A DNA stretch of 64,000 bases from Marsupella aquatica (lineage: Eukaryota; Plantae; Marchantiophyta): assembly GCA_973895155.1 (NCBI GenBank), contig OZ316896.1, positions 9,993,525 through 10,057,524 of the forward strand. The letters are read 5' to 3'. This document shows, piece by piece, positions 1-64,000 of the stretch. Positions within the stretch are counted from its first letter, which is position 1. Every line of letters starts with the position of its first letter. Position numbers and translations under genes: made by a program. The notes below the pieces were generated by a model. The model saw only the letters and a program-made list of their open reading frames with translations, had not been told where the DNA came from and did not search any database.

Positions 1-87
1 GTTCTGCATTCTGTGAAGATTGGCATCTTCAGTTCTGCATTCTGTGAAGATAGGCTAAAGACACTGCGTTGGTTGGTTTGCCTGCAG

Positions 88-1701
88 GCGTATAAGAGCA
101 ATTGTTCGGGCGTTACACTAGGAAGTACTGCGTCGCTCTGCAATCCGACAGCGTCACCCGCATCAGACGAGCAATTGACAGCCTTGCTATGCTGTCAGTA
201 CTGCCTTGGGGGTTCAAGTGATCACCTTTCCATAGTGGTGGGTGTAGTGGTGGGTGTAGCGGTCGGGCTGCTTGTGCTGGCGGTGTTGATTTTCCTACGG
301 AGGAGGTTGAAGCCAAGACTGGCCAGAAGCATAAGGAAAGGGCTCGCGTTAAATGATTATTCTTATGATGTGCTCCGTAAAGCCACAAATGGTTTTGCTA
401 CGAAGAACATCATTGGTAAAGGATCATTTGGGGTAGTATACAAAGCGGTTCTTGGAAGTGAAATGGTGGCGGTGAAGCAGTTGTCTAAACCAGCAGATCG
501 AGCCAAAGATTTCGAAGCTGAGATCAAGATCCTTGGTCTTACGAGTCATTCCAATCTAGTTGAGCTGAAAGGGACGTGTTTCCGGCCCACTGAGTGCTTT
601 CTGGTGTACGAATTGGTAGATAGCGGTGATCTGCATAGTTGGCTTTGGCCAGTAGAAAAGAAAAGCGATGCACGTGAGAGTGACAGTGAATGTCGGAGTC
701 AGCGATTTTTGACTTGGAATAAGCGGAGAAAAATTGCCAGGGGAGTCGCCAGAGGACTGAATTATCTGCACCGTGGCCTGCAACCCAACGGGACGGTTTT
801 TCATTTGGACATAAAACCCCGAAACATTCTGGTGGAGTACAACTTCAATCCCAAGATAGCAGACTTTGGCACTTCGCAACTCTACGAGCCGGGTTACACG
901 TTCAAGGCAGCGTCCGTGGTTTGTGGGACGTTTGGGTACATCGCCCCCGAGGTCCTTCAAGGTCAAGTCAAGCCGAACTCCAAGCTAGACGTGTACAGTT
1001 ATGGAATGGTCTTGTTGCAGATCGTGAGTGGGCGGAAGATTAATGACCCTGAAGTGAAACCTTACTTGCTTCAGTGGGCGACAACTCACGTAGAAGATGG
1101 CTACGTCGAGAGGGTGGTGGATCCGAACCTGAGCCTCACAGTGCAGGAGGAGTATAGAGAGGCTCTGATGGCGAACTGTAAACAGTTGATCAACTTAGCA
1201 ATGCGCTGTCTTGCGACTAGACCAGAATTGAGGCCAGAGATGAGTGAAGTTTTGGAGACCATTGACGGTTTACGGGATGTACTTGACCTCGAAACGCCGA
1301 ATACCAGTGAAGAGGACAGATCAGGCCCTGCCGACCATGGAAAGTCTACAGATGTCAAGCTCAAAATGTCCAGGCCTACTGCCAGGCGCTTGATATCTTT
1401 CTCGGGAGAACGCGATGGATCCCAGGATCGATCTTTGAAACGTTTTAGTTCTGAATCTAAAGATGAAGTGAGAAGCATGGAGAGGAACTCTGAAATTGCA
1501 GCGTTAGCTATTTCACCAGCAGATGCTGGAAACAGGCGTGATTACCGTGAAAGTAGTACCAAAGGTAATCAAGATGGTCCTGGTTCTGATGGTGTTCGTA
1601 CATTATCTGTAGATTATTCCTCGCTCAAAAGTGTCCTGGAAGTGCCAAATACGCACATAGATCCGAAGTCCAGGAATTTACGGAGAAGTGCCTCGAGCTA
1701 G
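88..1701 (+). CDS. Receptor-like Ser/Thr kinase, terminal exon (Cys-rich ectodomain end, TM helix, non-RD kinase, long C-terminal tail); 5' part lies outside the window
   Basis: Acceptor ttgcctgcag ends at 87, in frame with ORF 13..1701. TM segment IVVGVVVGVAVGLLVLAVLIFL followed by RRR. Kinase motifs IGKGSFGVVYK, VAVKQL, HLDIKPRNIL, DFG, GTFGYIAPE, DVYSYG. Stop TAG at 1699-1701. Confidence 0.93.
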   Translation, partial: AYKSNCSGVTLGSTASLCNPTASPASDEQLTALLCCQYCLGGSSDHLSIVVGVVVGVAVGLLVLAVLIFLRRRLKPRLARSIRKGLALNDYSYDVLRKATNGFATKNIIGKGSFGVVYKAVLGSEMVAVKQLSKPADRAKDFEAEIKILGLTSHSNLVELKGTCFRPTECFLVYELVDSGDLHSWLWPVEKKSDARESDSECRSQRFLTWNKRRKIARGVARGLNYLHRGLQPNGTVFHLDIKPRNILVEYNFNPKIADFGTSQLYEPGYTFKAASVVCGTFGYIAPEVLQGQVKPNSKLDVYSYGMVLLQIVSGRKINDPEVKPYLLQWATTHVEDGYVERVVDPNLSLTVQEEYREALMANCKQLINLAMRCLATRPELRPEMSEVLETIDGLRDVLDLETPNTSEEDRSGPADHGKSTDVKLKMSRPTARRLISFSGERDGSQDRSLKRFSSESKDEVRSMERNSEIAALAISPADAGNRRDYRESSTKGNQDGPGSDGVRTLSVDYSSLKSVLEVPNTHIDPKSRNLRRSASS

Positions 1702-1867
1702 TACATAATCTTAGCACAAATTGTGCAGTTATAGCCGAAACATCACTGGGAATCCCCATGGCGTGTCCGGGAGGCCATTCGAGTCACATATATAGCAGAA
1801 TGGCAGCCGGCAAATGGGTTCTGGAGCTGTATTCCCTCCGAGATTCTCGCATGGTCGTAGGGGATGG

Positions 1868-1937
1868 CTCATCATGAACACGATGCTTCACATTGAGTGG
1901 GACTCATCATGAACACGATGCTTCACATTGAGTGGGA
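1868..1937. repeat. Tandem duplication of a 35-bp unit
   Basis: ctcatcatgaacacgatgcttcacattgagtggga starts at 1868 and again at 1903. Confidence 0.9.
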
Positions 1938-2440
1938 AATTGTAAAACACCGAAATTGAGCTCGTGATTGAAGCAAAGTACTCCGCATAAGGATGATGGT
2001 CAAGACGACTTTTACTATTGTATAGATCGTGAGAACACCCATCCGCCATGTGGTTGACAGATTCCTCCTCTCCTCTGGTCGCCATGGAATTCTGCTTCAC
2101 TTCGTGGTCATGATACGCAACAGGTTTTTTATGTAAATAATTAATTAATATATTCTTTGTTCAAATATGGTGGTGCCTAAACAGCCCCTAGCCATCTAAA
2201 ACGGGGAAGTGTCCAAGCTTTCTTACTTTTTCATTTCACTCTCATTCCTCTCCTCTTCCATATTGCTCCACAAATTCGGGTAGGATACTATTTATGGTGA
2301 AACCTGGTGTCACTAGGATTCTGTCATGGCTAGTGGTGGTTTAATGACACTAGCAAAAAAGCAATGCTCCCATGGACCCTAGACAGGAACCAGGCAATCC
2401 GGAAATTTCCTTTGACATTGTGACTGAACTGCAGTAGGTC

Positions 2441-2628
2441 TGAGTTGCAAGAACACATGGGAGCATTTTAACAAACATAGAGGTCTATAAGAGTTTCATT
2501 TCAGTGAGTTGCAACAACATGCATTTTGACAAACATAGAGGTCTATAAGAGCTTCATTTGAGTGAGTTGCAACAACATATGGGAGCATTTTGACAAACAT
2601 AGAGGTCCATAAGAGCTTCATTTGAGTG
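2441..2628. repeat. Tandem repeat, 3 copies of a 58-64 bp unit
   Basis: tgagttgcaa...gcatttt(g)acaaacatagaggtc(t/c)ataagag(c/t)ttcattt starts at 2441, 2505 and 2563. Confidence 0.9.
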
Positions 2629-5065
2629 TGAATGTCCAGTTTGGAGATCCTTTTGAAAATAAGAGGTGACAGAGTATATTCAAGGCAGGTGCCATTTGCT
2701 CACAGTCACCCTACCCAAATCCTAGTTTTCCACCTTACCTCCCACAGTCATGGTCTAGAGGTTCAATCTAGACACTAGGATCTTAAGAGTAGCCTTTGAT
2801 CATAATTGTATACATATATTAGAGGGGCCTTACAAGGCTAGGATTGAAAAATTAAGGATGAAAGATACTAGCAGGGTAATTAATGTTGCCTGCCTGTGCT
2901 AGATCAGGTCATGCAGATAAACACCAGGCAGAAGGTGGTCTTGCTATCAGTTGGCCCCTGGCTAGGTGGTACATAGAGTTCATTGAGACGGCCAGGCAGG
3001 TATTATGCTGGCGTGAAAGTGTTTTATCATTCACCTCACCCAAAAGTGTTGTTCATTCATTTTTATTAACACTTGTAGAGTAATAGTGAACCTCAAGATT
3101 ACCTTTTGTAATGAATACAGAAAAAGATGATTAGGTACATACTACATTTAATAGTGTCTTGATTAATGAGATGAAACTTTCAAAATACCACCTTTCAAAA
3201 TACGGCCTCAAGAGGTGATCTAAACTACACTATCCAAATCACCAACTTGGGGGACCTGCTCGTCCATGTAGGCTTTTAAAGAAGTCCTTGTAATATTGAT
3301 AGATTTCTTTTACAAATGATTTCTCAATGAGGCAAGGAAGTTGCTCAAACATATCATGTGTAGTTGCGCGCAGCCATGTCATTGTAGTCATGTGATCTTT
3401 GTGCCCATGAGATAATTGAGGCCATGATTATATTGTTGTTACATCCATGCGGAAAATAGTCAAAGAATAAAAGTAAATTATCTCAATGAAGACATAATGC
3501 ACAAGTTGTTTATATACAAATGTAAGGCCATGTTCTTCAATGCCCGTGAGATTAAAAATTATTCAAGTTATTCATTTTCTTTGAAAGTAAACATAAGGGC
3601 CAAAGAAACAGGTAAGTCTGGGTATTAAAAGGCACGTGGGCAAGGCTAGGTACAGGCACAGACGGCAAGGAAGTTTCCCTCCTTGCCGCGGGGCTGAGGT
3701 AGCATGAGCATGGGTTGCCAGGCAGCACAGCGGGTGAGGCCCGGGTGAGGCTGCAGAGTGATCCAGGGCAAGGCTGCCACATGAGGCAAATGGTGATTGA
3801 AGTGGGGGGGGTGGGGCTCCTATTGGGTTGTTGTGAGTGACCTGGGCACAGTGGGGGGGGGGGGTTTGCAAAACTAGGGAAATCTCACTCTTCGGAGCTC
3901 CACTCCTCTTGCACCTCTAAATTGCTCCTTCACTCATCCCCACAGTGTCACTCACCTGGATTCCTCCACTCACCTCCACCATGTTGTGTTGCACTACTTA
4001 GCACCCGGGCAGCGCAGACTGAACAGACAGGAGAATTTCCAAAATTGAGACTGTCTGTAACTCAAACGAGAGTCTTCTACTAACTCTCAACTCAATAATA
4101 TTCAAGAAATAGAAAATGGTCATGACTTGCATGGAAACAAACTTGGCCCTGCACAAAACTTGCATTGAAATACCACATTCACAATTCACATTGACTGCGT
4201 CCACTCCCTATTCCAAGCAACTAGCTCAAGAAAAATCCAGAAACAGGAGAAATGATCACGATTTGAATGCCCGCTTGCATGGAAACAAATTTGAAACAGG
4301 ATATTGTCGTTAGCCTGGCCCGCTTCAAGAAATTCATCATCCCCTGCACAACTTCAAAGCATTCAAAACTGACATTGAACTGACTGCAAACCCTCCTTGC
4401 TCCCCGCCTGCTCCAAGCCACCTGCCATTTTCTGCTCAAACATTGCTCCATCTCCAATCGAAAACATGCACCTCTACTGAAAATGAGTGCATCAAACACA
4501 AGCACTCTCTAATTGGCGCTACCACTCGTAGTGTCTTGTCTACTCAAACTTAAATCAAGAAAAGTTGAATGACCCGACCCAATTCTGTGCCCCAGTCATT
4601 CTTTACCCAGTTCTTTTACCCTTCGCGCTGCTCAAAGTTTATCATTGTTGACCGGTAACCAGGACTGAGATCAAGATTACATACGTTTAGGACGCTCTTG
4701 GTCGTCTGTTACTAGGTTGTACCGGCTCTCCCCGATTCCTCACAATCACTCCCCGCTACCATCAGTCACAACTGTGTCAGAACCTGGTCGGCCCGCTACA
4801 ACCTAGTAACAGTCGACCAGACCGTCATTATCCTAGTCCAAATGGAGAGCTGCAACATTGGGGCTCGATCCTGTTGGGTTGTTGTGAGTGACCTGGGCAC
4901 GGTGGGGGACAGGGCAAAACTAGGGCCTGTGGGCTGCTCCCGCTAAAGTTGCCTTTGGCCAGGCCCATAGCCTACTGGCAGGAGTGCACTTTGTTTATCT
5001 GCCCTAGTGGAGGGCTACCAGGCTTTTGGCTATGTGATCTTCTTGTTCCCTTCTTTTCGTTGGCT

Positions 5066-5580
5066 TTAGTTGGGTCTTTAGCTGGGTGTCCTGCCTTTGG
5101 AATCCTGCATTCTAACTTCTTTCTCCCTTGTTTTATTGGCTTTAATTGGGTTAGTTAGTTTGGTATCCTGCCTATGAAATCCTGCACTCTTCTTTTTCCC
5201 TTGTTTTCTTGGCTTCAGTTGGGTCATTAGTTGGGTCTCCTGCCTTTGCACTCTTCTTTCTCCCTTGTTTCTTGGCTTCAGTTGGGTCATGAGTTGGGTC
5301 TCCTGCCTTTGCACTCTTCTTTCTCCCTTGTTTTCTTGGCTTCAGTTGGGTCATGACTTGGTTCATGAGTTGGGTCTCCTGCCTTTGCACTCTTCGTTTT
5401 CCTTTGTTTTCTTAGCTTTCGTGGGGTCTTTAGTGGGGTCTCAAGTTGGGTGTCCTGCCTTTGCACTCTTCTTTTTCGCATGTTTTCTGAGCTTTAGTGG
5501 GGTCTTTAGTTGGGTCTCGTGCCGTTGGAATCCTGCACTCTTCTTTTCCCCTTGTTTTCGTGCTTTTGGGGCTTTGGGTG
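5066..5580. repeat. Minisatellite, ~63-76 bp unit, about 7 degenerate copies, just upstream of the release-factor gene
   Basis: Recurrent tcctgcctttgcactcttctttctcccttgttttcttggcttcagttgggtc, e.g. at 5238, 5301 and 5377. It accounts for the repetitive ORFs at 5078-5671. Confidence 0.9.
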
Positions 5581-5837
5581 ATCCATCAGATTGACCATAT
5601 CTGATCCCCAGCCACCATAGCTCCCCATTTTCCGACTTCCTCGGACCCAGTTGCTCCCTAAGGGCTGGCAAATCTCGTGTTAACTACAGAAACAAGGGTC
5701 TAAAAGCTTTGAAGGTTTATGGGTCTCAACTCGGAAGAGCATCAATTTGACATGTCCTAGCACCGTGCAGCAAAGATTGAGCAACGAGAAATTGAACAAT
5801 CCGGAACTCCGTGTGTGGGCAGAGCGGGCTCCATGAA

Positions 5838-8666
5838 ATGACGGCATTCGTGCAAGAGCTTAGCTTCAGGCTTTCTCTGTTCACCCGTTCGATACATCTC
5901 TCTACATTGAGGAGAGAATCCTCTAGACCTCTCTGTGGGCGGTATCGCAGTCTTCACATTCGCACCTGCTCTTCTACTTCTCTTCCATTCACTTGCTCGT
6001 CTTATTCTTCATCCTCCTCTGTTCCAATCCTAGACTCCGACTTTCCAATTCGGCTATTCGGTAGATTGTCGTCTCACAGACATCTCTCGGATGACTCTAA
6101 GCTGGGTGCTTTGGGAAGAAGTGACCGGGCGGGGCCATCAGCGAAGACAGATGATCTTGCATTTGCTGCTGGCTTGAAATTCAGTGATGACGACGACGAC
6201 GTTGATTCGCCAACAGAGGACCTTTTCTCTGATACTACTTCTGAAGAAACTGAGGACGACAGAGACGTGACCAAAGAAAGTGCACACTTCGGCGATTCCG
6301 GGGTCTATGTGAAATTCGTGCAGAAGGAAGGGTCTAGTACAAAAGAAGTACAAGCTCCGAACTATTTGACGATGACAGACAAACAGCTATTCGCACAGTG
6401 CAGGATGGATACGTACAGAGCGTCTGGGCCTGGAGGGCAGCACCGTAACAAGACTGACAGTGCTGTTAGGCTCACGCACATTCCTACAGGTTTGGTGTCC
6501 CAGGTGAAATTTCCTGATTTCGCATTATTTTCTCGTTGAATTCCTGTTTTTGTATGACTGTTATCATTTTGATTTCCCCCTGGCTCTTGATAAACCATCA
6601 TAAACGCAGAAAGATTGTTCGTTCTTCCTTTGTTCTTCATTGACGGCATAGGATGTGACACGAGTCTTTTTCCTGCTAACTTGGAGAAGACAATCATTTA
6701 TGTTGCCTTCATGTGCGCCGCAGTAGACAAGTTTTGCAGCCTCATAGATTGGGTCCCTCTGTTAGGGCTCCAAATTAGGTCAAGCCAATGGCTGATCAGG
6801 CGCTAGACGCATTAGATCGAGTCCTTGTGGTAGCGATATGGTCAACTGGTCTTTGCTTTTAATTAGTCCGAAATATGCAGGCGTGTAAACCGTTTCAACG
6901 CATGAACTTACTTCATTTAAGAATTTGCTAGCAGACCATTTGTTACAGCGAGTTAATTGGGACGGAAGAAAATTGTTCAAATATCGTGGAGTTGTTTGAT
7001 TCATTACTTGCAAATTTGTCCACTCTAGTAATTCTAATAATTCTGACAGAACTTCTAACCGTGTGATTTAAATTTCTCACATGAATGCAGGCTGCCGATG
7101 ATAGATCACAGCACATTAATCGTTCATTAGCATTGACTCGGTTGCGACAAATTATTGCCTTGGAAGGTACAACTCAGTAGATGTTCTTACTCGGGATGAT
7201 ATGCTTTGCCATTTGGTGCCACCGTAAATTCCTTGAACTGGTTACTTTTTCTTCTGTGAAGAAATCACTGTTCAGGAAGCCTAAGAGAATGCAACTTTGG
7301 CATCAGTCAGGGATCCTGTGGAATTAGAGGGGTACAAGCCACCTCTGGAGTTGTTGCGCATATTGCCGAGTGGAACAGGAGGAAAAAGAGGGAATTCACA
7401 GAGGATTGGGCCCAATCATCCCGATTTTGTTCTCGTAATACTCTCAATACTCCTCACTGCTTTTGGCGTTTTGAGACCTCATGCAACAGCTCATTATAGC
7501 AACATCTATGCAGATTCCTATCAATGTCTTTGTGAAGAGTCCAGCGAACGTGACCTTTCGTTCTTTGCAATATTTTGTTTAGTCAAAGTTTAACTCAAAA
7601 TTATTGTGTAGGGTATGAAAGCGTTGATGGACCTGCTGTATGCCGCTGGTGGTTCAGTTTCAGATGCAGGAAAAGTTCTTGGGTACCAAACAAACTTTTT
7701 ACATACATTTGTCGTTGTTTGCACAATGTCAAGTTGTTTTCCGTGAGCACCAATCAGTATTTCTTTCTTAAATATACGTCTCAATAAGAGCACTTCGTGA
7801 GGTAGAGTTTCCTGGTAATCATTGTGCAAGATTCTGTTTCTATGCTTACAAGAAAAAACATATGTAAAGAATGTATAAGAATCTTGCACAATGCTTACAA
7901 GAATGTAAGTGCAAGATTCTGTTGCAGCTGCAGGCCAATACTCAGACAGGCTCTGTTGCGAAGTTTTCTCCCAACACATGGCAGTCTATTGTTGGTAGAT
8001 CCTAGGATTTCTGTGTGCCATTTTATGTTCAAGTACACCCCATGTAGAGTCATATCATGAATAGTTGTACAGTCTGCATTTTCTAGTCAAATTCAACTTT
8101 TAATTTGATACCCTTTTCACGGTAGTGAGACTGTCAAACTGAATTTGAGGTCGATCAAAGTACATGCAGTAATGAAGAAAAATGTTGTTTTGAGTTTTTC
8201 GGAATATTTCAATTGAACGTGCTCGCTATCTGAGATTGAATAAATATATGCAGGATAACCACTGGTGCGTTGTCCAAGCTTATTACATCAAATAATCTTT
8301 TATGGCAAGGAATGAACAAACTCCGTTCCTCGAAGGTAAGCTTGTCGATTGTAGGCAGTAAACAAGCTAATGACATCCTTTAAAACGGAGTGGGGAGGAC
8401 ACTTAAGATTATCATCTGAGAGGTTGATGATCGCCAGAGTCGGGGGGAATCATTAACATCTCAGATTGCATGGGCATGGGATCATCGTTATAAAGTCGAG
8501 AAGTTTGCCGAAATGGCTTTGCATTCTTTTAGGTGTTTTCTTTTAGGTGTTTCCCATGAGCTAACCCCGCATTCATTTAACAACTCTGCGATACGGATCG
8601 CTTATAATTTATTTATGCCCGGAACGCTTTTGATTGTGTTTTTAGGGTCTGAAGCCTCTGAGATAA
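5838..8666 (+). CDS. Class I peptide chain release factor-like protein (RF-1/GGQ domain, peptidyl-tRNA hydrolase type), probably organelle-targeted; ~347 aa, 6 exons
   Basis: Exons 5838-6503, 7091-7166, 7307-7434, 7612-7682, 8254-8335, 8646-8666. All introns are GT-AG and the total of 1044 nt is in frame. Motif [36 protein letters not shown]; C-terminus GALSKLITS...GLKPLR*. The Ser/Arg-rich N-terminus resembles a transit peptide. Confidence 0.9.
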
Positions 8667-11600
8667 TGTCATAGGCGTGTTGCCTCTTCTGTTGCAGCTC
8701 ATTTTGAATCAGATGTAAGTTTCAAATTTCTGTTATGAGATTAACCAACAACGATCCATTTTCATTTCGTTGATTGCACTTGTCAGCTAACGGCAATTTT
8801 TCTTCTATCTATACTACTGCTCCTAAATAATTATTCCGTATCATGCAGTTTCCTGAGCAAGGTGGACCTGGTGATACTCACCTGTTTGTAGGTAGCGCAA
8901 AGGAGAGTTTCTTTTTAACAGTTTAATGTAATGAGAAGCGAGAGCAGGGGTCCGAATCTTACGTTACTCCCGATTGCTAGTGAATATCAAAACGCTTTTT
9001 GATAGGAAAAGTCATGTTCGTTGAGGAGTTGAAGACTCAAAAACAAATTTTAAGGTTTCTGGGTATAGGTCTTCGGCAAAGTTAGTTGCTTCCGGGACTG
9101 TTATTCGAGATACAGATCGTATTTTACATCGACTTCGCATTTACCCCCAATTTAGATCAGTGAATTACTCTGACTTTTGATCGTGCTGAAGACGCGTAAT
9201 GTTTTTGACAAGGAGAGTGGTATGCAGCAGCCAGTAATTGAATATATATTTTTTCCATGTTCCTGTACACCTATTTTCAACGACAGAGAGGCTCTAAAGA
9301 GTCATATTCTTTTATGCAACAGTTTATTGGCTTATGGTCACCAATTCCTGCAAAGGAGATTGTGTGGATGTCATTCCCTTCGGATCAGCCTTTGCACTCT
9401 GTATGTGACTGTTCTTCTATTCCTCTCAAAAAAACTGAACTAAACAATATCTCGTCTTTGCACTCTGAATTTCATGTTCAGGCACTAGCTTTCTACTCGC
9501 ATCATTTCTTTCATCAGATTATTGTTCAAGCAGAGTATTTTGTTGTTTCCTTCCAGCAAATTGTCCACCTGACGGAGCAAGCTGATTGAAGGACGGCCTG
9601 CGATTAATGTTGCCACGTAACTATGACAATTCCTGGATAGTCTGAGGATTGACTTTTACTTGGGGATATACTGTGAAATAGACCCTATTACAGTTTTACT
9701 TTTTAAAGGGGGGAACTGCCATTGAGCACAACATTAACTATTCTTCGAAGGGGTGAGACATCCGAGAGGTGAGGCAGTGGGTTTATAGTCATGTTCCATT
9801 GCTCACCCTCCTATGCAGCTACCCCGGAGCTATACCAGGTTCTTCAGTTTGCTGTAGGCTAGGGTCTTAGGTTTCAGGGTTGCTTGTTTTTTGCCATTTT
9901 GATTTGGCTTTTTGGGCCTTTGGGCTTCCTGGTGGGCCCTTGATTGGGTCTTTAGCCTTTGGGATAGTGTCTAGTTGGGAGCTCTTTGTTCTTTGGCGGT
10001 TTGCTATATTTATTATATTTGTTTTACCCTGAGCACCATGAATAACTTGACTCATTAACATTACGAAACTCACATGGGGAGCAGTTTTCTAACAATACAC
10101 TAGCATATGAATGTGAGCAAGCGACTCGTATATGGTATATGTTATCCAAGACAAATAGTCTCCCTTTCTCCGTAGAACTCGGTCTACGGGGTGATCCATT
10201 GTTCACCTTGGAGGCGTTTTGTCTACAGCATTTGCAAAGGAAATGTTCCGAATTTGACAAAGGGCAGAAGAACGGCAGCTTAGAAAGTCATCGAAATTGG
10301 ACGACTTGTGATGATTTGAAGTTGTCACAGACAATCCTTGAGGTGCTTCGGTTTCTGGTTGGTATTTCCTCTCAAGAATGTACCAATGACGGTAAGTTGA
10401 TTTCTTCATCAAGATTACGGAAGTTGTTTTCTTCATTAGGATTTACGGAAGTTGCTTTTGCTCTTTCCATTCCATAAGATAAGTTGCTTGAATTCTATGC
10501 TGGACTTGAGAAGGACACTAGAGGGAAACATCCGCTACATGTATTCCGTCATGGTTGGATCTTATGTTGCACTAGAGAAGGACACTTCTCGAGGGAAGCA
10601 TCCCCTACATGTATACCCTCTTGGTTTTGGATTTTGGACCTAAGGAGTTTGAGAACCCGCTCGTGAGAATTGAAGCAACATTGATGAATCTCAGGGGATT
10701 CGAATACAGATTAAAGAGAATTTTGAAGCACCATGGAGACGAGGTTCCTGTGAATTGAAGAACACTGACGAATTGCAGGACATGTCAACACACGTTTGAG
10801 GAGACCAACTCTCATGCAGCAAGGACGTGGTCCTTTTGGATAGAATCGATGATGATGAATTGGGGCAGGAGATTTTCAAGCGCAGACAGGGACAATTTGG
10901 GACCAGAAAATATGGTCGAATTACCAAACATATATTTCAGATAATTGTCAGATGATTGAATGATGAAATCAGCGATTGATGACATCAGCATATTTCGCAG
11001 TGTGAACAATTATAGTTTAAATCATGTCAAGTTTTAGATAAGTTGATACAAATCAGTATCAAAACCAATGGTACCAACTGAGTCCACACAGATTAATTGA
11101 AAAATTTGGCAAAGCCAGCATAAGCAGTAGAAGTACTTCTACCACTAATTGGCCAGCAGTGCAAGTAATCGTCAAATTTTGGATTTGCTAGAAAGAAACT
11201 CGACAGAATGAGTTCTCATATTTCCCTAATAGTGAGATCACAGAACGATACAATTCAATTGACCCTTTCACACATTCTCAAATTCTAAACACACTCGCTC
11301 CATTTATGAACGGGATAGATCTCTCGTCTCTCGCAAAATCCGGCAGCTCACGAAGTACGTTGTCGTTTAAATCAACTCCCAAAGTCAAAGACACTGATTG
11401 CTACTTCCTGTTTGGCTTTCTACCCCCTATCTCTCGGCTTGCTCCGTTCCCAGAGCCATTTGAATTGACAGTATCATTTAAAAGATTTCACCGTCTACCT
11501 CTCGCTCTACTCATCACTTTGAGGCCCATCGGAGAGCAGCAGCCGCTACACGAGTTCTGCCCTGGATTTGAGCTTTCTATTCATGGCTGCTTGTTTGTCT

Positions 11601-11819
11601 ACAGGAGCAGATCATAATGGGTAAAGGCATTCACGGATCAGAGGATCCAATAAATGATACGATTGTATCTTCCCCACAAGGGTTCAGATATTTAAACGAT
11701 TTTACGGTTTTTCAGAAACAGCAAGCTAGCTAAGTATTGCTGTTGTGTTCACACAGTCGAATTCTTCGATTCAAATGGACGTTCGTCCTAGAGAAACCAC
11801 CCGGGAACTGTTGCTTCTC

Positions 11820-14800
11820 TCACAAGTAAGTCATGGTCACAGAACCCATTTGATACACATCTAAACTGTTCACCTTGATGGGGGTGGTTCCGTTGTTGAA
11901 TAGGAATATTCTTGCTTTGGAGCCGATGGCCAATGTGGGATATATTCTGGCAGTGATAGTAAATCTTCCACCTTGCACAAAAGTTTCCACAATCGAGTGA
12001 TCCACCTACATTCATGCGGCGTTCACAAGTTTAGTGGTGATGTTAACAAGCTAATCACATACATCGGAAAGCAGAGCACTCCGATCCCAGACCCAGCGAA
12101 TAACCTCAGCGGGACAAGATTATACATCTGGGAAGTATCTTGGAGGCAAGATAGTCGATGTACTATGCGGAGTAGAGTGCATTTTAAACAAAGTAAGAAA
12201 CCAAATAGACCTAAGACATGCAGAATGAGGAAGCGAGACTCACAAGAACACGTAAAGTTAGTTCCTCGTCCGATTCCAGGACCTCGAGATAACTTCCATA
12301 AACAGTCCTCTCGAGATCACCTTCATCGTACATCGAGGAGCTGCATCACGAATCACGTCTGTCAGTTCCTTCATTTGAATCTGCTGATAACGTCGCTACC
12401 ATTCTACTGTTCACTTCGCGTGCTAGAATAGAAATTCCATTGATCCAATTACAGCAAGGAGATGGGAGGTAAACTCAGTCTTCTCTCGAAGAAGCATGCT
12501 GTCAGAAGAAGCCTGACCTTCAAATACACTTGATGAATGAACAACGAACAAATGACAGATTCTTTAAAGTGGTTTGCAAATACCCGCTCTGGTCGCTGCA
12601 CACCATTGTACCCCATCCTCCATGCGTCTTGCGAACAATGTAGAAGAATATGTCGGAATGCTCAATCCGATCAACATCAGCGAGGACATTCAGCCCGAAG
12701 GGGCCAAACGTGCTCCTCTTATTAGCCATATTGCTGCAGTTAAAACCCTCCAGTGGAACGATCTCCTCGTCTCCACTTATATCCGGCTTCTCAAATGCCA
12801 ACAAAATATCCAACTGAACATTCGAAAACACAGATTGTAGAAAATAAACTCGTCAGCTGAATTGCGCGGAATGTAAACTAATACATAGGAATCTGCCTTT
12901 CCACACCGTACTCATAACCGAAATACTAAGCGTTAGCAGGTAAAACTTCACCAACCAAGGAAAGGGAGTAATAATCCAAAAACTTCCACCAGAGGCACAA
13001 TGAGCTACATCAGGAACGAAGTCCTTCGCTAGCCGAGGACAAGGTTGGCCTTCAGGTAGGCTCACAGACAGATTGCGTCCAATCTCAAGATGAAATACAT
13101 CCTCTCAATATTAGACCATCCATACTACCTATGCGGGGACACATCAATAAAGCTAAAAGATGACATTGAAGTTCAGAAGCTTATGACAAGCTAAGGATAT
13201 CCAAGTACCTGCTGCCCATCACCTCCATCCACTGGCATGACTTGCGTTGGCTGTAAATCGATGCCCTTGTAACTCGTGAGGGCTCCGCGCAGGGCCTCCA
13301 CCTCCTCAATCGGCCATTGCAGAACATTCGATTCTGTTTTTGGATCCAACCATACTGTCCTGGGAATAGACTGCACAGCCAAGGCACGCACAACCATTAA
13401 TCTTAGACATCATGGAATGAAATTGCGTTGACACATACTTCTAGGCCATACAAACAACAATTTCACGTCAGAAAAACAATTCAAGATGTTTCAAACTTCT
13501 TGCTTAGAGGAATCGACGTCTACGTCTATTTCCTAGAAAAGAAGAAAGGGTACATCATTGAGTTAGCACTTACTTGAAGGCAAGCCCATCCTTTCTTAAT
13601 GTCATCAGCTTCGCTGTCAGCCTCATGGACGTAGCCCCACAAGACACGCCTATTTTTGCTGGTGTCATAGAAAGTCTTGGAGGCGTAGAATCTTCCGTAA
13701 TCGTATCGGAGGCCAATGCCCACGTCGTTTGCAGGATCGTCAGGAGTCCACTGGTGAGTTTTCGTGGAATAGGTGCCTATGGCATAATAATCTTTCCTAG
13801 TTTCGTCCATTCCTGCCTTCAGCACATACTTCATGCCATCACGATAGATCTCCGGATTTCTGGGCTCCCCTTTACCGAGCTCACTTTCAGGAATCGTGGG
13901 AAACAAATCTAGACACTCCCAAGTTCCTGTTCCCTTCACCAAGTGCAGATTTGTCTCGTGTCGAGTCCAGTTATAGAAGTCTGGGCTGGTGTAGAAGAAT
14001 CCAACCCCATCCCTGGTTCCGTCAGGATTGATTATCACCGATGGAATAGACAATTTCCATAACGGGTCACCCTCCTCCAGCCATGCGGTTGTAGGATCTC
14101 GGAAGGCCTGAGAGCTACCGCCCTGAGGTGGATAGATAAGTGGGTTGGCATCTACCTTCTCCCATTCGAGTAGATAAGGATCGGAGGGGTCGACCGGCCG
14201 GGCCATGCTGATAGATTGGTTAGCGTCACCCCCAAATAAACCTCGCCCACCAGTGTAGAGAATTACCGGAACATCGTCCACAATGCTCACGTAGCCAGAC
14301 CAGGTACCTTGGATATCATACCACTGGTCGGGTTGCATGCTGATTGGGAGGTACTTCCAGTGAATCAAATCAGTGGACACAGTATGCCCCCACGTAATGT
14401 TTCCCCATACTCTATCGTACGGATTCCACTGATACCATAGGTGGTAGTGTCCCTTGTAATACATCGGTGCTGCAAGTTTGTTTCACAGAGTAAACCAGAT
14501 CAGCTGGACATACAGAATACTGAAGTAGTGTATTTTAATTTATCTCTCTAACGGAAAGACTATATTGTATGAATACTGCAATCCCTTCATGTGATCGGAA
14601 CAAATTGATTCCACTGCAAACATTGAGACTGGCACATTCAGACCAAACAGACCGAACCCAGTTGCCTGTCAATATATTGACCTGACCTGACTAGACTACA
14701 ATGGATGACCTCAGCCCAGATTGTGGCTATTCGCTGCAACGAATAGCCACAAAGGGTGCAAGGAACCCAAGATGAACTCCAAGCGTGGCCTTGAAAGATA

Positions 14801-17573
14801 AAGACCGGACCAACACAAAATGATAAACACCAAGCCCTCACACATGGAGGGGAGCGCGCACTGCTACTGTCAGTTACCAGCAGAGTGAAGGGAGTTCAAA
14901 CAAAATGCTAGCCAGTCAAATGTGGGGACAGGCCCGACTTCACGTTACATGAACTTTGGGCACGATCGGAAAAACCATTCCCGATCCTTGTAACCTGCTA
15001 ATGGGTCCCCGTCTTAGCTGATGTGGCATGCCTTCGACCGTCTTTCTACTTAGGATCTTGCACTTATTTTCTCCAGACCGGACACCCTTTCTTAAAACTT
15101 GAATGTGTGCAATGGACACCTCACGTTGGCAACGGCTGAAACAGAAATTCTTCGTGCCCCCGAGTTCTTGTAAAGGCCCTTAAATCAAATGAGGGCGCTG
15201 TTCAGCGCTATCAGGTTCTGTATAATGATGACGATGCTCGCCGTCAATAGTTTACGAATGCGTTATGGTGAAGACGGATTCGGGAAGGACTGCGACTGAC
15301 TTGAAACCTAGTGGCATCGTCTCAACGCTTCAAAGTTCCGAATGATGGCTTTGGGCCATAACCAAATGGCCATAGCTTTCCCACAGGCTTTTGTAAAAGT
15401 TCTATTTTGTTTTTTTTGCACTACCTCCTACAGTAACTTACGGTCATAGCATATGACCAATCTTTATGGCAAAGAGTTACGGATCATGTATTCAACAGTC
15501 CATAACTTTTTCTATTTCTAACCTGAAGTACTCAAATACAGCCAATCAATTTTTGACGTTTGAGACCCCCTAATGTCTGGACAGGAACAAATCCAGGCCC
15601 TGGATAACAATCCCCAAATCACATGAAAACTCCAATGTCTGACAAAGAAAAACTCCAGAGCACTGTATTTTTTCAATGTAGGAGAGTCGGAGGGGCAGAG
15701 ACTGGGAGACACAGTAAACGACTCATCGAGTTCCCGCAAACCTTCCCAAGAGAGTGGGGACTGGGAATGATAGGGGCCAACTATGGGCTCCATACTATGC
15801 CGGTGATCCCTAACAGTTTTTGGAACTGGATATGATTCCCAATGATATGCAACCGTTGATCAAACGGAGCATTCCCCACCTTCCAGAAAGAGTCGGGATG
15901 ATAGGAATCTTCTGTTAATACCCAAGAATGGGCCCTCCGACTTGTCTACATTCTGGCAGCCTCTAGTGAGGTCTCTCTTGCTTTATCAGGACCAGTGGGG
16001 TAGAAAAACAACACAGGAAGTCCAGACGCCCAAAGATTAGAGAAATGAAGGTGAAGACAACTAGAGTCAAATTGTCCATCATTACTTTAAAGTCATAATT
16101 GCAGAATTTCATGATTGCAGAGTTTCATGATTGCAGTGTTTCCGATAGGTAAATGGAATCAAGGAAAAAACTCTGTTCACTCAACCATTGGTGTAAAACG
16201 AATATTATGTCGGAAAGACTCGCTTAAAGTAAACCAATCAGATACTCATATCATAAGCCCCTTCCTTTGAGTTCATTCAGGGCCAACCTGACAGAAGAGC
16301 AGGGGAAAAGTAACTGTTCAAAGTCACTTACGTGACGGCAGTCAACAACAGAAACACAGCTACGAAGCGAGAATCAAGGGACGACATTCGGCTACTGTTC
16401 CGGTCCCATGGACCGCGACCAGAACACCCGACACATCATTATTAAAGCCAAACGACCAAAAAGGTGCCGTTATGCCCTATATAGACCCTCTCCTTGTGAG
16501 CGCATTGCTGAGTGTACTATGAGTGCATTGTGTATGTGTGCGTTGAGTGCATGTATGTGATAGTTTGTCTAAACCAAAGAGGGGAGGAAGGAGAGCGGGT
16601 GCTTACCACAGGGATCTGCTCGAAGCATCGGCAAGCAAAGCCCATCAATCGACGTGAATCAGAGGACAGACAGTTCACAAGAAAACTGGTCAGTAACCGT
16701 ACGAGAGAGCAATTACCAATTGACAACAGCTTTTCCCAAGCCTAGCTCGTGACCTGTCCTCTACAAAGTGAGGAGAACTTTAACGACAAACGCTACAAGT
16801 CATCCAAATGACTGGTTATCAGCTTCTCGCTGGCGAAAGACCCACCCAAAAGCTCAAAACTTAAAGTCAACCTCAACAGCATGAAAACATTTAGTTAGAT
16901 GCACCTCGATTGAGTAATATCCCAGGTAGTACGACCTCGAGTTACAAGACAATAAAACCTTACTTTCAAGAGCTCTTCAGCAGCTTCTACATTGTGTAGA
17001 TTAGTAGATGCATCTTACTAGAGCAACCCCAATGAACCATTACTTTCATATCTCTGAGCAGCTTCAATCTCAAAGATTGGGGAAGAAAACAACTTGAAAG
17101 GCTGAGTGGCACAAAATATCCAACTCTGTCCTGAGAGGCAAGTATTGGAAACTAAGCTCAATTTTGGGCACATAACATGGGAACATGGGGAGCGGATCAT
17201 TCTCACCGCTCATAAAGTTGTTCGGAGGCTGGAAGTGAAAATGCGTGCGCTGAGCTGTGAAAAAGGTCAGCTTCTCGGCATCCTCCTCGCCCTCATTCAC
17301 CGCCAGTTGTTGGCCGCCTCCTCCAACTCTGCTCTGCTGCAGACGAGTGTTTCTGAAGTCATGCGAGGAACTGAGGAACACGATTGCCCCAATGCAGCAG
17401 ACCGCGACCACCAATGCTACGCTCATGCTCCTCCACTGATACAGGCACCCACGGCCCAAACTCTCACCAGCCTCTCCGTCTGCACCCGTCATGTCTCGAG
17501 CAATGCCCTCCTCATCCGCTCCTCCACCATTTTCTGGGTGGAGCAGCGGTGCTTCCATCTCGGACTTACCCAT
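11820..17573 (-). CDS. Glycoside hydrolase family 32, vacuolar-invertase clade, with fructosyltransferase-type motifs; ~648 aa, 7 exons
   Basis: Exons 17573-17207, 16615-16607, 14469-13574, 13370-13209, 12813-12584, 12340-12244, 12005-11820. All introns are GT-AG and the total of 1947 nt is in frame. Motifs RTHFHFQP, FMSDPCAP, FRDPTTAW, WECLD, LRYDYGRFYASKTF, RRVLWGY, VLQWPIEE, VDHSIVETF. The N-terminus has EAPLL and a single TM helix. Confidence 0.95.
14945..15172. mobile_element. Small MITE-like element with imperfect terminal inverted repeats, in intron 2 of the GH32 gene
   Basis: ttacatgaactttgggcacga at ~14945 is inverted as tcgtgcccccgagttcttgtaa at ~15152-15172. Related termini occur at ~22661-23000 and ~26835-26950. 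Confidence 0.55.
15345..15515. repeat. Dispersed repeat, probably a non-autonomous TE end; other copies at ~48081-48260 and ~50415-50570
   Basis: All three loci share ggcca/cta...aatggtc..aacttt..., atgac(c/t)aatc(t/c)tta..gcaaa(a/g)agt...gga...agtc.(a/g)taa in the same order. Confidence 0.7.
16607..16615 (-). CDS. 9-nt micro-exon of the GH32 gene, contributing D-P-C of the catalytic box
   Basis: The minus strand reads agcag|ATCCCTGTG|gtaagc. The phases join exon 1 (...ATG AGC G) to exon 3 (CA CCG ATG). Size and position match the known DPN mini-exon of plant acid invertases. Confidence 0.9.
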
Positions 17574-17955
17574 CGTTCTTCCACTCACCCAAAAGCTCTA
17601 GCTGAAGCCTAGCAATCAGCATACATTGCTTTTCAGACTCTCAGAGATCGGGTTCACGAGTGAGAGATTGAGCACAGCAGAGACGAGGGTTTAGACTTTG
17701 AGAGATCGAGCACTACAGAGAGATGTGACTAGCGACCAACACACATTGCATTCAGCCTCGCAGAAATCGGAGCACTCCTCTCAGAGATCGAGAGAAGCAG
17801 AGAGGAGTATCAGCAATCGAGGAAATTCCTCTTGGAGATGGAGCACGGCAGGAGAGGAGAGTACTTCGAGATCACTGCACCAACTTCTGTCGCACTCATC
17901 GCTCGGCCGATCTCTCCCGAGAGAGCGCACTCGCGAGGTCGAATTGATGCTGCCC

Positions 17956-17961
17956 TTTATA
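17956..17961 (-). promoter_or_regulatory. Putative TATA box of the GH32 gene
   Basis: The minus strand reads CCTATAAAGGG about 385 bp upstream of the ATG at 17573, followed by a CT-rich leader. Confidence 0.5.
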
Positions 17962-18187
17962 GGAATGGGAGCATCTGAACGTGAGGCCCGCAGATATTTC
18001 CGCGAGCACAGTAGACAGCGTTTTTGTACGTAGGCAGGAAGAGCGGTGGAGAGGGGTTCGAGTGATGGGTCTATTGATTCGGAGGCTGACTCATGTCCTC
18101 ACGGCGACTCCAGCGCAGACACGTAAGGGCTTCCGTCGTTACGTTCGGTCCCTTCGTTCATGCGTACGACGTCAGGCACGAGAAGAA

Positions 18188-18917
18188 AAATTCCAGCAAT
18201 TTAACTACACTTGTAACCAGGCCCCTAACCAAAGAGATTTTGTCACAAGAGTTGAACTATTGCGAATGCCAACTTCCAGCAATTTACCTACTACACTTGT
18301 AACCAGGCCAACTTCCAGAAATTTACCTACACTTCTAACCAGGCCCGTGATCAAAGAGATTCCGTCACAAGAGTTGAACTATTGCAAATGCTAACTTTCA
18401 GCAATTTAACTACACTTGTAACCAGGCCCGTGACCAAAGAGGTTTCATCACAAAAGCTGAACCTCTGCAAATGCTAAATTCCAGCAATTTAAGTACACTT
18501 GTAACTAGGCTCGTCACCAAAGAGGTTTCCCTCACAAAAGTTAAACTGCTGCAAATGCTAAATTCCAGCAATTTAACTACACTCGTAACCAGGCCCGTGA
18601 CCAAAGAGGTTTCCTCACAAAAGTTGAGCTGCTGCAAATGCTAAATTCCAGCAATTTAACTATACTTGTAACCAGGCCCGTGACCAAAGAGGTTTCCTCG
18701 CAAAAGTTGAGCTGCTGCAAATGCTAAATTCTAGCAATTTAACTACACTTGTAACCAGGCCCGTGACCAAAGAGGATTTGTCACAAAAGCTGAACCTCTG
18801 CAAATGCTAAATTCCAGCAATTTAACTACACTTGTAACCAGGCCTGTGACCAAAAAGGTTTTGTCACAAAACCTGAAGTGCTGCAAATGCTAAATTCTTA
18901 GCAATTTAACTACACTT
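18188..18917. repeat. 83-bp tandem array, about 8-9 copies, upstream of the GH32 gene
   Basis: Unit aaattccagcaatttaactacacttgtaaccaggcccgtgaccaaagaggtttcctcacaaaagttgagctgctgcaaatgct. tacactt occurs at 18411, 18494 and onward to 18911 with an 83-bp period. Confidence 0.93.
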
Positions 18918-21606
18918 CTTCTCCTTCTTCTTCTTCTTTTTTTAAATTTAAAGGGCAGCAGTGCGCCCGTTTATTCCAGAGGCCACAGCGGTGAAGACCA
19001 GTAGGGCACCAAAAAATAACAAACCCAGAGGACCAATGTACACAAGTACCACACTTAAATGGGAAAATCCACCCAAAGAAAACCACTAACACCCCACACA
19101 AAGGATGACATGCAAGAACAAGGGCCGACCACCCAACAAAAGGCAAGAGCCCTGAAACAAAGCACCTCCCAAAAGAGAAGTTGGCTGTCCCCCAGGCAAC
19201 AGCAAGTCAGACTCCCCAAAAAAAGGGACCAAAGGGGGAGCATGGTCATTGCATCTAATCGAGCAGAGTTAGCTCAAAAAGTGTGTTGGCAACGCTCCAA
19301 CCAGATGCTATGAATCATCGTGTGAATAAGAAGAAGGAAACCAGGGTTGTATTTTGGGGACCTAGTCGCAGTATCAAGCTTGCCAAAGAAAGAGCAGCCT
19401 GCAGCCTTGCCCAGACTAGTGCCCACGGTTGTGTGTTCAAGTTGCATCCATCGTGGGCAAAGCTGACAGCAATCATAGAACAAATGTTCAACCGTTTCAC
19501 TGGCCGCTTTACACGCGGTGCGCAGTCCATCACTCACATCCCGTTTAAGAGCACAAGAGTTGGAGAAAAACCCAACGTGAAGCACCTTCCAAAAATCTAG
19601 CTTAACACTAGGAGAGGATAAACTTGTCCACAGATGGATCCACCTACTCCTCCATGTCACATGAGAATCAAGAGAGACTCGACGGCAATTGAGTTGTGTT
19701 CAATGGGAGGCATAGGTTGTTGCAAGATGGTGGCCTAGGTTTTAGTGGGAGATTCCACCCTTTCTTAACTCCCATCTGCCATGTCCACGTCCACCCATCA
19801 GAGGTACGTACGCAAAAGCCCTTCTGTGAACCCTAAAACCCTAAACCCCTTGGAGCTGTTCAATAAAGCAAGGAGATGTGGGAGTAGTCGCAAGGTCAGG
19901 GCCCTGGTGAAACGATGAAGCCCAACCTGAATCTGGTTAACAGTTTTCCAGCCCTGGCCATGGGTGACAAGATCTGCCACTGTGTGGATTTTCCGAGTAG
20001 CTAGTCAAGAAACTTTTACAACCCCGCAGCTCCCACTCTGTGCCATTCAGGTGACTCTCCAATAGAAGAAAAAGTTGGTCAATTGAGAGATAAGTGGGGA
20101 TTTTCCCATCACTAGGATGAAAGTCAAGCTTGCAATGAGCAGACTCCCAACCCCTAAGCATGGAGTTAACAGTAGAAGCAGAAGAAATTTTCAGACAAGG
20201 AGAGAGGAGGAGGAGATCACTAGGGTCCCAAAATTTCTGCTCCTTTTTAAATGGGCCCTTCCTAGCAATGAAATTGAACAAGGACTGGCTGCACCATGTC
20301 CACCCATGCGGTATCAAACCTAGTGAGAAGCTTGGTGAGGCTCCTCATCTTACACACTTGAGATTGCAGCTCAAACGGTCAAAGAGCTAGCCCCCCTTCA
20401 TTATAAGGGCAGGAAGATAGTGTCCCAAGCAACAAGAGCTTTTTTGTTGGTACCGTTGAGAGTCTGGCCCCACAAGAATGTACAACATATCTTTTCAAGT
20501 TGCTTATACCCAGTCTTTTAAGTATTAGGCAACCTGAGATGATACCCAGGAATAGCACGGAGGACATGCTTCAACAGGACCAGATGGCCAGCCTGTCAGA
20601 GTGTCCGGTTGGTCCAATGTCGTAGATGTTTTCTGACCTTGTCCATGAGAAACTCAGTCTCTTGTGCGGGTCAAAGGCCAGTTCCAATGGGACAGCCCAG
20701 GTAGGTAATAACCTCCCCCTTCCTAGCAATGCGACAACCAGAGCTTTCAATCCATTCAGGACTCTTAGAAGTATCAAGCTAGATGATAACAGATTTGACA
20801 ATGTTCAATAGAGCACCCGAGACACGCTCGTACTTGTGCACCACACTCCAAGCTGCCTGAAATTCCGCTTTAGTTGCTTTGAGGAACAAACCAGTGCGAA
20901 AACCAGTGTCATCAGCAAAAAGTTGATGAAGAAGCTTATGTCGATTGTCAGTGGGTACGTACCATCCTCAAGTTTAGCTTCAAGCATACTCATCAGCGGT
21001 TGTGTAGCTAGTGCAAACAATAGAGGTGCAATCGGGCACCCTTGTCTTACCCCACGCTCCAAAGGGATCTCCCTGGTAAAGCCCCCGTTGACATGAACCT
21101 TTGAAGGAGCATTGAGAACAAGACCTTGAATGAGAGAAATAAATTCCTGATCAAAATTCATGTGTCTCATTGTGTCCCAAAGGAAATTATGATCCACATA
21201 TCATATGCTTTGGCAAAATCCAGTTTTAGAAAAATAGTAGGTTGGTGAGTGATGCTTGCAAACTCTTGGCCCACCTTGAAATCCAAGACATGATCCATGA
21301 TGTTGCATGCGACCAGCAATAAACCCAGTCTGTTGTGGTGCAACCAATTGTGGGATCACCTTTTTCAACCTGTTGGCAAGGAGCTTGGCAACAATCTTGT
21401 GTGTAATAGTGAGCATGGTAAGAGGTCTCCAATTGGTCAAGAGTTGAATGTCACCACTCTTTGCGATAAGCTTAATGACACCTGTGGAGGCTTATGAGGT
21501 GAGTAACCCGTCTCTCCAAAAGGCTTGTATCATGGCGCAACTGTCAGTGCACATCCAATCCCAAAAATCTTGGAGAATTTCAGTTCTGACTCCATCCAAA
21601 CCTGGT
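18918..21606 (-). mobile_element. 5'-truncated, frameshifted non-LTR retrotransposon (L1-clade LINE: RT plus C-terminal Cys/His region)
   Basis: Fragments PGLDG, NWRPLTML, LLANRLKKVIPQLVAPQQTGFIAGR, RGVRQGCPIAPLLF, C..ASETVEHLFYDC, IHSIWLER across several frames. A 3' A/(GAA)n tail lies at 18918-18945. Confidence 0.9.
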
Positions 21607-24600
21607 CATCTCAAAGCTAATCAGGCCGAATTGGTCACAAAAACTGAACTGTTGCAAATGTCCTCTCTTTAGTAGAGTACACTGTATTTTTTAGAATCAT
21701 AGAATCATATGCATAGAAGGTATGGGCAGAATCATGTGCATAAACAAAAGATTTGGAGGCATTTTCAGGCCCCCACCACAAAACTGAACTGAAAGTTCAG
21801 CCAATAATTAATAAAGCTAATAATAGGGTGTTGGGTAAAGTTGGGTCATTACTTAAGGGCCGTCTTGCATGTGCAAGGTCCTTTGCTTTCCGACCCTGAA
21901 ATGAACCTGTGGCATGAGTTCATGAAGCAAGAGTTTGGCAGTCCTTATGGCGTCTTTGGATGAGATGCAAGGGCAAGGGCCTTGAGGTCCCAATTCAAAC
22001 TTTCAAATCTCAATAAAATAAAATAGCATTGATCATTATAAGACAAAGGAGTAGACGCAACCCCGGACGCAACTGAGTGGGTGCATCACACGTTACTTTA
22101 GATTCTTTGCTTGAGTTTAGATTCAGCTTTACACTTTTTCCCAACATTTGTGGGCTGGTAAGGGCCGCTTTTTTTAGGACTCTTGCACATGCAAGATAGC
22201 TTTAAAGCTTAGTATGAATTTGAATTTGTGGTCCATCCTGCAACTCGGGTTATGAGAAGAGTTATGGCCTCACTTGTGTTCACAACATGTATCATTTTTC
22301 TTTCATTCTCGTTCAGCTGCCACGTACCTCAAATGCAACAACCAACATCACGATAGGCACACAGCCCATAGTTGCAGCTTTCTGGAATTCTGGAGTCTTG
22401 GGATTTTGGATTTTCACCTAAAGTTGTGGAAAAATTATGGGTCAAACGTTGAGTCTACAGGCTTTCCTTATGGTAACCAAAGATTGACCCTGATAGCTTT
22501 TACGGGAGTGCCTATGATAGTTGAGTTACAGGGGTTATCAACGTCAACATTGGGGTTTGAGACGCCCTAGCATACAATGTCTAATGGACCGCCGTGGTTT
22601 ACAATATCTTGGGCTGGGGCCGCCTAGCCAATCAAATGTGGCAAGGGTCTAGACTTTGCTTTGCATGAACTTAGGGAAATAATTGGGCAAATCCATTACC
22701 TAACCTAGTCATATGTTAGTGGGCCCTGTTCTTTTGCTGATGTGTACATGTTTTTTTTTCAAAAACTTAGACCTTCTCTTGAGGTGGTCCAAAAGAATGA
22801 AGCAAGTGTAGGCTTCAATCTATTCAAAGTTGCATTTTATTATCTCCAAACATGATTCACGTTGGCTTAGGAAGTTTGACTTTAGTATATGGAACTAAAG
22901 TCAAACTTTTTTTTTTGTTTTTTTGTTTTTTTATATGGAACTGGCCATCAACTTTGCTTTGGATGGGGAGACACCAAACAGCCCCTACCGTCTTGTAAAG
23001 CACCCTTAAGAGCTATGTTCCATCAACCTTGAAATTGTGAGGGCTTCCCTTTGATCTCCAAAAAGTGTGGACAAAATCTTAGCGGCTCTTTGCTTCAGGG
23101 TAACCCTCAAGTTCAAAATCAGAGTGGAAGGGCTGCGGGCCTTCCACCCTCCTTTGACAGCCCTCAAGCTTACTGGCACCTTCAGAAGATAATATTTTCC
23201 CCTCTCAATAGCCCATGTTTGCTGACGGTCACTGTTCAAAGAACACTTAAGAAATTTACAACACTCTAACCATTGTAATCAACTGATTGAGAAATTTCCA
23301 AGTGAGGAATTTAATTCATTTGGATTTGAGCTTCAATCTTCACGTCTATAAAGAGAGGGTTACCCTGAAGCGACCAGTGTGTGCCAGAGAGAAGTTGCTG
23401 CTATTTTCTTGCTTCTCCTTTTTTTTCAAGCCTGGTCTAGAGAGCCTGAGATCAATGCGGCTGCTGCTTCAGGAGTGGAGGGTGAATTGGTGGGCTTAGA
23501 GAAGGCTTTTTGGGATGGCGGATAGGAGAGCTTTTGCTTAGTAACGTCAAAGCAATGACACATCAACTTTTTCTCAACAACAATACTAAAAACAATGACA
23601 ACCTTGTCCCAAATTTTCAGAGATTGATGAGATTGTCATACTTCTGTTTGATCTAAGACAGAATTGTTGGACGTTCCGTTGCCAAAAATGTGCATCAACA
23701 TAATTGTCGGTCCTTAGTTTGCCAAAGTGTGTGCTCAGGCTGCTCGTTACGGTTGTGGGGCAATTGATTGTATGACACATTGATGTCAGAGAAAATCTTC
23801 GACACTTTTGAAGAATTAGGTGTTGATTCCCTAGCATGATTGTACATTAATACTCCTGTTGTGTATACAAAAGGGTCGTTGCTCCTATTCTTCTTGCTCG
23901 GGTTCTTGCTCTTCTCCTTATGTTTCTGAAGCCTCTGCCTTTGCAACATTGTAGTCTTTGGTTGCTGTTGTGCACTGCTGCTTCTGGAGCTATATGCTAC
24001 AACTTGCAGCCAGTTTGAAGGAGAAAGGTCAATGAGTTTGAGCTTTGTTGTAAAGATAGATAGATAGGAGGTCAAGAGAATGTACAGCGTTCCACTGTCA
24101 CAAGTGTTTGACTCACCCACCAAAAGTGCCTGTGGTGGAGCCGGTGAACGGTAGGTGCTTCTGCTCGGGAAAGGTTCTCAAGGGGGCCCATAGAAAGGGA
24201 TGTGGTCGAGCCCTCAAATGCCGTTTCACGGCACGACCAGACCAGGTTAGGGCCCACTTGAGGCTGATGGAACGGTGCTCTAAGGGTATCTCAAAGAGTG
24301 TAGGGTCAAATCTACAGTAGTAGTATGCTGAAATAAGAGTGTCTCTAAGAGGCAGGTCCAAAATGGACCCTTAACCCCAACTTTAAAAAATCATTTAGGG
24401 GCTGATTTAAAGGGGGTTTGGCTTTCCAACGGTGGCCCCTATTACTGAATAAATAATACATGTTTAGGGTAGGATAGCTTCAGAATGGTGGCTCTTATCC
24501 CCAGGCAAAAAAATAAAACCATTTAGGGCTGATTTTGGAGAGATGGTTTCTTGGGGGGGATCATTATATGAGTGTCATTTATCACGTGCCACGGTTCGGA

Positions 24601-24831
24601 TCATATGGAGTGCCATATATCACGTGCAAAGGTTCGGATCATTTATGGCCCACCTAAATCACTTTTTAGAAAGTTGTATTGCGCCAATCACATGATAACA
24701 CATAGTTATGCATTTCACAATTAAACAACCTTATATTTCCATTGAAAACTTAATAAGTCTTTCTCAAAAATAATTTTAAATGACCATATATGTAATTGCA
24801 GGTGATGTGTCACTTCTATTGAAGTAAACCC

Positions 24832-25030
24832 TTCCAGGATGGCTTCCCAAGGGTGGCCCCTATCTCTAAATCAATGATAACCACCTTGCACTTTCATAAC
24901 CCCGGCTGCCATATTTGGTGCAAATAGTTTCCAAGGATGGCTTCCCAAGGGTGGCCCCTATCCATAAATCAATGACAACCGCCTTGCACTTTCATAACTT
25001 ACCCCGGCTGCCATATTTGGTGCAAATAGT
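24832..25030. repeat. Tandem duplication of ~100 bp within probable DNA-transposon-derived sequence
   Basis: ggatggcttcccaagggtggcccctat...ccttgcactttcataac...cccggctgccatatttggtgcaaatagt occurs twice. Confidence 0.85.
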
Positions 25031-27960
25031 AGCTAGGAAAAAAGACCTCTAGCGTGGCCCCTATATATTCTCATAGATGTTGAAGATTCAACCACATGTG
25101 ATAAGATCCTAGATATGCTTGAGATTTTGAACCTGGGTATGATGCCACATTACTTTGGAGAGGATAGGGGTCAAAGAAGGTAGGGGGATGCTGGTGACCT
25201 AATCCAATATGAGGCTATTCTAATTTCTAGGCCTTGAAATAATGGACTAAATGTTGGGTTTAGAGGTCAGTGGCCCTTAAAAACCTAGAGATGCTCTACG
25301 TGACGGCTCCAAGGAAGACACCCCAAACCTGCACTTATTTATGTTATGCACTATGTCATAAGTGCATGGCATATCATATATGCACTTCTCCATATGCTGC
25401 ATTATTCAATAACTGCATGTGAAATTGCCCATGCACTTCCCCATATGTCTTGTGAGGTCCTATACATTGGACTCCTCACACCCCTGACCCTCATAGTGAC
25501 AATTCAGCTGGATAAGTGCATGAAACCACCATATTTAGATTCCATTCATTTGGACTTATCAACAAATGCTTATAAGGTATGAATTGCAGTCATTAATAAA
25601 TGCATGTGCACTCTTATAGGCAAAAATGCATGTATGTATATCTTGTTTAGTGACATTGATCTACACTTACAGATGGTGCATTTTTGGTGCCTGTACAAAA
25701 GAAACTGTTGTAGTACTAGGGGACTACATGGCCAGCCTGCAGTTACCATGACTTGCAGTTATACTTGGTGCACTCATGCAGTGTACTGTATGGTACCAGA
25801 CTGTACCTGCCCGGCCTTGTCCAGTCAAGGCTAGCTAATTTCCAATGTTTTCCCTTTTAGCCAAGTAGCAAACTAATGATACCTTATGACAATCAAAAAA
25901 GATGCCCAGCACATTCCTTACTAGCCTGAAAATAGATGTTGAGTACCCTGTGCCTGTTTTGATTCCACCTCTAGGAGATCTGCATCAGTTTTGCAGCCCA
26001 AGGTTGCCAAAGGGAAAATCTTGCCCACAATATGGTCGGGGTGGACAGAGGGCGTTGCACCAGTGCCTTATAAAACCCACATTCAAACATATCCCCGAAT
26101 GCAAGAGCGCACCATGGCTGTCTAAAAAAATTGAGGGAATTACCTAGGAGGCCTGAGACGTCAACATGTGGCACAAGCAGGAGTGTAAATGTGGTTTGGT
26201 AGCATTGGCAAAAAGGAGAATAGGGACTTTAAAAAAAGGCCAAGTATTATGGTCAGGGAAAGGGTAGAGCAGCTTGGAAAAAGTTTGGTGATGCCTTTCA
26301 CCATTGCAAGCCCAAAAAATGCCCCTTGCTAGTCAGAATACCCAAGATTTGCTGGTAAATGGAAGTGAGTAGCATGTGCCCATTTCCAGTTCCACCCCCA
26401 ATAGAACCTCCAAAGGTGCCCCAGAGTCATGATCTAGAGGTTTCACTTCAGACCAAAGGCCTTTATAGTAGATGGCATTGTATTAGAGAGATGAAATTTT
26501 CCTAGATTATTTCATGACCATTAGATCCCCCTAGATTTAAGAATAACTGTCAGATTGTGTCTAATGGGGATCCCAGCTGGTGACAAACTGACGAATAGAA
26601 GACCAAAAGATGCCAAATTTTAGCCAAATTAAAGTGTAAAAATTTTAAGTTATTTTCTGGGAAGACTAGAGTTCCGTGAGGTCCGCCAACCTTTCTCATT
26701 TTCTGGGAAATTTGGCTTTCCATTGAGATAGGTCACAAACATATGTTTTGGCTAGATGACAGCAAAATACCTAAATTATTACACGTGGTGAACATTTAGG
26801 CTGAAAAAAATTGAAGTGGCTGGTAGTTATAAAAGGGCCTTTACAAGAACTCCACACTAGCAGATCTTTTCTTTTATGTGTGAGATGCAATCTTAGCCAT
26901 TCAAATGCATGTATAGGCCACATTTGAGTTTACATGAACATGGGGCACCATAAGGCAAATCCATTACCAATCCTACTGTAGCGATTTTTTTTAATTTAAA
27001 AATCCTACTGTAGCGATATACTAGTGGGTAGCTTTTTCTGGCTAAATACCTTTCAAAGGACAGCAAAATGGCCCAAATAAATTTTCGAACTATTTACGTT
27101 GCAAACTATGTAATATTCCTTAAAGGGCCACTAAGCATGACAAAACCTACCAAGTTTCACCATTAAAAACAGAATAACACAGTAAAATAGAAGAGGGTAT
27201 ATGAAATGTATAAATTTTGGGAAATTGTGGGAAATCTTAAACACCTCCCCCTTGTACATGGCCTTGGCGGTTCAATGCTCCGACACGGTTTTCGGAGTTT
27301 CACAAATTACTCTAATTGTATTGTCTCGGTGGCTCACATTTAAATTTTTATTTATTTATTGCGTCACTAAGTTACTGTGTGTGTCCAATAGCGGTCAGGA
27401 TTCATGCTCTGCGAAGGCAGAGCTGACCGACCATCGTGGTTTCCGAGAGTAGCGGTGGGAATGTGGGTTTGGTGTAACCTGTAACTTTCTGACGTTCAAA
27501 CCCCAGCGACGCTACAAAATAAAGCCACGTAAACAGGGACCTAAAAAGTTGCCTTGAGCAGGTGCAATTGGGCTCCCAACGGAGGGCTCTAATGAGCTCA
27601 GTACACTGTAGGAGATCTGAGTAGGTTGCACTCCAGGATCCATTTCTGACCGTCCAACCTCGATGTTAGCGGTCTGCCCCACGTTAATTTGCACGTGTCA
27701 TCCCCACCCCGCCTCCCCGACACTGGGAAGCGGCAGCCCGTAGCCGCCATGAATTCTATTTTTAAAATATTTTTGGTTTGGTTTCTTTTAAACGTCTCTT
27801 TTGTTGTTTCCCTTGTTTGGCCTCTTTATTGGATCTCGTGGCGGCCTCTTTTATTGGGTCTCTTGCCTTTGGATCCTGTCGGTAGATTTGTCCTTTTCTG
27901 TTCTCTGGATTGATGTCCAGCAGTCCAGTCATCTTTCCTTAATTAATTACGTGCATCTAT

Positions 27961-28046
27961 CCCAGGAATAAACTTCTCATATGCACTCCCAGGAATAAAC
28001 TTCTCATATGCACTCCCAGGAATAAACTTCTCATATGCACTCCCAG
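27961..28046. repeat. Perfect tandem repeat, 3 x 27 bp
   Basis: cccaggaataaacttctcatatgcact x3, followed by cccag. Confidence 0.95.
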
Positions 28047-29301
28047 TGGCTTTGCACTAAGTGATGATAAGTGCCCCCGTGTGGAGCAGGCCCGTTTGTC
28101 AGCAAACATTCTTGTGATTCTCACCCTCAATTTGTTTATTCCTCCACTAGATGTGATGGAGTACCTCACAATCGCAATTTCTAGTATATGGAAAAGTACC
28201 ATGCACTCATGAGTAAGTGTAAGTAAACAGAATTGTGCAAATACTGATCAATTTTCAATTCTTATCAAGGGTTTGTACTTTATCTAGTTGTCATTTAGCA
28301 TCTTTTTGGCCTGTTTGCACTTTTAAAAAATGCACATTCCACAGGAAAAAAAGGAAGATCAGGAAGCCTGTACAGCTTCAAAACTTTGGAACTATAAAGA
28401 ACACAAAAAACTGTTTTAGAGGCGGGGCTATTACTTTGACTTTTCCTAATGTCAATAGGGTAGACTGATATTGTGGATTTTCTCCTCAGTTCGTTGAATG
28501 CATTCTTGTGGGCCTCCGTTTGAGCTTAAAGGACCACTTTACTAGAAAGGGCCAAACTAAGTACGATGAAATAAAAGCCAAAGAGGTCCAGAAAACAAAT
28601 ACTAAACTCAAAAGAAAGGGCAAATGCAAATCTCAAATAGAAGAAGAGAACACAACACTAAAATCAAATGAAGAGGGCAAATACAAATCCCCAAAACCTA
28701 GAAGAAGATAAGTTGTTGTGTTTCCCAAAAAGCGATCGTGAGGTCAGTCGTTCATGTGGCTAGGATGAGAATCTCTTACGTTAATTTAATTACTTGTCGA
28801 GATTATGTGCCTTACATGCACTGTGCATGTATGGCGATGTGGTCAATGTCACATACTTGTCATTGCTCTACCCTTGAGAAACTTTTCTTGTGACGCAACC
28901 TATAAGAAGAGGAATTGTTTGAGGGCCATACTAAGAGCCCAGATTGAACGAAAGCATCCATGCTGGAGGGACAGGACTGAGCTCAGTCTATATTGAATTT
29001 GAGATTGATGAGTACATTTCTACAGCCGAGCCCACCTATTCCTGGTCCGGATTGTTTTTAGCAAATTTTAAATTTGCCAACAATAATCGATCATTGACAT
29101 TATTCATTGTGACAAGGGATGCATGCTTTAGTTGTTGTTCTAGAAGGTGGCAAGGGATTTGGATTAGATTAATATCAACTGATCCAGCAACAAGTCATGT
29201 TATAGGGTTTATATGAAAATGAGCTCAAGGAGCTAGGTTCAAGAGAGGCATTCAATCATCTCTCCCCTCATCTATCAAGCAAAAAGGGAATACCTAAGAA
29301 A

Positions 29302-32300
29302 ATGCCTCCAAAGAAACCCACAGGTTCTCGGGCTCAGCAAGCTCCTGGAGGCAAAAAGCAAAGAGCTCTTGAAAAGAAGATAGAGAAGGGTATGACCAGC
29401 TTTCTTTGTCCACAAGTACATGAATGTGACACTGTGGTGTAACTGAAGCAGTATCATTAACTCAATGTCATGGATTGTACCTTGTCCATGTCTGTGCTCT
29501 TTGTTTTGTTGGGAAGGATGATAAGACAAGAATAGTTGTATTTACTTTTGATTTGCAGAATTGACAATTGTGTGTCTGCCAGACACGTGAGTGCCTAACC
29601 AAATCTTTTTGCCTGCAGAGAGAATTAAAGAGGTTATTCGCCGCACAGAGCAAGGTTTGTTAGTCACAACTTTCTCCACTCTTGAAAGTGGATACTCTAG
29701 AAACTTATACATGCAGCATTTACAGTAGCTTTCCCATCTTCCTTCTCAGAACTTGATTGGAAGCTCCTTTGCTGATCCTCCGTTATGATAATTTGCAATA
29801 TAGACTAAGTCATGCATAAGTATCAGATACACTTAGAGTTTTATTGCAAGAATTGTATGTATTCCAACAATCACTCTTATGAGGAAAATTAACACCTTTA
29901 ACACTTAGACTTCCTTTGCAAGAATTGTAAGTATTCCAGCAACCACTGTTATGAGGAAAATTAACACATTTAACAATCAGGTTAGAAAATCCAGCTCTAA
30001 TCAGTATCATTGAATAGACTACCTCTTGGTAGCTGCTCATCAACAGCATATTATTGGGACTTAATGATTTAAATCCAGATCTAAATGTGATGTGAAGTAA
30101 TTTTATTAATGAGAAAATATAGTTGTAGTGTAGTCACAGTGTGTGACAATGTTGGCGAGAGATTGTTGATTTTAGAGGACACACCAACACATTTGTATAT
30201 TCTTTGAAAACTACATTCTCTGACCTAATGGTTTCTGTAACACCTCTGCCAGAGAAACTACAAAGAGATTATGAAGAAACCATCAGACTGGCTGAGGAAG
30301 CAAGGATTGCAAAAGAAGCACACGATGCATACATGAAGGCTGAGGTCGACCGCTTGGAAAGGGAAAGGGAAAGTATGATTTCCTTTTACAGTTGGCGAAA
30401 GGCAGAGATCACTAACATTGAAGCTAAAGCCAAGGAGGCAGCTGCTGTATGTTAACTTTAAAATCTCCTTCATGAGAAAACACGAATTGCTACAGTTCAT
30501 GTATCATCCTAAAGCAAATGAACATATTGGTCTAATCCTAGAGTAGGATTCTGCAATCCCCACACCCGAAACTCCCCCACCATATGCATTGAAAAGAAAA
30601 CATCCCATTATTTCACTGAATTCCAATGCTTGGTCTAAAGGACACTAGGATCACCACTATATGACACTTCTCTCAATGTTCTACTATCCATCCATATAGA
30701 CTATAATTCACAATTGAAGTCTACTGTTTGTGACCTGCTTTGTACGGTGAAGCTTTAGGCCATAAATTCAATAGTAACAGAACATTTTGAGATGAAGACT
30801 ATGCTTGTGAAGAGGGACGGGCATGGGGAGTCTGGGAACAGTGAGCCCTTCTTAAGCATAAGCATGGGTATTTGGGCTAGTGAACAAAATCGTACTATAA
30901 TTGATTGTAGGGACTGAAATAGTTTTGTTTCTATACCCCATGTTCTTCTACTCAGGTAATAAACCCGGGTAATAAACAGGTCTAAGAGTTGGCTGAAACC
31001 TTTGAGCCTGGCTTTGGTGTGGCAGTGGAAGAGGTTTCTTGAAAGCTCGAGACTTCCACATGCATCAAACGAGGCTGCCATCAACACATTCTTGGATGTC
31101 ATGAGAGAAACCTTTGACCAAGAGCTTGATCCACTAGTTCAAACTCTGATTGACATATTCACGGTAAACAACTCCAAGCTTGTTGTGGTCTCAACCCAAA
31201 CCTACACAGGCATTGACTGACCAATTATTGTTAAGCAAGAGACAATTAAAGTCAGACAGGCCAGATGATAAAATAGATGATGCTGTGTGGCAAGATTATT
31301 TGAGTTTGTTAATACAAAGGAGACCAGCTACAAACCATTTTGTATATAATTAAAACAGTGCAGAAGAACAAAACCCTTTGGAGACAGTCTCGCATTGAAA
31401 AGCAAAACAACCCAATGAAGGGAGGGTTTTGACTCAAGTTACAATGAAGGTCTTGCAATTCCTTGAGGGGTTAGGTATAGTAATTCATTTCTCCATGTGT
31501 TCTACAGGTGGCAACTGGTGCAGAAGAAATTCGTCTGACAAGAGAGTCGAAAGGAGATGCTGATGGTGTAGCAATGTAAACGCATGGGCATTGTCAAACA
31601 CCTTTGGAAGTTGTGAGATAGCCTTTTGTCCTCCAGGATCATGTGAAGTAGTTGTCAATACTATTTATAATGCAAAGTAATTCAGTGTAATTACCTGAGA
31701 GGCCTGGTCAATGTATATATTTTTCCAGAATTACTGGGTTCTCCTAGACACAAACTAACTATTCCCACAGTCACACACAAACCAACAGTTATGTGCGTAG
31801 TCTAAAGCAAGATTCCAGGCATTAGTTAGAGAGATTTGCAACTTAAACAAACAATACTCAGTAACCATGGATTCATATGCTGAGCATTTGTTGATGTTTT
31901 GCCCATGGACCCTCCATCTGTTCATCAAGTGGTTTTTGAATCCCTTGCCCCGGCCCGCTTCTCTTGGTAGCACTAAGTTCATTGAGTTTTCATACAATTG
32001 ACTGGACCCATTAGCTATGCCAAACAAGTAGAGGTAGTTATAACAGGCCCTATGTGAAACTCCTATTTAAGCTTGTTTTTTAATAAGAAGAGATCCGCAG
32101 TTTCACAAGATATTACCTGTTACCTCGTCCCATATTGACCTCAAACTTATTTCCGTAGGAGGCCTAAATATGTTTCTAATTTTCTGGAAGCTTCCCTACT
32201 ACCAAACTGTCACTTGAAGTCGAGTCTTATTACTCACAAGGAATATTTCTGTTGCAATGTGACTCACTCACTCAAGTGTCTAGTTTTGTTTTCAATTCTT

Positions 32301-35300
32301 GCCTACCCTAGCTCACCTAGAAACTTCTTGAAAATTTTGTTTCAGATATCAAAACTACCTTCAACAACTCCAAGAGCTAGCAGATTGGCGTGTTGATCAG
32401 ACCACTGCCTATTTACTCCATGTAAGGTGATAGTTGTCATCACTTTCAGCTTCTCAAAATCATGGCTTTTGCATTTGCTTTTCTGGAGTTTAATTCAATC
32501 AAATCAGTTAATCATATGGTGTATGTGTGAATTACCTGGGTGTATGTTTGAATTACCTGGGTTCATGTGATGTTAAGTAAGACTTAGGAAGTGATATTAT
32601 GGGAATTCAAGTACTAGATAAGAATCAAATCCCAATGGATTCTTCTGAGTTACAAATTCTTTTACACATGAATGGTTTCTTTGGCACTTGTTTTCTCCCA
32701 TTTAATGGGTGTCGTACCTTTGGGATCATGTCTCCCATTTGGAGCTTGGTGTTTTTTGGCAGCTAGAGTGATATATAATGGTTTGTTGAATTGTTGCAAC
32801 ATTATTATTTAGATACCATTTTGTAGAATGCATTAGAATGAAATAAGTAAACAATGTTGTGCTTTGTGTTGTGAGAGGTCAAGTATATAGTTAGGAGTAC
32901 TTTCCATACTATGAGGACATGTAAAATCTACAGGTACACAATCTGTGGAAGGAAATCCATGACAGAGGGCTATATGCACTGAAGTTTTTCAGACAATTTT
33001 TGCTGGTGTATGTGTTACAGAGATCATATGAATACTGGAGGGATAATCAAGAGAACATATTTTGCGCGAGTGCCAACAACTGGAAAATTGCTTTTTGGAT
33101 TAACCATGCAAAGAATCCTCGATTTCGCACATTGGAACTTCCTAAAGTGGACGTTGTATTCAACCTTCCCAAACAATTTGCATTAGCAAATGTTGCCATT
33201 CGCTTGCAACATAGGATGGTTGATCCTGTTTTGAAGTCCCTCAATGTGTACATGGCAATTGTAAGTAACAAACTTTGATCAAGACAGTTACTAAAGGAAT
33301 TTTTACTTTGTCAATGACTGGTGGAGGACTACATGACCTTGCACTAAGTTCTTTTTGCACTGTAGAAACGATGAAAAGGGGTTTCAAAAGGTTAACACAC
33401 TCAATTAGTGATCACTATCTGGTGACTTTATGACCACGGCAGGGTGGCACATTTGTGATAGATGTCCTTGGCCTACCACCGCCTTCAAAAATTGTGAAGA
33501 ATTGGACACTGGACCAAGGTGAGGGACCCTTGTCCTTCATATATGTAACTCTTTTATTTCTCCACGAAGTGTTTGATTCTAGGTGCACATGGTTGCATAC
33601 TCCATCACACAGTAGATATATCTTGAAAGTAGGAAAAATGTCAGTACTTGAGTTGACTTAACCCATGAAAACACGTGTTTAAGTGTTGAAACTACCATTA
33701 CGTGACTGTGGCTAGGACTTGTAAGGGCTAACAACCAGAGTACTAGGGTGAAAAGTTTTGGAGGGACAACATGGATCCAAACCTCTCGGGAAGCTTGTGT
33801 TTAACTCAACCATATTTTAACACTTAATTGACCATATGAATATCTAAAGTTCCAACCAATATTTGAAGCTGCTATATGGTGAAAGCACATTTCAGATTTT
33901 GTCTTATTCGGATTTTTGTGTCATGTATTTTCATTTCAATCTGCCTTATCAAGGGGCAGCCTTTGTATTCTATACATTTTTAATTAATTTTTAGACCCCT
34001 TTAGTTTTAGGTATTCTAGAGTCTTTTGAACTTATTTTGGCAGCCCCCTTTCACACTATGTGTTTTCTTAGAGATGAAACCAAAGGCTCCACCACCACGA
34101 GTGAGAGAAATGATGCTGAAGAACATGAATGCATAGCCTCTTAAGTTCTCTTCATGTTTAATTTTCTTTCCTAGGTTTATGGTTTTTATTGAAAGGAGTG
34201 TCATTCATAAGGCACCCTGAGTTAAGTGCACACATCGTAGCATCATCGTTTGACTGTACCTTTTTTGGTCACTGTGATTTTCTTGGCAGACACTCTACTT
34301 ATATAACAGCACTTCTATGCTCTCATATTTTATTTACTTTCAGATCACTACAAGACAAAAAATAAAGCATGTTCCAGGATGAGCATGCTATATATCTGAA
34401 CTGTGCACCAAACCATGCATTGATTAGGCTATGGATATCTAGTAACAAAAATTAAGGATGTTGGTATTACATCCCATACTCAAACATGTGATCTATCATA
34501 TTATCCTGAAAATGTTTCACAGGTTCTTCATCACTCTCAACCCTTATACGGATTGGCTATCCAATACCTGTGATTGGGCAAGCAATGCCACTCCCAGGAG
34601 CTGTGTTGCCTATTAGTGTCATATTTTTTCTCCCAGCTGATATCATTCATTTGAAAGATGTTCCAGAAATTGGTTGGTGGGATGAGGTGCATACTTTTCA
34701 TTCAAAATTGTTCTCACAAGTTCCTCTAATCCTCAAAGATCTGAACCTTTATGTTTATTCATTGATGTATACAAAAGAGAATGGTTGCATTTGTTTCATA
34801 TTCTGTACTATATAACATGTAATAATGGCTCAGATATCCTGAACAAACATTTTAGCCTTAGCAACATCCATATTGGTTTCATTTTTCAATATCCTATCTT
34901 GTTCAACTTGAGTGTTCTACCCTTACAACAAGTGTAGTTGTTATAAGCAACAACTGTAAGTAACAATATATATATTTGGTTGTTGTATACTAGGTTCTCA
35001 ACCTAACTTGATCTTTCAATAGGAACAACAATTGTGGCAAAAAGAGGGCATAAGTGATGTTTTGTATGAACCAGGCTCGCGAAAGTTGACCCTCCAAACA
35101 ACCAAAGCAAAGATTATGGCAGTGATCCATGTAATGACATCACCCACCTTGCATCCAATCAAAACATTATTTCAACATAATATAAAAAATAGTGACAAGC
35201 ACATTCAAGTGTCTTTTAGATCTTCTGATTTCACTATTAAATTTATTATTAAATAGTGTAAATTCAGTCTAAGAGTGAAGGTCTCCTCACTCTGTCTATC

Positions 35301-38257
35301 CAACCATCTAGTCTAAATGAAAAACTAACAGAATGATTGTTGAACATGACCATGTGGGACAAAGTAGAATCGAGTGAGCCAATTTCCATACATCTCGTGG
35401 AGCATACGTCCAATATCAAGACAGGAGGCATTGATGACTTTGGTCACCCCCTTGATGACCTTCACCATTGAAATTGGAGTTGGATGGTGCAAAATGAAAA
35501 GTCCTGAATTCCCAGAGTGCAAGTCTTTTGCAAACGAGGAAGTGCCACCAAAAGTGATGTTGAAGGTATTAATAACGTAGTTCAAGAGCTCTTGGTGGCT
35601 GAGCCATTGTAATTCCTCCATTGTTTACATGCGCAGTTTAATGAGATTAGGATAAGACAGTGTCAGCCGTTATATAAGCTTAAAAAATAACTGTAAGCAA
35701 TGGACATTTTAAAGTTCACCAGTGTGCTCTACAGTACTCTTGCCAAGTCATTCACTCTTTTGCCAAGTTTGATTGTCACTTAAATACAATAAGTTCATAG
35801 GCAGTGGGAGTAGCAACACGTGGTAGTCATTTTGTGGACATCTTTAATCGTGACATGGAGGTGAGGTTCCCTCTTTTGGGCACACTTTATCTTAGAAATA
35901 TGCATGTCTTTTGATGATAGAGATTCTCAAAGTGTGGAATTCATTTGATGCCCACGGATGATGATGCTCCTCACATCACGGCCACAGTTAAAGTGAGACT
36001 TCCAACCCGCCCAACCCACCCAACCCAATACTTGTTAAACATTACTGGACGCAAGCTTATCTCTCAACACCTTTTAGAGGTTCTTTGTTTGTTAATTGTT
36101 GCATAAATTATGGTGTTTTCTTCTTATTAGAAATAGAAATAAAAGAACGCTATATTTCAGTTTAACCCAGAGATAAGCTAGTACCATATATAAGTATAAG
36201 CACCAACATATAAGTACACTGATTTGACGTTTGACAAGTTACTTCCCTAGCCAATTACATGGTAATGTGTTGGCGACCTTTGTGTGTTGACATAGTATCA
36301 ATAAGTTTAAGTCACCAGGTTCATTGGCTTGAGAGCTATGATATTATTTGATTAATTTCATTAATAACTTAACAATTTCATACAACTATGGTGGACTGGC
36401 TGATCATCAAGGACCATGAATTGGAGAGATTTGTCTGCATTGACATGGCATTTGCTTCTCCTGGATTCACACTCGCAAGTAGCAAGTGGAATGCCTGGGT
36501 TGGCAAGGACAATTGTATAGTACGGCTTCTGGAAATTCTCGACCCAGTAGCTCCTCCAACTTTGGAAAAGGTAACTATCCCCACTTCCCATTGCTGTTCC
36601 ACATCTATTCTAAATCTATTCTAAAAGAAGAGATTATCAAGGACTTTTGGCTTTTTCTGTTTTCCAACTCTCTTAGACACTGATTAAGTGCATGAAGTAA
36701 ATGTCCCTAGAAAGAAATCCATTGCAGCATAGAAACATGACTTTTTCCTGGGGATTTCTCTGCAATAGAGCATCTGTGAGGGCATAGCCTTGAGAGAGGA
36801 CTTTTTCCATGAACAGCTTTTTCCTAACTTATCCCCCAAACTGCTTGATATTACTAACGTGCCCCCCAAACAAAATTATTTATCAATCCGTCCCTCATTT
36901 TGTATTTGGGTTAGTATTGACTTGTATATGGGTTCCTGGTGCCATGAGGCAAGTTGTTACTGGCTAGCCTTAACTTTCTGCGACCCCCCTTGCCCCACCC
37001 CTTCCCCTTCCCTGTTGCAGGGCACAGCTACAGGTCTGGGAGGGCAACAAACTGTCCTTTTTTGCCCCACACTCCCCTCACAAAACGCTTTTAGCGCTCA
37101 TTTTTATTAAAACATATACAGTGGGAAAAGGGAACGGCCCGGGGAAGGGGAACGGAGGGTGGTCGCGGCGAGTTAAGGCTCATGACAACAGGAACCCGTA
37201 TACAAGTTAATACTAAACCAAATTCAAAATGGAGGGCGGCTTGATAATTAATTTTGTTTGGGGGGTACATAGTTTGGGTTAATAAAAATCTGTTTCCATG
37301 AAATGAGAAATTTTGAAGGGTATGGAAGTCAATAGCTAAAGATTCATGTGTACACTATAGAATTAATTAAAGAATAATGCCATTAATTCAGTAATATCCA
37401 TTTAGGGCAAGAGCATGGTCTCTACAAATACATACCTTGTAGCCCTGAAAGGCCCTGACAGTAAACTGGTTTATTTTGTGATACAGAGTAAATCAGTGAA
37501 GCATTTGAATTATACCATTAAGGGACCCGCTCTTGCTGAGTTAGCAGAAAAGGCCACAGAATATGAAGAGGTTTTATTGTCTGAGGTAATGGCCATCGTC
37601 TTCGTTCATCTTTACCCACCATTATCATAGACTTCCAATCATGGAATAACTAGCAACTAATTTCACGATGGCCTTTCAAACACAGTTCAATATATTAATA
37701 AATTCAGCAGATTGGCATATGTTATGAGCCATGATAGTGACAAGTTATGATTGTGTAACTACAAACCCTGAAGTTCTCAAACACTACAAAGCAACAAATG
37801 CAATCTTATTAATATGCTAGAAAGTTCTGGTCTATGTTAAGAAATAACAGCAAGTAAAAAAGAAAAAAATGCCTTCAGTTGATCTTATACACTTTGACTT
37901 AGGTGTAGAAATGCCAAATGTTTTCATTGTGACAGCTACATTTCAGACTCTTTTGTGTCCCTTTATAGTATAAATAAAAAATTGCATTCAGATGCACAAC
38001 ACTATGGGATCACTACAGTAGATGTCTATATCCCTGAATTCACAACTAAAACTGAGCATGTTAAAAAAGTGTTAGAATGACTACTAAAGCATTGATGTAA
38101 TGGTAATTTCTCCCAGCATCATGCTAGTTTACTGTTAGCGATGAGCGACCAAGTTTCCCAAGAATCCATGAATACAATCATGAGAGGCAATGCACTTTTT
38201 ACAGAAACTGTGAAGGATCTTGCATTTGCTCTCCGGCTCTTTACTTTTGGGCCTTGA
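29302..38257 (+). CDS. DNAI7: Dynein axonemal intermediate chain 7 / CASC1 / IC97 homolog (inner-arm I1/f dynein subunit); ~618 aa, 15 exons
   Basis: Exons 29302-29389, 29619-29654, 30253-30446, 31026-31163, 31508-31575, 32346-32421, 33021-33260, 33443-33518, 34523-34686, 35023-35130, 35368-35565, 35921-35992, 36412-36570, 37487-37585, 38117-38257. All introns are GT-AG and the total of 1857 nt is in frame. It starts MPPKK with a coiled coil, then WKRFLESSRLP..INTFL, WINHAKNPRF, SSKWN and C-terminal FTETVKDL..ALRLFTF, which match my recollection of the CASC1 family. Confidence 0.82.
29829..29975. repeat. Intronic tandem duplication, 72-bp unit
   Basis: acacttaga...ttgcaagaattgta.gtattcca.caa.cact.ttatgaggaaaattaacac starts at 29829 and 29901. 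Confidence 0.85.
36859..37268. mobile_element. ~410-bp foldback/MITE with long terminal inverted repeats, in DNAI7 intron 13
   Basis: Left arm gtgccccccaaacaaaatta...ttagtattgacttgtatatgggttcct...catgag...ccttaact...cccttccc mirrors right arm gggaagggg...agttaaggctcatga...aggaacccgtatacaagttaatactaa...taattttgtttggggggtac. Confidence 0.85.
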
Positions 38258-38974
38258 CATGTCACTTGGTTATGAGCATATGAAGAATTTATAAATTTAG
38301 CAATGATAAGATGGAAAGGTTCATCAAGCAGCCTTGTAAGCCAACTAAGGCTGTGGGTGGCATGCTATTGTGTGTGGGTACTTTCAGCAAGAATTTCTTA
38401 CATTTGACGGACATGCACAAATTTCCTTGGAGTTGTGAAATTAAGATATTACCATAGCAAGGCTTTGGAATTGTACTAGCATGAGTTTCTACTGCCTTAG
38501 TTAGTTAATATTGAAAGCAAGGGGATATTTACAAACTCTTCATTGGAGTTCCTACAAGGTGAGAAATGGATGTTAGCTTAGCAACAAATTAATTGATATC
38601 TGCAGTTAGTGAGGGTTCTCCTTAGTCGCCATCTTTTATATGAACCAACCCTCAATATTGTAATTTTGACTCAAGTTGGTTGCTACCGGCAATTTGATGT
38701 TGTTGTGGCTGATAGTGTCCACGTGGCCTTTGCATGATATGCTCTTACCCAGACCTTTGCATTGGGATTCATGCCCTAACACACAATAGTCATGTACATT
38801 TACCTTGGATAGTATTCTTGCTTAAGCTTAGACTTGGTTGGCGTAATTAGCTGATAAGGGTTTGACTTGTGCTCTGCAACACCCTGCATTTCATGTTATA
38901 TTCTACATCTCTTAATGACACCTTTTGTGAGACCCATCCTCTGTCAGAGTAGTAATCGTCCTAGACCATGTGCT

Positions 38975-39016
38975 GTACCCTAACAAGCGTACCCTAACAA
39001 GCGTACCCTAACAAGC
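38975..39016. repeat. Tandem repeat, 3 x 14 bp
   Basis: gtaccctaacaagc x3. Confidence 0.9.
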
Positions 39017-41252
39017 TTGTTGAAAAGTTTATTATCCATCTATTCATTATTCATTGAGAGTGAATTATTATTTGGTTGAAGGAAGGTCATGGCCATTAGA
39101 CTTACTATAATGTTCATCCTTTGTAATTGAACTAAGAATATATATTTTTTAGTAAAATCATTTTTTCCCTCTCAAGTTTACAATTGACCATTTAGGTGTA
39201 GAGTATTCCACTATAGTGTACATTTTAATCTTAAAAAGTGTATATTTAAAGACAAAAAAGTGAATGTTCAGAGGCCTAAAAGTGAACAAAAGATAATACA
39301 CAAGTTTTAATGAATAGAGTCCCTTGGTGTTTTGACAGTCTATGTCAAGTTCACCCATGTTTTCATCCAATACCTTGGTTCCCTTAGCTTTGTGCCTTAG
39401 ACCAACTTGCATGTGTGGGTGTTGGTCCTCATAAATGTGGCCCCTAGATGCAGCTAAGATTAGGGAAAAATCCCAGGAAAAAAGTAGATCTTGGATCACA
39501 AATTGATCTTATCAAGTGCAACATGACATGAGTATTAGGCATTTACTCTTAGGTCTTGGGGTTACAACTGTAATTATACCTGTAACTGTAGTTAGGGTTG
39601 ATCTTAGTCGCAGACTAGGTTAGGTTAACTAGGTTGCACACTATTAATATCCCAAGCGGTGTTTGCTTGGATAACTAAGGTGAACTTAGGCTCATTGTTA
39701 TGGAGCCAGTTGAGAGATAGAGATATTTTGTATTGCGAAGACTCAGTATGGCCGACAGACCTAGAGTGTACTAAAGCTCTCATGTGTTCCCATGGATGTA
39801 ACCTCAACTGAAGTGAACCATGTATCTCTCTATGTACATGTGCGTTATATGACCATGAGTTTGCCATTGTGAATGTCATATTTGCTCAACAATGAACTGA
39901 TTAGAGGTAGTATTTAAGGGTTGTGCCACACTTTCACAACATGTCACTTTCTCCCCTTCTGTGTAAATACATGAAAGTTGAAGGTTTGGACCTCAAGGGT
40001 CATAAGCTTTCCGGCCCTAGCCCTTGGAAGTACGAGTTCTATGGCGTCAGGCCTGGCATGCAAGGGGGTAAGGGCATTTTTCTCTCAGCCGTTTGTATGC
40101 TGTCATCAGTCAAGTTTAAAGCCAAATTTTAAAGGACCCATGACATGTGACTTGGCTCCTAGAGACTTCATGCATGTGAGATGGCCTAAAACCAATGGTT
40201 CTAAAATGCTTTGGTGGGAACTGTTTGTGGCAAGACAGTTCTATAGCTTAACCTTTTGGGGAGGCCACATCCTTCAATCCTGAAACTTTAGCCCTGCAAT
40301 TTTCAGCATAGCAAAACTTGTCTGCATTTTATCCAGAGTTGGTCCGCTGTTTGGTAGGCTTAATGCTAGGGAGTTTTGGCGCCAAGTTGCTAAGCCCACG
40401 TGCCCCACCTGTAATCAGTAATCTATTATTAAGAGGGTGGGGTGGGGGCATTACAAGAAGGTGGGGGCCGTTCAGTGCATCTTTATCCAACACAAAGCAT
40501 AGAGCCAGATGCACACACTAAAGTTAAAATGCCTGAGCCAAATGTATCAGGTGTTGAGATAATAAGTGCTAAGATCCTAAAATAACTTGGTCAATTGTAC
40601 TCGAGGAGGTCTAAGTTTTTGACAAAAAATCATGCACACATCAACGAAAAAGGGACTCAAAAGGGGCCCACAGGCAGATGACTAGGATCAGTAATGATCT
40701 TGCTTGATTGTGCCCCCAAGTTAGTGTAAACTGTAAAGTAAAGTGTGGCCTGTTCCCATTTCTGAATGGCTAGGATTACATCACATAGAAAAAAAACCAG
40801 TTTCACAGCCCACTTTTGTAGTTTATCTTAGTGCCATCCCTGTTTGCACAGGACCTGTGCAAAGTATTGATTGCTTTTCTTCCAGTAAAAACAATGCCAA
40901 AATATCACTCCTGTAAGTTTAGTATATAATGTACATGGAAAAGTCAGTGTTTTACACCAATATGCTCAGAACATCCTCATAGTGTCAGTGTGAACGGCTT
41001 GGACATGGCTCTGAAGAGTTTAATTACTGCGTTCAAGCAACACCCACTTAGTTACAAGAAAGCTTTCCAATTAAGGTTGGAGATGCGGTGACTTTAATCC
41101 TGTTCTTACTTTGTTTTTCAATTTTATTGAGTCATAAGCTTGGGTATGATCTCCAAAAAATCCAGTAAACATTGAGCTTGCATGTTGGCATAACATGCTT
41201 GCTATATACACTGTACAGAAAAAGGGCTACTCATTAAGACATTAAGCTGTAT

Positions 41253-44200
41253 TCAATAATGTATCCAGTAAGGTAATGAAATAGAGTAAAGCCTTGGAAA
41301 TGCTCTAATTAAAGCCTCCTTTATCTTGATGATCAACTTATGAATCTTTTTAGAACATGGTAAGGTGACGACAGACTGGGATTTGTGCAGTGGAGCAATG
41401 GAGCTGCTATATGGAGCAATAATGAGTATGTCTGCGTTATCTAGTATTTTCAGTGGCATGTCTTCCAGGCTCTTAGTCGAGCATGAAATAAATCTTTTCT
41501 CTACAATGGGATCCGATGGAGTTTTCTTGATTAAATTTCAATTCAGTTGAATTCCAGATACTGCCCCACTAGTAACTGAAGTTCTTTTGCAAAAGTATCT
41601 CGTAGGCTGTATCTTATCTCATTACGATTGGGACCCGGATTGGGAATGTGGGCAGTAAAATTGGCACTGGACTGGAAATGGGACTCACATGGTGTTCCTG
41701 TGATTGGATGCCTTGACATTCACTTTGTATCAAATGCAAAACTGAAGTGAGGTTGGAGAGTTGAGTAGCTCTGGTGGTCTTTAGACTCAGAGAACTTGAG
41801 CAAATCGCGTAGGACTGTTGATGATGTCTAGGTTCCTGCTGTCAGTCTCTGTCCATGGTTAATTGAATTAGACCAAAACGTTTCATGTAAACTGGCTGGA
41901 AGGTATTAGAGTGTTCATGACAGTTGTCTACGTTCGATCATTCAGACGGTCGAAAACAAGAAGTACTCGGCGAAGCCTTCCACTCAGATGGATGCATGCC
42001 ATTTTACTTTGAGACAATTCTGCCCATCCACTCGCCGCAGTACTGTTCCTTCCGTTTCTATGGGCGAAATCACTGGTGTGACATTTGCAGTCTGGATAGG
42101 AAAACACTACAGTAGAACAAAGGTAATGGCTGGTGGTTTCTATTAGGCACAAACCACTGAAGAGGATAATAATTATTATGAAAGAGCGGCACTCCATCTT
42201 TCGGATTCATTTTGGTTGTCAGAATTGAAATGGTAAAGAGCTTAAAATTACCACTCCACACATTTTGCCTTTGCAAGAAAGAATTAGCATTTACTGTAGA
42301 ATGGGCACAATCTCGATTGTCTGTAGAGGACTAGATGTTTTGAACGATGGCTCAGGCCTCACCGTGCTGATGCATGTCTTGCTGGAATGATGTTCGAGTC
42401 TCCGACAAGTCCGCCCATCCGTTCTTCAATGTCTACACCAATCACAAAAGGCTTGTCCGCACGACATTCTTCGCTTTTGTCGGACATGAACAAAGTTACC
42501 AAGCACTGTTGTTCTACCCCAACAACGGGGACTGGGGTGCCTACGAAGTCTTGGGCAAACCATTTTGTCACAGACAACACATTAGTAAAACTTGAGGGGA
42601 CAATCACCACCAATGACAAAGGTGTCATGTACCTCGTGTGAAGTCTTGTAAAAAACGGAATGCTTAGGGTTTATGACTTGAGGTATTTGTCAGAATCGGA
42701 GAGGCAGGAACAGATATTTGTCCTCAAGTCATAAAGGACAAATGCCTCAATCAGAAGGATACAGAGAATCTCACAAAAGCGGGCGTGTTTCCGTGAAGCT
42801 GAATTGAGTGGAGAACATCATGCTCTCGTCCTTGACAAAATCAAAGTACCTCGTGCAATCAATCGATCCACCCAATCTCTCTTCGAATTATTAGGAAATC
42901 TTTCCCAAAACAAAAACGAACCAAAAAACACACCCTCTGTTTTGGTTTGCTTGCTGTACAGTATCTGTAGCTTGCACCAGTTTGCACTTGTACGTCAAAC
43001 CACCTTAGCCGGGCACTGAGATTGCCTGGGATTGTAGAAGCTCTACATCAAACATTCGAACCCGGGCACTGAGATTACATGAGATTGTATGAGCTCTACA
43101 GGAGATTTGGGATGCAAGCTCTCGTTGATGTTTCTAGAGTTGCATGGGCCTGGAGTTTGGCTGCCAGCTGCAAAACGGTTTTACGGCACAAGCTTGGAAA
43201 ACTTCATCATATAATGTAGTCTTCACATTCATGTCAATGACATTGATAGGCATCTGTTGATACTCCTGCATTCACATTCGTTTGCTTTCAAGCAATTCTT
43301 TGTTCTAGGTGCGGATGATGAGCTGTTAGCAATAATGGGTTGGTGTCACAGAGACTTAGAAGAAACAGGCGGTAAATGTCTTTGTGGAAGCAAAGGCCTA
43401 GGATTGTGTGGCAGAGAGTCACGTTCTCTTTCCTCCGGTGGCAATTAGCGGCCTAGATGACTTGACGGTTTATTTGGCATATCCTGTTGAGCTCTGAGCA
43501 GAGACAGGGAGCAGAGCACCTTATGATCAGGGCGAGTTTTACTGTGGAACGTCGCACGCACTCTTTGGAGAATTTGGGTTAAGATCATAGCAAAGTTTGG
43601 TTAAGTTCTATTTGGATGTGATCGAAAGAAATCTCTGTTTGTGAATGATGGACGGCTGCTGACTGTAATTGTATTCTCCTAGTCCACTACTGGAGCATAT
43701 CTGGATCATGGAAGGCAGTTAAGCACGTTCACAACGTAACATTACTGGCCCTCTTACGAAAGATCCTAGATGAATGTCAATTCCAGTGACATTACATTGT
43801 GATTCGAATCAATCGCACGGCCAGTATCTAATTAAGATCGCATTTTATGATGAGCAATTTTGTAGAGACGTTTGTAATCCCAGAATTCTCAGTTGCTTTG
43901 TGTTTTGTTGTTAGCAATGTCTGGCTAGATTTTGTAGGTTTGATTGAACGTGACAAGCATGTGAGCAGAGTCCAAAATGCGAATTTAAAAAGAACACCAC
44001 CCAGACTAAAGGATGCCCCACCAGTGGAAGGACAACCTAACAATGAGAATCAGAAACTCTAACATCCATTTCGTACTGCACCTCGAATCCAAGATCGCCT
44101 TGTGCCTGGAGCCGGCCATTTTGAGTATGAATAGAAGTTATTCGAATTTCCTTGGTACATATCAAGAACTCTTACTCTTCTATTCTCAATGCCTTATCAT

Positions 44201-47000
44201 TAAACAAAGTATAGAAGCTCTCTAAGAATGCTGGGCAACGTACTCTATTTACTCGTCTTTTTAGCTTCACTGTCTCTCATTAGGAAATGTAATTGAACCT
44301 ACTGATATTTAGCTGGGACCTACTGTACAACTGCACAGCTGAGCCGGTATGTATTGAGTCGCTGTTGCATACTTGCTACGATGGTGTCATTTGAAGATTC
44401 CCACTTTTGCGCTCACTTGTGACTTTGGTTGCCAAGATGAGGGCAAACCACCTCACTACTTCATCAATGAGAAAACCCTTGTGCGCTGTATCAAGTTTCT
44501 GACCCCTGCATTAATGCGAAACTTGCACCAGACCGTCGTCTTCACTATGACAGGAGGAGCATAGCTGTACCTTCTGAGAGAAGACCACCCTGACTTTTGG
44601 ATGTCCTTGATATCCGTAAAACAACGGGAGAACCAGGAAAGGACTCGTATTGAGCGTAGTCCAGTACACAGGACGATCCCAGAAAACGCAGCTCACAAGT
44701 GCAAATCTCGTATGAGGTTTGGGGACGGAACGTGCAATACTTTCCGGCTGGGTAATCACTGTATTGCATAATATGACACCGCCACTAACAAATTTTACCC
44801 CAGTCCGTTTTACAGAGCTACTTCTGCGACAAAGCATTCGCGTTAAGAGTCCAGAGGAGTTCCGAGTTCCGAGTAGTGAGCCAGGAGCTGAAATTGATGT
44901 ACGCACTCTCTGTTTACTTAAAAGAGGCATCAGCTCAGGCATGGTTTCTGGCATATATTTCCATTCCTCAAGCTCGTTCTGTTCATCTGAGTCGGCGTTA
45001 TCGTCTTGACAGCTTTCATAGGCCCGTGGAATTGACATCCACAATTAAACAGCGACAAGAGAGGATATGATACTGACACTGATCGCAAATAGTGTAGGCC
45101 GTTCTGAAGTCTTCCACAAAATTTCCATCCAAGCTCCAATTTTTCCACCCAGAGAGACACCGACGAGAATTTCGTGTGATTGAGCTCGAATTTTCCCCGA
45201 AAATCTTCAGAGAATTCGGCTGTGTCTTGGGGAAGATAGTTGTGTTGCGACAGAGTTGCGTGGACGGCAACGAACACTAACTCGACAACGAGTCAGCACG
45301 GACTTTAATATTCGATGAAGAAGACCGACTTGATTCACTGCGAAGAAAATGACTGAAACGGATAAGATGATTGGTAGGGCGAAGACATTCTCTGCCTCAC
45401 AGCGGGCCTTACAAAGATCCCATCTCCCTGTCAACATTGCCAAACCGTTGAGAGTAGCCGATCAAACTCCCGAGACAAAGGTCACTCGCACAAGACTTGT
45501 CGATGTGCTGTTACCCTTGAACATATCCAGAATCGTGACCCACATGCCCAAGCCTGCTGTAAAACCATCAAGAATAAGTGTAAGCGGCACTGTTAATTAG
45601 AAAGGGAAAGACATAGTTGGGGATACATGGGAAGTACTTCATATGTCTTTCCATGAACTCAAAGTCTTCTGGAGTTGAAAGAAGAATTACAACTTCTTGT
45701 AAACGCCTGACTCGATCTCTTCAGCAAGTTGAAGCGTATCACCAGGCATCATTCACAAACGTAGAAAATCAGACGTTACGAAAGGATTTGGAATGCTTTC
45801 TTGTAAAACGCTTGATTCGATCAGCTGCGGTGCACGAGGCTAGCTGGATACGTCGTGATTTACTCTATCACTTGAGAAACGGGAGCTGTCTATGATACAG
45901 TTTGTCCGAATCGTCGATTAGAACCAGACCCTGTGACTTTCGTCATTGTCAGGCTTCGAAGTTTCTGAGTAAAACATTCGAACCCTTCAAGGAAGGCGCT
46001 CGGACAGCAGCAGGCTGTCAAGTACCATATGGCTGAGTGGGGTAACGCCAATGCAAAGGACGATATGTCCTCTACTATTATTCTGCCGGAAAACACATTG
46101 CACCTAGCATTCCACATTGGCCTCTCACCTCGCCCTCTCGTCGACTTACAGACCTACTACCCTCAACAGTGTGTCGCTGAGGGTATGGGACCCTTTTTAA
46201 TCTTAAAGATTGACAATTCACATGATCGCGCACTAAATAGCCTTGCCATGAGAAATGAAGAAAGATAATGCTGGTCCGGGTGGTGGTCCAAATTGTGAAT
46301 GGAGCGTTTTTCTTCAGGATTGAAAATTTGACATCGAGCACTGGCATGGCCTTGCCTAGAGAAATTTCTCTAAAGAAAGATATAGCTAGAAAGATATAGA
46401 CAATTCGTCCAAACTTGTGAATTGAAGCCTTGTTCTTCAGGATTGACAATATAACATCGAGCACTGGCCGTCATGGCCTTGCCTCAAGAACGAAAGATAT
46501 ATAGAGCTGATCCAAACCTGTGAATTGAAGCCTTTTCTTCAGGATTGACGATTTTGACATCGAGCAACGACAGAGCTGGTCCAAACTTGTGAATGAAGCC
46601 TGTTCTTTCAGGATGTACGATTTTGACATCGAGCACTGGCGTGGCCCTGCCTTGCCTCAAGAAACAAAGATACAGCTGATCTGGGTGCACGGAACCCATT
46701 TGCGCAACACGATCGACAGGATCTCCCACGTCGATGGACTCAGTGCTCTTCTCACCAGCCGTCCCACCGAATGATCCAGAGCCAGATCCAGCGCCCCCAG
46801 GTGCGCTGCAGTTGCATCCAACGAGCGTCTCTGCGGAAGTGGCATGGTAAATTTCCGTGAATCTCGTGGGCAACGATTTACAATTCGGATCGATACCAGT
46901 TTCTCTGCACGCTACAGTTTTGAAACCACCCAACTCAAACCAACCTCACAGGCTCCTCAAGAAGCACCGCCTCCATCCTTCTCTCGTGCGCTAACGGACT
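41253..47000 (-). pseudogene. Possible long decayed coding region of unknown family
   Basis: A chain of minus-strand ORF fragments (41253-41459, 42359-42628, 44511-45044, 44930-45277, 46484-46933) lies in balanced-composition, coding-looking DNA with many stops. I recognised no diagnostic motif. Confidence 0.3.
46285..46680. repeat. Irregular tandem repeat, 4 copies, spacing ~70-120 bp
   Basis: ccaaa(c)ttgtgaat(t)gaagcc...ttcaggat..(a/g)attttgacatcgagca at ~46288, 46409, 46512 and 46581. Confidence 0.85.
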
Positions 47001-50000
47001 TGAATCTCGCAAATGTACTTCGAGCACCAAATTTCCATTGCTCTCTCTCAATCCACCATCTCCACAATTCTACTTTGCCAACGCCGGATAATGACACGGA
47101 TCACGTACGAGGTTCCGACGATGCAACGATCAGAAGCCCAGATACGATCGACAGTTAGACCCGAAATTGTAGTTTTGTCAAGACCTGCTTGAAGACTTGG
47201 ACTTTGGAGGATCGAATTGAAACTCATCTTCCTCAGTCAGCAGCTGAGAGACTGATCAATCTTTCCCGAAGATGGAGTTCTGTCCAGCTAAGTTGCAGGA
47301 CGGTGCTGGGACATTGGAAGCTGCAGCCTCAGTCTTCAAATAGAGCTCACAGCAGGACTGGACTGAAGCTCTCGATCTACTGATGAGGCTGGTCGTTGGT
47401 GGATCCAAATCGATCCAAGTGATGTCGAACTTGCTAGACTGCTATTGCAGATTCGAGAGCGAGAATGAGAGAGGGACAATGAGTGAAGACGGGACTGAAA
47501 TAATACTTTTGACCACCATCATCAATCGTTGACGATGGGCGTTGAGAGCAACCCACCGATTCCTACGAAACCAACTCAATATTATTATTACAGCCTTTTT
47601 GGCGCAATAACGTAGCCTAACCTCCGGATCATGAAGGGGAAGTTAGGCAGCTTGAGCCCGTTCGTTGTACCCATAACAATGGATTTTAGTGGCTACCGAA
47701 ATTCCCAACCAGCTGTTTAAAGTGGGACTTTGTTAGGAGAAGAATTAGTTTGGGTAGGGGATGAATTACAGCATTAAGGGCTTACTGTCCCCTTTACTAG
47801 GTACAGGGCGACCCTATGTGGACCCACATATGAGAGGACAAAATAGTTATACCATACAATCGTAAACTAAGGGTACAATATGCCTTTGCTAGTATTTTCA
47901 AGTCATGTGGGATCTGACATTTTGCTATGCTGCTCAGCTTTGCATTGAAACCATATAGCTCATGCAAGAAGTAAAAATCTGCACGTGGAGAAGAGCGTGA
48001 GAGGGCAAGACCATAATATTGTATGCATGACCTTAAGTAGTTGCATATTAGGGTGTCTCAAAGCTTGGAAATTGTGTATGATGGCTTTTGGCCATAAATG
48101 AATCAATGGTCTTAACTTTTTCATAAGGGTTATGTTAAAGTTTGTTTGTTTTTGTTTTCATTAGCCCCTAGAGTGACTAATGGTCATGGCATAATGACCA
48201 ATCTTTACAGCAAAAAGTGGTGGACAATGGATTCGGTAGTCTGTAACTCTTTCTGCGCAGTCTGTAACTCTTTGTGCGAATATTCCGTAACTACAGAGTT
48301 AGGGTCCATCAAATTCTGCGCTTTGATACTGTCTATTGGAATAGGTTTTCTTGTACCCATAAAGAAGGATTTTAATGGCCACCAAAATCCCCTGCCAGCT
48401 GTTTGGAGTGGGAGTTTGTTAGGAGAAGAATCAGTTATGACTAGGGGGTGAAGAATTGCATATTGGAACAGGTTTGAATATAGAGATGAGAGGATTGTGA
48501 ATGAAGTGGGTTTAAAGATAGTTAGGACATGTTTAATTTCATGGAAGACAAAGAGTACTACATTATTCATGGTAAGAGTACAATCATGCAAAACATTCAC
48601 TTGGTACTCCCATGTCCATACATTCTATGAGATTCCATGCACCATTCTATAGAGTCTATACAAAATGATAACATACTCTAAATATTTGAATTTTCTGCTA
48701 CCAGAGACTCCATGGCCTCACTTTACACTGGGCGTATGGAGTCAGGAATGGTAGACTTCAGCTGGTAAATTATAGTATGGATTCAGTGTCATAAGTTTTT
48801 TAAAAAGGACTACAATTGACAGCAGATTTCTTTAGAACAAGTTGGAGCCTTGAGTGCAACAACTTAGTTGAGATCCTTCAACTTGTCTTATAAGGAAAGC
48901 CATGAGATGGAATTTGATGTGTTGTACACTTCAATATTTACCAAACTTATGGCTCTTGGATTTCCTATTGGAAAAAGAGCTTTTTAGGTGGCTTTCTATA
49001 CCCCCGTCTATACCAAGCATTAAGTGAAGTCGTATATATGACAATCATGTGTTACAAAAAGTTTGGTAAATATTGTAAGTTTTGAAACTCTACGTACAAT
49101 TATTTTTCAAGCACCAAGCCTGGTTGCTTTAATGAAAAGTGTGTTACATTGGGACAACATATGTCACTTGTATTTGTCCAAAGGCTATTTGCAGTTTTGG
49201 ATGCCATATTTCTCTAAATGCATTTCAATTTTGAGCAAGAATTTGAGTCTGAGTGTGCTGTACTGTTGTTTGCTGCTCCCATCTCTACGAGTAAACTATT
49301 CCATTTGAAAAAATACACCCAACTAAAGGAGGAATTTAAGAAAGGATCGAGGGAATTGAACAAGGTAAATAGGAGGACCTGGGAACTCAATGCTCAGTGG
49401 GAGGGGCGCAGGGCAAAAGGATGAGGTTACGGAGAGTTTTTTTTTGGGTTGAAGTTTTGGGTCTAGATAAGGGAGGGGAATTGTGTGTGGAAAGGAAGAT
49501 ACCTGGTTTAGGTAGTCAGATATCAGGAGCACTGTTTTTTTCGCTGCACAAACTTGCCAAATTGCATCTCAATGAAAATTGTCAGGCTTTTGGTCTTCGA
49601 GTAGCCAGTTGCCCATCTAGCCACAGACCCAATCAACAGAATATAATGTGACGGTTATCCTTGAATCGATGGAGATCTAAGAGTCAGAAACGAATCTAAG
49701 AAAATCAGAAAATAGTATTCCTAGCATCTTCCTTTGCATTTGCCACCTTCGCAAAAAAAAAAAAAGGAAACCTAAAATTGTCAGAAAGCTCTCCATGACT
49801 CCATCACAACTTTAATGATTGGTCAAAGATATAACCACTTTAATCAATCCAAACTCCAAGTCATGAAGGAAACATGGCAGATCGAAATGCAGAATGCTAC
49901 GGAGTGAGGTAGAGAAAGAAACTGAAGTTTGATGTCAACTATCATCTCACATGCATTTTTGTAGTAATGAAACTATTCTGTGAGCTACGGTCAAAGATTC

Positions 50001-50844
50001 CAAAAACCTTGCCATTGGCAACCATGGTCCAACAAGTATAGTGACTTTTCCAGTCAAATCCTGAATTCCTGATGGATGTGGCCTCGATGTTTTAAGAGGT
50101 GGTCTTGATGTAAAGACTGATATTTCAGGGTATACATTGTTTAAAATAAAATAAAAACTAAATCAGGACCGGGATGGCACATACGCAACAAAGCCACCTT
50201 CTTACATGGTGTCCCAACAAAATAGTGTAAGTTTTTATTTTCCAAATAGAAAGCCCTGCGTACTTATATATAATCTGAGTGCAAACCAACAAAAAAGCCA
50301 AATAGGGAGACCGGTCCCAAAGGCAAAGCAACCCAATGAAGGGAGACGGAGGGGAAAAGGTCCATGCACTAGTAATATTTGGAGATAACATACTAGTAAT
50401 ATTTGGAGATGACATTTGGCCGTAAAGGAATCAATGGTCCTAACTTTTTCAGAAGATTATGTAAAAGGATTTTTTTGTTTTTTTGTCACCGGCCTCAGTG
50501 ACTGATGGTAATGGTTTATGACTAATCCTTATGGCAAAAAGTTATGGACTATCAATAGTCTATAATTTTTTGTGTGGTAATTTTCTGTGTCCCAAACCAT
50601 AATTTATCAAATTGTGAGCTTGAGATGTCTATTGGCAAATGGTAGAGCTCAGGTGTAAACTGCATAGGAGAATCAAGCAAAGGATCTTACTTAGATACCC
50701 AAAATTAATTCTACATTATGGATAATAGTGAAACCTCGTGCCTGATGAAGCACTCGCTGCAGACACCCACTGTCCTGACAAAGGCAGACAGAGTGGGGGT
50801 TGGGAAAGGAGTGGGGGTGGGGAAAGGCTGACCACTTGACATAC

Positions 50845-50943
50845 TGAGCTTAACAAGAACACAAGACCCGGTCAAATGAGCTTAACAAGAACACAAGACC
50901 CGGTCAAATGAGCTTAACAAGAACACAAGACCCGGTCAAATGA
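50845..50943. repeat. Perfect tandem repeat, 3 x 32 bp
   Basis: tgagcttaacaagaacacaagacccggtcaaa at 50845, 50877 and 50909. Confidence 0.95.
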
Positions 50944-53900
50944 CTGGTGCAACACCCCAAAGACCTGGGGTGAAAAGGTCCCTGGGTAAATGCATAAGCC
51001 TCCTCTTTTAGTCTAGCATTGCTCGCGGCATCATGGCCTCGGACATGGGCAGTTGACCCCACATTGGTCCCAGTAGTAGTAGGGTCAGCTTGGGACAATG
51101 GGGATCTTAGCCTTTGTTGGGTGGACTTATTGATCAAACTCAGTGATTGTCATTACTGTCATTATTGTGTGCAGAAGGTGAGTGTGGTTCGCCTACGGTC
51201 AATGGAGTTGGAGTGTTGACCAAACTATGGATCTTTATTTGGGTCTGGGGCACTTCGTAATGGATATCAGCATCCAATGGGAAATGATTTGTGAGCACAA
51301 ATAGTGAGCATCATTATCATTATTCTGCAGATTTGGTCCTTTGGATCACTTAAAACCTTTCAATGGAGATACGGGCATAGTGAATCGGTTGGTCAAGCTC
51401 CACTTACTAGAACGTCGCCAACGTACTACTGATGATGCTGGGAAGGTAAGGGACTGCTCATCGGTGTCTCGGTGAGGCGTTTCACAGAATCATGTGGCAG
51501 GGATTTATCGTTACACGAAAAGGATGGCAGTAATGCATGGCAGTTCGCAAATTCAGCTTGACTCTGACTTTGGAGCAGCTTGAGTAATTGTGCATATTTG
51601 CGGGAATCGTGGGATAAGACGGTTTCCGACTCGAGGTATGCATCGGACAGTGAAGGAGCTGTGAGACGGGCTGTGAGACCGGATCAAAACGTCCCGTTAG
51701 TTCATTCCTTATTTTTGTGACGCAGTGTACGGGTAAAAATAGCTCAAACTCCTCTCTCTGATTTCCTGGTATAATTTCATGTCCATTTTCTCTAGATCAC
51801 AAGCACTATCTGTTATACTAGGCTCCGACCTGCAGATCAAACGCCATTATGAAGTAGGTCAGCCCACTACTCAAAACTGGAGATGTGATCAAATTTTTGG
51901 GCGGACCTATCTCTTGTGAGTGCTGTCACTTAATTGCTCGATATGAGTTAGCTAAACATTGAACGGTTAGTTTTATTTCCTAGCAGGCGTTTCAAACACT
52001 TGAGCTGAGTGCTGGTTAATTTGGATAAAGTCCCCGAGTCAATCGCGATCAAAACTTGTCATTCCCGGATTTCATTAATAAAAATTTGAAGTCACGGTGG
52101 AGCATATCGAAGTGAATTTGAACGAGCGTCCATTCTTTTCTGAATCATCGACAAAGGTATGCTACCTTGACGGAGTCCCCAGCGTTCGTTGCTTTGTACC
52201 AGACACAAGATGGCCCTATTTAGCTTATATATATCGTTTCTATCTCTGTACGTCCATAGTTATAGTCAAAGCAAAGGTTTAATTTAGAGCTTCCAAGGGA
52301 ACATTACAGAACAACGATAACAACGGGTGCAGATCATTGGATAACAGGTCGGGCAATGGAAATGAGGACAATCATGGACTGTTGAATATTGTCAACGGGC
52401 AGTCTCTAGCTCCTGACCTCATGAGGTGTTTCCGATTATTTTGAATAATTGGGACCAGCCACAGTCGATAAACCTGCTACCGTTGTGGGTTGAGACTCGA
52501 CTTGAGCGACGTACTCAATTTTTGAGGATCTGAGTGATTGTCATATATTGACGTGGCAGTCACCAAACTTCAGGTACAGGCTGTGACGTCAAGAGGGCAA
52601 TATTAATACCCATTAAGTCTTTATTGAGGGATCGGAAACTCACAACTTTGATTAGCTCTTCCTTAACACTCATCAGGAAATAGCTCGGCAATACATTCGG
52701 GATAAGCGAATACCAAAGGTAGTAACTATATCTCGAACCATATCAAAAGGGGTCCTTCGTTCGGGCTACGCAATGTGCGTTTTCTTCGAACTTCGTAGGG
52801 ATACTTATTACTAAACTGAGTCCTTCCATTAACTTTTTTTCCCTCTAGTATTGAAGCTCCTCTCTTAATTCTGTGCATGGCAATAGCCGTGTCCAATGAG
52901 TTGTTGCAGGGTCAATCAGATCCAGACTTGCTCACCATATTTCAATGTTTAATTAAAGTTCCACCAAGATGCTTTCAAATAGCGCGAGTCTGTAGTATAA
53001 TGATATGAAGGGTTGCAAGTAGCTTTCGAATGAATCCAAGTTGAAGGTCAGAGCCTTCCAGGTTCAATCTACCTCCTCCTCAGCCTATTATTTCCCTTCC
53101 ATGCATCAAAGCAAGAGATTTGTCAGCATATCTCTACAAGTCCACATGCAATGTTGGCCATCGCAGAGCTCGAATAAAAGTAGACCGTGCATGGAGAGGA
53201 ATTAATCCTTTAAGCGTCCAGTGGGGGATCTGCTAAAACCTAGGAGAGATGGTCAATCAAGTTTTTGGGGGCAGTTTAGCTGTCCGGTAAATAAAGATCA
53301 GAACAGTCAGCCTCGCATTGCTCACTTCCGCTGAGAACTAGAAAGGATATTGCTCGAATGATGTTAATTCTGTGAAAGCATGACACAGCAGTGATGACAG
53401 AATTTGTGATTGTGCACAGTTCCGGTGCGTGCAAAGTAACGAAAAGCTTTGAGACAGTGCCGGTGCGTGTAGAGTACTCAAATCCTATCAACTCTTAGTT
53501 TGCCGAGTGAACTAGGCCTCGTAGGCGGGCTCCAAGGAAGCAAGGATGAGGAGATATACTCCAAGTGATATCTGGGTGCACTTTTTCTACCTTGATTTGT
53601 GTAAAAGGAAACTCTCCTAAACATTTAATTGTGGACCTCAAACAGTGGCTTTGAAGTTCAGATTTCACGCTCCTCAGGCTATACACATTGGTTGTTCCAT
53701 ACGATGAATTCAAGGAATGAGAAGGTTGATGCCATATAAATGTCAAGGTATGGACAGCGAATTTCACCTAGTACTTGCAACATCTATGCACGGAAGAAGA
53801 ACTCGGTACACACATGTGGTAGTCCATCCATCCTCACATCAATACTTATAGTAAATATTGGCAAAAACCACAACTTGCGGGGGAAGTGTCCAAGACCTCC

Positions 53901-56230
53901 CTTTTTTCCACATTTCAAGTATTGTTCTCCTCTAGCATGTCAATTGCTCCACAATTTCAAGAAAAATCTACTTTTAATGGTAACTACGGGTACTACCGGT
54001 AACCCCTAGCTTTTGAAGGGCAGTTGTGGTTTAAAGAGTCGTATTGGCCTGTTGGGTCAACGTCAGACCTTTTCAAAGAGACTGAGTAAAGGATTGTAGG
54101 CCGAGAACACAAGTAAAGTGCTAGCAGTGACTCATGAGTGATCAACGAAGCTAGCACATAAAAGCAAGCATCGAATTCCTCTCTCGTTCTTGTATACGTT
54201 GAAATGACAATGGCCAATATTCAAATCTAATTATCTGAACAATATATACTTTAGTACGTATGTATTTTGTTAAAATCTGTCTACCCGACATCATGGAATC
54301 TTCTTGCCAAAGCAAGACAAACTGAACACCTAATTTACTCTGATTAAGCGATAAGTTCGTGGCGCACGTCTCCTTAAAATTAAAATAAACTTGGAAAGAA
54401 CCCAGGTAAACAAAAAAAAGGACTGTTAGTACTAGAAAACCAGTGCATCGCTTCTAGGAAGAATCCTGGGTGGGCTACTCGACCTAGTTGGGAGTCTTAA
54501 TTTCGTCGAAGAGAGCAGACCGTAATAACTGCACCTCTGCTTCGTACGCAGCCATAGGCTTGACTTCGTTGAGCGATGTGGACCACATTTTTGTCCCAGA
54601 TTTTAGGGGTCTGGTTGTCAATCTGGTCCCTAGCTTGGTCCATCCCTATTCTTCTGCATTAGAAATGGACCCACTAGTTATAAGATCTACTAGCTAGAAA
54701 GACTCTAGGTAAAGAATATGGTGACAAGTGGGTCCCCAACCTGTCTTTTAGCACATTACTCTAGCACAACTTGCTGCACTTAGCGCTAGAAGACCTTGGG
54801 CCAGCTTAATTTTTAAGGTTTTAATTTTTCCGCCAGTGTGGCAAGTCTCAGACAGTGTGAAAAGGAGAAAAAACTCAAAATATTCCTCATCTGATTATTT
54901 TCCTGACTGGCATATCTCCCTAGTAAGATTTAAGGACGACTCTTAGATTCTGGCTGATAGGGCAGCTTGTGATTAGGTGGGGCACTGGCTAATGAGAGAA
55001 AAATACTAGCTAAGTTTTGCCAAAAGTGGCAAAAGATTTTTGGGGAGTTGGAATTTGTCAAAATTTTGCCACTAGAAAAAAAGATGTTGGGGTCATATAG
55101 CATGCTCATCATGGAACATGCTTGATATTTTGTCTTGTAGTGATATGTAAGTGGATAAAATACTAGAGTAAAAAAAATACATATTAAGTGTGAGGATAAT
55201 GTGAGCAGAGCATATGCAAGAAAAGCACATAGTGAGTGACCACTGAAATGTACACTCAAGTGCTATGACACAAATTAAGGTGCTACAATGTGTGCACTTA
55301 TTAATTCAATGAATGTGCTTTATTAATGACACTCAATTCAATAAAAACCATAAACTTAGTGAATAAAGTCATGAGGGGAACTTAAAACATCATGTGTTCG
55401 CACTATTTAGAGTCATTTCTCTCTCTCATAAGAAGATTTAAAAACTTGGTTCAAGTGATAGAATTTAAAGTTATTGGTTAATCTAAGAGATAAAAGGGCT
55501 ACCAAATGCCTTCAAAGTACTCTAAGATGCCAATATCACCCTATTCATTAAAACTGGAATTTCTCTAGTCCAGAAGTTGACCTTAAAATTTCTTATTTTA
55601 CCCCCAAAAGTTCTATAACTTGTTCCCCAAAAACATACATTTTAGTGGCCAAATATACACTTTTTGAGATCTAAAATTACAATTCTAATGCCCAAATTAT
55701 TAATTAAATAATTCAGTTATCAATTATTAATACTTATTAATTAAAAGACAATAAAGTGTTCTTATTATATACAATATAAACAATGAAAAAATAGAATAAG
55801 ACAATATAATAAATTCAAATGACCCGTGATAACCAAGTTACACAAACACGGAAGATAAACCGGTGATGTATTATAAAAGTAAAAAACCTATTTTTACAGG
55901 GTCGAGACCACGTCTGCCCCAATGCAGGCTCTAGATAGTTTTGACCGGTTGTTGAATGTATATCAATTACTATGTAAAAATCTATTTCGAGATTATCTTG
56001 ACCCAAATCAACATAATTTTGACCCGTTGTTGAATCTATATCTCTAGCTATTCCCTTTGTATAGGGTCGAGACCCAAATAACCTTTTTCTGAGAACATAT
56101 CTACAAGTAAAAGAGGATCAACAACATCTAGACTCAAATGGATAGTACGCATAGCTTAACTTTTTTTCCGAGTAAGAATATGTATATCTACAACTCACAT
56201 TGTAACTATTCAGTGTAGGGTTGAGATAAT

Positions 56231-57284
56231 CTAGACCCAAATCTCATGCTCCTCCACCCCGCAGAATTCATTTGAGCAAGTAAATCTAGACCCTGACGGG
56301 TCATATTTCATATCGCGATTGCAGAAATCGAGAGGCTTCCTATTCCAGAACTTTGTGGTGAGGTCCCTACACCTCAAGACTTCCGAAACAAATCCCCGAT
56401 GATTATCTCTGTAGGGTCCTGTGTACTGATATCCAATTAACGTCTTTGCAAGGTCGTTGATCGCCTCCTCCGTCAATTCCTCCATTGGTGGTAATTGTTG
56501 CACTTTATTCTTGACATCCCAAGGAATTTCGTCCGCTGTGACATCCAAGACTGTATGGATAACCGAATGAACCCATACCATACTACCCCACCACTCCGTC
56601 AACAATGCATAAATGGCAGCCTGTTGATCTCTGTCCGCTAAAACATTTATCATAGACCACTTTGGATGATTGATAAAAAGGTAGTGCTGAAGATTGAAGG
56701 CATGATACAATTTCCTGAGCAAAGGCCATAGTATTTCTGGAAAGAATGTATCATCCGTGGAGTGATGCAAAAATGAGGAAGGAAACAACCCACAATTCTC
56801 TGGATTTGCAAATGCCTTCATTGGAGTGTCATCAAGAAGGAGTGTATTAGTTTCGTCGTATAATCCACCATAACGTTTCCAAACCACCCTCAAATCCTTC
56901 AAATGAATATTTGCCTTCCCATCGGTAATGTCAGGCCTCTGGATTCTAGTACCGAATGTATCTTCTTGTGTGAGAATAAACTTGAATTGCTCTCGCTCTT
57001 CTTGACTGAAGATGAAATGAATCATTTCATCCGTCCTGGGTTTCCTTGCACAAGTCCAAATGGCAACATCAAATAATAAAAAAGCTGCAATTAAGAACTC
57101 GTGAAGATGGGGTCGCTCAACATACATAAAGTTAAACCCTCCACGTCTCCCCCAATGGACACCCTTGACACTTGTCGCACTACGGCGCGGTCCGAAACTT
57201 GGCGTTTTGACAGAATCCCAACACATTTTGTTGAGGTCAAGAATCAATAGCTTCCGTCTGATCGGACCGTTGTCGTGATTTTTT
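56231..57284 (-). CDS. FCP1/SCP-like (NIF, HAD-superfamily) phosphatase-domain ORF with a C-terminal extension; one long exon, 5' end not found
   Basis: RKLLILDLNKM (motif I), ERPHLHEFL...FDVAIWTCA, HLKDLRVVW, YDETNTLLLDDTPMKAFANPEN. The frame extends upstream to a possible acceptor (ttaag) near 57285 and is open to the stop at 56231. Confidence 0.8.
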
Positions 57285-57394
57285 CTTAAGTTATAAAAAA
57301 TTGTTTGTTTTAATATGCTATAGATTATATAAGTAATTTAGTAGTTAGATTATTAAATTTAGACTTTATTAAACTTCTTTAGCTATATTAACGG

Positions 57395-57646
57395 ACTATA
57401 GTAGTTCCACCAATGCATATGAGTAGTTCCACCAAACTACAATAATATTCACCAACGCATAGTAGTTCTACTAACGCACAGTAGGTCCACCAGCGCATAG
57501 TAGTTCTACCAACACACAGTAGTTCTACCAACGCACAGTAGGTCCACCAACGCATAGTAGGTCCACCAACGCATAGTAGGTCCACCAATGCATAGTAGTT
57601 CCACCAACGCATGGTAGTTGCACCTACTAAAAGTAGTTTCACCAAC
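57395..57646. repeat. 19-bp minisatellite, about 13 degenerate copies
   Basis: Unit gcatagtag(g/t)tccaccaac repeated with a 19-bp period. Confidence 0.9.
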
Positions 57647-59082
57647 TATGAACAGTACTAGCACACTCTTAGGTATTTGATGTTTGACACTTGGCCTTCA
57701 TCCAAGTGCTTGGGCTTGATCCATGCCCTCTTGGTGTGCACTATAAATAAAGTGGTGAGGGGCACTCTCCCCTCATTCCGCAGCGTTTATCATTCAAGGT
57801 TGTGAAGCTCTTTTGTGCCTTGAACATAGTAGTGTGCGTCCTTTGGCCCGGATAGCAAAGAAATGAGTGATAGACTTATAGATGGGACCTTAGGGAATAA
57901 GGTTTCTTTGGGAATATAGGGGTGGGCGTCCTTTGGCCCGGATAGCAAAGGAATAGGAGAGCCATCATGAATCCAGGAGAGAGAGTTATCCCTGATCTTC
58001 CCCTTCGTAATCCGTTTTTGACTAGAGTCCATCTTTTAGACAAACCATCTATGAGGCAATATCTAACTTATCATTTTGGAGCTCAGTTTACAACTGCTGT
58101 TATGGTTTCTAACGAGCCAATAATATACCTAGTGGTGTCGTACCGAGAGGAGTGGGAGTGCATCATCTTTGTCCTTTATTGAAGTCATGGATCTGAATAG
58201 GAGTCCGGATGATATCCCTATTTCATTTTCTCTTGGAGATATTAGGATCATATGTCGTAAGAAAACTAATTTTCGTGATGTGTTGGTCCGCAAATATGGT
58301 GAAGTAGGGTTTAACAGTATTTTAGTTTCACCTTAACCTTTCTTAATACCCACTACCCTTGTTACTAGAATTATCATTTTGATTTTAGTGTAGAACTTAT
58401 GAGCATGCAAGGTTAACTTCAAAAGAGCCAACTTGCTCTTGCCAGAAAACACGGTCACCCGGACATAAGTGGCGACCATACTGGGGAACCGCTGGATTTG
58501 GAAGTTAGCTTGTGCATGTTTGAGTTCTAATGGATGAAGAGAGATATGGTTTTGGAACTTTGAGTTCTTAACTTGTTTATATTATTAAATCAAGAGGGAA
58601 GAATTGCAATCATGGGAACTGAGATGAATCCAACTGATATGGAGAGGTTTTCATCCTTGATTGCTGCTTACTTACATGGAATGAAGGAGAAGGAGATGAA
58701 GGAGAACAAGAAGAAGGAGTTGCTTGGTAGGACCATGAAGTACCTACACTCGGTTCTTACCAAGCAAGGAGAATTTGATGGGCGAAATATAACCAAGTAT
58801 CTCAAGGGGTACTGGACGGAGGCTACAATTCATAAGATTGATGCAGAAGTTGTAGTCAAGGAGTTTGTATATTTAGTAGAACCTGAACTCAAGGGAATTG
58901 TTACTACCTTGATAGATGGAGCTACTGGGGAGAAAGCATGGAAGGTCTTTGAGTTGAAAGATGAAAGAAGAATTTTAGCTTGAAGATCCAGATCGGGTTA
59001 CTCAAGCATCTTTCCTTGATTGGGTGGCCGATAGAAGCAAGAAGTTGGGACCTCAAGAACTGATAAGGGAGTTTACGAAGAA
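57647..59082 (+). mobile_element. Ty3/Gypsy-type LTR retrotransposon 5' portion (LTR, PBS, frameshifted gag), interrupted by a CACTA insertion
   Basis: TATAAATA at ~57742; LTR-like end ...cccggaCA at 58465; PBS at 58470. The gag-like ORF 58573-58983 (GEFDGRNITKYLKGY) continues after a frameshift to 59082. The left LTR boundary is approximate. Confidence 0.75.
58470..58487 (+). other. Primer-binding site, similar to the tRNA-Arg-type PBS of Tat/Ogre-related elements
   Basis: TGGCGACCATACTGGGGA lies 4 nt after the CA end of the LTR. Confidence 0.7.
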
Positions 59083-60032
59083 CACTACAACATGTTTGAC
59101 ACTTTTGCGAAGGTATTTTTGTCGACGCTCTTGTATTTCCGATGGGCGGCGCTTTGCATATTTTGCGAATCAACCCGCATCGCAATTTGCGATTCTATCC
59201 ATATCGCAAATATAATAGCTGAAGCGCATTATATCGCTAATAAATTGCGAAGTAAGTGGTTTTGCAATTTTTACCGAAATGCGTCGAATGGAAAGGCATC
59301 TTCCGAAGACGGAAAAATCGCTCGCCGACTCCGAAACTAACTCATGTAAATATTTGCGAAGAATATTGGATTGAAAATGTTTTGCGATAGTAGTTGTTTG
59401 ACAAGTTTAAGAATGTCGGAGGATGGAAGATTTGCGAAACGCTGAAAATATGAAATTTGTGATTGATTTTGCATCACAAGTTTGCGAAGAGTGTAGTATG
59501 GAAATATTGAGAAACGAGAAGCTTCATATAAATTGCGAGTCCGGTGAGAGTTTGTGAGCTTCGCAAACTAAAAATTAAGGTTATTGTGAGGTGAGACAAT
59601 GAAGAGGGTGGATGGTCCAATATATGGATGGGGCAGGAGGGAAGAGGAAGGGAGGATGGAGGGAGGTACAATGAAGGATGGAAAAGGGAGGGAGTACAAT
59701 GGAAGAGGAAGGAGGGAGGAGAAAGAGGAAGGGAGGAGGAGGGACAGACGTACCACGGAGGAGGGAAACACGAGGGTGAGAATGAAAATTATGGAATAAG
59801 TAGGAAATAAAGTTATATTGAGCAACAGAGGTTAGATAGAAAGTTGCATGTAAAATTCACAAGTGATCACAATAAAACAATACAATACATATGTCATGAG
59901 TATGACTCATTCAAAAGTGAATGGCAAATATAAATATAGACAATCCTTTTTTTTATATCACCAAACATGAACAAATCAAATATAACATGAACAAATGTCT
60001 AGGCTGGACCCAAGTGCATATAAATATGTCCC

Positions 60033-63000
60033 TCACACTTGGTCCTTATCGGCCTCAAGGTCATCTAGGTCTGATACAATAACATCTGGCTTCTCAGAAA
60101 CAATGGAACGAGAACGTGGCACATAGGTGATGACAATTGACCACTCGGTGTCTAAGGGGTATGGAATGTAGAAACATTGCTCCAAGTGTGATGGGAAAGC
60201 AAATGGTTCTGACGTTTGCCAATGAGATGCTTGAACACTAGTGGCACTTGTCTTCAACCGTGTAAACCCACTCTCATCTTGAAGTACAGTGCAATTTTGA
60301 CCAACAAGGTTCACTTTGAACCACTTGCACTTGAAGACATATTCCTCAAACTTTGAATGGTTGTCATATGATACCACCAAGATCTCCTCTATCTTCCCAT
60401 AGTGTGGCACAACATCTCTAACAATGTTCCTGTCATGGCGGCTGCTTCTGGAGTCTTGAGAAAATTCCCCTTGAACTCCACAATCAAAAGTACGACCCCT
60501 CTTCTCATCAAGGGAAGAAACCCTAAAATTAACAAAACCCACAAATTTTTATTACACTGTAAAAGATACCATTAATGTAATAATCATCAAAATATGACAC
60601 CCATCCCTAAATAGCCAAAACCCACATGGCCTATGGCATAAATATAGAAGCCAACATTACAGTTATGGATGTCATTAATGATAATAGAAAGTTTTTAAAC
60701 AATATAAATAACTAATCAAAATAAGGTCTACATGAATTAATAGAGGAAGAAAGGTTAGGTACTAGTGGACCTGAAGTGTCTCCCTTGTGTCCACATAGCC
60801 GTCTTGGATGTCACCACTCTCAAAGGGCCATGAACAATGGTCCGAACGTCATCTGTGATGGTAGGAAAGTGGGACACATCTCCTCCTTGTGTCATCATGT
60901 CATCCAACTCAAGCAACTTTTGCTTCATATACTCATGCATCTTAGGAAAAATTCTTGCTCTTTGACTTTTTCTCTTGGCATTCTCATAAAACTCTCTCCA
61001 TTTCTCCATGATATTACTATTACTCAACATAAATGTTGTCAACTGTGACCACTCTGTTGATGTCAACATGCGTGTTTTTGTGGCACCTGTTAAACGGTCC
61101 TCCTCCTCTTCTCTTTCCTCCATCCAAGTACGTGGACAAGTAGGATCAATGGTGGCCAAGATGTTACTACAATAAAATATACTCTCTGCTGCCAAGTATC
61201 CTGTAGCTATGCTTCCCTCCACCCGTGCACGGTTACGTACATAAGCCTTCAACACCGCCATGTAACGCTCAAGCCAATACATCCATCTACAATGCACTGG
61301 ACCTGCAATGGCAACCTCCCGCACAAGATGCACAAGTAAATGAACCTGACAATCAAAGAAGGAAGGAGGAAGGGCTTTCTCCAACTTGCATACCACCTCA
61401 GCTGCCAATACCTCCATCCCAGGGATCTCTTCTACATATATCTCCTTTGAGCATATCCATCTCAACAAACGACCCAATGACCAGATGGCATCTTGCACTT
61501 CTTCACTCCCTATACCTATAATTGCCACTGGCAATATATGCTGCAATAGGCGATGATAGTCATGTGTCTTCAGATATCGTGGCCACTTGTGATTGTCCTC
61601 CATCCCAAAAGCTTTTCGAAGGTTGGCACCATAGCCTGTAGGAAACCGCATCTCTCCTATACGGTTCCGAAATTCACGTCTTTGGCCAACACTCAACACC
61701 CAAGGAGCAGAAGGATGATTCTCCACACCTGTGATAGGATCAATTGTCACCCAAACATCTGGATGCATTTCCATCTCCTCGCATGCCTCCCTAAAATTAG
61801 TGTCCTTCTCCCCATAAAAATGCTTTATCAAAGCCTTCCCCACATTTCCCTCTATGTGCATGGGGTCTAAAAGATGGTGGATCTTCAACTCAGACCAATA
61901 GGGCAAAGTGGCTAGTATACTCCACCTGGTCAAACCTGTCCTATCAAAGGTGAAGGAATCATTTGGGTCTGCCACCCTATTAGCTAGTGACTTCCAATGT
62001 GCAAAACTTGTTGCATCAGGAATTTCACGCTCATCACCAAATGGCATGTCAAAGGAGGAGAATAGAAGTGGGTCAAACCTCATCTCATGCCCCATGGGAA
62101 GAAACTTTGTATGCCCAATATAAACAATCTTTCTAATCCATGAACAATATGTGGCCATGTCCTCTAAGCTTGGGCCACAAGTAGAGCAAGCTTTGTACCC
62201 CTGAGTTTGCAATCCAGAGACAAAACCAAACCCTGCTTACATAGAAGAAATTAAACCATGCAAACTTTATGTTAGGGTTGTCACATGAGAAACATCAATA
62301 GGAACTACACATTATTGAAGGGTTGCAAATGGCATGGAAGTCATCTTACCAGGATAGTCATGCATTGTCCAACAAATGATCCCTCTCAATTGAAAGACAC
62401 GTGGAAAACCTCCTGTAATTTTCCTGCCATCATATGCCCACACTCCATTCCATAATTTTTGAAGTTCTCCAACCAATAGTGCCAAGTAAGTGTCAAAGTT
62501 CTTCACCTTTTTTGGACCTGGGATAATCAAAGACAATAAAAGGAACCCCTTCTTCATGGATAGCCATGGTGGGAGGTTATAATTCATGACAACCACAGGC
62601 CAAACTGATGTAGGTTGCCCCTTTCCTCCAAGTGAATGAGGGCTAACTCCATTAGATGTCAATCCTAGCCTCACATGGCGAGGATCATGTGCAAAGTCTG
62701 GCCATGTTGCCTCAATATGTTTGTGAGCAGGGGAGTCAACTGGCAACCGCATGACACCAGACTCTGATCGATGAGTCTTATGCCATACCATCAACTCTGC
62801 CAAGTCAGAACACCGATACATGTGCAACAACCGAGGAATGATGGGAAACCAACGAACAGCCTTCCTTGGCACCTTCTTTGTTAGCATGTTGGGGTCATAG
62901 CGAGGCTCATCACATGTTGTACATTGTGTCATGTTTGCATTGGCCCCATGAAATAACATGCAATCATTCACACATGCATGAACAATATGATATTCCATGC

Positions 63001-63502
63001 CAATAGATGAGAGAACACTCTTTGCCTCCTTCCAAGTTGCTGGCAACACATTCTCAGTGGGCAACATAAGGTCATGGCAAAGTGCAAACATATCAGATAA
63101 CAAGGCATTGCTTGCCTTGTGTTTGGCCTGTAGGTTCATCAACCCCAAGATGGCTGAAAGATGACTCAAACGAGCACCCTCATAGATAGGTGTTCGGGCA
63201 TGTTCCTCTGCTTCTTCCCATTGGCGTTGTCCCTCAGGGGTATGCCTTGGGCGTGGATCATTGGGGGGCACCTGCCCTTCATTGGGAAGGTCATCACCAA
63301 GGTTGTCGGCACCAAACCAATCAACCATAAAGTCATCCATGGCTCTATCCTGGTCATCAGTTACTTGTTCATCCGTCCAAGGTACCTCTTCATCAGGGTT
63401 ACTGCTTCCACTAGCACTTGATGAGGAGTGTGACTCTGATCCATGTCCTTCTTCTGGCATACCCATTTCTCGATATGTTGCTCTCAATCTCCGTGGTAAC
63501 AT
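60033..63502 (-). CDS. CACTA transposase (Transposase_21/Tnp2 with DUF4218- and DUF4216-like regions); ~1034 aa, 3 exons; probable catalytic D->N change
   Basis: Exons 63502-62350, 62232-60771, 60522-60033 are GT-AG and total 3105 nt in frame. Motifs HACVNDCMLF, WFPIIPRL, PRHVRLGLTSNG, YNLPPW, HDYPG, HLLDPMHIEGNV, LKTHDYH, PPSFFDCQVHLLVHL, GPVHCRWMYWLERYM, FKCKWF. Confidence 0.92.
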
Positions 63503-63699
63503 ATTTGGAGAGGGTCGCACATTCTAAAAACAAAGCAAACAATTGAAAGTTATATTGCAAAGAGAACACACACAAAAATGGGCTAGGGGTGTGCAAAAAT
63601 GAAATAATATTGGTTGTGGTGCAAATACAAAATGTGGCCAAAGGCCATATGTAGTGCCCTTTGATATGCAACATACCACCTATGACCCTTAACTTAACC

Positions 63700-63999
63700 C
63701 TAATCCCACTCATAGTGAGTAAATAACTCATCCCCTGAGTTAATGGTCCTTGTTGCTACAACTAGGCAATGGTCATGATGATATGTCTGGCCATAAGGTG
63801 CTGGCGGAGGACCCTCAATGAAAACCCACTCACAATTTTGCCTACGCTTAGGGCGAGTCCCCACAGTACTGTTTATGAAACCAGCAATATTCCCAGTCCG
63901 TATGGGGTCCCCATCTATGACACGCTACTCACTATACCTTCTAGTGTTTCCATCAAAAGTATCCATGTCCAATGCATAAGTCTTCCACTCAGGGTGTTG
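63700..63999 (-). pseudogene. C-terminal half of a SET-domain protein with one internal stop, truncated by the window end
   Basis: Manual translation from 63999: QHPEWKTYALDMDTFDGNTRRYSE*RVIDGDPIRTGNIAGFINSTVGTRPKRRQNCEWVFIEGPPPAPYGQTYHHDHCLVVATRTINSGDELFTHYEWD*. It matches the SET pattern Y-x-L...ID...GN-x-A-x-FIN...NC...VVA-x-R-x-I-xx-G[DE]EL-xxx-Y. Internal TAG at 63925-63927. Confidence 0.85.
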
Positions 64000-64000
64000 T

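Follow-up and report, generated by a model that had tools for sequence, protein, structure and literature searches.

A SET-domain exon lies within a CACTA transposon at the end of the 64,000-nt stretch of the Marsupella aquatica genome analysed here (the window), and we consider it almost certain that the exon is element-borne. Its recurrence beside the same transposase in relatives makes it a fixed part of a CACTA element lineage of mosses and liverworts. The features on which this rests are collected in Table 1.

An earlier note, made from the letters of the window alone, had described a minus-strand frame ending about 200 bp before the transposase ATG. The frame is present as described: its stop codon (63700-63702) lies 198 nt ahead of ATG 63502, on the same strand as the Tnp2 transposase. 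Translated from 63999 it reads QHPEWKTYALDMDTFDGNTRRYSE, a stop, and then RVIDGDPIRTGNIAGFINST running on to CLVVATRTINSGDELFTHYEWD and the terminal stop, so that the reading through to EWD-stop stands, while the frame turns out to be interrupted by an in-frame TAG at 63925-63927. The proposed SET fold was borne out. The 74 amino acids after the internal stop match the Pfam SET profile PF00856 (E 2.9e-5; 24.9 bits, the cut-off being 22.4), and the close homologue P0009 gives a confident SET-fold model. Over 99 amino acids the piece is 90% identical to P0008 and to P0012 of Calypogeia fissa. The premature TAG breaks the SET exon of the window copy. Contigs from runs X1 and X3 at full depth, and most of those from X6 and X7, have G at 63927 and so read Gln (CAG), hence the stop looks private to the window copy or nearly so.

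Table 1 Features of the window
Feature	Position	Strand	Basis or remark
SET-domain exon, 3' part (last 99 codons and stop)	63700..64000	-	remainder and exon 1 lie past the window end
Premature in-frame TAG in the SET exon	63925..63927	-	translation and contig comparison
SET motif III, GNIAGFINST; Asn kept, Ser at the usual His position	63865..63894	-	alignment of family rows
SET motif IV, GDELFTHY; catalytic-type Tyr 3 residues before the stop	63712..63735	-	alignment of family rows
SET 3' untranslated stretch, pyrimidine tract and AG acceptor of the Tnp2 exon (inferred intron end)	63524..63699	-	TTTGTTTTTAG, then AAT after the junction
Tnp2 exon A (Transposase_21), phase-0 start, without a PF13963 domain of its own	62350..63523	-	Pfam
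AAT (Asn) in place of the relatives' Asp in the RLGLxSDG motif (here SNG)	62651..62653	-	comparison with relatives
Tnp2 exon B (end of Transposase_21, DUF4218)	60771..62232	-	Pfam
Tnp2 exon C (DUF4216) and stop	60033..60522	-	Pfam
Element 3' end: CACTACAACA terminus and TTTGCGA subterminal repeats	59083..59600	+	sequence
GAA, candidate 3-bp target site duplication	59080..59082	+	sequence; the second copy would be past 64000
Insertion site: older element, probably of LTR type, whose frameshifted frame is interrupted at the CACTA end	58564..59082	+	translation
Candidate host gene, GH32 invertase/fructan-type	13526-17597	-	translation only
Candidate host gene, receptor-like kinase	1-1701	+	translation only
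Candidate host gene, peptide release factor-like	5796-6539	+	translation only

The transposase is assembled from three exons with GT-AG borders, which join in phase to give 1042 codons in total with no internal stop. Pfam identifies Transposase_21 (E 1.5e-37), DUF4218 and DUF4216. ATG 63502, which the earlier note took as the start of the protein, is probably not the start, because 63523 is preceded by a splice acceptor and conservation extends to the residues ahead of the Met. Of 12 loci matching the RLGLxSDG motif, 9 have its Asp, as do all five other Tnp2 proteins in which the motif was found; the change of this Asp to Asn is a defect of the window copy and not a family trait. We take this residue to be the first catalytic Asp of the transposase, and with Asn at that position the transposase of the window copy is probably dead too.

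A CACTA end flanked by GAA had been predicted, and such an end is real. GAA followed by CACTACAACA stands at 59083, the sole occurrence of that 10-mer in the window; it cuts an older frame, and subterminal repeats adjoin it, with nine copies of TTTGCGA in the adjacent 518 nt against seven in the other 63,482 nt. The first 10 nt of this end, and TTTTGCGA at equal offset, match the 5' ends of two related loci, L003 (at 6760) and L009 (at 6806); the first 600 nt of these two ends hold 10 and 6 copies of TTTGCGA, respectively. The sequence common to L003 and L009 begins at CACTACAACAACAGGGG, with the same subterminal repeat, and this end lies 3.2 kb upstream of SET in both, which places the SET exon inside the left end in these relatives. 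With the 3' end of the window copy at 59083, the proposed location inside a CACTA element is thereby supported. The two ends come from different copies, the 3' end from the window and the 5' end from L003 and L009 only. The other end of the window element would be expected as TGTTGTAGTG some 4-5 kb past 64000, followed by GAA. The earlier note saw no second CACTA terminus between SET and Tnp2; a 7-nt CACTACA does occur there, at 63650-63656 (-), and it is unlikely to be an end. We rejected it as the left end, since it shares just 7 of the 10 terminal bases, has CCC and not GAA beside it, and is accompanied by no TTTGCGA repeat anywhere in 59600-64000; it is taken as chance.

The element is nested in older repetitive DNA. 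Positions 57676-59082 hold an LTR-like stretch and a gag-like frame with a frameshift, and TGGCGACC at about 58470 resembles a primer site; each of the four runs (X1, X3, X6 and X7) has contigs that lack one base at 58957. The segment 58564-59082 has no Pfam match, and its retroelement identity is inferred from the LTR-like and primer-site-like stretch upstream. Further out, an FCP1/NIF-like phosphatase domain (Pfam, E 2.7e-16) is encoded by an ORF of 368 codons that stays open across 56231-57337 (-). A tandem array of ten 19-bp units adjoins it at about 57400-57680, and X1 and X3 contain many variant contigs that cover the ORF. This ORF is probably the cargo of another multi-copy element, of which CACTAGAAAAA at 55070 could be an end. 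We considered it as further cargo of the SET element and rejected this, as it lies outside the 59083 end and matches none of the 37 related loci described below. Elsewhere the window contains an 83-bp tandem array (18188-18944) and a decayed LINE-like frame (19274-21200).

Searching with the window SET piece returned 29 proteins. Identity is 71-92% over most of the piece for 28 of them, and the organisms named among these matches are Sphagnum species and Calypogeia fissa. In metagenome contigs a scan located 37 loci (L001-L037), which we take to come from peat moss as most are 79-97% identical to the Sphagnum protein P0022. The SET C-terminus is reached in 34 of them, and 29 extend at least 200 nt beyond it. 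In 27 of these 29 a Tnp2 exon follows 140-151 nt after SET, the exceptions being L019, which ends after 228 nt, and L021, in which a retroelement interrupts SET. The corresponding distance in the window is 180 nt, and the window is about 80% identical to the metagenome elements in SET and 72-79% in Tnp2. Divergent contigs of the window's own lineage likewise join Tnp2 exon A to the SET exon (record 7 of X1; a joint from 63526 to 63698 in X3). The expectation that SET and Tnp2 would co-occur in many copies therefore holds, and it does so across several families.

A profile search of 1.84 billion representatives extended the SET family to 113 members, among which identity falls to 24-30%. The 30 whose organisms were looked up include 14 from Riccia sorocarpa and two from Calypogeia fissa. 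Six of the 113 distant members also match Tnp2, and all six are Riccia sorocarpa gene models in which SET runs into the transposase; being predictions, these models indicate adjacency and not real fusions. Neither the 99 candidate stretches from viral contigs nor the 18 from prokaryote genomes held a relative, and Pfam detected no other chromatin domain in the 44 family proteins scanned. Host-type SET domains in the PDB score E 0.0055 or worse against the family. A family tree was built from 65 of 70 rows, P0048, P0050, P0057, P0086 and P0097 having been dropped for length; with an unresolved backbone and no outgroup it gives no origin, and P0084, which was wrongly cut, sits on a false long branch. 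One divergent SET branch has no Tnp2 link seen (P0081, P0087, P0094, P0096, P0102, P0105, P0108-P0110, P0122, P0124, P0125, P0134 and P0136) and may be carried by other elements or have been domesticated. A lead to the origin of the family is an atlas cluster, scored 0.96, in which most SET proteins are from Basidiomycota. For annotation, many 'SET domain-containing' gene models of Sphagnum, Riccia and Calypogeia are probably transposon copies and not host genes; one cluster of such models holds 360 members.

In the relatives, SET proteins begin with a separate exon 1 that encodes CxCxxC-x13-HxxxxG. In four seed-plant Tnp2 proteins the same Cys/His spacing recurs ungapped within the N-terminal domain. 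Against these N-termini the exon-1 profile scored 10.5, 3.4 and 2.9 bits, the best of 200 shuffles reaching 2.4, and the fourth domain (P0004) scored below the shuffles; the hhalign match is partly built in, because the segments were cut on the Cys pattern. P0083 matches PF13963 weakly (E 0.031, below the Pfam cut-off). The splice sites are in register: the exon-1 donor is a phase-0 GT in all 14 loci, 19 of 20 cleanly placed loci have a phase-0 AG at the SET exon (a count that leaves out three that are interrupted, offset or cut by a contig edge), and the Tnp2 exon has an AG at the phase-0 position in 24 of 27 loci, as it does in the window. None of the 36 proteins carrying exon 1 joins it directly to Tnp2. 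The resemblance of exon 1 to a transposase-associated finger, together with the matching phase-0 acceptors, makes alternative splicing from one unit likely. The simplest reading, and one we regard as quite probable from the sequence comparisons, is that SET is an alternative last exon within the first intron of the transposase gene, with exon 1 shared. The free-standing cargo gene proposed in the earlier note looks instead like such an alternative exon.

Two further features occupy the region upstream of SET in the relatives. Between SET and the left end, the opposite strand carries a third, multi-exon gene (L014 383-2227 (-); L017 137-1924 (-); about 7500-9500 in L003 and L009). Seven pieces of it matched no Pfam family, with one weak atlas lead only, and it may fill the TnpA role; Pfam found no TnpA-type domain in this gene or in the 3' part of the window. 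Conserved non-coding blocks upstream of exon 1 (L019 408-500; L014 2890-2975) are probably 5' untranslated exons.

Comparisons between families indicate purifying selection. SET dN/dS between the window and 31 loci ranges from 0.12 to 0.26 (P 2.5e-10 or lower in the four pairs tested), values that are not independent since 30 of the loci come from one family, so that the independent contrasts are the window, that family and L019. Tnp2 gives similar values, mostly 0.09-0.19. Between L001 and L019 the ratio is 0.23 in the SET domain and 0.86 in the linker. Among copies of the peat-metagenome family there is no purifying signal in SET, with 10 replacement and two silent changes against a neutral expectation of 9.3 replacements; the test counted shared non-deamination changes, in small numbers, most changes being C-to-T or G-to-A. 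Tnp2 in the same copies shows a mild purifying signal (12 replacements against 16.3 expected). The SET exon is open for all 266 codons in four of 18 spanning loci. The lack of a SET signal within the family fits decay after a burst, and may also reflect a recent loss of SET function in the peat family. A dN/dS below 1, as anticipated in the earlier note, is thus seen between families and not among copies of one. At silent sites the window and the peat family have diverged by only about 0.7 in SET and 1.0-1.4 in the longer Tnp2 alignments, and exon 1 of Calypogeia (P0012, P0185-P0187) is about 80% identical to that of Sphagnum (P0022). The silent divergence seems low for the moss-liverwort split and suggests horizontal transfer.

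These data bear on two other accounts of how SET came to lie beside Tnp2. The stop in the window copy and the neutral decay among copies of one family are what one would see if a host SET gene had left a single, neutrally decaying fragment here, or if the piece had come to lie beside the transposon by chance. Such an origin is highly improbable in the face of the constant order and spacing seen in 27 of 29 loci, the position inside the left end, a between-family dN/dS far below 1 and an identity of at most 29% to any solved SET domain in a wide fold search. None of the outcomes that the earlier note had named as speaking against its idea (no SET match, a SET exon outside the element, a one-off decaying host fragment) was observed. 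Alternatively, SET and Tnp2 could be two tandem genes, with Tnp2 starting from its own ATG (63502) and exon 1 belonging to SET only. An in-frame ATG does follow the acceptor in both the window and the relatives, and the 0 of 36 count for a direct join of exon 1 to Tnp2 points the same way. The gap between the two, however, is merely 140-180 nt, and conservation between families covers both the acceptor and the seven codons ahead of the ATG. A transposase without exon 1 would also miss the TAD that heads the usual four-domain ORF1 as outlined in PMC8978399. On balance, we find tandem genes unlikely.

The SET domain itself models well. P0009, which is 86% identical to the window piece, was modelled with a 65-row alignment at a pLDDT of 92.9; full-length P0022 with a shallow alignment gave a pLDDT of 35, and the profile of that alignment had no PDB match. 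Foldseek and VIA-align with the P0009 model returned SET domains throughout, at no more than the 29% identity given above. VIA Z-scores were 12.1 for Set1, 12.0 for EZH2, 11.7 for SET7/9 and 11.6 for SET8 (range 12.1-11.1), so no class stands out, and PR domains fall within about 1.5 Z of the best matches. Among rows with a residue at the position (P0009 numbering), the GxG and YxG motifs keep G66 in 54 of 58, G68 in 58 of 59, Y or F90 in 62 of 62 and G92 in 61 of 62, and the E-x4-Y motif keeps E196 in 55 of 57 and Y201 in 52 of 55.

Canonical SET lysine methyltransferases carry the motif RFxNHS, with a His. In the family, motif III reads G(F/Y)INS, the usual His being replaced and the usual Arg being Gly: the Asn is present in 59 of 65 rows, Ser takes the His position in 63, and His occurs in none. 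In the window's subfamily the chain stops three residues past the Tyr, without a post-SET or C-flanking segment, and with the His and Arg replaced as well, part of the usual cofactor pocket is missing. The earlier note had read NST for NHS as in PR/SET-type domains and had found no post-SET cluster; both observations are accurate, but NST for NHS does not make the protein PR-like or dead. The best PDB sequence match is LegAS4 (E 6.5e-6), whose motif III, YINFS, also lacks the His. LegAS4 methylates H3K14, according to the portion of PMC10653858 consulted, and its SET domain alone is inactive without the ankyrin part. Because the catalytic motifs are conserved and LegAS4 is active without a motif-III His, activity is plausible, and we predict, with reasonable confidence, that the SET protein is an active lysine methyltransferase.

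What the protein does for the element can be stated as a model, which as a whole we judge evenly balanced between right and wrong: the SET exon of the element, spliced to the transposase finger in intact copies, would methylate on the element's behalf. From one promoter, exon 1 (CxCxxC-x13-H) would be joined to the SET exon to give a product of about 340-350 aa or, with the SET exon skipped, to the Tnp2 exon to give a finger-transposase. Through the shared finger the SET protein would be recruited to the element or the transposase, where methylation would maintain the expression or accessibility of the element, most likely by counteracting silencing. Action on histones at the element, in the element's favour, has a little less than an even chance. 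A wider version is doubtful: bryophyte CACTAs would splice a SET domain onto the transposase finger as a histone writer overriding silencing, in an old unit with members below 30% identity that moved horizontally between liverworts and peat mosses.

Two alternatives concern this function. The SET fold could be dead and kept as a histone-tail binder or decoy that shields the element from host H3K9 or H3K27 methyltransferases. The replacement of the motif III His and Arg across the family, the absent post-SET region and the closeness of PR domains to the best fold matches would suit a decoy, yet GxG, the Asn and the C-terminal Tyr are kept in about 90% of rows or more despite 24-30% identity, and LegAS4 is an active enzyme without the motif-III His. 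We therefore think a decoy improbable. An active protein might instead regulate transposition, by methylating the transposase or a host protein or by writing a repressive mark that dampens the element. It would have its N-terminal domain in common with the transposase, the structural matches single out no histone class, and TnpA-type domains are missing from the places named above; against this, those who describe other transposon-borne SET domains read them, unassayed, as chromatin modifiers in the passages available (PMC12730594; bioRxiv 2025.02.11.637652). A regulator of this kind appears rather unlikely. The favoured model, methylation for the element, bears on whether transposons write histone marks to escape silencing. 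With intact genes (four of the 18 loci, plus P0012 and P0022) and a well-modelled domain of about 200 residues, this is directly testable in plants, in which transposable elements carry H3K27me3 in liverworts and mostly H3K9me2 in Physcomitrium, as reported in part of bioRxiv 2022.10.24.513474.

Among known systems, maize En/Spm resembles the unit proposed here in yielding two proteins, TnpA and TnpD, by alternative splicing. In angiosperm CACTAs, ORF1 comprises TAD, Transposase_21, DUF4218 and DUF4216, and the CACTA end and subterminal repeats are as here; ORF2 adds Transposase_24 or Peptidase_C48 (PMC8978399, as far as its text was available), whereas the second product of the bryophyte element would be the SET protein, placed between TAD and Transposase_21. 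The earlier note knew of no such element in land plants. Our literature search found no description of a SET-bearing land-plant Tnp2 CACTA, although Repbase Reports, subscription journals or the Bostrychia supplementary tables may hold one, and the accessible part of PMC11982613 does not mention any. SET-bearing transposons as such have been described, including Plavaka, which is filed under EnSpm/CACTA. In the portions of the literature examined, no transposon-borne SET enzyme is reported as assayed.

Acquired SET histone methyltransferase genes also occur on DNA transposons of other superfamilies, namely HarbingerS and oomycete (Phytophthora) MuDR families (Kojima and Jurka 2014, as cited in the part of PMC12730594 seen). 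Phytophthora Helentrons carry a small SET ORF (PMC4067079, in its available sections); these are rolling-circle elements whose SET resembles Clr4, while the bryophyte SET forms its own family. Functionally, we liken the bryophyte SET protein to VANC of VANDAL elements, which changes the silencing of its own element (cited in the available text of PMC12730594 and bioRxiv 2025.02.11.637652); VANC belongs to an element of MuDR type, acts on DNA methylation, is not a SET protein and has a demonstrated function. A further close counterpart is the red-algal Plavaka, likewise of the EnSpm/CACTA superfamily, whose accessory gene PAG2 carries a SET domain (PF00856) proposed to modulate transcription (bioRxiv 10.1101/2025.02.11.637652, from the portion available). 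PAG2 stands as a gene of its own, fused to an N6-adenine methylase; the elements that carry it measure 17-19 kb and have three accessory genes. Compared by description, the bryophyte element differs in having a land-plant Tnp2 and a SET domain without a DNA methylase, which apparently shares the first exon of the transposase.
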